Made by a program: the position numbers and the translations under genes. DNA of 64,000 nt, taken from the IMG/VR virus record IMGVR_UViG_3300025389_001063; one strand, written 5' to 3'. Position 1 is the first letter of the stretch, and every line of letters starts with the position of its first letter. Under the pieces are notes generated by a model. The model was given only the letters and a program-made list of their open reading frames with translations. It was not told the DNA's origin and did not search any database. Shown piece by piece: positions 1 to 64,000 of the stretch. This stretch comes from a virus (Duplodnaviria > Caudoviricetes).

Positions 1-3000
1 TAATTCTGCCGTGTTTAATTTTTTATTTGTTATAGTTGAATAAATTTGTCCGGCTATATTTCTTTTAATAGTAAATCTATCCCACATTTTGCCAATAAAT
101 TCTGATCCTCTTAGAACACACATAGCAATCATTACTGCAAAAGGATATTCGTTAGAACGTCTCCATGCTGTTTCAACAGGCGCTTGATCTCCAAATGTAT
201 ACCTTCCTTGTGAATTAGATTTTGAAAAATTCTGAGATAGTCCACTCTCAAAAGGACTTATTAAGTTTCCGGCGTCGTCAACAGGAAGATAGTTTCCTAA
301 CCCCGGACGAGCAAATTTTAAATTTATTGATCGACCTTTGGGATCATTTATGATTCCTTTTTCTATAGAATCCCACATAATTTTATTTTCACTTGTATAT
401 GGCGCTTGACCATATATAGTTTCCCACCAAGTTGGTTTTATTGAAAATCCTTGCATTTCCCAAGGATGCGAATGTGGTCTATCTGTATCAAAGAAATATT
501 TGTAAACACCTCTCCAATACCCGTATAAAAATTCTATACCATTTGGTGCCATAGATTTATTATAATTGTAAGTAAATGGATCACCATCAATCCATTGATA
601 TCTAGGTGTTAAGTCGCCAGGAACAGTATAAGAAGGAGAATTAAAATCAAATTCAGGAACAGAATTCCATCTTAAAAACTCAGTAATTAATATATCATTA
701 ATTTCTGATTTTGTAAAATCAGTTCGACGATAATAACCAGTTAATACATCATTTATGTCAAAAATATCTGGATCATAATTCACTCTAACATTATTAAAAA
801 TTCTTTTTTCAATTTCTAAAATAACATCGTCTCTATAATCTCCATATGCTGTAAAAATACTACCATCGTGTCCTTGGATTACTGTTATCGATGCTGCTGC
901 TGGAGATTCGGTTCCATCAAAGTTTTGAACAATAGTTCTATGTGTATCATCTATATAAATCATAGGTTCATATAAGGGATATAAACCTAATTTAGAAGGA
1001 GTTAAAGGAACATAACAACCGTCTGTACTTGCATAATCCTTAATTAAAACTTGATCTCCAACGGATAATGTTGAAGTTATAGTTACAAAAGCATCAGTCG
1101 TATCAAATGTATAATCTTTATCATATATTAATTGCTCTTCATTTACATAGATTAAAATCGACCTTTTTGTTTGTGTTTTTGGATTGAATATACTATCAAT
1201 GATAAAAACTGGAAAACGTGGATCATCAACTGTATATTGTCTTACTGACGCTGCTCCAAAAGGAACCATATCAGAATAATAAAAAGGTGATTTTTCTAAA
1301 TATTTAGATTGTGAATAAGAAAGTAAAACCTGATCTGCTATTTCTCTAGGTGTTCCATCAAATCCTTTTGTCTCTAATCTAAATATTGTATCTTTTTTAA
1401 ATTGAGTATATTCTTTACTTGCCCATTGTAAAGTTTTAACAATATTAACATTCTTATCAATCATTAAAAAGGCAGATAAACTCAAAGGCCCAGAATGTTG
1501 CATAAATTTGCGACCAAGATTAGAAACATTTCCTAATTCTGATAAATTACCGAGGCCAGGATAGTTTCCTGAAAAACCAGAAGAATTCTCAACTATACTT
1601 CTAACATGATCAATAGATTCTCCGAAGGTAAAATTGTCAACTGTTTTATTGAAAGGATTGTTTTGCCAATTGAGGGGGATTTCATAATACCCCTTAAGAT
1701 TTTTATTTGAGATTGATCTTATTTTATAAACAACTTTATCTCCTGCTGCTAAAGGAGTTCCAAAATTAATATATGCAATTCCTTCAGTTACACCAAGATT
1801 TAAATCAGATCTTTTAATATCATTAACATAAACACGAATTCTATAATCAACTTTTGTTCTTACATCAGGAACAACTATAGTTCCTTCACGATATAAAGTT
1901 TGATTATTATAATATTTTGGAAATACAGAACCGGAAGATAATTGTGTCCAATACATTAAGTCTGTTGGACTCGCTGTATTATTATCAACATTAGAAACAT
2001 AAAGATACAAACCGTAACTTACAATATCTTTATTATTGTAAACTACAGTCATTTTCATATTATTAAAATTACTAACATTATTAGTGTTTATAAGTTTCCA
2101 ATTATTAGTATCAGTTACACCAATTGATATATTATTTCTTAAAGCAATATAATAAGAACTTCCTAATTTAATAATATCATTTATGACATATTGTTGATTG
2201 CTACTATATTGTCCTTTAAAAAATCCATTAACTGTATTATATTCTCCTCTAAATTGTGACTGTCCCTTTATTAAAATTTTCCAATAAATTATATCTGTTG
2301 GATAATAATGATCTATATTATCTTGTATTGCAATATATACAGATCCCTTATAACTAATAATGTCGTCTACAAAATAACTATCTATTAAATTAAATTCACC
2401 TTTGTATATATACCCCGTAAATAATAATTTCCAATAATTTGTATTTTGGGGAGTCACTTGAGCAGAATTACCCATAATATCTTCAAGAGCTATGTAAAAG
2501 AAATTATTATATAAAACAATATCTCTTTGATGATAATTTGATCCAATTCCTTTCCAAATTCCTTGATAAGATGTGTTATAATTGAAAGGTAACCAATAAT
2601 CAGTATTAGTTAAATCTCTTCCTAAATTATCTTGAATAGAAATATAAAATTGATTCGTTGATAATATTTGATTAGCTTGTTCTAAAGCATAAAGTAATTG
2701 TGCATCATCATATACATCTATCGGAACACTACTAGTTGCAGACTCAACTTTTAAAACCCTAACAACATTTTGTTCAGTTTTTCTATCTGTTTCTATCCAA
2801 CCATTTTTATATTCAAACGCATTGTTAAGATTCCACTTTCGAAGAAATGCTTGATATGCATTTAATGTAACTACACTTTTATTTAATGTGTATTTCCATG
2901 TATCTTTTTCTAAACTAAATTCAAATTCAATATCACCCACATTATCTATAGAACGATAAACTAAAGGAAATCCAAGTTCAGAATCATTTATTCCTGTACC

Positions 3001-5085
3001 TGTTTGATAGTTGAAGATTTTAGTTCCTTTAAAATTATTATAAGGATATACAGTTGTATCAGAATAACTAACAAAATTTTCATCAAAAAGATCAAACAAT
3101 GGTGCTTGATTTATTGCTGTTTTCTTTTGTGCTTGTGCCCAAGTTCCATTCAAATAATAAAAGGAAGATCCCATATATGAATTTCCTTTGGTGATGTAAA
3201 CTATTTCACCTTCGACAGGATCAGTATCTGGTACTTCTTGTAATGTTAATTGTTGTTTTCTTCTAGTAACTCCTGACCCAACAACAGAAACCTTCATTGT
3301 AAGATTAGTAGAATCAATTAAAGTAACTGCTGAGCCATTTGCTGTTAATCCTACAGAAAATGATGTTGAAGTAAAATTAGTTTTAAGAATATAATATACT
3401 GTTGAAGGAGATAATCCTCCAATTAAATTTCCAGAAAATTTTACAGTCATACCTGGTTTTAAAGTATTAGTGTCGGGAACAGTAATTATATCTTTAGTAG
3501 ATTGATCAGAGTTAACTATATGGGCTGTAGAAATAACAACAATGTCCTGATTAGAAGACTCATAAACATTTTGTATTTGTTGAACTTCAAATATTTTTCC
3601 TTTAACTAAAATATCATTATCTGCTAAAAATAATACTCGATAACCCGGAAGGAGTTCTATACCATCTATAAAATAACCTGTACTACCTTCGATTAATGAA
3701 AATACGTCTGTTGTTACTGTATCAACTAAATCAATATCTGCTTTTGAAAAATAGCCATGATTATATAATTTTAAATCAGGTTCAAATTCAATGATAGGAC
3801 GAAGAGCTCGAGTTGTTTGATCTAATAAAGGTATTGTACCATTTGCTGTTGCAGAAATTTCAATTACTGATCGATGAAACCATCTATTAGTTCTAGACCA
3901 ATTATTTCTATCTCTAGATGCCCTGTTAATAACCAAATAATCTTTTTCAAGAGGATAATTGTCTGCGTTTTCCCAAGGTAATGTGTCAAATCCTTGATCG
4001 TCAAATGGAATATCAATATTTGAAATAAAGGTTGCAGGAGACTCTAGATCTTTTTTGTTTATTAAAACAATTCTACTTCCAACTCCTTCAACATACCATT
4101 GTCCAGATGCATATTTTGTAGGAGTTACTTGTCCTGAAAATTGCACAACAAGCCCATTAATAAATTGAATACCATCACTAGTTGTAAAATTTATTTTTCC
4201 TACTATTTCTTTTTCAACATCAAGAAAAGCAGCATCTTTAATATCTTTAATATTAATAATTCCCACTGTCTCATCAAGAACACCGTTATTTTCTCTCACA
4301 GTATTATCAACGTAATAAAGCATATCAGGTGCTTCATATGGTACTGTAAAAGTTAATATTCCTTTTTCAACATTTCTTGCACTAACACCAATGTCATAGA
4401 AATAACTATCGCCTGATTCATTTTGTGTCTTAATTGAAAACAAAGTATTAGGTGCATTAATATTAAATGTATATGTTACTCCTCTATAAAGAGTTAATGC
4501 AGGATTTGCTGTTAAACCATCTGGAGTAAAAATATAAACAATATTATTATCCTCAAATTGTGATGTAACAGAATACTCAGAAACTATATTTTCTAAATGT
4601 CCATATACTGTAATTGGATCCGGTCCTGACGGTAACCAAAAATATTCTCGATAATTTACAAACTTATCCCAATCAATATGTGGATCCCAAGTATATGCTT
4701 CTTGTTTATTAAGTTTACTATGATTAGATACGTTAGCTCCAAAATACTTAAGGCTGTTAATATAATCAATGTAATCACCAAACCAATTAATATTACCTGT
4801 TACAGAATCCTGATTAATAAATGCAGGTTCTAATTGATAATATTGTCTTGGTGTTGATGTTTCTTCTATATAATTGTCATCAAAAGAATAATTAGGAATG
4901 TCTCTACGACCAATATAAGAACTAATTCGAGTTAATGTTCCTGGTTGTGTTACAACATCAACTGTTCCTCCAAGAAATTTTTTATTAGAATTACTTCTAA
5001 AAAAGTTTGGAAGAAGATTACTATTTTGTCTTTTATTGTTAGAACCTATCGGCAACGGTGATTCATTGTAGTCTTGTTGTGCCAT
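1..5085 (-). CDS. Large baseplate wedge / virion structural protein (gp7-like position), partial; runs off the window start
   Basis: Not in the ORF track because the stop lies outside the window. ATG at 5085 with GGAG upstream; reads MAQQDYNESPLPIGSNNKRQNSNLLPNFFRSNSNKKFLGG, in frame with position 1. Directly downstream of the gp6-like gene. Confidence 0.6.
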   Translation of the reverse strand, partial: MAQQDYNESPLPIGSNNKRQNSNLLPNFFRSNSNKKFLGGTVDVVTQPGTLTRISSYIGRRDIPNYSFDDNYIEETSTPRQYYQLEPAFINQDSVTGNINWFGDYIDYINSLKYFGANVSNHSKLNKQEAYTWDPHIDWDKFVNYREYFWLPSGPDPITVYGHLENIVSEYSVTSQFEDNNIVYIFTPDGLTANPALTLYRGVTYTFNINAPNTLFSIKTQNESGDSYFYDIGVSARNVEKGILTFTVPYEAPDMLYYVDNTVRENNGVLDETVGIINIKDIKDAAFLDVEKEIVGKINFTTSDGIQFINGLVVQFSGQVTPTKYASGQWYVEGVGSRIVLINKKDLESPATFISNIDIPFDDQGFDTLPWENADNYPLEKDYLVINRASRDRNNWSRTNRWFHRSVIEISATANGTIPLLDQTTRALRPIIEFEPDLKLYNHGYFSKADIDLVDTVTTDVFSLIEGSTGYFIDGIELLPGYRVLFLADNDILVKGKIFEVQQIQNVYESSNQDIVVISTAHIVNSDQSTKDIITVPDTNTLKPGMTVKFSGNLIGGLSPSTVYYILKTNFTSTSFSVGLTANGSAVTLIDSTNLTMKVSVVGSGVTRRKQQLTLQEVPDTDPVEGEIVYITKGNSYMGSSFYYLNGTWAQAQKKTAINQAPLFDLFDENFVSYSDTTVYPYNNFKGTKIFNYQTGTGINDSELGFPLVYRSIDNVGDIEFEFSLEKDTWKYTLNKSVVTLNAYQAFLRKWNLNNAFEYKNGWIETDRKTEQNVVRVLKVESATSSVPIDVYDDAQLLYALEQANQILSTNQFYISIQDNLGRDLTNTDYWLPFNYNTSYQGIWKGIGSNYHQRDIVLYNNFFYIALEDIMGNSAQVTPQNTNYWKLLFTGYIYKGEFNLIDSYFVDDIISYKGSVYIAIQDNIDHYYPTDIIYWKILIKGQSQFRGEYNTVNGFFKGQYSSNQQYVINDIIKLGSSYYIALRNNISIGVTDTNNWKLINTNNVSNFNNMKMTVVYNNKDIVSYGLYLYVSNVDNNTASPTDLMYWTQLSSGSVFPKYYNNQTLYREGTIVVPDVRTKVDYRIRVYVNDIKRSDLNLGVTEGIAYINFGTPLAAGDKVVYKIRSISNKNLKGYYEIPLNWQNNPFNKTVDNFTFGESIDHVRSIVENSSGFSGNYPGLGNLSELGNVSNLGRKFMQHSGPLSLSAFLMIDKNVNIVKTLQWASKEYTQFKKDTIFRLETKGFDGTPREIADQVLLSYSQSKYLEKSPFYYSDMVPFGAASVRQYTVDDPRFPVFIIDSIFNPKTQTKRSILIYVNEEQLIYDKDYTFDTTDAFVTITSTLSVGDQVLIKDYASTDGCYVPLTPSKLGLYPLYEPMIYIDDTHRTIVQNFDGTESPAAASITVIQGHDGSIFTAYGDYRDDVILEIEKRIFNNVRVNYDPDIFDINDVLTGYYRRTDFTKSEINDILITEFLRWNSVPEFDFNSPSYTVPGDLTPRYQWIDGDPFTYNYNKSMAPNGIEFLYGYWRGVYKYFFDTDRPHSHPWEMQGFSIKPTWWETIYGQAPYTSENKIMWDSIEKGIINDPKGRSINLKFARPGLGNYLPVDDAGNLISPFESGLSQNFSKSNSQGRYTFGDQAPVETAWRRSNEYPFAVMIAMCVLRGSEFIGKMWDRFTIKRNIAGQIYSTITNKKLNTAEL

Positions 5086-5103
5086 TTAACTCTAAATCTC
5101 CAA

Positions 5104-8100
5104 TTATAATGAACTTGATATGCTTTGTAAGTTCGTTGTATTAATGTTATAAGTATCAGAAGTTACAATATATCCCTGTGCTTTAATTCTAGATGCAGTA
5201 ATTGCATCAACAATTTGTATATCATTAACTGTTGCTCCGCTAATAAAAATTTCATTTGGCTGAGATGTTATTTGTTGTAAACTTCCATAAACTTGATCAC
5301 TGTTAGTAGGAACAATTAAAAAAGTTGTAATATAAGGAACAAGTTGATTTACTATATAAGTTGCCATTTCTGTAAAATAAAAAGTATCACCAAAATCCCA
5401 ATTATCAAGGCTAAAATATTGATTGATTGCTACTATAATTCTAGATTTAACATCGTTATCCGTAATAACTTGTTCTCCGTTTTTAACAACTATAAAACTT
5501 GCCTGTAAATTAGTAGAGGCCGCAGATCCAAATAATACTCTATATTTTACAGGATGATAAATTATTTCATCACTAATACTTTTGATTTGATCTAATTTTC
5601 CGCCATATGTAATCTTAAGATCCGTTGAACTAAGTGGAAGAGGTTCTGTATCTAAATTTCCTGCTATCCAATTTCTATAATCTAAATCATATGCCTTTGT
5701 TAATATATATGTATCCATAATATTGCTTGCACTAGGATCAATTCTATAACTTTGATCTGCATTGTGCAAATAATAGAAATTAATATTTGCTCTTCCTATT
5801 GCTGCATAATAATCAGTTGTAATAACTAATTCTTGAAGACTTGAATTATATATTTTAACTATGTCAGACATATAAAAATAAAATAATTGTCCATTTGTAT
5901 AAGAACTCAATGAGGAAATTGAATTTTCTGAGTCAAAAATAAGAAACATATTATTAGTGTTTTCAATGTAACGATAATCTTCTACATATGCTTCTGTAAT
6001 ATATTTTTCAAAAAATACATATCGATTTGGATTAGAAATTGACGGATCTACAATAATATCAAATTGATCCGGATTATCTGCAACACCATCTGAATTTATA
6101 TCTGATAAAGTTATTTTTATTGTTCTACTACTTGCATATCCATCAACTTCAGTTGTAACTCCAATTATATTAAAAATATAATCTTGTCCTAAAGATGTTG
6201 ATGTATTAGGAAGGGTATTAAATTTCAATACATTGACAACATCTTTTTTTACTTTTCCTGTATTTGAATCATAAATTTTTCTAGTTCCATCAAAATAAAA
6301 TCTATTTTCAAGTATAGAAGAAAAGAAATATTCGAGACCTCTATATGTAACAGTATATGTTGTTCCATCTGTTTCAAAAGCAACTAACCAACTAGCATCT
6401 AATTTAGATCCCGTATTATCTCCAGACTTACCAAGACTCCACGGATTTAATAGATCTAAATTTCTATCATAAACTATTTGCCATGCTCTAGTAGAAATAT
6501 CATATCTTAATCCAAAATTTTTATTATTAAATACAAGTTCTACGGCAACTGATAATGTGTCTGTTGGAAAAACACTATTAAACTTAGGAATAACTTGATT
6601 AATAATTGCTGTAGAAGGAATGATTTTATCAAACACAATAGGACCATATCCAGATGATAATACTCCTAATCCAGTAGCAGTACCATCTCCTACTACTGCT
6701 ACAACTTTTGTCCAAATTCTATCAATTGTAGTTGACGATGCAGTTGTTGTTAATGTACCAGATTGAGTAAAATAAAATCCTGACGGTGGAATAAATTTAA
6801 TTAATGCACCAGGTTCTAAATATTTTAAACTATTTTCAGTATAAGATCCTACCTTAAATGGTGTTGTAGTATCTGATGTACTAGTAACATATCCAGTACT
6901 TTCACTTACTGCTGTTGTTACTTGAGTAAATGCAATAGTAATATCTGGCAAAATTATCTTAGTATAATTTTCATAATAAAAGTCTCTCATTGATTCCGCT
7001 TCTAATAACGGTTGTACTTGATTCATTAAAATTGAATCTATTTGAGTTCGACTATTAAATGTAAAGGTAAAATTATTTTCTGTTTGTTCTCTATAAATGA
7101 TTCCATCTGTACAAAAAATATTAATAGAACTATATTTTCCACTAGCATCAATTAAATCAAAATTTCTACTGATTCCACTAGCAGTTCTATTAATTGTTTT
7201 AACTTTTGCAATTGTTTGACTTACACTAAGAGGAGCTAAATTATAATCCTCTCCTGTGATCATTCTATTCTGTGTATAATATGTTAAAGGTGCATTAGTT
7301 TTAATTTCAGTAAGACTCTCTGCGGCAGAGGCTGTAGTTACTGTATTTTTAAGAGATAATGTAATTGTTAAAGATTCACCCGATCCTGTTTTAGAAGTAT
7401 AAGGAATTGTTATTACAACACCAGCCATATCCTTAGGATTAATATAATAAGTTTGTCCATTTGAAACTCTATAATATGTTCTAAAACTACCTTTAGGTAG
7501 ATTACCAAAGATACCATCAGCAAATAATAAAGAAACAGCATCGCTTGCTTTGGTTTGTACTTGATATATATTTCTAATTGTTTTATCAAGACTATTATAA
7601 ATGATATTATTTCCTGTAATAGAAGGAACCTTTGTCCATAATGTTTGTTCATTATTAGAAGAATCTAAACTGTATAACCAGAGATCATTATCATTAATAT
7701 TGATATCAGTAATATCTACAATTTCATTAGTTGTAGGACTATTCATTTTAAATTCTTTATACAAAAGTGTACCTTGTCTAAAATGTAGGAACCAACCAGT
7801 ATTAACACTCCCATAACCTTTATAATCATTTCTATAAATGAAAGAAAATTTATTTCCTCTTAATGGAGCATCTTCAACAATATATCCATTTGAAATAATT
7901 GTACTTGGAATTTCAAAAGGTAATGTTACTCCATTTACAGCTTTACTAAAATTAAATAATGGAATTCCTGAATTATTAGAATTAAATTTATATTGCTCAG
8001 TTTGTATATTTCCTATTACACTCTGAGATATTGGCGTGCCAAAATTATTTTCAGCAACCATAGCAGAATCCATAATTCTTGTAATCTGATCTAACCAATT

Positions 8101-8550
8101 ATTATTAGTTGGATCATTCCAAACTACTACTAGACCTGATAAATTTCTACCATTAGCATCTATAATTTCTTCTGTTGTAGTAATACTGTCTATTTTTAAT
8201 AATCCATTTGCACAAACGTTTCTAGAAGGATTATAACTAATTAATTGTGCTAATCTTAAAACACTTTCTTGACGTTCTGCAAGTTCTAAAAAGTTTTCTC
8301 TAGCATTTAAATCAATACGAAAAGATAGACTTTGACCTAAAAAACAAAGAAGATCAATCAAGGCAAGGTATTCACTAGATTCAATATAATCATTAAAGTC
8401 TTCAGGATATTTTTCCCTAAGATATTGAATCATTACACGGCGTAAATTTTCAAAATCATAACTTGTGAAATCAGCATTGCTGAATTTTTGATATATTTTT
8501 TTCCAATCTTCGGCTAGAAAAAGATTCTGTTGACGTCCGGTTGTTGACAT
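5104..8550 (-). CDS. Baseplate wedge subunit, T4 gp6-like (extended, 1148 aa)
   Basis: N-terminal DFENLRRVMIQYL..DFNDYIESS...LIDLL..NARENFLELAERQESV..LA..ISYNP and TGEDY motif typical of gp6/baseplate J; follows gp25. Confidence 0.8.
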   Translation of the reverse strand: MSTTGRQQNLFLAEDWKKIYQKFSNADFTSYDFENLRRVMIQYLREKYPEDFNDYIESSEYLALIDLLCFLGQSLSFRIDLNARENFLELAERQESVLRLAQLISYNPSRNVCANGLLKIDSITTTEEIIDANGRNLSGLVVVWNDPTNNNWLDQITRIMDSAMVAENNFGTPISQSVIGNIQTEQYKFNSNNSGIPLFNFSKAVNGVTLPFEIPSTIISNGYIVEDAPLRGNKFSFIYRNDYKGYGSVNTGWFLHFRQGTLLYKEFKMNSPTTNEIVDITDININDNDLWLYSLDSSNNEQTLWTKVPSITGNNIIYNSLDKTIRNIYQVQTKASDAVSLLFADGIFGNLPKGSFRTYYRVSNGQTYYINPKDMAGVVITIPYTSKTGSGESLTITLSLKNTVTTASAAESLTEIKTNAPLTYYTQNRMITGEDYNLAPLSVSQTIAKVKTINRTASGISRNFDLIDASGKYSSINIFCTDGIIYREQTENNFTFTFNSRTQIDSILMNQVQPLLEAESMRDFYYENYTKIILPDITIAFTQVTTAVSESTGYVTSTSDTTTPFKVGSYTENSLKYLEPGALIKFIPPSGFYFTQSGTLTTTASSTTIDRIWTKVVAVVGDGTATGLGVLSSGYGPIVFDKIIPSTAIINQVIPKFNSVFPTDTLSVAVELVFNNKNFGLRYDISTRAWQIVYDRNLDLLNPWSLGKSGDNTGSKLDASWLVAFETDGTTYTVTYRGLEYFFSSILENRFYFDGTRKIYDSNTGKVKKDVVNVLKFNTLPNTSTSLGQDYIFNIIGVTTEVDGYASSRTIKITLSDINSDGVADNPDQFDIIVDPSISNPNRYVFFEKYITEAYVEDYRYIENTNNMFLIFDSENSISSLSSYTNGQLFYFYMSDIVKIYNSSLQELVITTDYYAAIGRANINFYYLHNADQSYRIDPSASNIMDTYILTKAYDLDYRNWIAGNLDTEPLPLSSTDLKITYGGKLDQIKSISDEIIYHPVKYRVLFGSAASTNLQASFIVVKNGEQVITDNDVKSRIIVAINQYFSLDNWDFGDTFYFTEMATYIVNQLVPYITTFLIVPTNSDQVYGSLQQITSQPNEIFISGATVNDIQIVDAITASRIKAQGYIVTSDTYNINTTNLQSISSSL

Positions 8551-8573
8551 TGAATTAACTACCTTGTTTTCTT

Positions 8574-8581
8574 TATTTATT
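8574..8581 (-). promoter_or_regulatory. Late promoter AATAAATA for the gp6-like gene
   Basis: Matches the NATAAATA motif seen upstream of many structural genes here; T4 late consensus is TATAAATA. Confidence 0.55.
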
Positions 8582-8600
8582 ATTGAAAATATGTGGGTGT

Positions 8601-9047
8601 TTAATTAGAACTTATACCGTTTGCTTGATCAAATTTAAATTGCAAGGTTTCTTGTATATTGTATGGCAAATATATAAGTGTTACTTCTATCTGTATAGCA
8701 TTGTCTACTTGTGTTACAGTACTTTTTACAACTTGAGTACGAGGATCTGCATTAACAATTGCCGATACATCAGTAACTATAGCCTGTTTTAGACCATCTG
8801 TTAATGGCTCATAGAGTGCATCCCATATAATAGTTCCAAATTCAGGATTCTCAAGTTTTTCTCCCTTACGAATATGAAAATTATTAATAAGATCTTGTTT
8901 AATTAATTCTAAATCATATAAAACAGTGTTTTCAATCGTAGTACTTACTGTACTAAAACCTCTATAAGTTCTAGACGTTAACGGTAATTGTTGACCTTCA
9001 GTAGTAGTTGGTCCTAATCTTATATTCTCAAAACCTACAGTAGACAT
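8601..9047 (-). CDS. Baseplate wedge subunit, T4 gp25-like
   Basis: LIKQDLINNFHIRKGEKLENPEFGTIIWDALYEPL...DPR pattern of the gp25/GPW family. Confidence 0.9.
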   Translation of the reverse strand: MSTVGFENIRLGPTTTEGQQLPLTSRTYRGFSTVSTTIENTVLYDLELIKQDLINNFHIRKGEKLENPEFGTIIWDALYEPLTDGLKQAIVTDVSAIVNADPRTQVVKSTVTQVDNAIQIEVTLIYLPYNIQETLQFKFDQANGISSN

Positions 9048-9062
9048 ATTATTAATTATCCT

Positions 9063-11849
9063 TTATTTTGGATTAGTTCCACTGCCTACTTGCTGACTAG
9101 GAACTAATGGTGGTGTAGTAGGACCAACTGATACTGATCCAGATCCTGACGGACTGGAACCAGAAGAGCTAGGAGAAGTTGGATACGATGGTCCACCGCC
9201 TGAATTAATTCCAGCACTTTGTAACATTCTTTCTACTCTTCCTTTTTTTGATCCGATAAACTGTCTAAGACCTCTTTTAGTTATTGGACCATTAGGATAT
9301 TCTCTCCATCCAGGATTTGCAGCCCATGCTTTACCACCTGTGGGGTAGATTTCTTGTCCTTCTGGAATTTTCATTTTTGCAGGAGCAGCAATAGACAGAT
9401 ATATTTGTTCTACTCCTTGTGGATTACCATTCTTTTGAAAATATTTTTCTACATAATCTAATTGTTGTGCTCTAGTCATAGATCTTAATGCACCAGTAGT
9501 GGTTCCAACCGATGCTGCCGCAGAATTTCCAAACTGAATCAATCCAGTATATCCATATCTATTTTGAATACTTGGATTCATAGTAAATCCGGCCTCGGCA
9601 GCAAATACTGATAATAATTCTGCTAATGTACATCCATGTCTTTGTGCAATTTGTTGTGCTTTAGATAAGAATTCTCTATCTTTTGTCCAATTTGGTGGAT
9701 AGTCATCGGTATAATTGCTATCTAATGGTTTTGAATTGTAGGAATTTGCTAAATTTGGAGCATCATGTCTTGAATATTTTGATGTATCTGGTCTTCCTCC
9801 AGAATATCCGCCATAACTATTTGAAATTCCATCAAGGTCTTGAACTGTTCTTATAGTAAATTGTTTTCCATCTGGATATACTACAGTTCTTTTGTCATCC
9901 ATATTTAATAATCTTACATGAACATTTGCTGGATTTAAATTCTCGTGTTGGAAAGGTTCCCAAGTTGGAACTCTTTTATTAATACAAGACCCCCACCCTT
10001 CTGCTGGAAAACAATTAGGACTAATAAGAGTAGAATAACCTCCACCTGCTGTTTGCATACCTGGCGCACCAGTTGCTTGATCTGCTTCGATTGGTTCTCT
10101 AGCAGGATACGGAGTAGATGGTGCATCGTTGACAGAATATTTGTTACCATCTTGAAAATGAACTTCTGATCCAGAATTTATTACAGTATTACCAGATGAT
10201 GTTGAAACTAATGTTCCGGCAGATTGTAACATATATCCGCCGCCGCCGGCCTTTAATGCTATAGCACCAGTTCCTTGAATTACTATCAAAGGTGTTTTTT
10301 GTGTAATTTGTGTACCTGATGCCATAGTTATTTTAGAATCAGCATTTACATTAATATCATTATAACCATTTATTACTACATCATGTCCTGCTAATAGATG
10401 TAAATCTCTACCAGCAATTCTAGTATCACTACCTGATAAAATATGTGTTTGCATATCTGAAGTTATCAAAGCATTTTGCGATCTTACTTCAAAATTTCCT
10501 TGAACGTTTAATAATAAATTACCTGCAATAGTCCATTCATAACTTGTACCTGTAAAATTAATAGAATCACCTCTTAAATGGTTTCCTGATTGTCCTTCAG
10601 AATACAAATGATTTCCTGCCATAGTACTATGATCATTTTCAGTATGATGAAAAGAACTTCCTGTAACTTTTACACTGTGATCACCACTAGTTGCATTTAC
10701 AGTATTACCTGAAACATTAGTAACATGATTACCATAAACTTGTTGTGCTATATGTCTACCAGCAGTCATTTGTATGTCTGCACCTGAACTCATATGAACA
10801 CCTTCAGCAGCATAAAATTCTATTTTACCGTTAGATGTAAATTCCATCCAAGCAGTACCCCTAGAATTTGTAATATAAACAAAGTCTTCCGAACTATGTA
10901 AAAGAATTTGTGCTCCTCTTCTTGTTCTAATTCTAAATGCTTCATCTTTAGGAAAATCAACTAATCCAGACTCTCCTTTTTCTAAATCAGCGTATTCTGG
11001 AGGACCTTCCCAAGGTCTCGATTTCCTTAAAAATCTTTCATCACCGTCATCCATAACAATACAATGACCGCCCATTCTACTAACAAATTTGTTAATTTTT
11101 TGACTGTCTCTACCTACCATACCTTTTTTAGCACCATTTCTTTTATCGATAGGTCCAGGGGTACTCCATCCATAAACATTGCTAGGACTTTCTCTTCTAG
11201 CAGAACTAGTATGAACTCCTCTATAAGGATCATTAATTGTTCCTTGTTCTAATAATCTTTCAGCAATAGGATGAACTGGTTTTTTATTAGCCTCTACATC
11301 TGGATTTGGTGATTTTGATCCCATTTTAAAAATTTGTCTATTAACTTCACCCACCGGTAAAAAAGTTGTTCCAAAATGAGATTCTGTTCCTGTAACATCT
11401 AACCAATCTGTATCAGAACTAACTCTTAATTGATCTTGTGGATAAGTGCTACCGGCAATACCAGGAATCATATAATTCATATATGCATCCTGAACACAAC
11501 CCATCCAAAATCCTTGTCCCGGATCGCTATCAACAAAAATAACCATAACAGTAACACCAACGTCAGGTGGAACTGCCCAAAAACCATAACTTTTTTGTGT
11601 GTCATTAAATTCTGATGGTGACGCTCCCATAAAATCTACACTAGTGCAACCATAAAAAGGACTTAAATATCTTACAACAAATAATTGTTGAGTTGCTTCT
11701 TTTTGATTTCCAATAGGTCTTAATAATTCAACTTCTAAAGAACCCTGTTTCATAGGATCTGTATTGCTAACAATTCTTGCAAGATAAGGACCGGGATTTG
11801 GAAGAAGTGTTGTATTAATTAAATTGGGGGCTCTTTTGTCTACTGACAT
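9063..11849 (-). CDS. Baseplate central spike (gp5/VgrG-like) with C-terminal lytic transglycosylase-like domain
   Basis: N-terminal OB-fold motifs (NTDPMKQGSLEV, GFWAVPPDVG..VMVIF...GFWMG), beta-helix-like repeats, then FAAEAG...GLIQF...QQLDYVEKYF lysozyme-like domain. Confidence 0.8.
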   Translation of the reverse strand: MSVDKRAPNLINTTLLPNPGPYLARIVSNTDPMKQGSLEVELLRPIGNQKEATQQLFVVRYLSPFYGCTSVDFMGASPSEFNDTQKSYGFWAVPPDVGVTVMVIFVDSDPGQGFWMGCVQDAYMNYMIPGIAGSTYPQDQLRVSSDTDWLDVTGTESHFGTTFLPVGEVNRQIFKMGSKSPNPDVEANKKPVHPIAERLLEQGTINDPYRGVHTSSARRESPSNVYGWSTPGPIDKRNGAKKGMVGRDSQKINKFVSRMGGHCIVMDDGDERFLRKSRPWEGPPEYADLEKGESGLVDFPKDEAFRIRTRRGAQILLHSSEDFVYITNSRGTAWMEFTSNGKIEFYAAEGVHMSSGADIQMTAGRHIAQQVYGNHVTNVSGNTVNATSGDHSVKVTGSSFHHTENDHSTMAGNHLYSEGQSGNHLRGDSINFTGTSYEWTIAGNLLLNVQGNFEVRSQNALITSDMQTHILSGSDTRIAGRDLHLLAGHDVVINGYNDINVNADSKITMASGTQITQKTPLIVIQGTGAIALKAGGGGYMLQSAGTLVSTSSGNTVINSGSEVHFQDGNKYSVNDAPSTPYPAREPIEADQATGAPGMQTAGGGYSTLISPNCFPAEGWGSCINKRVPTWEPFQHENLNPANVHVRLLNMDDKRTVVYPDGKQFTIRTVQDLDGISNSYGGYSGGRPDTSKYSRHDAPNLANSYNSKPLDSNYTDDYPPNWTKDREFLSKAQQIAQRHGCTLAELLSVFAAEAGFTMNPSIQNRYGYTGLIQFGNSAAASVGTTTGALRSMTRAQQLDYVEKYFQKNGNPQGVEQIYLSIAAPAKMKIPEGQEIYPTGGKAWAANPGWREYPNGPITKRGLRQFIGSKKGRVERMLQSAGINSGGGPSYPTSPSSSGSSPSGSGSVSVGPTTPPLVPSQQVGSGTNPK

Positions 11850-11883
11850 TGTTAATCCTTGTTATATAATTATTATTCTTTTA

Positions 11884-13977
11884 TTATCCTGTAGGTGTTG
11901 TTGGAGTTGACGAAGAAGGGGTTGTTGGTGTAGATCCGCTTGCAGGAGTTGTTGGACCTGAACTTGTAGAAGGTGTACCACTATTATTGCTATTTTCATA
12001 TACAAAGATTGTTTGTGCATTAGTACCTAATTGTGCCCTTAGACGAATTCCTTCAATAACTTGAGTAAACATATTTTTATTAAATTTAGATTCAACTTGT
12101 ATTACTTGATAAAGCCCACTCCACATCTCAATATCTGTATCAAAGTTGTAAAGACCTGTGTTAGGATCAAAGTCTGTTGGAGTTCTAAAATTTACAATTA
12201 TCATAACTTCACTATCTTGGTAATTCATTGATCCATCAGATAATGAATTTCCTTGTCCTCTATCAATCCACTGACTTCCCATTCCACTAGTAGGAATATA
12301 ATAAGGGTCTCCCATAATTTCCATGTTTAAATTGATCATATCTCCAGGATTAGTTAAAAGTTTAAACATAGTTCTACCCTGTGATGTAGGAGCATCATCT
12401 GTTCCTGATCCACCTGGCCCTTTATAAAAATATTGTCTTTGTGCTGCTTCGACTGCAACCGGATTCCATTCTTTTGATATTTCAGTAAAAGAAGGTGTAA
12501 CAGTTGTACCAATTTTACTAGAAGGAGTTGTTAATGCAGGCGTAGTTGGGGGAGTCGGATTTGTTCCTCCAGTTACATCAGCATTACCAAAGACAAAGTT
12601 TGGTTCTTGTCCACCTGCTGTGATGCCTTTCCCTCCTGGATTTGATTGTCCAACTCTGTTAGTAATATCAGCAGATATTGGCGTAAAAAATGCCATATCA
12701 AAATGTAAATCTAATTTTAAAATCTCAGTGTTCTGTCCAGTATAGATATAATTATAAACTCTAGTAACTGTATTTCTTAAATTATCAAAACCTACTTCAG
12801 GTTTTTCTCCTGGAGGAAGAAATCTATGTATGTGAACTTTGTAAGGAATAACTCTATAAATGATTGTTCTTTTTTGCCTTCCTAATTGTTTAACTTCTTG
12901 ATCATCATGTACTCTAGCATCAATCCTATACCAATTTACCATTCCATTATCATCTGTTTTAAATTTACTTCCAACTACCTGATTAGTTATGTACTTGCTT
13001 CTTATAACAACTTCATTAATAATGTCAGGAATAGATATTTCTTGTGTAAAGTGCCAATTTCTATCTTTTTCTAATTTAAACTGAGAAGTTCTATAAATTT
13101 GCTTTCCTTCAAACCACAATTTTGATGCAATTGGATCAGGAAAAGGCTGTGTTCCACCATTATTATAATCTACATATACTTCCGAATCACCGATAATATT
13201 TTTTGATCCATCATCATCTGTATAGTCGTTAGGAAATTGAATTTCAATCTCATCTAAATCTTCAATATGTTTTGTTGCTTTTTCTCGACTATATCGGCCT
13301 TGTAATTGATTTAATAAACTTCCTGGGCCATATGATAAAATATCTTTAACTGTAGCACCAGATAATTGAACGTCTGAAACATTTCTAACTGATTGCTCTC
13401 TAAATCCAAACTCATTATAAGGTATAGCTTCTACTTCATATGTTGATCCTGTAGTTCCTACAGAAAATTTAACATCAATAATTTTAATAGGAATAATTCT
13501 TGTTAAATTATCTGTAGCAACACCTGGTGCATTATCAATATATCCTATCCATTCTATCATAAAAATGTAAGGTGACTCTTTAAAATTTGAGTATCCAGAA
13601 CTTTCTCCTGCTGTTCTTAAAGATAACATAAAAAGTCCCATACTATATGGTTCAAAAACTTTAAATGAAATTTTTGTTGCAAATGAATTGCCTGTTTTAT
13701 CGCTATTTCTAGGTATAGTAACTATTGTTACATCATCTATAAAATAATCAAATCTTCCAAAATCTGTTTGAACTCCGCCATCGGGTCCAATACTTTGTGA
13801 TCTACAAATTATGTTTTGTATATCAGTTTTTTGAATTCTATTACCGTTAATTTGTGGCTTAGTACATCCTGCAAGAGTAAAAAGATTGTTAAATGACTGA
13901 AAGTCATCTAAAGGATTAGGTGCTTGAGCTTGAGTCTGATAAAGAGCAGTACTACTAGATGTTAGTGACGAAGCCAT
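11884..13977 (-). CDS. Probable baseplate hub protein (gp27 / late-control-D-like)
   Basis: Position between gp53-like and gp5-like genes; C-terminal EIMGDPY...SGLYQVIQVESKF...FTQVIEGIR motif. Confidence 0.55.
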   Translation of the reverse strand: MASSLTSSSTALYQTQAQAPNPLDDFQSFNNLFTLAGCTKPQINGNRIQKTDIQNIICRSQSIGPDGGVQTDFGRFDYFIDDVTIVTIPRNSDKTGNSFATKISFKVFEPYSMGLFMLSLRTAGESSGYSNFKESPYIFMIEWIGYIDNAPGVATDNLTRIIPIKIIDVKFSVGTTGSTYEVEAIPYNEFGFREQSVRNVSDVQLSGATVKDILSYGPGSLLNQLQGRYSREKATKHIEDLDEIEIQFPNDYTDDDGSKNIIGDSEVYVDYNNGGTQPFPDPIASKLWFEGKQIYRTSQFKLEKDRNWHFTQEISIPDIINEVVIRSKYITNQVVGSKFKTDDNGMVNWYRIDARVHDDQEVKQLGRQKRTIIYRVIPYKVHIHRFLPPGEKPEVGFDNLRNTVTRVYNYIYTGQNTEILKLDLHFDMAFFTPISADITNRVGQSNPGGKGITAGGQEPNFVFGNADVTGGTNPTPPTTPALTTPSSKIGTTVTPSFTEISKEWNPVAVEAAQRQYFYKGPGGSGTDDAPTSQGRTMFKLLTNPGDMINLNMEIMGDPYYIPTSGMGSQWIDRGQGNSLSDGSMNYQDSEVMIIVNFRTPTDFDPNTGLYNFDTDIEMWSGLYQVIQVESKFNKNMFTQVIEGIRLRAQLGTNAQTIFVYENSNNSGTPSTSSGPTTPASGSTPTTPSSSTPTTPTG

Positions 13978-13978
13978 A

Positions 13979-14290
13979 TTATAATCCTAATGATTTTAAC
14001 AAAGGTGTCTTTTTTGGTAATTGAATAATTACTCCTGCACGAAAATCATTTATAGGATCAAATATAACATCAATATTTCTTTGCATAAAAACCCACCAAA
14101 GCCTAGAAGTTCCATATAAATCATAGGCTAATAAATCTGGTCTATGTGTATATTGAGGTTGTATTTTATAAGCATAGTCATCAGGATCTGCAGGTATTAT
14201 CCTAGGTACCCATATATCTAAGTAATTTTTATTTTTAGGAGTTTGATAGTACAGACTATAATTTGCATATTTTGCTGGCATTATACCCAT
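13979..14290 (-). CDS. Baseplate wedge protein, gp53 / LysM-like
   Basis: YTHRPDLLAYDLYGTSRLWWV...N..DPI motif. Confidence 0.7.
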   Translation of the reverse strand: MGIMPAKYANYSLYYQTPKNKNYLDIWVPRIIPADPDDYAYKIQPQYTHRPDLLAYDLYGTSRLWWVFMQRNIDVIFDPINDFRAGVIIQLPKKTPLLKSLGL

Positions 14291-15114
14291 CCTAATCCAT
14301 TTTGATCTAACAACACACCATTTGCAAAGTCGTTTAAATTAAAAGATTTAACTTGTGTTCTACTATAAACTGGCTGTACTGTTACTGAAATTTCCGATGA
14401 TGTAGGAACATATGTTACACTAGATCCAGGTCCGCCTGCTGTAGATGCAATATAATCAACATTGTTAGGCATATTAACTGTAAAATTCTTAACTATAACA
14501 GGAACATTATTATAAACAAAATCTCCATAACCATTTAAAATACAAATAGGTGGAGGATTTCCTAAATTTTGTCCTGTTCCAAAAAACATTTTTGTAACAG
14601 TTCTTAAAAAATGTACACTGGCTATCCAATACGCTGCTTCATCTGAATTTTGAACTGTAAATTTCCCAGTTATTTGAATTTCATCAACTTGGCTATTTCT
14701 ATAAGCATAAAATGGATAGTTTACATGAGAAATATCCATTTGTTGATAATTTGCTGTATGACTCATAACTATCTGAGGTAGATATGGAAAAACCATGCTA
14801 AAATCAGTGTTTATAAACGGAGTAAAAACATTACTATTTTCTACTATTAAATCACAAGAAATTCTAACTCTCCACTCTTTTGATGCTGCTGTACTCGAAT
14901 ATTGTGCTGAAACAAATGCAGTACTTAAAGAAGGCTCTGCTCCTGCAGGAATTCCATTAGAACGAAAAGTAGTTGCTAATGCGTTAGGATCAGTATTAAC
15001 TGAAGTTGAAGAATAACCACCAGTTACAGAACTGCCTATCGAACTGAGGACTTGTCCTGTAGAATCAATAGTTGATGAAACTCCAGCAAGTGCATCTGTA
15101 AGTATATTAGCCAT
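14281..15114 (-). CDS. Probable tail tube initiator (gp48/gp54-like)
   Basis: FPYLPQI..SH.ANY, ITGKF, GNPPPICILNGYG..V...VPV.V..F..NMP motifs; first gene of the baseplate operon. Confidence 0.55.
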   Translation of the reverse strand: MANILTDALAGVSSTIDSTGQVLSSIGSSVTGGYSSTSVNTDPNALATTFRSNGIPAGAEPSLSTAFVSAQYSSTAASKEWRVRISCDLIVENSNVFTPFINTDFSMVFPYLPQIVMSHTANYQQMDISHVNYPFYAYRNSQVDEIQITGKFTVQNSDEAAYWIASVHFLRTVTKMFFGTGQNLGNPPPICILNGYGDFVYNNVPVIVKNFTVNMPNNVDYIASTAGGPGSSVTYVPTSSEISVTVQPVYSRTQVKSFNLNDFANGVLLDQNGLGWV

Positions 15115-15130
15115 AATAAATCTCCTTAAA

Positions 15131-15138
15131 TATTTATT
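15131..15138 (-). promoter_or_regulatory. Late promoter AATAAATA driving the baseplate operon
   Basis: Motif 6 nt upstream of the GGAGA RBS (15121-15125) of the 15114 start. Confidence 0.65.
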
Positions 15139-15165
15139 GCAATAATTAAGTACTCATATTATAAT
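15137..15165 (+). promoter_or_regulatory. Sigma70-type promoter for gp55: TTGCAA-N17-TATAAT
   Basis: -35 at 15137-15142, perfect -10 at 15160-15165, 17-nt spacer; GGAG RBS and ATG at 15183 follow. Confidence 0.7.
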
Positions 15166-15182
15166 ACTTTTGGAGATCTCAT

Positions 15183-16007
15183 ATGGCCAAAGTAAATTAT
15201 TTGAATAATAAAGATTTATTAGAAGAAATACATAAAAGTAAAATATCATATTGCAGTTACATAGATTCTAATTATAGCGATTACGATTTAATACTACCAA
15301 GTTTAGAAAAAATAAACATACGTACAATAGCAGAAGCAAAGAAAAATAAAGCAAAAAAACTAACTTCTAAAGAATTTGAACGAAGAAAATTAGCAGGAGA
15401 TAAAAAGGTAAAACTTAGCGAATGTGAAATAGACTATAGAAAAATAGAAAAGGGAGATATTATATTTCGCATTATGACTTTTGATCATATTCCTTTAGCA
15501 CCTGGTCGTAAAAAGAAAACTAAAACTAGAGCAGATGCACACGAAAAAGTAAATTTCCCTCCATTCCAACACTGGAAATTTGATGATAATGGTGTATTAA
15601 TTTGTGTAGGGAAAAGTCACTGGATTGGTGGTATGGAAAATGGTCACTTCTCCAAAGAACATGGAAAATTCACTAACAAACTAGCAAAAATGTTTATGAA
15701 ATTATGCGAAAGATATGCTACACGTAGTAATGTAAGAGGCTACACATACAACGATGAAATGCGTGGACAAGCAATTTTACAACTAACACAGATAGGACTA
15801 CAATTCGATGAGTCGAAATCAAACAATCCTTTTGCTTATTATACTGCCGCCGTTACTAATAGCTTTGTTCGAGTTATTAATATAGAAAAGAAGAATCAAA
15901 ACATTCGTGATGACATTCTTGAGATGAATAATTTTAATCCTAGTTATACACGACAAAGTAATCACGAATGGAATCAAGCGGTTGAACGGCACAAAAGTAA
16001 AGATTGA
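15183..16007 (+). CDS. gp55: Late transcription sigma factor, T4 gp55-like
   Basis: YLNNKDLL N-terminus and Y.YNDEM...A.LQ...FD..KSNNPFAYYT....NSF.R.I..EKK core; upstream of gp47/46 as in T4-likes. Confidence 0.85.
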   Translation: MAKVNYLNNKDLLEEIHKSKISYCSYIDSNYSDYDLILPSLEKINIRTIAEAKKNKAKKLTSKEFERRKLAGDKKVKLSECEIDYRKIEKGDIIFRIMTFDHIPLAPGRKKKTKTRADAHEKVNFPPFQHWKFDDNGVLICVGKSHWIGGMENGHFSKEHGKFTNKLAKMFMKLCERYATRSNVRGYTYNDEMRGQAILQLTQIGLQFDESKSNNPFAYYTAAVTNSFVRVINIEKKNQNIRDDILEMNNFNPSYTRQSNHEWNQAVERHKSKD

Positions 16008-16017
16008 TTATTTTTAA

Positions 16018-16051
16018 TCCGAAGTGTATAATCATAAATATATACTTCGGA
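16018..16051 (+). promoter_or_regulatory. RBS-sequestering hairpin containing a late promoter (CATAAATA)
   Basis: TCCGAAGTGTATA/TATATACTTCGGA, 13 bp with one G-U; covers GGA of the GGAG RBS; promoter at 16033-16040. Confidence 0.75.
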
Positions 16052-16058
16052 GTTAAAT

Positions 16059-16820
16059 ATGTTTATCTATAAAATTACAGCGGGCGGAAAAGTATATATA
16101 GGGTTTGATACTAAACCTACATATAAGAAATCTAGATGGAAAGATCATTGTCGAGAATCGTTAAAAGATAATCCTAAAAGAAAAATCCATATTATCATGA
16201 AAGAAGTAGGAATTGAAAATTGTCAGTATGAAGTAATTGATGATTCTTTTTCTTCTTTAGGATCATTAGCACTATCTGAAATCGAATACATTGAAAAATA
16301 TAATTCTTTTAAGAATGGTCTTAATTCTAGTCTAGGAGGAGATGGGTTAGGACACACGGGATTTTCAAAACTTACAGAAGATGAAATACAGAAAATTAGA
16401 GAAAAATTAGGTTCTAAATTAAAAGATTATAACACTAATATAAAGTGGGCTAATACTACTAAAGAAGATAGAAAAAAGTTAACAGCACATCTTCATACTC
16501 AAGAGATTTATGAAAAAAGATCTAATACCTTAAAAGAATTTTATAAAGAAAATCCAGAAGAAAAATCTAAAAAAAGTAAAGGTATTACTAATTGGCAAAA
16601 ACATAATCGAGATACTTTACTCAACAACAATAAAAAGAATTCTATAAAAGGAGCAGAAAAAGTTTCTAAAAAAATAAAAGTTGAATTAGAAGATGGTACT
16701 CTGCTATACTATAAAAGTAAAAGTGACTTTCAAAGGCAAACTGGCCAGTGGGCTAATACTATTATTCAAAAAACTAAATTAGGTAATTTTTTTAACGGCT
16801 ACAAAGCATGGGAAATATAA
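16059..16820 (+). CDS. Free-standing GIY-YIG homing endonuclease (Seg-like)
   Basis: FIYKI...KVYIG, RWKDH, E..YIEKYNS..NGLN..LGG motifs; sits between conserved gp55 and gp47. Confidence 0.8.
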   Translation: MFIYKITAGGKVYIGFDTKPTYKKSRWKDHCRESLKDNPKRKIHIIMKEVGIENCQYEVIDDSFSSLGSLALSEIEYIEKYNSFKNGLNSSLGGDGLGHTGFSKLTEDEIQKIREKLGSKLKDYNTNIKWANTTKEDRKKLTAHLHTQEIYEKRSNTLKEFYKENPEEKSKKSKGITNWQKHNRDTLLNNNKKNSIKGAEKVSKKIKVELEDGTLLYYKSKSDFQRQTGQWANTIIQKTKLGNFFNGYKAWEI

Positions 16821-17834
16821 ATGGCTAATCTTTTCAAGAAAATTGCTGCGATGACTGACATCCATTTTGGCCTTAAAAGTAATTCTAAGATTCATAATGA
16901 TGACTGTGAAGAATTTGTAGATTGGTTTATAGAAACTGCCAAGAAAGAAAATTGTGATACCGCAATATTCTGCGGCGATTGGAACCACAATCGAAACACA
17001 ATCAATATTACTACCATGAATGCTGGTTTGTCTTCGTTAGAGAAACTAGGAAAGGCATTTGACAACTTCATTTTCTTTCCTGGTAATCACGACCTCTATT
17101 ACAAAGACCGAAGAGATGTTACTTCTGTAGCATTTGGTAGACATATTCCTGGCGTTAATATGATTACTGAACCTACTGTTATAGATGATGTTGCATTAGT
17201 TCCATGGCTTATAGGCGACGAGTGGAAAAACTTAGCCAAGGTAAAAAGTCGATACATGTTTGGACATTTTGAACTACCGTTATTTTATATGAACGCGATG
17301 GTTCAAATGCCCGACCATGGAGAATTACAAGTAGATAGTTTAAGAAATAATGAAATTGTTTTTTCAGGACATTTCCATCATAGGCAGGCAAGAGATAATG
17401 TTCATTACATCGGTAATGCCTTTCCTCACAATTATGCCGATGCCGGAGACGATGACCGTGGTATGATGATTTTAGAATGGGGCGGGACACCAAAATATAT
17501 TAACTGGCCAAAAATGCCGACTTATAGAACTGTGAAGTTAAGTCAATTAATTGACAACATGGATACCATGTTAAAATCTAAAATGCATCTACGTGTAGCA
17601 CTAGACATTGATATTAGTTTTGAAGAAGCAAACTTTATCAAAGAAACTGTTATGGGAAATTATGATATTAGAGAATGTACTCTTGTTCCTGAGAAAAAAG
17701 AATTAGAAGGAAATTCAACATTAGAAATTACTAATTTTGAATCAGTTGATCAAATTGTTACCAATCAGATTGTAAACATTGAGAGTGAAAACTATAATAG
17801 TAAAATATTGCTGGAGATTTATAACAACTTATGA
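16821..17834 (+). CDS. gp47: Recombination nuclease subunit, gp47/Mre11/SbcD-like
   Basis: Metallophosphoesterase motifs DIH, GD, GNHD, GHFH. Confidence 0.92.
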   Translation: MANLFKKIAAMTDIHFGLKSNSKIHNDDCEEFVDWFIETAKKENCDTAIFCGDWNHNRNTINITTMNAGLSSLEKLGKAFDNFIFFPGNHDLYYKDRRDVTSVAFGRHIPGVNMITEPTVIDDVALVPWLIGDEWKNLAKVKSRYMFGHFELPLFYMNAMVQMPDHGELQVDSLRNNEIVFSGHFHHRQARDNVHYIGNAFPHNYADAGDDDRGMMILEWGGTPKYINWPKMPTYRTVKLSQLIDNMDTMLKSKMHLRVALDIDISFEEANFIKETVMGNYDIRECTLVPEKKELEGNSTLEITNFESVDQIVTNQIVNIESENYNSKILLEIYNNL

Positions 17835-26500: not shown

Positions 26501-26559
26501 TGAAGCAGAATACTAAAGATACTGCTGACTCTGTTAAAGGTCGTAGAAGCGCAGTTTAA
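23545..26559 (+). CDS. Tape measure-like protein
   Basis: 1004 aa, helical Ala/Gly/Leu/Ser-rich with hydrophobic Gly/Ala stretches; adjacent to the chaperone-like pair. Confidence 0.65.
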   Translation: MANKDKVVVKGSDFDGAIFENAATEETLKSLVKALNSKEKGAGDKAQKLFNKALEKNIRYIEDSSEKHKQYIKDLESLSEKTKSFGNTLYDISGMAISGTFSLISSTGKSLVDFFNKGFNAFEKTNSVGASFNYNILELMKTAAEARMPIEEFTQFISENSKALAAFGGTVTEGAKAFSGIRDQFTDPTLNKELYNLGYNSENLNKILARQLQTEMISGRSRELDKTKFTKELKEYTKDLNVLSKVTGVSTDQLQEGVLQQLSDGRMMALQTKLTGKALINFRDGLALMNAELDPKVFDSLKNMMSGVIDPGDKFAKMLTVAAPGILEFQEALGEGRLDIEQQLRGYERQVGQIENFLGRFSKQQIARIPELKAMQEYLASIKKFTGSNGKAELEGRQAMDGIIGLFSSFGEIINRVKNLFLKAFVSSGTMKKIQDAFNKLAEIIQNKAPAIISKLEPVMNKAADWVDQLVDSISNFIDSFLRGDLKPENLWNWVRQTFSGAINVITEGISAVISGLLGQTPEQQLQKEAYKKATPEEQEKMRKENPALALPDVGGMFDKMTSGLKSLISMVPSLADLGKFFGVTAVGSVVAGAGLAAGMGFLANGLQKLVAPAWELTVPVGVLGGAFWAVSEAIKSVGDSFGKVIDFFKSMKEINADEIIKGTGAITLLGGAIASLGAGGIVNFLGSGGIDKLVDSLKKINDINIEKLTQAGPALKAFHEGVASFTGGGVLEALGDGIKEFAGGKGIESIVFSLSNLGKIDLSKLDSIGNVTTLLTSLKPFLDTNVSQKLPNSMNTVKDSLISFVKDTSESISKLTPSSVQVFVGFVDGLSKFSSVDVTKISNLSNSLTESFVNLNQINFDNANKNISSFAATISKLSNSDMVAVSNSIAEISKVNTTINDNLTNQSKGVDDYIKSIDKLSDSLTKLEKQLKDMPSIAKASVDNTASPSTRVIASSNPTSEMTTDDLQKQLNNKIDELIIHIVEMKQNTKDTADSVKGRRSAV

Positions 26560-26572
26560 TTGAAAGATCTAA

Positions 26573-28279
26573 ATGTCCTGGAAGAAATATTTTACTCCCG
26601 TTAATTCAAGTGGTAATTTAAGTCCATTTTCTAATTCGGGTGGAAGTTCTGCAAGTAAAACTAATTATTCATCATATCTTCCAGATGTTTATACTGGTAG
26701 TCCTAATAGAATTGAACGTTATCTTCAGTATGATACTATGGATATGGACTCAGAAGTTAATGCTGCTCTTGATATTATTAGTGAATTTTCAACTCAAGAA
26801 AATGCAGAGAATGGAACTCCTTTCTTTATTAATTTTAGAGACAAAGCATCTAGTGTTGAGATTAAGTTAATACGTGATTATTTGCAAAAATGGAGCCGAT
26901 TACAGAAGTTTGAAACACGTATGTTTCGAATATTTCGTAATGTGATGAAGTATGGAGACAGTTTTTTTATTAGAGATCCAGAAACATTAAAATGGTTTTA
27001 CATTGATCCAGGTAAATTAGTTAAAATTATTGTTAATGAAAGCGATGGTAAAAAACCAGAGCAATACATAATTCGTGATATTAATCCTAATTTTATTAAT
27101 CTAACAGTTACACAAATTAATCCAAGCAACCAAAATACGCAACCTGGTGGTACTGCTTATGTTACAGGTGGAGCCGGAGCACGTGGTATGACTGGTGCTT
27201 ATCCGCAGCAATCAGGAACAAGATTCAGTGTAGCACAGAATGAATTTGCTATTGAAGCAAAACATATGGTTCATCTTAGTCTAAGCGAAGGTTTAGATAA
27301 CAATTATCCATTTGGAAATTCATTGCTTGAATCAGTTTTTAAGGTTTATAAGCAAAAAGAGCTTTTAGAAGATGCAATTATCATTTATCGTGTTCAAAGA
27401 GCACCAGAACGTCGTGTATTTTACATCGATGTTGGTAATATGCCATCACATATGGCTATGCAATTTGTTGAAAGAGTTAAAAATGAGATACATCAGCGTA
27501 GAATTCCTAGTTCTACAGGTGGTGGAACAAGTGTAGTTGATTCAAGTTACAATCCTTTAAGTATAAATGAGGATTATTTCTTTCCTCAAACAGCGGAAGG
27601 ACGTGGATCTAAAGTAGAAACATTACCAGGTGGTACTAATTTAGGTGAAATTGACGACTTACGTTACTTTACTAATAAGTTATTCCGTGCATTACGTATT
27701 CCAAGTAGTTATTTGCCAACAGGTCCAGACGATTCTTCTGCTGTTTTTAGTGATGGTCGTGTTGGTACTGCTTATATTCAAGAACTAAGATTTAACAAAT
27801 ATTGTGAAAGACTTCAAAGTTTAATTGAAGGTGAGTTTGATCTTGAATTTAAATTGTTTATGAAGAATCAAGGTATTGTAATTGATGATTCGTTATTTGA
27901 TTTAAGATTTAATCCTCCACAAAATTTTGCTGCTTATAGACTTAGTGAACTTGATACTTCTCGTGTTCAAACGTTTACAACAATGCAAGAAGTTCCTTAT
28001 ATGAGTAAAAGATTTGCAATGAAGCGTTATCTTGGTTTAAGCCAAGAAGAAATAATAGAAAATGAACGACTCTGGAGAGAAGAAAATAAAGATATTTTAG
28101 ATACAGGATCAGGATCACAAGCAGAACTCCGTGGAATGGGCATTACTAGTGGAGGATTAGAAGCAGGATTAGAAACTCCACCAGAAGGTGAAGAAGGAAT
28201 AGAAGGTGAACCAGGAGCACAAGCAATGCCAACAACTACTGCTCCAGCAGCACCATTACCTTCAACACCTGGAACATAA
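26573..28279 (+). CDS. gp20: Portal vertex protein, T4 gp20-like
   Basis: LLEDAIIIYRVQRAPERRVFYIDVGNMP, EDYFFP..AEGRGSKVETLPGG.NLGEIDD motifs. Confidence 0.95.
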   Translation: MSWKKYFTPVNSSGNLSPFSNSGGSSASKTNYSSYLPDVYTGSPNRIERYLQYDTMDMDSEVNAALDIISEFSTQENAENGTPFFINFRDKASSVEIKLIRDYLQKWSRLQKFETRMFRIFRNVMKYGDSFFIRDPETLKWFYIDPGKLVKIIVNESDGKKPEQYIIRDINPNFINLTVTQINPSNQNTQPGGTAYVTGGAGARGMTGAYPQQSGTRFSVAQNEFAIEAKHMVHLSLSEGLDNNYPFGNSLLESVFKVYKQKELLEDAIIIYRVQRAPERRVFYIDVGNMPSHMAMQFVERVKNEIHQRRIPSSTGGGTSVVDSSYNPLSINEDYFFPQTAEGRGSKVETLPGGTNLGEIDDLRYFTNKLFRALRIPSSYLPTGPDDSSAVFSDGRVGTAYIQELRFNKYCERLQSLIEGEFDLEFKLFMKNQGIVIDDSLFDLRFNPPQNFAAYRLSELDTSRVQTFTTMQEVPYMSKRFAMKRYLGLSQEEIIENERLWREENKDILDTGSGSQAELRGMGITSGGLEAGLETPPEGEEGIEGEPGAQAMPTTTAPAAPLPSTPGT

Positions 28280-28292
28280 AGATAAATACAAT

Positions 28293-28535
28293 ATGATACT
28301 ACGTGAACTTTTTTACTTTAACAAGGAAAATGACGATATGACTCAGGATAATCATTATGATCCTGAGAATGATAAATCTGAACTTAAAAAGGGTGATACA
28401 CGTAAGATTCGATTAACATTAAAACAGATAAATCAACTTAGACGTGCAAGTGATCAACATTATTTAGATCAAAAAAATGACGTTGAGGCTATTAGTAAGA
28501 TGTATTCACAGCCTCCTGCAGAGCCAACTGCTTAA
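28293..28535 (+). CDS. Small conserved-type head-module protein
   Basis: Start re-called at ATG 28293 (MILRELF) just after GATAAATA (28281-28288); DTRK.RLTLKQINQLR. Confidence 0.6.
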   Translation: MILRELFYFNKENDDMTQDNHYDPENDKSELKKGDTRKIRLTLKQINQLRRASDQHYLDQKNDVEAISKMYSQPPAEPTA

Positions 28536-29110
28536 TGTTTAGAGCCTTTGTATTAGGAAATGGTCGAAGTCGTTTAGTAGTTGATCCTAAAGATTTAAAG
28601 AAGCACGGAAAAATTTATGGATGTAATGCTTTGTATAGAGACTTTGATCCAGATTATTTAATTGCTGTAGATCCTAAAATGATTACAGAAATTTGTCAAA
28701 AAGAGTATCAATTAAAGCACGAAGTATGGACGAATCCTAATAATTCATATAAGAATTTTAAAAATTTAAATTTTTTTAAAAGTCCTAGGGGATGGTCAAG
28801 TGGACCAACGGCCTTACATAAGGCTTGTATTGATCAATATAAAGAAATATATATATTAGGATTTGATTATGTAGGAATAACCGATAAATTTAATAATGTT
28901 TATTCTGATACTCCTAATTATAAAAGATCAATAGATTGTGCAACATATTACGGCAATTGGTTATCACAAACAGAAACATTATTTGGTGAGTTTAAACATA
29001 TTTTCTTTTATAGAGTTATTGAAAATATTAAAGATAACATATCTAATTGGCGTGAGATAAATAACTTGAAACAAATATCCTACGAAGAAATGTGGAGCAA
29101 ATTACGATAA
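28535..29110 (+). CDS. Putative glycosyltransferase-like protein (DUF115/Maf, sialyltransferase-like fold)
   Basis: FVLGNGRS, IYGCNALY, DYLIAVD, GWSSGPTA, IYILGFD motif series. Confidence 0.55.
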   Translation: MFRAFVLGNGRSRLVVDPKDLKKHGKIYGCNALYRDFDPDYLIAVDPKMITEICQKEYQLKHEVWTNPNNSYKNFKNLNFFKSPRGWSSGPTALHKACIDQYKEIYILGFDYVGITDKFNNVYSDTPNYKRSIDCATYYGNWLSQTETLFGEFKHIFFYRVIENIKDNISNWREINNLKQISYEEMWSKLR

Positions 29111-29213
29111 ATCTCCCCAACGACTCCAAATCTGCGATTTTTCACCTATTTTCCGCCATTTGATTAAATAAATCCGTAAATAATACGACAGCCTTAGCTA
29201 TAGGAGATTTATC
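29106..29213 (+). promoter_or_regulatory. Perfect 11-bp inverted repeat pairing with the RBS of the next gene
   Basis: GATAAATCTCC (29106-29116) / GGAGATTTATC (29203-29213), ATG at 29214; TAAATA cores at 29165 and 29177 lie in between. Confidence 0.65.
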
Positions 29214-30137
29214 ATGGCCAAACAAAATTTTGAACAATTGCTTGAGTACATTGTTAACGGCGAGCAGGAAAAAGCAGAAGAACTATTTCACGCACTAGTT
29301 GTTAATAAGTCACGTGAAATTTACGAAGGTCTCTTTGAAGAAGAGATGAAAGACGTTGAAGTTGATGAAGCTTCATGCAAAGACAAAGACATGGAAGAAG
29401 AGGAAGAAATGGAAGAGGATGCTGTTGAAGAAGCATTCATTGCTTTCTCTGAAGAGCCAGCAGTTGGTGGTGATCCAACAGACGATATGATGCATGATGT
29501 AAGTGATGATAGCGATGATGACATGGATGACATGGACGGTAACGATCATGATGATATGGGTGCCGACGGTGACATTGAAGATCGTGTAATGGATCTCGAA
29601 GATGCACTTGAAGATCTTAAGGCAGAGTTTGATGCTCTAATGGCAGACGAAAAGAATGAGCCAGAGCATCACGACGGTGTTGATGATCCAGACTTTGGTG
29701 ATAGCGAAGAAGGTGAAGAGGAAGAGGAAGATGAAAACGAGTCTTTCAACTTCGAAGATATCGAAGACATTGACCTTTCACCTGTTGAGCAAATGAGAGA
29801 ATACGTTGAAAAGATTGGTGATGCTTATAAAGGTGGCAAGGTTGCTAGTACTTCAGAACCATCGGGAGCAAATACAAAGAGCACAGTTGCTTCAAAGAAT
29901 GACATGGGCGGAACAACTGCTAACATCGCACGTGGTGGCGAAGGAAGCACAAAAGGAACTGCTGGTGGTCTTCTAAATCCAACAACCAAAGAAGAAAACT
30001 TTGGTAACGTAAACGTTCCTGGTGCTAAGAATGCTACAAAGTTAAGTTCAGTTTCTAAAGGACATGGTGCTGAAAAGAAAGGCGCTGGAGAAACTGCTGC
30101 AAATACAAAAAGCATTTTAAAGCCACAGAAGGGTTAA
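29214..30137 (+). CDS. Highly acidic prohead core / scaffold-type protein
   Basis: Asp/Glu-rich; between portal and protease, the gp67/gp68 position in T4. Confidence 0.6.
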   Translation: MAKQNFEQLLEYIVNGEQEKAEELFHALVVNKSREIYEGLFEEEMKDVEVDEASCKDKDMEEEEEMEEDAVEEAFIAFSEEPAVGGDPTDDMMHDVSDDSDDDMDDMDGNDHDDMGADGDIEDRVMDLEDALEDLKAEFDALMADEKNEPEHHDGVDDPDFGDSEEGEEEEEDENESFNFEDIEDIDLSPVEQMREYVEKIGDAYKGGKVASTSEPSGANTKSTVASKNDMGGTTANIARGGEGSTKGTAGGLLNPTTKEENFGNVNVPGAKNATKLSSVSKGHGAEKKGAGETAANTKSILKPQKG

Positions 30138-30142
30138 TATAG

Positions 30143-30769
30143 ATGCTATATCTTCAAGAACATCTATCATTCGACCAAGCTAAAATGGTCGTTGAGAGCG
30201 ATGATAAAGACGGGAAAAACCTTTATATGAAAGGCATTTGCATCCAAGGTGGTGTAAAAAATGCTAATCAAAGAGTTTATCCTGTTCCTGAAATCGCTAA
30301 GGCTGTCAAAACACTTAACGATCAAATAAGTGGCGGATACAGTGTACTTGGAGAAGTAGACCATCCACAAGACTTAAGAATCAACTTAGATCGTGTTTCA
30401 CACATGATTACCGAGATGTGGATGGATGGTCCTAACGGATATGGTAAGTTAAAGATTTTACCAACTCCAATGGGTCAGTTGATTAGAACAATGTTAGAAT
30501 CAGGCGTAAAGCTAGGCGTTAGTAGCAGAGGAAGCGGCAATGTTCAAGAGGACGGTTCGGGTCAAGTTAGTGACTTTGAAATTGTAACTGTTGATATTGT
30601 TGCTCAACCTTCTGCTCCTGGGGCTTATCCTACGGTTGTTTATGAACACCTTATGAATAGTAAAGGTGGATACAAGGCTTTAAATATGGCAAGAGAATTA
30701 CAAGGCGATCCAAAGGCACAAAGATTTTTACAAGACCAACTCGTAAATATCATACGAGGCCTCCAATAA
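30143..30769 (+). CDS. gp21: Prohead protease, T4 gp21-like
   Basis: KNANQRVYP, LGEVDHP, VSH, GVKLGVSSRGSG, DIVAQPSAPGAY. Confidence 0.95.
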   Translation: MLYLQEHLSFDQAKMVVESDDKDGKNLYMKGICIQGGVKNANQRVYPVPEIAKAVKTLNDQISGGYSVLGEVDHPQDLRINLDRVSHMITEMWMDGPNGYGKLKILPTPMGQLIRTMLESGVKLGVSSRGSGNVQEDGSGQVSDFEIVTVDIVAQPSAPGAYPTVVYEHLMNSKGGYKALNMARELQGDPKAQRFLQDQLVNIIRGLQ

Positions 30770-30785
30770 GTTAGGAGATACACAT

Positions 30786-31868
30786 ATGTTGGATGTATTA
30801 AAGCAATTATTTGAGAACAATGTGGTTTCCGAGGAGATCAAGGCAAATATCGAAGATGCTTGGAACAAAAGAATCCAAGAAAACCGTGACCAGGTTACTG
30901 CACAACTTCGTGAAGAGTTTGCTGGTAAGTTTGAGCATGAGAAGGCAGCACTTGTTGAAGCAATGGACAAGTTAATGACTGACCGTCTTGCAAGCGAAAT
31001 TGCTGAGTTCGTAGAGGACAAGAAGCAACTTGCTGAAGCTAAAGCAAACTATGTAAAGAAGATGAAGTCTGATGCTGATGTAATGAAGGAATTTGTTACA
31101 CGTCAGTTAAAATCAGAACTTTCAGAACTTCATGAAGACCAAAAGATTATGTCAAATAACTTTGCAAAATTAGAACAATTTGTTGTAAAACAACTTTCTA
31201 AGGAAATTGCAGAGTTCGCAACTGATAGAAAAGAAGTTATTGAAACTAAGGTTAAACTAGTTAAAGAAGCTAAAAATCATCTTGAAACAGTTAAATCTAA
31301 TTTCATTAAGCGTTCTGCAAAGATCGTTGAAGAAACAGTTGCTAAGACATTAAAGTCAGAAATTCATCAGCTAAAGGAAGATATTACTTCAGCTAGATCA
31401 AATGACTTTGGTCGTAGAATCTTCGAAGCCTTTGCTTCGGAATACACCCACAGTTATCTCAGCGAAAAGGGTGAAGTTGCTAAACTTATGAATGTTCTTA
31501 AACAAAAAGAACAAGAATTAGTTGAAGCAAAAACTATCGCTGTGAAAAAGTCAAAGTTAGTCGAGAGTAAAGAACAAGAAATCACTCTTATGCGTGATTT
31601 AACTGCTCGTAAAGAAGTTATTAGTGAACTTCTTTCACCACTCGGAAAAGATAAGCGTGAAGTTATGTCAAATCTCTTAGAGAGTGTTCAGACATCTAAG
31701 CTTCGTGCTGCATTTGACAAATACTTACCGGCAGTTATGTCGGATAATTCGGCAACCAAGCAGGCACTAGTTGAGGCAAAAGAAATAACAGGAAATAAAA
31801 CAAATATCAATTCCAATGCTGCTGAAAGCAACATTGTTGATATCCGTAGACTAGCGGGATTAAAATAA
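30786..31868 (+). CDS. gp22: Prohead scaffolding protein, T4 gp22-like
   Basis: Coiled-coil, charged; FGRRIFEAF motif; directly upstream of the capsid gene. Confidence 0.85.
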   Translation: MLDVLKQLFENNVVSEEIKANIEDAWNKRIQENRDQVTAQLREEFAGKFEHEKAALVEAMDKLMTDRLASEIAEFVEDKKQLAEAKANYVKKMKSDADVMKEFVTRQLKSELSELHEDQKIMSNNFAKLEQFVVKQLSKEIAEFATDRKEVIETKVKLVKEAKNHLETVKSNFIKRSAKIVEETVAKTLKSEIHQLKEDITSARSNDFGRRIFEAFASEYTHSYLSEKGEVAKLMNVLKQKEQELVEAKTIAVKKSKLVESKEQEITLMRDLTARKEVISELLSPLGKDKREVMSNLLESVQTSKLRAAFDKYLPAVMSDNSATKQALVEAKEITGNKTNINSNAAESNIVDIRRLAGLK

Positions 31869-31881
31869 GGAGTTTTAAGCT

Positions 31882-33057
31882 ATGTCAGAACTATTAGAAA
31901 GCCGCTGGCAGGACACTAAAGAGGCACTTCTCGAAGGCCTTCAAGGAAATCGTAAGTCAGTAATGGCAGTTACTCTTGAAAATACACGTAAGTATCTTTC
32001 AGAGTCAGCCACAGCTGGTGCTACATCTGCCGGTAATGTCGCAACTCTTAACAGAGTTATTCTTCCAGTAATTCGTCGTGTTATGCCGACAGTTATTGCT
32101 AACGAACTCGTTGGCGTTCAGCCAATGACTGGTCCAGTTGGCCAGATCCATACACTTCGCGTACGTTATGCTGACACTTCATCAGGTGCTGGTGTAAACG
32201 CAGGCGAAGAGGCTCTAAGCCCATTCAAAATTGCTGCTGCTTACTCAGGTAACGAAGTAAGTGCAACACCAAGAGCTAACTCAACTGCATCACTCGAAGG
32301 TACAGCTGGTAAGCGTCTAAGCATCCAGATCTTAAAGCAGGTCGTAGAAGCTAAATCACGTAAGCTCAGCGCACGTTGGACTTTCGAAGCTGCTCAGGAT
32401 GCTCAGGCACAACAAGGTATCGATATTGAAGCAGAAATCATGGCAGCACTTGCTCAGGAAATTACTGCTGAAATCGATCAGGAAATCCTAAGTTCACTTC
32501 AAACACTTGCTGGTACAGCCGTTGAAACATACGACCAATCAGTAGTAAGTGGTGTTGCAACATTCGTTGGTGACGAACATGCTGCTCTTGCAGTTCAGAT
32601 CAACCGTGTAGCTAACCTCATCGCTCAACGTACACGTCGCGGTGCTGGTAACTGGGCAGTTGTTTCTCCGTTCGCTCTAACTATCCTTCAGTCAGCAACT
32701 ACTTCAGCATTTGCTCGTACTACTGAAGGTACTTTTGAGGCTCCAACAAACACCAAGTTCGTTGGTACACTCAACAGCTCAATGAGAGTTTATGTTAATG
32801 CTTATGCATCAGACAGCACACCAGTTCTCATTGGTTACAAAGGTTCAAGTGAATCAGACGCTGCTGCGTTCTACTGCCCATACATTCCACTAATGTCAAG
32901 CGGTGTTGTACTTGATCCATCAACTTTCGAACCAGTTGTTAGCTTCATGACACGTTACGGATATGTAGAGCTCAGCAATGCAGCTTCATCATTAGGTAAC
33001 GCTGCTGACTACCTCGGACTAGTTGGTGTAACAAACGGAACTGTAAAGTTTTCCTAA
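31882..33057 (+). CDS. gp23: Major capsid protein, T4 gp23-like
   Basis: VQPMTGPVG, AKSRKL.A.WT.E.AQD, EI..EID, FYCPYIP, P..FEP..SF.TRYG. Confidence 0.96.
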   Translation: MSELLESRWQDTKEALLEGLQGNRKSVMAVTLENTRKYLSESATAGATSAGNVATLNRVILPVIRRVMPTVIANELVGVQPMTGPVGQIHTLRVRYADTSSGAGVNAGEEALSPFKIAAAYSGNEVSATPRANSTASLEGTAGKRLSIQILKQVVEAKSRKLSARWTFEAAQDAQAQQGIDIEAEIMAALAQEITAEIDQEILSSLQTLAGTAVETYDQSVVSGVATFVGDEHAALAVQINRVANLIAQRTRRGAGNWAVVSPFALTILQSATTSAFARTTEGTFEAPTNTKFVGTLNSSMRVYVNAYASDSTPVLIGYKGSSESDAAAFYCPYIPLMSSGVVLDPSTFEPVVSFMTRYGYVELSNAASSLGNAADYLGLVGVTNGTVKFS

Positions 33058-33082
33058 TATCTTTAGGAAACATTATAAGATC

Positions 33083-33109
33083 AGCGGGCTTTATGCCCGC
33101 TTTTCTTTT
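33083..33109 (+). terminator. Intrinsic terminator after the capsid gene
   Basis: AGCGGGC-TTTAT-GCCCGCT followed by TTTCTTTT. Confidence 0.9.
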
Positions 33110-33123
33110 GACTTAAATACCAA

Positions 33124-33405
33124 ATGGACGAATTAAAGATAGAAGATCCAGAAGATTGGTATAAAGTACAAATAAAATTAAGGAAAATGCTTAGGCCTTT
33201 CCCACAATTTATTTTTGATTATAATCGTATGTGTAAGAATATAGAAGTAAAAGTAAGAGATCTTGCTGTATTAGATATTGAAGTACGAAAACATAAAGAT
33301 TCTATATACTTTCAACAATTAAGAAAAGACAAGTTGAGGGATATTAACGATACTATTAAAATGTTTTCAAAAATACTGCTAATAGCATCTTTATCCAAAA
33401 GATAA
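33124..33405 (+). CDS. Hypothetical protein
   Basis: 93-aa ORF filling the gap; no recognisable motif. Confidence 0.55.
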   Translation: MDELKIEDPEDWYKVQIKLRKMLRPFPQFIFDYNRMCKNIEVKVRDLAVLDIEVRKHKDSIYFQQLRKDKLRDINDTIKMFSKILLIASLSKR

Positions 33406-33473
33406 ATATTATTACCGAATGGTTTATGGGGAACCCTACCCCGTAGCCCTAGAACGGCAATAAGGAGAAAAAA
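33401..33473 (+). promoter_or_regulatory. Late promoter GATAAATA plus GC-rich structured 5' leader
   Basis: TATGGGG/CCCCGTA hairpin (33425-33445) inside ATTACCG/CGGCAAT; AAGGAG RBS. Confidence 0.55.
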
Positions 33474-33857
33474 ATGGGACGCCCGTTATATGATGACGTA
33501 TTAGGAAATCGTTGTAGAGAATATCCTTCAGGAACAGCAACTGGTCTTAGAGTAACAGCATACATCAATGGTGGATTATATACTGATTGCTTTGTTATGA
33601 ATCAAAAAGGTGCTCGCAAATATAAAGTTTACGAGTATGCAGGAGCACAGACTGCTGTTTGTAAATTAGTAAGTGGAACTCCGGCAAATAATGGTGAGAT
33701 GCAACTCTTTGGTTATTTAGGAAGCAATTCAGGAACAAAAGTTGTTCTTTCTAAATTAGAAAAAAGATTAGCAACAGATTGGAATGGAAACCGTTATACA
33801 TGGTTCCTTGACAATGACTCAACAAACGATTATATTGTTCTAACTCAAGTTAGCTAA
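33474..33857 (+). CDS. Probable virion structural protein
   Basis: Late promoter, strong RBS; QKGARKYKV and RYTW motifs. Confidence 0.55.
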   Translation: MGRPLYDDVLGNRCREYPSGTATGLRVTAYINGGLYTDCFVMNQKGARKYKVYEYAGAQTAVCKLVSGTPANNGEMQLFGYLGSNSGTKVVLSKLEKRLATDWNGNRYTWFLDNDSTNDYIVLTQVS

Positions 33858-33866
33858 GGAATATAA

Positions 33867-35168
33867 ATGACTATACCTAATCCACCGCTAAGTTCTATAG
33901 CAACACCTCATGTTAAGAGAATTAATAATGATTACAAGTTGTCTGTTCCATTTGGTGGTAATATCTTTTTAGATACAGGTACTAATGCAGGATTAGTGTA
34001 TATCACAGGTGATTTAACTGTACAAGGTAATACTACTACAGTTAATACAACTAACATGACTATTGAGGACAATATTCTTGTCCTCAATAAAGGTGAATCA
34101 GGAAGTGGTGTAACATTATTAGAAGCAGGAATTGAAATTGATAGAGGTATTGCTTCTAATGGTAACGCACGATTACTTTGGATTGAAACTCCATATCAAA
34201 ATCCTGTAACCAATGTACAAGATCATGGTTATTTTATTTTTCAAACAAAAACAAATGGAAATCTTTCTGCTATAAAAACTAATTCAATTGAGACAAATGG
34301 TCAAAATCTTGCTTTAATAAACAGAGGAACTGGAGTTATAACAGTTACCGGAACAACTAATTATGAAAGACAAGTTTTAGATTATAATAATAATCTTTTA
34401 CCATTTGATAAAGATATTATTCCAAATATGCAAGCAGTCATTGATAAGATAAATCTTCAAATCAGTTCTAATCCTGCTAGTCAAATTAAAAAAGATGATA
34501 CAAGAATAGTTGTTTATGATAACAATATTGCTTCTTCAATCTCAAATTATGATACTGGAGGTATTCCAAATAATATTGTTACTGTAAATCATAATCTAGC
34601 AACTAATGGAGATTTAAATGTTTACGTTGGTGGTACTATTACTATCGTAAATTCGCAAATTTCAGGACTTGACGGAACTTGGACTGTTGTTACTGCTAAC
34701 TTATTAGACTTATTTTTTACAATATCTTTAACAACTACTGTTACACTTTCAAATAGACCTAACGAAGCAGATAGAATTTATGTTAATGGTTATACTAGCA
34801 GTATTATTTCTTATGTCGATGGCAATAAAATTACCGATTTTAGAAGTGGATATGTAGATATTTTTAATTTAAATTTTAGTAATACTACAATATCAACTAC
34901 ATCTGGAACAGATCTTATTCTAATTTCAGGAAGTATCGGTAGTAGTGTACAAATACAAGATGATCTAAGGTTACAACACCTTGGAGTTACTCCTACTAAT
35001 ACTTCACCAACTTATGTAAATGACTCAGTAAAAATTTATAGTGATATCGAAGGTGCAGGAAATACTGGTATATATTATGTTGGTCCTACATCTAGTCCAG
35101 GACCAGGATATAGAAGAGACGAATTGATAAGTAAGAAGAAGGCAATTGCCTTTAGCATATTAATGTAA
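33867..35168 (+). CDS. Virion structural / fibre-associated protein
   Basis: ITGDLTVQGNTTTVNTTNMTIEDNILVLN..AGIEIDRG motif common in phage fibre proteins. Confidence 0.6.
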   Translation: MTIPNPPLSSIATPHVKRINNDYKLSVPFGGNIFLDTGTNAGLVYITGDLTVQGNTTTVNTTNMTIEDNILVLNKGESGSGVTLLEAGIEIDRGIASNGNARLLWIETPYQNPVTNVQDHGYFIFQTKTNGNLSAIKTNSIETNGQNLALINRGTGVITVTGTTNYERQVLDYNNNLLPFDKDIIPNMQAVIDKINLQISSNPASQIKKDDTRIVVYDNNIASSISNYDTGGIPNNIVTVNHNLATNGDLNVYVGGTITIVNSQISGLDGTWTVVTANLLDLFFTISLTTTVTLSNRPNEADRIYVNGYTSSIISYVDGNKITDFRSGYVDIFNLNFSNTTISTTSGTDLILISGSIGSSVQIQDDLRLQHLGVTPTNTSPTYVNDSVKIYSDIEGAGNTGIYYVGPTSSPGPGYRRDELISKKKAIAFSILM

Positions 35169-35178
35169 GGTAATAATT

Positions 35179-35523
35179 ATGGCAATACAAAGCATAGCAG
35201 TTAACTCATCAAATACAACAATTTTCACAGCGACAAATGATCAAATGATCGCTACAATGATTTTTTGTAATACTGCTTTACCAAATCCATTACAAATAGA
35301 TTCTAATACAACATATCTAAATGTTCATTTAGTTCCAAATGTTTCTGGTTCGGCTGGTTCTCCATCAAATACAAATTTAATAGTAAATGCATTAATGATT
35401 CCAGCAGGAGAAACTGTTTTCTTTGATACTGAAAGAATTGTTCTGCAAGCAGGTGACACTATTGTAGCAAATACAACTAGTCCAGCAGTTATTTCATGCA
35501 CAATTAGTACGGTGGCAATCTAA
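35179..35523 (+). CDS. Small beta-rich virion protein (family with 42736 and the ends of 48435)
   Basis: FCN...IPAGETVF...ERIVLQAGD motif. Confidence 0.55.
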   Translation: MAIQSIAVNSSNTTIFTATNDQMIATMIFCNTALPNPLQIDSNTTYLNVHLVPNVSGSAGSPSNTNLIVNALMIPAGETVFFDTERIVLQAGDTIVANTTSPAVISCTISTVAI

Positions 35524-35990
35524 TGAGATTTTTAAAATCACAGAATCTAAACAAGTTTAGAAGAACTGATCGTACAGTTTCTCAAGACTTTACGGGTCGT
35601 GTTGAGATGAGATCTAATAGTACTTTGTTAGTTCCAAAAGGAAATTTAGCAGGGCGTCCACTTGCTCCTGAAAACGGACAAATTAGATATAATACAGATA
35701 TAAACGATATGGAAGTTTATGTTCAAGGAACATGGAAACAATTAAGATATAAAGAATCTACACAAATTGTTCAACAAACTCTTGGATACGGAAACTACTC
35801 ACAAACACGTTTTGGACCATTAAATCCAGTGCCGGCCGCTGGACAAAATATATTTGTTTTTGTCGAAAACGTTTTTCAAATATTTCAAGTAAACTACACA
35901 TTAATTCAATTACCTGGAGGATGGTATATAAATTTTGATGAAGCTCCTCCGTCGAAACTCATAACAGTTTTACATAATTTTGATATCTAA
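35523..35990 (+). CDS. Virion protein with P.G...RP...G..RYN...EVY..G.W motif (Mtd N-terminal-like)
   Basis: Same motif recurs in 36034 and 39633. Confidence 0.55.
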   Translation: MRFLKSQNLNKFRRTDRTVSQDFTGRVEMRSNSTLLVPKGNLAGRPLAPENGQIRYNTDINDMEVYVQGTWKQLRYKESTQIVQQTLGYGNYSQTRFGPLNPVPAAGQNIFVFVENVFQIFQVNYTLIQLPGGWYINFDEAPPSKLITVLHNFDI

Positions 35991-35991
35991 A

Positions 35992-36028
35992 TCTCCAAAG
36001 ATTACCGATAAATATTAAGAACTGGAGA
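35992..36028 (+). promoter_or_regulatory. Late promoter GATAAATA (36007-36014) inside a TCTCCA/TGGAGA stem covering the RBS
   Basis: Perfect 6-bp pairing 35992-35997 with 36023-36028; ATG at 36034. Confidence 0.55.
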
Positions 36029-36033
36029 ACTAA

Positions 36034-39000
36034 ATGTCTACACAAGTTGGCCGTATATCGGGTCCGTTGCTCAAATCAAATTTGCTACGTGACGGTGTAG
36101 ATCTAGCATTTGATACTGATTTACTTTTTTTAGATGTTGTTAATAACAGAATAGGTATTAAAAATACTTCTCCTGCTAAAGATTTACACTTAAATGGTTC
36201 TTTTTATAGTACAGGATTAATTATAGACAATTCTATAACTGTTGGTAATCTTATACTTTATGGCAATAATACTATATCAACACTTGTTGGCCCATTATAT
36301 CTATCAGCAGGATCTTTAATTACAACAAGTAATACATTAACTGCTGGGCATATCAGTATTACTACTAATCAAATTCATAATGATACTCCTGGTGAAGATT
36401 TAGAAATTGCTCCAAACGGAACAGGAAAATTATTTCTTCCATCTAATGATTTATATATTTCTGGTAGCCTACATGCTACAGGAGATATAACATTTGATAA
36501 TAATGTAATCTTTGGAGATAATACAAATCAAGACACTATAACTTTTAATGCAGATGTTAATACTCCATTACTTCCAAATGCAACATTAACTTATGATTTA
36601 GGTCAAAATTCTCCAACTTCTTTAAAATGGAAAACAGTATACCTTAACAGTTTAACAAATTATTCTTCATTAACTTCGTCGCAAGACTTAATAGTAAATG
36701 GAACTCATTTTGGAGTAATACAAGGAAAAATTTGGTATGTTGCTACAAATGGCAGTTCTGGAAATGCAGGAAATCATCCTAATTCACCTTTTAACAGTAT
36801 CCAACTAGCATTATCAAATGCATCTTACGGTGATACTGTTTATGTTTATCCAGGAACATACACTGAAACTTTTCCTTTAACAATTCCTTCTGGAGTTACA
36901 ATTAAAGGATCAGATATTAGAACTTGTATATTAGTTCCAAGCTTATTAACTAATAATCAAGATGCATTTTTACTCAATACTGATACGTCAGTTGTGAATA
37001 TTACTATTAGTAATTTTTATTATAATTCTTCTGCTAATACTGGTTATGCTTTTAAATTAGCATCTGGATTTACATTTAATAATAAATCTCCTTATATCTA
37101 CAACGTTTCTGTAATAACAAAAGGATCTATTACAAGTGCTTCAGATCCAAGAGGATTTGATACGGGAGATGCAGGTAAAGCAATTTATTTAGATGGATCA
37201 GTAGCAGATCCTTCGTCAATACAAGCAAGCATTTCTGTAGTTGATAGTACATTTATTACACCAGGTGTTGATTCTGTAACTCTAATTAACGGTGCTACAG
37301 CAGAACTTAAAAATATTTTTACTTATTACGCTAATAGAAGTTATTATGTACCACTAGGCCCTGGAAGAAATAGAACAGTCACTTTAAATACTCCTAATGA
37401 TAGTCGTCTTATAAGCAGTCCTACACAATATCGTATATCAACTGTTGATGGATCAACATCACACGGAAACTATTCTAATACACTCGATGGTGGCAATGCA
37501 TCATCTACTCCAAATTCAACTGTTAACGATAACAGTAGTATAGCAGGATCTTTTCTTTGTACACAGCGTAGTTGGGAACTAAGTGGGTATAAAGTAGGAT
37601 CTATTTTAACAAATTCTACATATTTTGTTCCAGGAACAGTAGTTACTAGTGTTCAAGGACCACAAACATCATATGGTATTTCTTATTATACTGTTTATAT
37701 TAGTAATAATCTAGTAACAGATATTCCATTTGGAACAAGTTTTAATGTAACTGGAAAAATTTATAATACTAATATAAAAAGTTTTAATTCTTCGAGTTGT
37801 TACGGAAACTACAGCGCACATGCAGACGGTTTAGGATCGTTAATAAATCTTAATAATCATATGTTCTATTATGTTGGAAGTAGAAAGAATGATTATAATG
37901 ATGATTCGTTGGTTTCACATACAACTGGTGTTCTTCAAACAAATTCTGGAAAAGTTTTTTATGTAAGTATTAACGAATCTGGTGTTCTTAATATCGGTGA
38001 TAACTTTTATATAGATGCAATTAATAAAACAACAAGTATTAATTGGTCTGTATATAATACAATTAACGAAGTTATAACAATCGATTCTTCAAATATTTCT
38101 AGTATTATTACTAGTACACAAATTACTACAGGAAATATTTTATTAACAGGAAATACTTTAGAATCTATTTCAGGATCTTTAAATTTTTCTGCTAATTCAA
38201 CTCAAACATACTTACAAAGTAATGTTTCTGCTCAAACTAATTTTTATGTTTCTGGAAATCTTAATGCACAAGGTAATGTAGTACTAGGTAGTTTATCAAC
38301 TAACAATATTATTATAAATCCTAAATTAAATCAAGATATAATACCAAAAAATGATAATTTTTATAAGTTAGGTTCTTCTTCCTCAGAATGGTTATCAGTT
38401 TGGGGTAACGATTTTCATTTATCTAGTATTGAAATTTCTGGAAGTACTATATCGACTACTATTACAAATAGTAATTTAAATTTGTTAATAAATGGAGTAG
38501 GTACAGTTTATCTAGGATCATTAAGTTTTGGTACTAGTATAACTTCTACTGATAATATTACTCTTTCAACTGGTGCAAAATCTCTAAAGATTAATAGCAA
38601 TACTGCACTAGTATTACCTAAAAATTCCACTAGTTATATTCCAAATCCAATTACACCAGGCGGAATAATATCTGAATCTGTAACTGTAAATTTAATAATA
38701 CCAAATGATTATAGATTAGCAACACCTTCTTCTTTGAATTATTTTCGAGCTACAAAAATATCATGGGAATCAAGTGGTTTAGGTATAGGATCTCCTCTAA
38801 CTAATCCATCACAATTTGCCTCCGGAACAACTATTACAAATGTTCAAGGTCCTTATAATGATTTTGGATTAGATTATTATATAATCTTTGTCAGTAATAA
38901 TCCTTTGATAGATTTTAATCCAAATGATGTTGTTTCTTCATCAATTTATTTGTTTACAGGAGCAAACTCAACAGCAAGAATTACATTAGGTGGTGTATAT

Positions 39001-39513
39001 TCTTCTGATAGACTTACTTATGTACAACTAGATCCTACAAATCAAAAAATAAACTTTAATAGTAATGGAAATACATTACTTTCGGTAAGTTCGTTAGGAT
39101 TAACTAATGTACCTGCAATACAATTTGGTACTACAACTTTATCTAATAGTTCATTTACTTCTGGAAGTTCTAATATCACATTACAAGCCAACGGAACAGG
39201 ATCAGTAAAATTTAATAGTTCTATTAAAATTAATAATAATGTTATTACTAACCTTACAAATAATCCTCTAGTATGGAATCATACAGGAACTGGATATTTA
39301 AAATTTACCGGGTCATTAGGAATAGTTATACCATCAGGAAATGTTGGAACTAGACAACCTACACCCGAAATAGGTACAACTAGATATAATTCAGACTACG
39401 GATATATGGAAGTTTATAATGGAACAGCATGGGTAGTATCTGCAGGATCGATTGTTACTAGCACATCTGACATTACCAATTTATCCGATATTTGGTCTCT
39501 AATACTAGGTTAA
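36034..39513 (+). CDS. Tail fibre/spike-like protein with pectin-lyase-like beta-helix (DUF1565-like entry)
   Basis: WYVATNG...PFNSIQLAL...GDTVYVYPGTY.E motif; paralog of 39633. Confidence 0.65.
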   Translation: MSTQVGRISGPLLKSNLLRDGVDLAFDTDLLFLDVVNNRIGIKNTSPAKDLHLNGSFYSTGLIIDNSITVGNLILYGNNTISTLVGPLYLSAGSLITTSNTLTAGHISITTNQIHNDTPGEDLEIAPNGTGKLFLPSNDLYISGSLHATGDITFDNNVIFGDNTNQDTITFNADVNTPLLPNATLTYDLGQNSPTSLKWKTVYLNSLTNYSSLTSSQDLIVNGTHFGVIQGKIWYVATNGSSGNAGNHPNSPFNSIQLALSNASYGDTVYVYPGTYTETFPLTIPSGVTIKGSDIRTCILVPSLLTNNQDAFLLNTDTSVVNITISNFYYNSSANTGYAFKLASGFTFNNKSPYIYNVSVITKGSITSASDPRGFDTGDAGKAIYLDGSVADPSSIQASISVVDSTFITPGVDSVTLINGATAELKNIFTYYANRSYYVPLGPGRNRTVTLNTPNDSRLISSPTQYRISTVDGSTSHGNYSNTLDGGNASSTPNSTVNDNSSIAGSFLCTQRSWELSGYKVGSILTNSTYFVPGTVVTSVQGPQTSYGISYYTVYISNNLVTDIPFGTSFNVTGKIYNTNIKSFNSSSCYGNYSAHADGLGSLINLNNHMFYYVGSRKNDYNDDSLVSHTTGVLQTNSGKVFYVSINESGVLNIGDNFYIDAINKTTSINWSVYNTINEVITIDSSNISSIITSTQITTGNILLTGNTLESISGSLNFSANSTQTYLQSNVSAQTNFYVSGNLNAQGNVVLGSLSTNNIIINPKLNQDIIPKNDNFYKLGSSSSEWLSVWGNDFHLSSIEISGSTISTTITNSNLNLLINGVGTVYLGSLSFGTSITSTDNITLSTGAKSLKINSNTALVLPKNSTSYIPNPITPGGIISESVTVNLIIPNDYRLATPSSLNYFRATKISWESSGLGIGSPLTNPSQFASGTTITNVQGPYNDFGLDYYIIFVSNNPLIDFNPNDVVSSSIYLFTGANSTARITLGGVYSSDRLTYVQLDPTNQKINFNSNGNTLLSVSSLGLTNVPAIQFGTTTLSNSSFTSGSSNITLQANGTGSVKFNSSIKINNNVITNLTNNPLVWNHTGTGYLKFTGSLGIVIPSGNVGTRQPTPEIGTTRYNSDYGYMEVYNGTAWVVSAGSIVTSTSDITNLSDIWSLILG

Positions 39514-39524
39514 TTTACCCTCTG

Positions 39525-39632
39525 GATAAATATTATTAACGCCGGACAATACCAACAAAGTCTGGATGTCTAAACTGTGGAAACCCGCAATGTAAGGTGG
39601 TTAGCCGTGAAACTCGGTGGTGAGGAGCGTTG
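39525..39632 (+). ncRNA. Late promoter plus ~95-nt structured 5' leader (candidate cis-regulatory RNA)
   Basis: GATAAATA at 39525-39532; 51% GC over 39541-39630 (counted); four predicted helices; GAGGAG RBS. Confidence 0.5.
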
Positions 39633-42600
39633 ATGACGGTCGTTGGTCGTATCTCAGGCCCGCTCTTAAAAGCAAATCTTCTCCGAGATGGAGTTAATTT
39701 AGCTTTTGAGACTAGCCTTCTTTATTTAGACGTTAATAACCGACGCATTGGTATCAATACCAGTTCACCTACACACGATTTACATGTAAACGGAACATTA
39801 AGAACTACTAACATTGATGGATTAACTTCTCTCACTGTTGGGGCAAATTTTCTTCTAAGCGGAAATACTTTATCAACTAGTGGATCAACACTAACACTAA
39901 GTTCAACATCTGGTGGAGTTATCTATCAAAATAACTTAACAGTAAGTGAAATTAATATTCAATCAAATATTATTTCAACAAATACTACAAATACAGATTT
40001 ACAATTAGTAGCTAACGGAACAGGAAAAATTTCAGTTTATTCTGATATGCTTGTTCAAGGAAATATACATGCTACAGGTAATATTACTGCTGATGGTAAT
40101 ATTATTATTGGTAATCAACCATCAGATATCGTAACTTTTAATGCAGATATTGCTAGTAATATTATTCCTAAGACAACAAACACTTATGATTTAGGATCAA
40201 CATCAAATCGTTGGAATAATCTATGGACTAATACAATTAATGCTAATACCATTAGCACAACTAGTTTAACAATAAACGGTATTAACATTTTACAAGGACA
40301 AGGAAATATTCTCTATGTTGCTACAAATGGTAGTAATTCTAACAACGGTATTTCTCAAAATAGTCCATATGCAACACTACAATATGCTTTATCACAAGCA
40401 ACTTCTGGAACTACAGTTTACATATATCCAGGAACTTATCAAGAAATATTACCTTTATCTATACCTTCTGGAGTTTCTATTAAAGGTATTGAACCAAATA
40501 CTGTTATAATTACTCCGACACCTTCTACAAGCAGTAATGACGTATTCTTAATAGATGGGCAAACAACTGTTGAAGATTTAACAATAAAGAATTTTTATTA
40601 TAATTCCTCTGCAAATACAGGATACGCTTTTAAATTAAAAAATGGATTTAAAGTAACAACAAAATCACCTTATATTAGAAATGTTTTTGTTATTACATCT
40701 GGATCTGTTACAAGCAACTCAGATCCTAAAGGATTTTTAACTGGAGATGCAGGTAAAGGAATATATTTTGATGGATCAGTTGCTGATTCAACTAGCAATT
40801 ATGTTTCTTGCTTAGTAGATAGCACTAATTTTATAACTCCAGGTGTGGATAGTATAACCGCAACAAACGGTGTTCGTTTAGAAATTGTAAATTCAAATAC
40901 ATATTATAGTAATAGAGGAATTTATGCTTATGTTTCCTCATCACAAGGTCGCGCTGGCAATGCATACACAGTTCTTAGAGTTAGTGGTGCAACAGGATCT
41001 TATAGTGTTGGAAGTACTATAAGTTATTATGTAAGTGGATCAGTAGTAGCTACCGGAACTATCTATTCAATAGGAACAGATGGAAAAATATATATTTCTG
41101 GATATTCTCCTGGATTTGTTCAAGCAACAACTGTTAATGGAATTTTACAAACACAAGATATTAGATTTAGTACTGGAGCAACTGCTCAATATATAACTTT
41201 AGCAGATTATAGAAATTTTGGAGCAGAAATTAGAGCAGTAGGTTCTGGAAACTTCTACGGAAATTATGGTGTAGTTGGTAACGGAATTGGTGTTTATATT
41301 GATCTTTTAACACAGAGTGTTTTTTATGTTGGTTCTGGAAATAATGATAGCAATGATCCAACAACAGCAATTCAAGCAAATGAAATTGTAAGTCTTAATA
41401 ATGCTCTTATAGTTTATACTGATACTAATCACAATGGTGATTTTAGAGTAGGTGGTCTTTTTTATGTAAATCAAGAAACTAATGATGTTGCATTTAATAA
41501 TGTTAATCTTAGAGTTAATGGACCATACGGCATAACATTAGTTAATGGATCTAATTCGTCAAGTATTACTCCTTATCAAATTACTACAGGAAATTTAACA
41601 GTAGCAAATAATACAATTAGTAGTACATCAGGTAACATTAATCTTAGTGCAGCTAATAATACTATTAATTTACAAAATGATACTTATGTAACAGGTTCTT
41701 TAACTGTTTCAGGTACTACAAATATAAACGGAAATATAACACTTGGATCATCGTCTTCAAATACAATAAATTTCGTTGGCAGCATAGCAAGTGATCTTAT
41801 TCCTTTAGCAAATAATACTTATAATTTAGGTAATTCTTCATATTCGTGGAGTAATATATACGCTAAAACTGCAAATATATCAAATGTTAATATAACCAAT
41901 AATAATATTCAAACAATTTCTACAGGTTCGAATCTTTATTTGAGTGGAAACGGAACTGGATCTGTTAATATTGGTAGTTTTAGTATAAATCAAAATACTA
42001 TTTCTGTATCTTCTAGCAATGATTTTATCATTACACCTGGTACAGGTAAAATAGTTAATATATCTTCAACAGGATCATTACAATTACCATCTGGAACAAG
42101 TTTACAAAGACCTACTGCTGTAGCAGGGATGATCCGTTACAATACTGATAATCATAATTATGAAGGTTATAATGGTTCTAATTGGATTGTATTAAATGGA
42201 TTATATGATGTCGCTCAGACAACTTATATAACACCAGAATTAACACCTGGAGCAGGTGATCAAACATTCCGTTTTTATATAGGTAATACACAAGTTGCAG
42301 ATTTAAATTCTACAAGATTTAATGTTAATGGAGTTACTGTTGGTAATACATACATCAGTAACAACGTTATAGGAACTACATCAAATACAGATTTAACTAT
42401 TAATTCATCATCTGGAAATATTAATATAGAATATTTTCGAATAAATGGTAGTTCAATTACTAATACTGTTTCCAATAGTATTACAACTATTTCACAAAGC
42501 GGAACAGGATATTTTAAAATAAGTGGTACTGGTGGTTTTGTTATACCTTCTGGAAACAGTCTAGGAAGACCTTCAGTACCAGAAATAGGTTTTTCCAGAT

Positions 42601-42731
42601 ATAATACAGACGATGGTCGTATTGAAGTATGGAACGGAGCATCATGGGTTTCGGCAGGTGGATCATCTATCGGTGTTTCCTATAACGATGCCCAGCAAAT
42701 TGCAGTACAGATAGCGTTAATGTTAGGATAA
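39633..42731 (+). CDS. Tail fibre/spike-like beta-helix protein, paralog of 36034
   Basis: VGRISGPLLKANLLRDG N-terminus; LYVATNG..PYATLQYAL..GTTVYIYPGTY.E; ATG 39633 fits RBS spacing better than TTG 39630. Confidence 0.65.
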   Translation: MTVVGRISGPLLKANLLRDGVNLAFETSLLYLDVNNRRIGINTSSPTHDLHVNGTLRTTNIDGLTSLTVGANFLLSGNTLSTSGSTLTLSSTSGGVIYQNNLTVSEINIQSNIISTNTTNTDLQLVANGTGKISVYSDMLVQGNIHATGNITADGNIIIGNQPSDIVTFNADIASNIIPKTTNTYDLGSTSNRWNNLWTNTINANTISTTSLTINGINILQGQGNILYVATNGSNSNNGISQNSPYATLQYALSQATSGTTVYIYPGTYQEILPLSIPSGVSIKGIEPNTVIITPTPSTSSNDVFLIDGQTTVEDLTIKNFYYNSSANTGYAFKLKNGFKVTTKSPYIRNVFVITSGSVTSNSDPKGFLTGDAGKGIYFDGSVADSTSNYVSCLVDSTNFITPGVDSITATNGVRLEIVNSNTYYSNRGIYAYVSSSQGRAGNAYTVLRVSGATGSYSVGSTISYYVSGSVVATGTIYSIGTDGKIYISGYSPGFVQATTVNGILQTQDIRFSTGATAQYITLADYRNFGAEIRAVGSGNFYGNYGVVGNGIGVYIDLLTQSVFYVGSGNNDSNDPTTAIQANEIVSLNNALIVYTDTNHNGDFRVGGLFYVNQETNDVAFNNVNLRVNGPYGITLVNGSNSSSITPYQITTGNLTVANNTISSTSGNINLSAANNTINLQNDTYVTGSLTVSGTTNINGNITLGSSSSNTINFVGSIASDLIPLANNTYNLGNSSYSWSNIYAKTANISNVNITNNNIQTISTGSNLYLSGNGTGSVNIGSFSINQNTISVSSSNDFIITPGTGKIVNISSTGSLQLPSGTSLQRPTAVAGMIRYNTDNHNYEGYNGSNWIVLNGLYDVAQTTYITPELTPGAGDQTFRFYIGNTQVADLNSTRFNVNGVTVGNTYISNNVIGTTSNTDLTINSSSGNINIEYFRINGSSITNTVSNSITTISQSGTGYFKISGTGGFVIPSGNSLGRPSVPEIGFSRYNTDDGRIEVWNGASWVSAGGSSIGVSYNDAQQIAVQIALMLG

Positions 42732-42735
42732 AAAT

Positions 42736-43065
42736 ATGGCAACAACATTTTTAACTTCAGTAGTACCAAATATCGGAACAAGCTCAACAACATTAGTGTC
42801 AGCAGCATCAAACGTTTCGATTACTATTATTGGTTTAAGTTTAGCTAACACTACAGAAAGTTTAGTTAAAGTAAGTGTTACTCTTACAGATGCTTCTAGT
42901 CACACAGGATACTATATAAAAAATGTAATGGTACCTCCAAGAACCAGTATGAAAATTGTAAATGGCGGTGAAAAATTAATTTTAGGAGCATCAAATGTAT
43001 TGTCGGCAATAGCAGATAGTCCGACATCTATAGATGCTATTGTTTCTTATGTGCAGATAGTATAA
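42736..43065 (+). CDS. Small beta-rich virion protein
   Basis: IGLSLAN...YYIKNVMVPP...GGEKLIL motif; related to 35179. Confidence 0.55.
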   Translation: MATTFLTSVVPNIGTSSTTLVSAASNVSITIIGLSLANTTESLVKVSVTLTDASSHTGYYIKNVMVPPRTSMKIVNGGEKLILGASNVLSAIADSPTSIDAIVSYVQIV

Positions 43066-43076
43066 GGATATAGAAC

Positions 43077-43448
43077 ATGACTGATTATTTTCTTGGTGGT
43101 AATGCAATAACTCAAAATGATTTATTAGGTGGACAACCTAGATATTTCTACGGGTTAAGAAGAACAGATCAAGGTGATCTTTATTTTGTTAGAATTGATC
43201 AGTTAGAACAATCTGATACAATTACAATTAATAATCCTGGACCTACTTCGGGAAATTATGATCAATTTGAGTTTGGTACAGACTTCTTTGAGGGTAGAGA
43301 TGTAAATCATAATCTAGTTTATTCTAATTTAACTTATGAACAATATCGTTGGGATAATAGAAGTATGTATTATTACATTGACTCAAATGGTGAATTAACA
43401 GCAGTAATAGGACAGGTACATACATATCCTTCAGCAGGAAACGTATAA
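43077..43448 (+). CDS. Hypothetical virion protein
   Basis: RYFYGLRRT..G.L, YEQYRWD...YYID..GEL; lies in the structural cluster. Confidence 0.55.
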   Translation: MTDYFLGGNAITQNDLLGGQPRYFYGLRRTDQGDLYFVRIDQLEQSDTITINNPGPTSGNYDQFEFGTDFFEGRDVNHNLVYSNLTYEQYRWDNRSMYYYIDSNGELTAVIGQVHTYPSAGNV

Positions 43449-43497
43449 ATAATGACAACTGAATACAAAAAAATGTTGATAAATAAAAATATCAACA
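43444..43497 (+). promoter_or_regulatory. Tandem late promoters TATAAATA (43444-43451) and GATAAATA (43478-43485), the second within a 7-bp inverted repeat
   Basis: TGTTGAT (43474-43480) / ATCAACA (43491-43497). Confidence 0.6.
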
Positions 43498-43523
43498 AAA
43501 TTTCAAGATAAAGGTATAAGAAA

Positions 43524-46500
43524 ATGGCTGAGTTTAAAATAGGAAGATTGAGATTTGTATGGCAGGGAACATGGACTACTAGTACTAGCTATGTTAAAGA
43601 CGATGTTGTTCGATTCGGTGGTAAAACATATGTATGTTTGGTAGGAAATACTTCCGGCACTTTCTATACAGATCTTGCTAGTGGTTATTGGTCATTAATG
43701 GCTGATGGATTTTCTTATCAAGGAACATGGACAACAGCAACTTCATACAAAATAGGTGACGTTGTTAGAAATGGTGGTCAATCTTATATTTGTGTTACAG
43801 GAAATACTTCCGGCGCAACTTTTGCAGGTGACTCGGCTTATTGGAATTTATTAGCAGGTGGTATTTCTTGGAGAGGTACTTGGACACCGGCAACACTTTA
43901 TAATGTTAATGATATTATTATATTTGGTGCTATTACATTTATTTGTACAACTGCAAATACTAGTTCTTCAAATTTTGCTACAGATCAATCTTCGTATTGG
44001 ACAATTTTTGCACAAGGAACTCAATTTGTTAATACATGGAACAATTCTACTCAATACTCAGCAGATAGTATTGTAACTTATGGTGGTTATACTTACGTTT
44101 CATTGCAGACTAATACAGGACAAGTTCCGCCGTCTAGCCCTAGTTATTGGTCAGTTTACACAACTGGTTATAGTAATCAAGGTACATTTAGTTACGGAAC
44201 AACATACAAAGTAGGTAGTGTTGTTCAATACGGTGGTAATACATATGTTGCTATTCTTGATAATACTAATCAGTATCCAACTAATGTTACATATTGGTCA
44301 ATAGTAGCATATGGTCTAAATGTTAGAGGAACATTTAGTTACGGAACACAATACAATCCAAACGATATTGTTGTTTATGGTGGTACAACTTACTATGCAT
44401 TACAAGCAAATATCAATGTTTATCCTTCTGCATTAGGATCAAACTGGAAGGTATTATCGTCAGGTCTTTCTAATAGAGGAACATGGTCAAATTCAACAAA
44501 TTATTTTGTTAATGATTTAGCTTCTTATGGTGCAAACATTTATATTGCTACACAAGATAATACAGGTCAAACACCAAGCACTTCAGCTTCATATTGGTCA
44601 GTATTTAATTATGGATATAACTATGCAGGAACATGGACTTCATCAACTGCATATAAATTAGGTCAGGTTATTACATTTGGTGGTTCTCTATATCAAGCAC
44701 TATCAGACAATACTAATCAAACACCGGGTAATGTAACAATAACTGTTACTGCTACAACTACTGGTACAAACTTAATTACAGCAAGTAGCACAACAGGTTT
44801 AGCAGCTAATCAGCCAATAGTATTTGCTTCTAGTGTTGGAAATCTTGTAGCAGGTACAACTTATTATATTTTATCAGGTTTCTCAGGAACACAATTTCAA
44901 GTAAGTTCTACAATAGGCGGTACAGCATTTAGTTTATCAACAGCAGGACCTGTCTCAATTAGTGCTACACAATATGGAACTACATATTGGTCAAAATTAT
45001 CTTTTGGTATTAAGAACAGAGGTACTTGGGTAACTTCAACATCATATAACGTTGACGAAATTGTAATACATGGTGCAAATGTATACATTTCATTAATAGC
45101 ACATACATCAGGTACTTTTTCATCAGATTTAAGCGCAAGCAAATGGCAAATACTTGCTAGTGGCTTAGCATGGAGAAATACTTGGGCTTCTTCTACTGTT
45201 TATTATGTAAACGACTTAGTTGTTGGTCCATCAGGATCTGTTTATATTGCACTACAAGATAATACTTCTAGCGGTACTTTTAGTACTGATTTAGGTGCGG
45301 GTTATTGGCAGATATTTGTACAATATAATTCATTCTCTCCTCCATCATACTCAACTCCAGGAACAGCATTAACAGTTGCATCGGGAGGTGCATCTCTTAG
45401 TTGGTTGAACCCAACTGGTTCTACTAATGTTCTTTATGTTGGTCCAGGTGGTGTTGATAGTGTTTCAGGTGGTTATGGTACAAGTTTAGCATTACCTTTT
45501 GCAAGTATTAGATATGCTTGTACTCAAGCAAGTTCAGGATACACAATTTTTGTCAAATCAGGAACATATAATGAATTTCTTCCAATTACTGTTCCAGCAG
45601 GTGTTGCAGTTATTGGTGATAACGTTAGAACAACATTTGTTAATCCAGTTAGCGGAACTAGCGTAACAACTACAGTTACTCAAGTTTCATCAACTGGTAA
45701 CTTAATTACAGCAAGTAGTACAGCAAGTTTCATAGCAAATGCACCAATAACATTTAGTGCTAATCTAGGTAATCTTGTTGCAGGTACTGTTTATTATATT
45801 GTAAGTGGTTTTGGTGCAACTACTTTCCAAGTAAGTTTAACATCAGGTGGTTCAGTTTTTAATCCAGGAACTGCTACAGGATCAATCAGTGCTACACAAT
45901 ACGGTGACTTAACTGGTTTAATTCCAAACAATCAATCAACAATGTTTAAACTAAGTGATAATACTTCTCTTCGTGAAATGACATTCCAGAATATGACTGG
46001 TTGGGTTCCAGGTGGAACAGCAAACGACATTACAACATCAACTCCTAAAGGTATCTATATTGGATTTAATTCAGGAGCAATTACTAGACCACCGAGTGTT
46101 TCAAATTGTACAACAAGTACGGCTTCAGGAGCAATCGGTGCTTATCTAGATGGTTCAGTAGTTACTGGATTAAAAACAGCAAGTTTCCGTTATTTTAACG
46201 TTCAAAGTGATACAGGTGTTGGTATTTGGGCTACAAATAATGCAAGACCTGAAGTAATTACAAGCGCAACATCATATTGCTATTTCAGTTATGCTGCTAC
46301 AAATGGTGGTTTTATAAGACTTAACAATTGTAAAACAAACTGGGGTACTTATGGTTTAACTTCTAGAGGTTATCTATCTTCAGAAACTGCAATTACTGGT
46401 AATGTTGTTGGACAACAATTAAACTTTACATATAACACAGGTAATATTAACGTAGGTGATACTGTTACTTCAGTAACTAGTGGTGGTACTGCTACAGTTA

Positions 46501-48401
46501 TCGGTGTCCAACTAACACAAAATAAAGTATTTGTTACTAGTGCTACAGGAACATTTAATGTTAATGACTTGCTAACATTTACTAGTGGTGGTACAGGTAC
46601 AGTAACTACAGGTGCATTAAGTAATCAAACAGGTAACTCATTTACATTGAATACTTTAACTGCACAACCTGTTGCTGGTAGTGTTATTACATTAAACGGT
46701 ACAGATTCTTATGTTGTTCAAGCAGTTAACGGAACTTGGGTTAACTCGTCAACAGTAATAACAATTCTTTTAGCATCCACTACTGTTACAACATATGCAA
46801 ATAGTACATCAGCATCTTTCCGTTCTCAAACATCAGTTGTTAAAGCAGAAGCACATGAGTTCTTCTATGTTGGTACAGGTGGTGTAACAAATACAAACTA
46901 TCCAGGAACTCCGTTATCAGGTCCAACTCCAGCAAACGAAATTGTTCAAGGATTACCTGGTAGAGTATACTACGAATCAATCAACGAATACGGAAACGTT
47001 AAAATTGGTAGTTATTTTAACGTTAATCAGCAAACAGGTGTTGCTACACTTAATCCAGCAGCATTTGCTATAACTGGTGCATCATCCTTACAACTAGGTG
47101 CAATTGGTACATTAACTGGAGCAACTATCACTAAGTTCTCTACAGATGGAACTTTAGTTAATAATAGTAGCCTTAGTGTTCCTACTGAATCTGCTGTTAA
47201 GACGTATGTTGATAATGGTCGTACAACAACACTTTTACCAAATGGTTTCAATCTCAGCAGTCTTACTAGCATTGGTATAGTTGAAATTTCAAATGACGGT
47301 GTTAACATTGTTAAGATAGATCAAAACTTAACTGCAACTACAAGAGCAGACTCAACATTTGGTACTGGTACATCATATGCAAGAGCTGCAAGTGCTAGAA
47401 CTATTGTAATATATCCAGTTAGCGGACAGACTTCATTTACAGTATGGGTAAGTGGTATTCAATACACTTATACATCAATGATAACTGGAACATACGCAAG
47501 TCTAAACAATCTTAATTACTTCTTCTTTGGACCAAGTGGTATAGTATCTTATACATCTGGAACTATTCAAGACTCATATTATGAAAGTTTAGCACTATTT
47601 GCAGTTGCAACAGGTACAGATAGCACTAACACATTTGCTGTATTTTCGAGAAAAACACTCGGAATTAATATGCCAGGTACAGTTCACCGTTATTTGATTA
47701 ACTCTACTGGTGCTGTATATAAGACTGGTTTAGGTGTTGTTGGTGCAACATCAGGTGCTACCACATATACTAATACAGTAGCAGGTTCTACCGCAGTACA
47801 AGAATTAACACATACTTTTGCATCACTATCAACTAACTATTGGTTGTATAATATTGCTGGAGTATGGACTGTAGGTACTGCTGATAATAACTTTGGTTAT
47901 TTAACAGGTGGTACTGCACAATATAACGGTTCGGGTGCATTAACAACACTCACAACAGGTCAGTACACAGTTACATATTTTATTGCTACAAGTGATAAAA
48001 TACGTGGTGGTGTTATGAAACTTGTAGGACAAAAAGTATTCACATCACTTGCCGCTGCAAGACAGTCGGCATCAACTGAACCAAGAGACACAAGTCTTGT
48101 TGGTTTACCTAACATGGATTTTGTTTGGATTGGAGCTGTAGTTATTAACTCAACGGGTGCTGTTCAGACATTAGATAACGGAACAACATATATTGATCTT
48201 CGTTATCAAATCATAAACGGCGGTGTTAATAGTTTAGGTTATCATCTGGTCAATGCAGCAGCATCAGACATTTACTATAATAATGCAACATCCGGTTTAG
48301 CAGCAACAAACGTTCAAACAGCAATTGATGCTGCTTCTTCAAGTTTGACTAGAGCTAGAAGTACATTATCACTAAATACATTATGGACAAATGCCTGGTA
48401 A
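43524..48401 (+). CDS. Large fibre protein: ten CBM5/12-like repeats plus beta-helix domain
   Basis: Ten GTW...T.Y...D.V..GG..Y......W repeats, then LYVG..G.D...PFASI.YA...IFVKSGTYNE..PI.VP. Confidence 0.7.
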   Translation: MAEFKIGRLRFVWQGTWTTSTSYVKDDVVRFGGKTYVCLVGNTSGTFYTDLASGYWSLMADGFSYQGTWTTATSYKIGDVVRNGGQSYICVTGNTSGATFAGDSAYWNLLAGGISWRGTWTPATLYNVNDIIIFGAITFICTTANTSSSNFATDQSSYWTIFAQGTQFVNTWNNSTQYSADSIVTYGGYTYVSLQTNTGQVPPSSPSYWSVYTTGYSNQGTFSYGTTYKVGSVVQYGGNTYVAILDNTNQYPTNVTYWSIVAYGLNVRGTFSYGTQYNPNDIVVYGGTTYYALQANINVYPSALGSNWKVLSSGLSNRGTWSNSTNYFVNDLASYGANIYIATQDNTGQTPSTSASYWSVFNYGYNYAGTWTSSTAYKLGQVITFGGSLYQALSDNTNQTPGNVTITVTATTTGTNLITASSTTGLAANQPIVFASSVGNLVAGTTYYILSGFSGTQFQVSSTIGGTAFSLSTAGPVSISATQYGTTYWSKLSFGIKNRGTWVTSTSYNVDEIVIHGANVYISLIAHTSGTFSSDLSASKWQILASGLAWRNTWASSTVYYVNDLVVGPSGSVYIALQDNTSSGTFSTDLGAGYWQIFVQYNSFSPPSYSTPGTALTVASGGASLSWLNPTGSTNVLYVGPGGVDSVSGGYGTSLALPFASIRYACTQASSGYTIFVKSGTYNEFLPITVPAGVAVIGDNVRTTFVNPVSGTSVTTTVTQVSSTGNLITASSTASFIANAPITFSANLGNLVAGTVYYIVSGFGATTFQVSLTSGGSVFNPGTATGSISATQYGDLTGLIPNNQSTMFKLSDNTSLREMTFQNMTGWVPGGTANDITTSTPKGIYIGFNSGAITRPPSVSNCTTSTASGAIGAYLDGSVVTGLKTASFRYFNVQSDTGVGIWATNNARPEVITSATSYCYFSYAATNGGFIRLNNCKTNWGTYGLTSRGYLSSETAITGNVVGQQLNFTYNTGNINVGDTVTSVTSGGTATVIGVQLTQNKVFVTSATGTFNVNDLLTFTSGGTGTVTTGALSNQTGNSFTLNTLTAQPVAGSVITLNGTDSYVVQAVNGTWVNSSTVITILLASTTVTTYANSTSASFRSQTSVVKAEAHEFFYVGTGGVTNTNYPGTPLSGPTPANEIVQGLPGRVYYESINEYGNVKIGSYFNVNQQTGVATLNPAAFAITGASSLQLGAIGTLTGATITKFSTDGTLVNNSSLSVPTESAVKTYVDNGRTTTLLPNGFNLSSLTSIGIVEISNDGVNIVKIDQNLTATTRADSTFGTGTSYARAASARTIVIYPVSGQTSFTVWVSGIQYTYTSMITGTYASLNNLNYFFFGPSGIVSYTSGTIQDSYYESLALFAVATGTDSTNTFAVFSRKTLGINMPGTVHRYLINSTGAVYKTGLGVVGATSGATTYTNTVAGSTAVQELTHTFASLSTNYWLYNIAGVWTVGTADNNFGYLTGGTAQYNGSGALTTLTTGQYTVTYFIATSDKIRGGVMKLVGQKVFTSLAAARQSASTEPRDTSLVGLPNMDFVWIGAVVINSTGAVQTLDNGTTYIDLRYQIINGGVNSLGYHLVNAAASDIYYNNATSGLAATNVQTAIDAASSSLTRARSTLSLNTLWTNAW

Positions 48402-48434
48402 ATAAGGCGCAAGGATATATTAGGAGTATAATAA

Positions 48435-51400
48435 ATGACAACAGCGGCAAAATATGGCGCACAAGACTTAAACGGTAATCCATTCAATTACCAACAGTTA
48501 GTTCCACTACCAAGTACAAACCCAAGTACTACAAATACCGTAGTTAATACCAACATCACTAACAGAGCAGCATATGATGCCAGAGTTAGAGTTGCTTTAA
48601 CTAATACCCCAATTGGATCACAAGTTGTTTCAAACGTTCATGGATCGCAGTCATTTGTTGCACAACAGAGTGCAGCATCAACACTTGTTGAAACACAACA
48701 AGTTTTAACAATTGATACTGCATCAGCAATTACTAATGCATTTTCAACAGCATCATATGTTGTTACAGCAACTACTGAAAATACAAACGTTATTACAGTA
48801 TCAAGTACTGCAACATTTACAGTTGGTCAACCAGTTGTATTCAGTGCTTCGGTTGGTAACTTAACAGCAGGTACAGTTTATTATATCCTAACTATTCCTA
48901 GTTCAACAACATTTACTGTTTCTCCAATTTGGAACGGACCAGTTCAAATGTTAACTACTAGTACATTTCCTATGATTGTCCAACAAACTGTAACTAACCT
49001 GTCAGTTGGTATGCCAATTAACTTCCACGGTACTACATTTGGTTATGCTTTTTATAACATGAACTATTATGTTGCAAGTTTACCAGGTGGTTCAAATGGT
49101 ACAACATTTACTATTTCATTATTCCCAGGTGGTCCAACATTACCTTTAATTTCTGCAATTGGTACAATGTCCTGCGTTCCAGTAGTTACTCCAGTTGCTA
49201 ACCCACAAACCGCTCAGTATCCAACTGCAATGACTTCAGCAATTGCACTTAATACAACTGCTCAGTCAGGCTACTATAATACTTTACAAGGTATTACTGT
49301 AATAGCATCAACAGCATCAACTAACGTATTAACTACAGCATCATTTTCGATTACTGCATCAACTGCTGCTTCAGGTACATTAGGTTTTGGTTATTTAACA
49401 ACTAGTGGTAACGCATACCTCTTAACAGCAGGACAACCAATTGTATTCAACGCAACAGTTACTGGTTCTGCTCTTTATGCTAACATTACATATTATGTTC
49501 ACTCAGTATTAAGTTCTACAACATTTACTGTTAGTACTTCTTATAACGGTAATCCATTCTCAATAGCAACTAATGCTAGTATCAGTGGTGTTACAATGTA
49601 TCTAAGTACAAACTACCTTCAGACTAACCAGCAGATAATTTTCACTGGTACTTCTTTTGGTAATATTACTCCAAATACTCCATACTATATTTCAACAGTT
49701 CCAAGTAATAACACATTTACTGTTTCAACTTGGCCAGGTGGACCAGTATTTCCTTTAACAACTACCACAGGTACAATGGTTGCATCGGCGTTTGTTCCTC
49801 CAACAGTTCCACAACTTGTTTTTGGTAGTTCTCAAGCAGGTGTAACTCTAAACATTAGTGCTACAACTACTGGTACAAACTTAATTACTGCTACTAGTAT
49901 AACTGGTTTAGTAGCAAACCAACCAATCGTATTCAGTGCTAGTATTGGTGGTCTTATTGCTAATACAACTTACTATGTTGTAAGTGGTTTTGGTGGAACT
50001 ACATTCCAGGTAAGTGCAACACAAGGTGGTACTGCATTAAGTTTAACATCTGGTACAGGTACATTAACTGCCCAAGCATTACCATATTTTAACACTTTTT
50101 CAACAACTGTTACAGCAACTACAGCAAGTACAAACTTAATTACTGTAACAAATACATCAAACTTTGTTCCAGGACAACCAGTTGTATTTGCTTCTGCTGT
50201 TGGTGGACTTAGTGCTAATACTGTTTACTATGTATTAAACGTTTACAGTTTAACACAATTGGTTGTTTCAACAACACAAGGCGGTGTAGCATTCCCTCTA
50301 ATCACTACTACAGGTCAGTCTGTAGCAATGTCTCAAGCAACTACTGGTTTAGCAACAAACCAACCGTTGCAGTTTGCTACCGTAACAATTTCAGTTACAG
50401 CAACATCGTCAACTGGTAATTTAATTACTTGTAATAATACTGTAAATCTTGTAGCAAACCAGCCAATAGTATTCAGTGGAACAATTGGTACTATTACAGG
50501 TGGTACAGTTTACTATGTGTCAGCAGTTACAGGTGGTAGTACTACTACATTTACTATCAGCCAAACATCGGGTGGTGCTGTATACGGCATGTCCAATGCT
50601 TCAGGTTCCGTAACGGCTCAACAAGGTACATTCTCTGGATTAGTTCCAGGACAGGTATACTATGTATACAGTGTTCCTTCACTAACACAAGTTGTAGTTT
50701 CAAGCATCCATGGTGCGCCAACTCCTCTTACATTAACTACTGTAGCAGCAGGTTCTATGCTTGCTACATTCCAGTCAGTTATTCCTACAATTACACTAGG
50801 AACATCAACTGCAACTGGTACAGTTTATCCTTTAAACAACACTTATACAACTTCAACATATTCAATAAGCAGCACTACTACAACTAACGTTGTTATTGGT
50901 TCTGCAGTTCCACTTATGACAGGTCAGCCAGTTACATTCTTTATCGGTGGTTCACTTGCTAATTCGAACGGTATTGTTGCATTTGTATCAGTTACAGCAA
51001 CTACATCAGGAACTAACGTAATTACATTAGCAAGTGCTACTGGTCTTTATGTTGGTCAAGCAATTGTGTTTGGTGCTAGTGGTGGTGGTATTATTACAGG
51101 TACAGTTTATTATATTACATCGATTTCAGGTGCAAATATTACTGTATCAACAACACCATATGGTACAAACCTTACACTAACAACTGCTACAGTATCATTT
51201 ACTGGTGTTCCAACTTATTACATCACATATTATGATAACCCAACTAACTCTATACAGATATCTGCAACATACGGTGGTCCAATTGTTCCATTAACAGCAG
51301 GTATTCCAGGTAGTAGTACAGTACAACATGCAACTACTAACCTTCTTGCTGGGCAACCAATATATGTAACAGGTACAGCATTCGGTGGTACTACTACTAA

Positions 51401-54400
51401 TACTACTTACTATGTAAGAACTATTCCATCTGCAACACAGTTTACAATTTCAACTTCACCATTTGGACAGATCTCTACATTAACAGCAACAACTGGTACA
51501 ATGCCAACATTAATTGGTCCAAGACCAGTAATAACAATTCAGTCAAGTGTTTCATCAAACCAGTTAGCAACACAGACTTATGCAGTTACAGCAACTACAG
51601 CTACAACTAACTTAATTACTGTATCAAATACATTTGCTTTAACAGTAGGTATGCCAGTTGTATTCAGTGGTGCTTTAGGTAACTTAGTCAGTGGTATGAT
51701 TTACTATGTTGCAAGTATTCCAACAGCAACAGCATTTTCAGTTTCACCAACACTAGGTGGAAATACATTTGCTCTTGCTACAGCAACAGGTTCTGTAAAC
51801 GTACAACAGGCTACATCACTATTGTACATTAACCAAGAAATACAGTTCCAAGGATTTACTTATCCACTTAGTACAGCAACATCAACTGGTATTACATTTG
51901 GTACTACATATTTTATTAACAGTATTGTGTCTACTACAACCTTTACAATTTCAACAGCACAAAACGTTGCCGGTACATCTGCAACTACTGCTACTGTAAC
52001 AGGTGGTAACATAATTCTTGCTAACCCAATTGTTAATAACATTGTTGACGTATTTGCTTACACAACAAATCCTGTTACTGTAACAGCTACATCAAGTACA
52101 AGTCCAACATATTATCTAACTTGTGCTAATACAGTTAACTTAGCAGTTGGACAACCAATTATATTCACAGGTACTACATTATTAGGCGGTGTATCTGCAA
52201 ATACAGTTTACTATGTAAACTCAATTGCAAGTACTACACAGTTTAATATTTCATCTACATATGGTGGTCCAGTTGTAGCATTAACAACAGGTAGTGGTAC
52301 GATGTCAGTTCAACAAGCAACATCTGGTTACTCCGCTAACCAAACTGTTATATTGAACTCACCAACTGTAACTATTACTGGTACAAGTTCATCAGGTAAC
52401 TTATTAACTTGTAATACTACAAACAACTTAATAATTGGTCAGCCAATTGTATTCGGTAATATGGCACAAGGTACTGCTAGTATTGGTGGTGTTGTTGCTG
52501 GTACAACTTACTATGTATTAAGTACACCAAGTACAACAACATTTACAGTATCAGCTACTCCAAGTGGATCTGCACTTACTTTAACTACTACTTCAACACA
52601 GTTTGCAGGACAGCAAGGTATATTCGGTCAGCAATATAATACTAATGGTCAGAACTGGGTAGTTCAAAGTACACCAAGTTTAACATCACTTATACTTTCA
52701 AGAGTAGGTTCAAGTGTTACACAGTCTGGTTTAGGACTATTTCCACTACCAGCAGTTGCACCACTTGTAGTAACTGCTACATCAGGATCTAGTCCATATT
52801 ATATTACAATATCAAGTACTGCATCACTTACAGTTGGACAACCTGTAATATTTGTTGGTACAACATTTGGTGGTTTAACTGCTTCAGTTAACAGTCTTAT
52901 TAACCCAACTGTTTACTATGTAAATGCAATTGCAAGTTCTACTACATTTAACGTTTACACTACAACTCCAGGTACTCCAGTTGTATTAACAGGTGCTAGT
53001 GGTAACTGTATTCTTGTTCCGTTAAGTGCAACAGGTATTGCTACTGCTTATTCATACAACGTAACACCAACTCTTGCTATTGGTGCTACAACAACAAGTA
53101 CTAACATTTTAACTACACAGGCTTACAGCGTTTCACTAGGTGCATCAGGTACAAACTTGATATCAATATCAACATCAGGTGGTACAACAGCATTTGTACT
53201 TGGACAACCAATTACATTTGCTGCAAATACTGGTAGTATTACAGGTGGTATTACTTACTATATCTCTTCGATACAGTCAACTACCACATTTAGTATTTCA
53301 CAGTTCTTTGGCGGACCAGACTTGATTATTACAGGTTCCGGTAGTACTACAATGAACCAAATAACATCATTCTTACAGATTAATCAACCAGTAACATTTA
53401 CTGGTACATTATTAGGTGGTTTGACTGCTGCTTCTAACTATGCTGTAACATACTATGTAACTAACGTAGTAAGTAGTACAACATTTGTTGTCAGTACTCA
53501 GTCAGGTGGTGTAGGCACACAGTTATCACTCACAACAACAACTGCTACAGCACCAAGCTTTATGATGGCACAAGTTGGTTCTTATAGATCTCTTAGTTTT
53601 AACTCAACTAACAACGGTACTTCAGTACTGCAAACTGAAAGTTTTTCTGTAACTGCTACTGCCGCAATTAACGGTGGTCAGATGCTTGTTACAGCAAGTA
53701 ACACATTTGCAATGTATCCAGGTATGGCTCTATCGTTTACAGGTACATCGATCGGATTTTTATCAAATAACGTTCTTTACTATGTAGTATCTGTATATGA
53801 CGAAAAAAGATTTATTATTTCTACTGCACCAGTTGGGTCAATTGGTATTGCAACAAACGGTACAACTGTTCTACAGACAGCAAACGGTGTTGCACTAACA
53901 CAACAGACTACAACAGGTACTATGTCAGCTGTACAAAGTTTAGCAAGATTACAACAGAACCAAGCAGTTGTATTTTATCCAACTATTGGTGGTGTAATGA
54001 TTGCAGGCTTAACACAGGGTACAATTTACTATGTTAACCCTACATTTACTAATCCAATGAGTGGCACATTGTCAGTATCAACTACACCTGGCGGTTCGGC
54101 ATTTACATTCTCAGCAGTTAACAATACTGGTACTACGGCGGCTATGATAATGGTTCCACTATCAACATGGACTGTTGCGTCAAACGTAATGATCACACAG
54201 CCAATGCCAATTTATAGTGGTACAACATCATCAAACGTGTTCACTACTGGTAACTTAACTATTGTTACAAATACATCATACGGTACAAACTATATCACTT
54301 GCTATAGTACATCTGCACTAGCAGTTGGTATGCCAGTTGTATTTGGTTCGGCTATTGGTTCACTAGCATCTGCTACAACATACTATGTTGTTCAAATTAT

Positions 54401-55934
54401 TAACGCAACACAGTTTACAGTATCACAAACTTGGGGTGGTCAAGTTGCTATTCTAACACAAGGTACTGGTGCTGTTACACTTCAACCGTCGACAGCATTA
54501 ATGACGGTAGGTCAACCAATGTTAGTTACAGGAACTGGATATATTTCATTTACTAGTAGCTATACCGTTGCATATAATCCAGCTTTTTATGTTGCTTCGA
54601 TTCCAAGTTCTACAACATTTACATTAGCTTCATCGTTAGCTAATGCGTTAGCAGGCACATCACTTGCAATCTCAACCACAACATATGGTTATATGACTAT
54701 GACTGGATCAACTGCAAACTACTTAACAAATATGTCAAACGTAATTGGTCCATCACAACCAATTGCATTTACTGGAGCACAGATTAACGTAACTATTGTT
54801 AACGGACAGAATCTATATACTCCAAATAGTACAATATTATTAAGTGCTAACCAAGCAGTAGTGTTCACAGGTTATGGTTATACTAGCCAAACAAGTGGTA
54901 CTATACAGCCAGGTACAGTTTACTACATTAAGGCTATCTTAGATAATAATACATTTACTCTAAGTGCAACACCAGGTGGTACTGTAATAACTTGGGTAAC
55001 TGAAACTAATACTTTAACAATGCAAATTGTAAGTAACTTAGGTTCATCATTAATACCTTACTCAACTTACTTTGTATTGGCAACACCAACTCCAAATACA
55101 TTCCAGATTTCAACATCTGCTGCAACTGCAAGTGGTTTAACATTAACAGTACCGTCCGCTGTAACACAAACAGCAGGTAATACTATAGTTAACGTTGCAA
55201 GTAACATTGTTACACTTGCTCAAGCACAGGGTGCAACAAATACATTCTTTGTACCAAACACTCCTGTAACATTTACAGCATATAGTGGTACAACGTTTGG
55301 TGTAGGTGCAACAGCAGGTACAAGTACATTCAACGGTGCTCCAGTTCCAGGTACTCCGTTCATAGTAACAGCAGTTGCTACAAACGGTAACATTACATTG
55401 AACACATCTGCAGCTAGTTTACTAGTAATAGGTCAACCGATAGTGTTTACAAACCCACTATCACCGATTACATCTTCAACTGGTGTATCACCATTCGTGA
55501 CATATTATGTTCTTAGCATTTCAACTACAACAATTACAGTTGCTTCAAGTTGGCCAAGCACTACAGCAGTAACATTCTCCGCTGCTTGGTCTTCACAGTC
55601 AACAGTTGGTGGTTTCTATGCTATACCACATTACTATGTTAAAGCAGTACTTGATAGCAGAAGAATTATGCTATCGGCTACACTAAATGGTTCAACTTGG
55701 CCAATTACAAACGCATCTGGTACTGTTCCAGGTAACTATGCTACTGGTACAAACATTATGACAATCAACTCACTACCGTCATATACTGACTTTATTGAGC
55801 ACGATGTTTCATTATCACCAAACGGTACATTTGAAAGAACAGGTATACTTGTTCCTCCAAATACTTACTTGTATGTTTCAAGTAATCAGCCACAGGTAAC
55901 TGCGGTAGCAATAGGTATCCAAGAATCAGTATAA
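48435..55934 (+). CDS. Giant (2499 aa) Thr/Ser/Gly-rich modular fibre/decoration protein
   Basis: About 27 copies of a ~70-aa module (L..GQP.VF....GG....T.YYV......TF.VS...GG), many nested. Confidence 0.7.
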   Translation: MTTAAKYGAQDLNGNPFNYQQLVPLPSTNPSTTNTVVNTNITNRAAYDARVRVALTNTPIGSQVVSNVHGSQSFVAQQSAASTLVETQQVLTIDTASAITNAFSTASYVVTATTENTNVITVSSTATFTVGQPVVFSASVGNLTAGTVYYILTIPSSTTFTVSPIWNGPVQMLTTSTFPMIVQQTVTNLSVGMPINFHGTTFGYAFYNMNYYVASLPGGSNGTTFTISLFPGGPTLPLISAIGTMSCVPVVTPVANPQTAQYPTAMTSAIALNTTAQSGYYNTLQGITVIASTASTNVLTTASFSITASTAASGTLGFGYLTTSGNAYLLTAGQPIVFNATVTGSALYANITYYVHSVLSSTTFTVSTSYNGNPFSIATNASISGVTMYLSTNYLQTNQQIIFTGTSFGNITPNTPYYISTVPSNNTFTVSTWPGGPVFPLTTTTGTMVASAFVPPTVPQLVFGSSQAGVTLNISATTTGTNLITATSITGLVANQPIVFSASIGGLIANTTYYVVSGFGGTTFQVSATQGGTALSLTSGTGTLTAQALPYFNTFSTTVTATTASTNLITVTNTSNFVPGQPVVFASAVGGLSANTVYYVLNVYSLTQLVVSTTQGGVAFPLITTTGQSVAMSQATTGLATNQPLQFATVTISVTATSSTGNLITCNNTVNLVANQPIVFSGTIGTITGGTVYYVSAVTGGSTTTFTISQTSGGAVYGMSNASGSVTAQQGTFSGLVPGQVYYVYSVPSLTQVVVSSIHGAPTPLTLTTVAAGSMLATFQSVIPTITLGTSTATGTVYPLNNTYTTSTYSISSTTTTNVVIGSAVPLMTGQPVTFFIGGSLANSNGIVAFVSVTATTSGTNVITLASATGLYVGQAIVFGASGGGIITGTVYYITSISGANITVSTTPYGTNLTLTTATVSFTGVPTYYITYYDNPTNSIQISATYGGPIVPLTAGIPGSSTVQHATTNLLAGQPIYVTGTAFGGTTTNTTYYVRTIPSATQFTISTSPFGQISTLTATTGTMPTLIGPRPVITIQSSVSSNQLATQTYAVTATTATTNLITVSNTFALTVGMPVVFSGALGNLVSGMIYYVASIPTATAFSVSPTLGGNTFALATATGSVNVQQATSLLYINQEIQFQGFTYPLSTATSTGITFGTTYFINSIVSTTTFTISTAQNVAGTSATTATVTGGNIILANPIVNNIVDVFAYTTNPVTVTATSSTSPTYYLTCANTVNLAVGQPIIFTGTTLLGGVSANTVYYVNSIASTTQFNISSTYGGPVVALTTGSGTMSVQQATSGYSANQTVILNSPTVTITGTSSSGNLLTCNTTNNLIIGQPIVFGNMAQGTASIGGVVAGTTYYVLSTPSTTTFTVSATPSGSALTLTTTSTQFAGQQGIFGQQYNTNGQNWVVQSTPSLTSLILSRVGSSVTQSGLGLFPLPAVAPLVVTATSGSSPYYITISSTASLTVGQPVIFVGTTFGGLTASVNSLINPTVYYVNAIASSTTFNVYTTTPGTPVVLTGASGNCILVPLSATGIATAYSYNVTPTLAIGATTTSTNILTTQAYSVSLGASGTNLISISTSGGTTAFVLGQPITFAANTGSITGGITYYISSIQSTTTFSISQFFGGPDLIITGSGSTTMNQITSFLQINQPVTFTGTLLGGLTAASNYAVTYYVTNVVSSTTFVVSTQSGGVGTQLSLTTTTATAPSFMMAQVGSYRSLSFNSTNNGTSVLQTESFSVTATAAINGGQMLVTASNTFAMYPGMALSFTGTSIGFLSNNVLYYVVSVYDEKRFIISTAPVGSIGIATNGTTVLQTANGVALTQQTTTGTMSAVQSLARLQQNQAVVFYPTIGGVMIAGLTQGTIYYVNPTFTNPMSGTLSVSTTPGGSAFTFSAVNNTGTTAAMIMVPLSTWTVASNVMITQPMPIYSGTTSSNVFTTGNLTIVTNTSYGTNYITCYSTSALAVGMPVVFGSAIGSLASATTYYVVQIINATQFTVSQTWGGQVAILTQGTGAVTLQPSTALMTVGQPMLVTGTGYISFTSSYTVAYNPAFYVASIPSSTTFTLASSLANALAGTSLAISTTTYGYMTMTGSTANYLTNMSNVIGPSQPIAFTGAQINVTIVNGQNLYTPNSTILLSANQAVVFTGYGYTSQTSGTIQPGTVYYIKAILDNNTFTLSATPGGTVITWVTETNTLTMQIVSNLGSSLIPYSTYFVLATPTPNTFQISTSAATASGLTLTVPSAVTQTAGNTIVNVASNIVTLAQAQGATNTFFVPNTPVTFTAYSGTTFGVGATAGTSTFNGAPVPGTPFIVTAVATNGNITLNTSAASLLVIGQPIVFTNPLSPITSSTGVSPFVTYYVLSISTTTITVASSWPSTTAVTFSAAWSSQSTVGGFYAIPHYYVKAVLDSRRIMLSATLNGSTWPITNASGTVPGNYATGTNIMTINSLPSYTDFIEHDVSLSPNGTFERTGILVPPNTYLYVSSNQPQVTAVAIGIQESV

Positions 55935-55943
55935 TAATTTAGA

Positions 55944-55968
55944 TTGTGGGGGACTAGTTCCCCCACAA
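55944..55968. terminator. GC-rich 10-bp hairpin after the giant gene (terminator or stabiliser; no U-tract)
   Basis: TTGTGGGGGA-CTAGT-TCCCCCACAA. Confidence 0.5.
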
Positions 55969-55990
55969 CATTAACATTATAGAGAAAAAG

Positions 55991-56398
55991 ATGAGAAAAC
56001 AACCTAGAATTAGTTCAGCACCGATAATACAATTACCAGCAATACAACAAGGATATTATTATTATCCGTTAGGTGCACCAGGTAATGGTACATATGCTAC
56101 TATTCCTATTAATACTGTAGGAACATTGATTCAGATGACTAACGCTCCTACAGCAAATACTTGGTATTTAGATTTTACTGGTGTTTCACTATCAATTAAC
56201 TTTGCAATAACTATAACTGTTTTAATACCACAAGGTGGCACAGCATATAATCCAACAGTTTTAGTAAACGGTTATACAGTAACAGTAATTGGTAGTGGTG
56301 CTTCAGGAACAACAAGTAGAACTAATGCTTATTATTATACAATTTTATGCACAGGACCTAATCAGTACTCTGTATTTGGTTATGCTCAACCAGTTTAA
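55991..56398 (+). CDS. Short fibre-tip-like protein, paralog of 56420
   Basis: MRKQPRIS.APIIQ N-terminus; WYLD.TG...T.TVLI.QGGT.YNPT..VNG. Confidence 0.6.
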   Translation: MRKQPRISSAPIIQLPAIQQGYYYYPLGAPGNGTYATIPINTVGTLIQMTNAPTANTWYLDFTGVSLSINFAITITVLIPQGGTAYNPTVLVNGYTVTVIGSGASGTTSRTNAYYYTILCTGPNQYSVFGYAQPV

Positions 56399-56419
56399 TA
56401 ACTTATAAGATGGGTAAAA

Positions 56420-57328
56420 ATGAGAAAACAGCCTAGAATCAGTACAGCACCAATAATTCAACAACAAGCAATACAACAAGGAGTTTATTCTCTTAGTCCC
56501 GTTATATCTACAACATCTATAAGTGTTACAAATACAACTGCAACTACTAACCTTATTACAACAGGAGCAGCAGTTTTAGGTTTCGTTAGAGAAGGACAAG
56601 CAATAACATTTGGTTCTGCTATCGGTGGATTGAGTACTAGTATCGTTTATTATGTAATACTTGGATCAATTACTTTAACTACTTTTCAAGTTAGTGCAAC
56701 TCCAGGTGGGCCACCAGTTGTTTTATCAACAGCAGCCGCGGCGGTAACTGCTACAACTTATACATATATCAGTGTTCCTGTTAACAGTCTTGGAACTATT
56801 GTTAATTTAACAACTTCTGTTACAAGCCTTATAGGTCTTTTAGGAACAGTATTTGGTCAATCAACAACATTCGCAACTGTTACACTTACAAATGGTACAA
56901 CTACAGGACTAGTTATTGGACAGGCTATAACAGGAACCGGCGCCGGCGGCAGTTTAGGTAGTAATACTACTATTACAAGTATAACAAGTTCTACAACTTT
57001 TACTATAACAACTAGTGGTGGTAATCCTGCAAACGGAGCAGTTACAAATATACAAACAACTACTCCTCAAATTATTAACGCTCCATCGACTTGGTATTTA
57101 GATATAACAGGAATACCTAATTCTATTAACTATCAAACTACAGTAACGGTATTAATATCACAAGGTGGTACAGTATACAACCCAACATTAATAGTAAACG
57201 GAATCACACCTACTCTTATTGGAACAGGAAACGGTGGAGCAACTAGTAGAATTACGGCTTATTATTATTCGATTATTTGTACTGCTCCTGATCAATATTC
57301 ATATTCTGTAATTACTTTTGCAGTTTAA
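56420..57328 (+). CDS. Long paralog of 55991 carrying two inserted beta modules
   Basis: Same N- and C-terminal segments; inserts include GQAITFGSAIGGL..VYYV..TFQVSATPGG. Confidence 0.6.
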   Translation: MRKQPRISTAPIIQQQAIQQGVYSLSPVISTTSISVTNTTATTNLITTGAAVLGFVREGQAITFGSAIGGLSTSIVYYVILGSITLTTFQVSATPGGPPVVLSTAAAAVTATTYTYISVPVNSLGTIVNLTTSVTSLIGLLGTVFGQSTTFATVTLTNGTTTGLVIGQAITGTGAGGSLGSNTTITSITSSTTFTITTSGGNPANGAVTNIQTTTPQIINAPSTWYLDITGIPNSINYQTTVTVLISQGGTVYNPTLIVNGITPTLIGTGNGGATSRITAYYYSIICTAPDQYSYSVITFAV

Positions 57329-57360
57329 TATTCTAAATAAATTACCATCGTTTCTTATTC

Positions 57361-57390
57361 TATTACCTCGATAAATATACGTGAGGAATA
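57361..57390 (+). promoter_or_regulatory. Late promoter GATAAATA (57370-57377) in the loop of a stem covering the GAGG RBS
   Basis: TATT-A-CCTC / GAGG-AATA, 8 bp with one bulge; ATG at 57395. Confidence 0.55.
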
Positions 57391-57394
57391 ATAC

Positions 57395-59392
57395 ATGAGC
57401 AGTCTTAATCTAAACAACCTATTTTTGCAAGGTCCAAGAAATACTATTAAATTACAAAAGGACATATCCTTCAAAAATCCTTGGATTCAAATTTATTCAA
57501 ATACTACAATAGATACTTGGTATGTAGGTGACTTCTCAAGCGCATCATATTTTATTACAGTTGAATATGATTCAAATCACAAAGAATGTATGCATGTTCT
57601 AGTTATTGCTCGACCAGCACAAGCAACTTATTCAATATATGGTAGAACAAGTATTGATAATCAACTAGTTACATTATCTGCTACAGTTTCAAATAGTCAA
57701 TTAACACTATCTGCTACAGCAAATACAGGATATTCTGGAGCAAAATTAAGTTTCTCTGTTTCTTATAATGAAACAATGCAACCCCTATCATATCCTACCA
57801 CAGTAACAAATCTTCCTCCTGGATCAATACCTGTACCCCCAACTAACACAGTTCCTACAACTTTTGGACAAATTGCAGTTTCTGGGCAGTCAACAGTTTA
57901 TGCAACTTCTTCGAGTGACACTCTTGCTTTTGTCGCTGGAACAGGAATTAGTCTTACAACTAATAGTACTTCGAAATCTGTAACAATTACTTCATCATTT
58001 CCATTCTTTCAAAATATTCAAGTTTCAGGACAACCAACTTTAATTCCTGCAACTGCTAGTAGTAGCTTAACTTATTCATCAAGCAACGGTATCTCTCTTA
58101 CAACAAATGCATCAAGTAATACAGTTAATATCGGATTAGGAACATTACCTACACTTTCAGTTTCAGGATCATCAACTTTTACTGGAGCAATTACTGCATC
58201 TAGTTTGATTACAGCAAATACTGGAATCTTAGTTAATAATGGATTAACTGTTAACAATGGCGCAACGTTTAATAACGGAACGACAGTTAATACTTCATTA
58301 GCAGTGAACGGAACTACATTATCAACTGGAACAATAACTTCTAATTCAAATATAACTTCTACAATAGACGTATCAGGACTTAATAATTATGGAGCCTTTA
58401 ATTATGGAAACATAAGATATACTGATGTGAATATATTAGCAAGTTTCACGTCATCTCCTAATAGTTACAATCAAATTATTATAGAAAATAATTCTTCAGG
58501 AACATCTGCAACTGCTAATCTTATTGTAAGCAATAATCAAGGAACTGCTACTACAAACTATGGTAATTTGGGCATTAACAGTAGCGGATGGACTGGAACT
58601 TTAGGAACATCTAGCATTAATGCACCGGGAGTTGTTTATCTTGCATCTGCTTCTAGCGATTTAGTTATAGGAACATTTGTATCAAATAATATTCGATTTG
58701 TTACAAATAGTGGAGCAGATGCTGTAACAATTGATACATCAAATACATTAAATGCTTTACAAGGATTTAAATCATTTAGTACTACTACACTAAGTCCTGC
58801 AAGTGCTAATGTTATTATAAGTCCAACAGGTACTGGTAATGTTACTATAAGTCCATCGGGAACTGGAACAGTTGCTATCAATCCAACTTCAGTAGGTACA
58901 ATTGACAATATGACTTTTGGTTCAATTGTTCCTAGAGGCGGCACTTTCACTACTGTTTCTTTTACAGATAGTATAACAGTAACAAACAATGTTAATACAT
59001 CAAATGTTTATGCAACCGGATTAAGTGATTTAAACAGAACATCTGAAACAGTTTTTGATGTAGCAAGTGGTGCTACAGTTTCATACAACTTCCAATCTGG
59101 ATCAATTTTTTATCATACATCTAATCCTGGACAAGACTGGACGGCATCATTCCTTAATTTACCTACTACTAGTGGTAGAGCTATTTCGATGACTATTGTT
59201 GTTCCTCAAGGATCAACTGCTTATAAAATAACTGGATGTACTATCGAAGGACTTGCTGCTACAATTAAATGGGCAGGAGGATTTACTACTCCTATAGGTA
59301 ATGCTAATAAAACAGATATATGGGCATTTACTCTTATAAGAAGAAGCGGTGGTTGGACAGTTCTTGGATCACAAAATCCAGGATTTGCATAA
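57395..59392 (+). CDS. Tail fibre-like protein
   Basis: Beta-strand repeats; C-terminal N.PT....MTIVVPQG...IKWAGG..DIWAFTL..W.VLG domain seen in phage fibre tips. Confidence 0.6.
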   Translation: MSSLNLNNLFLQGPRNTIKLQKDISFKNPWIQIYSNTTIDTWYVGDFSSASYFITVEYDSNHKECMHVLVIARPAQATYSIYGRTSIDNQLVTLSATVSNSQLTLSATANTGYSGAKLSFSVSYNETMQPLSYPTTVTNLPPGSIPVPPTNTVPTTFGQIAVSGQSTVYATSSSDTLAFVAGTGISLTTNSTSKSVTITSSFPFFQNIQVSGQPTLIPATASSSLTYSSSNGISLTTNASSNTVNIGLGTLPTLSVSGSSTFTGAITASSLITANTGILVNNGLTVNNGATFNNGTTVNTSLAVNGTTLSTGTITSNSNITSTIDVSGLNNYGAFNYGNIRYTDVNILASFTSSPNSYNQIIIENNSSGTSATANLIVSNNQGTATTNYGNLGINSSGWTGTLGTSSINAPGVVYLASASSDLVIGTFVSNNIRFVTNSGADAVTIDTSNTLNALQGFKSFSTTTLSPASANVIISPTGTGNVTISPSGTGTVAINPTSVGTIDNMTFGSIVPRGGTFTTVSFTDSITVTNNVNTSNVYATGLSDLNRTSETVFDVASGATVSYNFQSGSIFYHTSNPGQDWTASFLNLPTTSGRAISMTIVVPQGSTAYKITGCTIEGLAATIKWAGGFTTPIGNANKTDIWAFTLIRRSGGWTVLGSQNPGFA

Positions 59393-59405
59393 TGGGTATT
59401 ATAAC

Positions 59406-60020
59406 ATGACATTATTATCATCAATGAGAGGCGTAAATCAATTAGGTATTTCTAAAAAACCGTATGTTCTATACGATATTATAACTCTTAATGCTATTAG
59501 TGGAAATATGACTGTTACAGGAAACGGAACTAATACTATAAGTGCATTTAAAACAAGTGGAGCAAACAACTGGGATAATCAAATAAATTCAAACACTCCG
59601 TATACTGCTCCTTGTACAATAGAGTTTACTAAACAAGCAGGTGTTACTGATAATTCACTTTCTTATGCTATGATGGGATGGAATACTGATCCAAATACTG
59701 ATGCAAATTATGGAACTCTAGATTATACTTCATATGCTTATGTACAGACTTCTTATATAGTATATAATAACGGAATTAGTAATAACGTTAGCACAGGTTG
59801 GGATCCCACAAAGAGGTTTTATATTTCCTATGATCTTAGCGGAAATATCAAACACTGGAATGGGTCAACATTACTTTATAGCGCATCATATGGAACAGGA
59901 AATACTGTATATCTTGATAGTAGTTTTTATAGTGTTGACGCTACACAAACATATAGTGGATTTAGTAATATCCGTATTACTAAGGCTGTTTGGAATGGGG
60001 ATGCTTATATATATGCTTGA
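59406..60020 (+). CDS. Putative lectin-like virion protein
   Basis: Start re-called at ATG 59406 (MTLLSSMRG), after the previous stop; aromatic-rich beta domain. Confidence 0.45.
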   Translation: MTLLSSMRGVNQLGISKKPYVLYDIITLNAISGNMTVTGNGTNTISAFKTSGANNWDNQINSNTPYTAPCTIEFTKQAGVTDNSLSYAMMGWNTDPNTDANYGTLDYTSYAYVQTSYIVYNNGISNNVSTGWDPTKRFYISYDLSGNIKHWNGSTLLYSASYGTGNTVYLDSSFYSVDATQTYSGFSNIRITKAVWNGDAYIYA

Positions 60021-60026
60021 GTAAAG

Positions 60027-60034
60027 CATAAATA
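60027..60034 (+). promoter_or_regulatory. Late promoter CATAAATA
   Basis: Upstream of GAGG RBS and ATG 60056; overlaps TATGCTT/AAGCATA inverted repeat. Confidence 0.55.
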
Positions 60035-60055
60035 TAACACTAACCAGAGGAAATC

Positions 60056-60970
60056 ATGTCAGTTAACCAGTTACCACTAAAATCCGAGTATGGATTCATT
60101 TCTCCAGGATTTTCTGTTGATACAAACGGAAACGTTAATATTACAGGACAATTTCAAGTTAACGGTGCTGCAATTACAGCATCAACAACAACTTTACCAA
60201 GCAACATTGTTTTTAGCAGTCTAACACAAACAGGAACATTAACTGCATTAACTGTAAATGGTACAGTATCTACAAGTGGAGGAACTGTAACTCTTAATGC
60301 AAGAACTCAATTAACATTAACATCAACTGGATCAATAACCTTAACTTCTGGAACTAGCGGTATGGTTAATATTACTTCTGGAACTGGAGGTACAGTAGTA
60401 ATTAATTCAAATGCAGCAGGAACTATGGACAATATTGCTATTGGTTCCACTACACCACAAACTGCTACGTTTACAAATGTTACTATTAGTGGAACTTTAA
60501 CAGATAATTCTAGTATTCCTTATTTAAAATCTGTTGCTGCTACTACAGGTACACTAGATAATTATAATATTGGATCAATAACTCCAAAAGCAGGAACATT
60601 TACTTCTTTAACTGTAACATCAAACTTATCTTTATCACCAACATCGGTGGGAACAATTAATAATACAAATATAGGTACCGTAACTGCTGGTACTGGTAAT
60701 TTTAGTACTTTAGCAGCAACTGGTCTTCTTACCTTATCGAATACATCGGCTACACATATAATTAGTTCTACAACTATATCAACTACAATTACCACTGGTG
60801 CATTAGTAATTTCTGGAGGGGTGGGTATCGGTGATTCACTAAATATAGCAAATAATTTAACAATTAATGGAATAGGAATTCAAGCAACTTTACCAACATC
60901 TGCAACACATCTTGTTAATAAAAAGTATGTTGATGCAAAATCAATAGCAGTATCGATTGCACTGTCTTAA
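60056..60970 (+). CDS. Fibre-like protein with GT.DN..IG..TP..GTF repeats
   Basis: Three copies of the repeat; C-terminal HLVNKKYVD motif. Confidence 0.6.
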   Translation: MSVNQLPLKSEYGFISPGFSVDTNGNVNITGQFQVNGAAITASTTTLPSNIVFSSLTQTGTLTALTVNGTVSTSGGTVTLNARTQLTLTSTGSITLTSGTSGMVNITSGTGGTVVINSNAAGTMDNIAIGSTTPQTATFTNVTISGTLTDNSSIPYLKSVAATTGTLDNYNIGSITPKAGTFTSLTVTSNLSLSPTSVGTINNTNIGTVTAGTGNFSTLAATGLLTLSNTSATHIISSTTISTTITTGALVISGGVGIGDSLNIANNLTINGIGIQATLPTSATHLVNKKYVDAKSIAVSIALS

Positions 60971-60982
60971 AAGGAATTAATA

Positions 60983-63900
60983 ATGGCAAAACGACTAATA
61001 AGAACATATGTTTTTACACCAGGAGCAGCAGGAGTAGGAAATATACAAATTCCTGGAAGATGGGATTTGAGTCAATTTCTATTAGTTACTAATACTGTAA
61101 GAAATCAAATACTTTATAATTTTGCTGATTCTACAACTGGTGCAACAGTTACATTTACTGCTGGAACTAACACAAACTTTCCTTATATAACACAAGACAG
61201 TGATGGATATACTACTTTAACTTTTACTAATTTTAATACTTCTTCATATTCTAGTACAGAAAATTTACAAATTTTTGTCGATCAAGAATCACAAACAATT
61301 CGCCCTTGGCCATTTGGTACAGATGCTATCGAACGTATGCGTGTTGCAAGTCCACAATCAATGCTCGATGCTGACTTTGAATACGGTCTACAACCAACTA
61401 AATGGCTAACAGTTAGCCAATTAAGAGGATATCCATCAACTTATGAAATTCCTGGATCAGATTTAACAGTAACAAACGTAACAACTGATGCTTCTGTTCC
61501 TTTTAGTGGTCTTGGTTCATCATTAATTACAGTTACAACTTCAACTGCACACGGTTATTCAGCATTGACTCCAATTAATATTAAAGGTCTTTTAAATACT
61601 GTTCCTGGATTCAACCGCGCAGAAGGTTCTTTCCTAGTTTATACAGTTCCTTCAAGTACAACTTTTACATATTATTCTAAATCTAAAGTTGGAAATAACA
61701 ATGGTGATACTCTTTATAGTGGTATCGTTCAATTAAGAAGAGAAGCATTTTATACAGGAGCAAGTGTCGGTAGTGCAGGACCGACTGCAACATATGTAAA
61801 TGGTACAGGATTAAATGGTGCAGCATTAATTACATTAAGTTTAGCAAATCCTCATGGATTTATTCCAGGAGATACTATACTCGTTACTGTGAGTTCAGAT
61901 AACGGAACAAATAACCACACATTGGCACAAGGCGGATTTTGGATAGAACAAATAAACAGTCCAACTACACTATCATTTAGTGCTAGAGGCATAGGAACAA
62001 TTACAGGAACAATTATAGTTTCGGCTTTATATGCAAGACCCGATTGTTATTACATTCATAGACCTCTAGACGGAGGTGTTGCTTTAGGAACAGGTGGACC
62101 TGCTCATGGCGCACATGCTATACGTCAAAGTAAAAAATATATCCGTTATCAATCAGGTAAAGGAATTATGTATAATACTGGTGCTTTATTTGCACCTAAT
62201 TATGACATTAGATCCGTTACAGCTTCAGGCACAGCGATCGGCAGTACAATAACTGTAGTCACTGATAACTTAGATCACGGTTTACAAGTAGGTGCTTCGG
62301 TAAGTCTATCACAAATAGTAACTAGCGGATACAATGGACAATATACTGTTCAAAGCATAGTTGATGAAAGAACATTTACTGTTACCGCGTATCAAGTTTT
62401 AGGATCAGTTTCTCCAATATTGCAAAATCCTTGTTTAGTTAATACTACAGGATGGCATGGATCAACAGTTCGTGCAGGAACATTTGATGATCAAAATGGT
62501 ATGTTTTGGATGTTTGATGGAATATCAATGTATGTTGGAAGAAGAGCAGCAACATATCAAATTGCAGGAACTATTGCTGTAAACCCAGATTCAAATAGTA
62601 TTGTAGGATCTAGTACTAGATTCCAAGATCAATTAAAAGTGGGTGATCGTATAGTAATCAAAGGAATGACACATATTGTTACAAATATTGCATCTCAAAC
62701 ACAGTTATATATAACTCCAGACTATCGTGGTATAAATTCTTATACTGGAGTTATTGCAGCAGGAGTTAGAGATATTATAGTTCCTCAATCACAATGGAAC
62801 GTTGATCGTTGCGATGGTAGTGCAGGTCCGTTTAATCCAAGTGGTTATAATCTAACACCATATAAAATGCAGATGATTGGAATGCAATGGTCATGGTATG
62901 GCGCTGGATTTATTGAATTCTTCTTAAGAGGTCCAGAATCTAGATTTATTTTAGTTCATAGAATGAAACAAAGTAACGTTAATAATGAAGCATATATGAG
63001 ATCAGGTAACCAACCTGTTCGATATGAAGTTATTAATGAAGGTGGAAGAAGTACTCTAGTTAATGCTATAGGGTCTACTGATACAACATTAACAATTCAG
63101 TCATCAGATGCTTATAGATTTCCACCAAGTGGTACTTTGTATATCGATTATGAATTAATTTCTTATACTTCTATTAATACATCTACTGGCGTAATAAGCG
63201 GATTAGGTCGAGCAGCAACTTTAAGTAATTTTTCTGGTGGTCAAACAAGAAACTATACTGCCAGTACGGCTAGTTCTCATGCAGCAGGTGTAGGAGTTAC
63301 CTTAGTAAGTATAACTGCTACACCTCAAATAAGTCACTGGGGATCTGCATTTATGACAGACGGTGGTTTTGATAGTGATCGTGGATACATATTTAATTAC
63401 CAACAGACTAATGTTACAGCAAATCCTATTAGAGCGGCAGCATTTGGCATTCGATTAGCACCTAGTGTATCAAACGGACAGGTTGGAGATTTAGGAGATA
63501 GAGAATTAATTAACAGAGCCCAGTTGTTACTTCAAACAATTGAAATTACTGCCGGTACTGCTGGTACTAACTCTGCATTTATTATTGAAGGTGTTATTAA
63601 TCCTCAGAATTACAGTTCTGCAACTTGGTATTCTCTTGCTCCTTCCACTAATGTTCTCAGTACTCCAGGTGGACAACCAAGTTTTACTCAGGTTGCAACA
63701 GGAACTAGTTTTGTTTGGAACAACAGTTTAAATACTAGTTACGCTGCTGCTGTAACAACAAGTACTGGTAATACAGTTACTATAAGTTCAGCAAATGCAG
63801 CAACTTTACAAGCATTTCAGACATCTAATCCAACAACACTTATCTATCTATATAATTCAACTTCAAGTGGTGCAATCTCGTCAAATACATATATTACCAA

Positions 63901-64000
63901 TATTAATACAGGTACAGGTGTATTAACACTCAATCAGAATATATTAAGTACAGTTACTAGCGGTAACACTTTAATATTCCAAGCAAACAACTTTGCTGTT
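60983..64000 (+). CDS. Large virion structural protein, partial; runs off the window end
   Basis: Not in the ORF track; ATG 60983 after AAGGA; MAKRLIRTYVFTPG..., DAIERMRV..PQSMLDADFEYGLQPTKW; several T...HG...G..V modules. Confidence 0.65.
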   Translation, partial: MAKRLIRTYVFTPGAAGVGNIQIPGRWDLSQFLLVTNTVRNQILYNFADSTTGATVTFTAGTNTNFPYITQDSDGYTTLTFTNFNTSSYSSTENLQIFVDQESQTIRPWPFGTDAIERMRVASPQSMLDADFEYGLQPTKWLTVSQLRGYPSTYEIPGSDLTVTNVTTDASVPFSGLGSSLITVTTSTAHGYSALTPINIKGLLNTVPGFNRAEGSFLVYTVPSSTTFTYYSKSKVGNNNGDTLYSGIVQLRREAFYTGASVGSAGPTATYVNGTGLNGAALITLSLANPHGFIPGDTILVTVSSDNGTNNHTLAQGGFWIEQINSPTTLSFSARGIGTITGTIIVSALYARPDCYYIHRPLDGGVALGTGGPAHGAHAIRQSKKYIRYQSGKGIMYNTGALFAPNYDIRSVTASGTAIGSTITVVTDNLDHGLQVGASVSLSQIVTSGYNGQYTVQSIVDERTFTVTAYQVLGSVSPILQNPCLVNTTGWHGSTVRAGTFDDQNGMFWMFDGISMYVGRRAATYQIAGTIAVNPDSNSIVGSSTRFQDQLKVGDRIVIKGMTHIVTNIASQTQLYITPDYRGINSYTGVIAAGVRDIIVPQSQWNVDRCDGSAGPFNPSGYNLTPYKMQMIGMQWSWYGAGFIEFFLRGPESRFILVHRMKQSNVNNEAYMRSGNQPVRYEVINEGGRSTLVNAIGSTDTTLTIQSSDAYRFPPSGTLYIDYELISYTSINTSTGVISGLGRAATLSNFSGGQTRNYTASTASSHAAGVGVTLVSITATPQISHWGSAFMTDGGFDSDRGYIFNYQQTNVTANPIRAAAFGIRLAPSVSNGQVGDLGDRELINRAQLLLQTIEITAGTAGTNSAFIIEGVINPQNYSSATWYSLAPSTNVLSTPGGQPSFTQVATGTSFVWNNSLNTSYAAAVTTSTGNTVTISSANAATLQAFQTSNPTTLIYLYNSTSSGAISSNTYITNINTGTGVLTLNQNILSTVTSGNTLIFQANNFAV

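Follow-up and report, generated by a model that had tools for sequence, protein, structure and literature searches.

What does a long, GC-rich 5′ leader do in front of a single virion gene of a T4-like phage? The leader in question (39538-39632) occupies 95 nt of a 64,000-nt stretch of viral DNA, the whole of which was analyzed and is hereafter called the window. The original prediction, made from the letters alone, described it as 51% GC and read it as a riboswitch-like switch; its measured GC content is 50.5%, versus 33.5% for the window. Here, we argue that, by comparison with its homologs, the leader is a real, uncatalogued pseudoknotted RNA that falls in no described family. Its pairing pattern makes it very probable that the leader is a cis-acting RNA functioning at translation initiation. 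Its base changes, together with its likeness to a bacterial operator, suggest a translational operator gated by a protein, a reading to which we assign a probability of about one half.

A Late Gene of a T4-Like Phage

By its gene content, the window comes from a T4-like phage. Specifically, PHROG families match its major head, portal, head protease, late sigma factor, and baseplate hub proteins, with the gp55-like late sigma factor at 15183-16007. Homing-endonuclease-like ORFs (16059-16820, 20056-20469, and 20439-21116, plus strand) lie around an SbcD-like gene and its neighbor, and a 137-aa ORF among them has a top PHROG hit labeled NAD synthetase. The relatives of this phage are uncultured viral contigs, the largest of 357 kb. 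A DNA search of cultured phages returned no match of note.

The promoter, the parts of the leader, the paralogs, the small genes, and the second leader described below are all on the plus strand. A T4-like late promoter box, GATAAATA, stands at 39525-39532, just ahead of the leader as originally noted, and TAAATA precedes the leader in homologs as well. Transcription would begin a few nucleotides 3′ of this box. The gene that follows the leader (39633-42731; ATG at 39633; 1032 aa) encodes a fiber-like or baseplate-associated virion protein. Protein matches of its product in cultured phages span residues 128–198 only, and its N-terminal domain is present in none of these phages. The label “fiber” is based on weak fiber-like hits and on the domain content of homologs, in which PF13385 and other domains are found, rather than on a relative of solved structure. 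Next, after gaps of 4 and 11 nt, comes a pair of conserved genes for small proteins (109 and 123 aa; 42736-43448), and the next TAAATA is at 43446. These small genes are present in more than 200 loci and are probably co-transcribed with the fiber-like gene. Beyond this operon, the region 43524-55934 (plus strand) encodes a pair of very long repeat proteins rich in Thr and Ser (1625 and 2499 aa), the first of which matches tail-fiber PHROGs.

Immediately upstream of the leader lies a paralog (36034-39513; 1159 aa) that provides a negative control. The two paralogs have an N-terminal GRISG domain in common, both match baseplate-wedge and virion structural protein families in PHROG, and each has its own late promoter. 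That they are alternative fibers whose ratio is set by the leader, as originally proposed, is a conjecture, nothing in these features pointing to competition between the two. The upstream paralog was said to have no such leader, and this is borne out: it has only 43 nt of upstream sequence, and a covariance model finds a single leader copy in the window, as it does in each of five large phage records. The leader had further been called the only long GC-rich leader in the fiber cluster; it does not stand alone as a structured late leader in this neighborhood. Another lies at 33408-33476, before a 127-aa gene at 33474, and matches Rfam freshwater-2 (RF02980; cis-regulatory, function unknown) at 47.4 bits (gathering score 49.9; E 2e-6).

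One Leader, One Gene Family

Homologs were collected by protein-anchored and pattern scans. A 23-base piece of the leader is exactly conserved in 15 viral stretches. Among 356 distinct starts of the gene family, 252 carry the leader; the 104 that do not are nearly all the upstream paralog. Each complete motif match with a readable downstream gene stands before the same fiber-like gene family, the remainder being one contig that ended too soon and pattern hits lacking the 3′ half. The leader is, in short, strictly linked in cis to one gene in T4-type phage. The motif and its gene also occur together in four metagenome-assembled genomes (L333, L334, L335, and L337), whose bacterial groups are unrelated. 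These matches are probably mis-binned phage contigs, and therefore no host is deduced from them.

Some orthologs do without the leader. In three cases (L057:5006, L456:3001, and L461:3001), the promoter lies directly 5′ of the start. The flanking small genes are kept in these three lineages wherever this could be checked; thus, the idea that leader loss is tied to loss of a neighboring small gene was abandoned, no coincidence having been found. In seven further homologs (L247, L335, L326, L319, L331, L356, and L361), the 5′ hairpin P1, described below, is absent and the core starts a few bases after TAAATA. With P1 gone from seven homologs and the entire leader from three lineages, the core is the minimal unit, and some phages can dispense with the element.

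A Fold Recovered by Comparison

Folded alone, the window's leader is no more stable than its shuffles (z −0.96), and thus the evidence for structure is comparative. In an independent MAFFT alignment of 43 sequences, the proposed structure pairs in 85% of cells, compared with 24–49% for slid controls, and 12 of its 20 pairs show two-sided change. An absence of covariation had been named in advance among the grounds for rejecting the original prediction; covariation is found, so that ground falls away. Base changes back four elements: P1, a pseudoknot core, the hairpin P4, and a long-range helix between the P1 loop and early codons.

P1 (39542-39565) consists of the originally proposed CCGGAC/GTCTGG stem (39542-47/39560-65) and a 12-nt loop. 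Its sequence is variable and its shape is conserved: a hairpin of at least 6 bp occurs here in 244 of the 245 homologs that have the segment, with a median z of −2.6 versus mononucleotide shuffles. In 196 of 202 homologs, the loop motif is left unpaired.

The pseudoknot core (39575-39604) is formed by S1 (39576-78/39587-89) and S2 (39582-85/39599-602), with an extra pair, C39586-G39597, and a GNRA loop (39592-95) closed by U39591-G39596. The counts that follow overstate the invariance of the core because part of the sample was gathered with core patterns, and protein-anchored loci supply most of the rare compensatory variants. Within S1, the first pair is U-A in 243 homologs, C-G in 7, and A-U in 2; the second is G-C in 252; and the third is U-G in 241, U-A in 5, and C-G in 4. 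S2 has four pairs in the window. Across homologs, the first is C-G (244) or U-A (3), the second C-G (247), the third A-U (162), G-C (48), or U-G (9), with 25 A-C mismatches, and the fourth A-U (239) or C-G (5). The pair that closes the core's inner loop is C-G in 122 homologs, A-U in 79, G-U in 19, and G-C in 5. The GNRA segment of this inner loop is either a tetraloop (short form, as in the window) or follows an inserted hairpin (long form). Without tertiary contacts, the nested part of the window's core is unstable, at +2.4 kcal/mol, which fits conditional folding.

P4 (39605-39617) is the CCG/CGG hairpin of the original prediction. In the window it is of type A, with 3 bp and a 7-nt loop that, we presume, resembles a T-loop. 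Type B P4 instead has a GGG/CCC stem and an AC..GAU loop. Across homologs, the three-pair stem shows full G-C/C-G exchange. A fifth S2 pair is U-A or C-G in type B leaders; the corresponding bases are A-A in type A. Long and short cores combine with type A and type B hairpins in all four ways. On the protein tree, type A/B switches about 10 times and long/short about 29 times.

Not every helix first drawn persists. The proposed CTAA/TTAG helix is paired in 64% of cells, one of its columns fails in 26 of 43 sequences, and AACC is the better partner for its 3′ strand. The alternative pairing of CTC with the GAG of the ribosome-binding site, the switch first proposed, is found in 50% of cells, and CTC occurs in just 16 of 252 homologs. 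Both pairings were rejected. The TGTGG/CCGCA helix is retained in part: three of its pairs hold in every sequence, the fourth breaks in 25 of 43 sequences, and the fifth is invariant, its C being needed by the better-supported AACC/GGUU helix. The broader claim, that a conserved, cis-acting, structured leader precedes the second of two paralogous fiber-like genes, is strongly supported.

A Helix between the P1 Loop and Early Codons

The P1 loop has a partner in the coding region. Its segment ACCAAC (39551-39556; GACC-type in homologs) faces the Val-Gly-Arg codons at 39642-39648. The window's loop has drifted, yet six Watson-Crick pairs remain (39551-56 with 39642-47). Among homologs, the Gly-Arg codons are complementary to the P1 loop, and the first base of these codons is at +10 in 217 genes and at +13 in 25. 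The two sides covary: GACC accompanies GGUC in 188 cases, GUCC accompanies GGAC in 14, and crossed cases number 0. The protein tree shows six changes per side and five independent lineage pairs, all concordant; a sign test on these five yields p 0.0625, the floor for five pairs, so that 0.05 is unreachable. The prediction of compensatory loops was fixed first, followed by a targeted scan for genes with non-GGU glycine codons. The GUCC loop is present in 14 of the 16 leader-bearing GGA-CGN genes, four of the 14 having already been seen before the scan.

The helix is not universal, because P1 (seven homologs) or its loop motif (43 more) is missing in 50 leaders. GGUC is lost in 9 of these 50, as it is in the leaderless L057 and L461, and it is kept in only 18 of the 104 leaderless starts, nearly all of them the upstream paralog. 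In 81 of 88 loci, the P1 loop finds a better partner in its own gene than in the paralog (medians −9.0 versus −3.6 kcal/mol). An alternative partner for the loop, the GGU inside the core, was dropped on inspection: variants break that pairing, whereas the coding-sequence partner covaries.

Because the P1 loop pairs with codons ~3–5, the core, the Shine-Dalgarno sequence, and the start codon all lie inside a long loop. Pairing of the leader with early coding sequence also makes control of translation likely. The geometry is regular: 16–18 nt separate the end of P4 from the AUG in 222 of 243 homologs, and 6–7 nt separate it from the Shine-Dalgarno sequence (GAGGAG, 39622-39627, in the window) in 200 homologs. 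No U-run that would indicate a terminator follows P4 in the 252 homologs, and no conserved anti-Shine-Dalgarno element is present, such tetramers occurring in only 16 of 252. Neither stop-codon readthrough nor bypass from the upstream paralog is likely, because a promoter and a Shine-Dalgarno sequence intervene, the spacing varies, and the upstream gene differs in L007.

How the Leader Could Control Initiation

The notion is that the element, as the 5′ leader of a late mRNA, would work as a translational operator. Comparison shows that it folds into P1, the compact pseudoknot core, and P4, with the P1 loop held on codons ~3–5. The 30S subunit could still dock on the Shine-Dalgarno sequence, with a constant spacing to P4 and the core on its 5′ side. 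For the start codon to be accommodated, the helix at +8 to +15 would first have to melt, as happens in the rpsO operator of E. coli. More tentatively, the near-invariant core may be a binding site whose occupancy stabilizes or releases the looped state. The likeliest binder would be a protein, whether the gene's own product before assembly, some other late protein of the phage, or a protein of the ribosome. If so, gating by protein would match fiber output, and perhaps that of the two small genes, to virion assembly.

Candidates for such a protein were sought. No RNA-binding fold emerged in the product's N-terminus or in the 123-aa neighbor; Pfam, PDB, and fold searches gave no sign of RNA binding by the product, and atlas searches led to unnamed viral clusters. 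An AlphaFold monomer model of product residues 1–230 (pLDDT 75, pTM 0.48) has no PDB match at E 0.001. The fiber-like product is acidic overall; its first 40 residues are basic and conserved, but they are common to the leaderless paralog. The five large records contain no match to CsrA and, in a search that had no working positive control, none to RegA.

Of the other explanations, the one that fares best invokes a constitutive element with no separate regulator: the core would bind host 30S or S1, as a standby site or enhancer, or would protect the 5′ end, and the P1-codon helix would dampen initiation to a fixed level. PMC6690012 describes standby-site action for structured 5′ elements. The fixed geometry to the Shine-Dalgarno sequence agrees with this explanation, as do the persistence of the core in P1-less leaders, where it begins a few bases after the promoter, and the outcome of the RegA/CsrA and fold searches, which yielded no candidate phage regulator. 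However, a Shine-Dalgarno sequence alone could set a fixed level, as with the paralog, and constitutive action leaves unexplained why one gene has so elaborate a fold and two interchangeable types of P4. We regard it as possible but unlikely.

Alternatively, the core might represent a new class of molecule, either an aptamer specific to phages or a self-cleaving ribozyme, with the pairing of the P1 loop to the coding region as its output. If so, a ligand or a self-cut would free the start region, timing the fiber protein late in infection. We find this pair of ideas, taken together, doubtful, and the two can be considered in turn.

As a small-molecule riboswitch, the leader would use the core as aptamer and the P1-codon helix, shifted by ligand binding, as its expression platform, which would be an unusual one. 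H-type pseudoknot riboswitches (SAM-II/V, preQ1, and guanidine-III) likewise present a small pseudoknot with invariant loop bases near the ribosome-binding site. The leader is a compact, conserved 5′ UTR fold with covariation, and its pseudoknot has many invariant bases, some of them unpaired, and two sites of tolerated variation. The leader differs from the H-type riboswitches in having no Rfam match, even at E up to 10, in placing the Shine-Dalgarno sequence outside the pseudoknot, and in having no metabolic gene context. Riboswitches are reported from T4-like phages (PMC9004378). Here, however, the single downstream family encodes a virion protein with no metabolite link, the four real matches among prokaryote genome assemblies also precede that same phage gene, and both a terminator and a conserved anti-Shine-Dalgarno element are absent. 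Taken singly, a riboswitch therefore seems improbable.

Self-cleavage is less plausible still. The core would cut near its 5′ edge, either removing an inhibitory P1 and so switching translation on with a delay, or leaving a nuclease-resistant 5′-OH end. The sharp, invariant 5′ boundary of the core and its ability to stand without P1 fit such a cut, and the order of pseudoknot, A-rich linker, hairpin, and GU seems to us loosely reminiscent of the pistol ribozyme. Nevertheless, no Rfam ribozyme (pistol, HDV-like, twister-sister, or hatchet) is hit at E up to 10, the pistol P2 helix and GCG are not seen and the helix order is not HDV-like, and the strict linkage to a single gene also counts against it.

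Finally, a host CsrA/RsmA operator, in which the GGA of the type B P4 loop would act beside the GGA of the Shine-Dalgarno sequence, is scarcely credible: 136 type B loops have the sequence ACAGGAU atop a stem, near the ANGGAX hairpin consensus (PMC4005645), but the window and 107 other homologs carry the type A loop, which has no GGA, and several type B loops without GGA still keep AC..GAU. Indeed, in type B hairpins (e.g., L019:4918-4984), the loop is CsrA/RsmA-like, but what is conserved appears to be AC..GAU around a variable insert.

Relation to Known Systems

Rfam 15 assigns the leader nothing at gathering score, nor at E up to 10 in the window, and gives chance hits only, outside the leader, in six homolog loci. 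The same search detected freshwater-2 at 33408, which served as its positive control. A literature search with motif strings over searchable paper text found nothing. Fremin et al. (2023) mined candidate phage RNAs from IMG/VR, some of them upstream of GP20 and GP32 genes, and no tail or baseplate leader is named in its main text (PMC10690425). The motif may be present, unnamed, among the 8,495 IMG/VR candidates of that study.

Freshwater-2 resembles the leader in being a late leader of the same phages associated with a single gene. It differs in sequence and fold, and neither model matches the other's leader. All 77 distinct homologs of the freshwater-2 leader precede ATG-GG starts and have a CC or CCC loop, a potential pairing partner for the run of Gs at the start codon. 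Because these bases are invariant, no covariation is available for that pairing.

To our knowledge, a helix joining a leader to coding sequence is otherwise known from bacterial ribosomal-protein operators. In E. coli rpsO, a pseudoknot of the leader and early coding region leaves the Shine-Dalgarno sequence in a loop; the 30S subunit docks, after which S1 opens the fold, a step that S15 prevents (PMC3985624, PMC3858243). The phage leader similarly forms a helix with the first codons, with the Shine-Dalgarno sequence and AUG looped out, and we propose for it the same docking followed by unfolding. In contrast to rpsO, to which it has no sequence or Rfam similarity, its loop holds a second pseudoknot and a hairpin, and its gene encodes a phage virion protein with no ribosomal-protein gene downstream. 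Within T4 itself, gene 32 relies on a 5′ pseudoknot for autogenous repression (PMC3014915). There, too, the 5′ leader of a single T4-type phage gene contains a pseudoknot, which lies 5′ of the initiation region. The leader described here differs from that of gene 32 in having a GC hairpin 6–7 nt 5′ of the Shine-Dalgarno sequence, in pairing into coding sequence, and in preceding a gene whose product has no recognized RNA-binding domain.

Outlook

The leader represents a widespread, uncatalogued candidate operator on a late virion gene. Being ~110 nt in length and offering natural compensatory, P1-less, and leaderless variants, it lends itself directly to reporter assays and probing. The covariation described above shows that RNA-level selection acts on synonymous codons early in a phage structural gene. 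The presence of the freshwater-2 leader a few genes upstream in the same phages hints at a wider RNA control of virion assembly.
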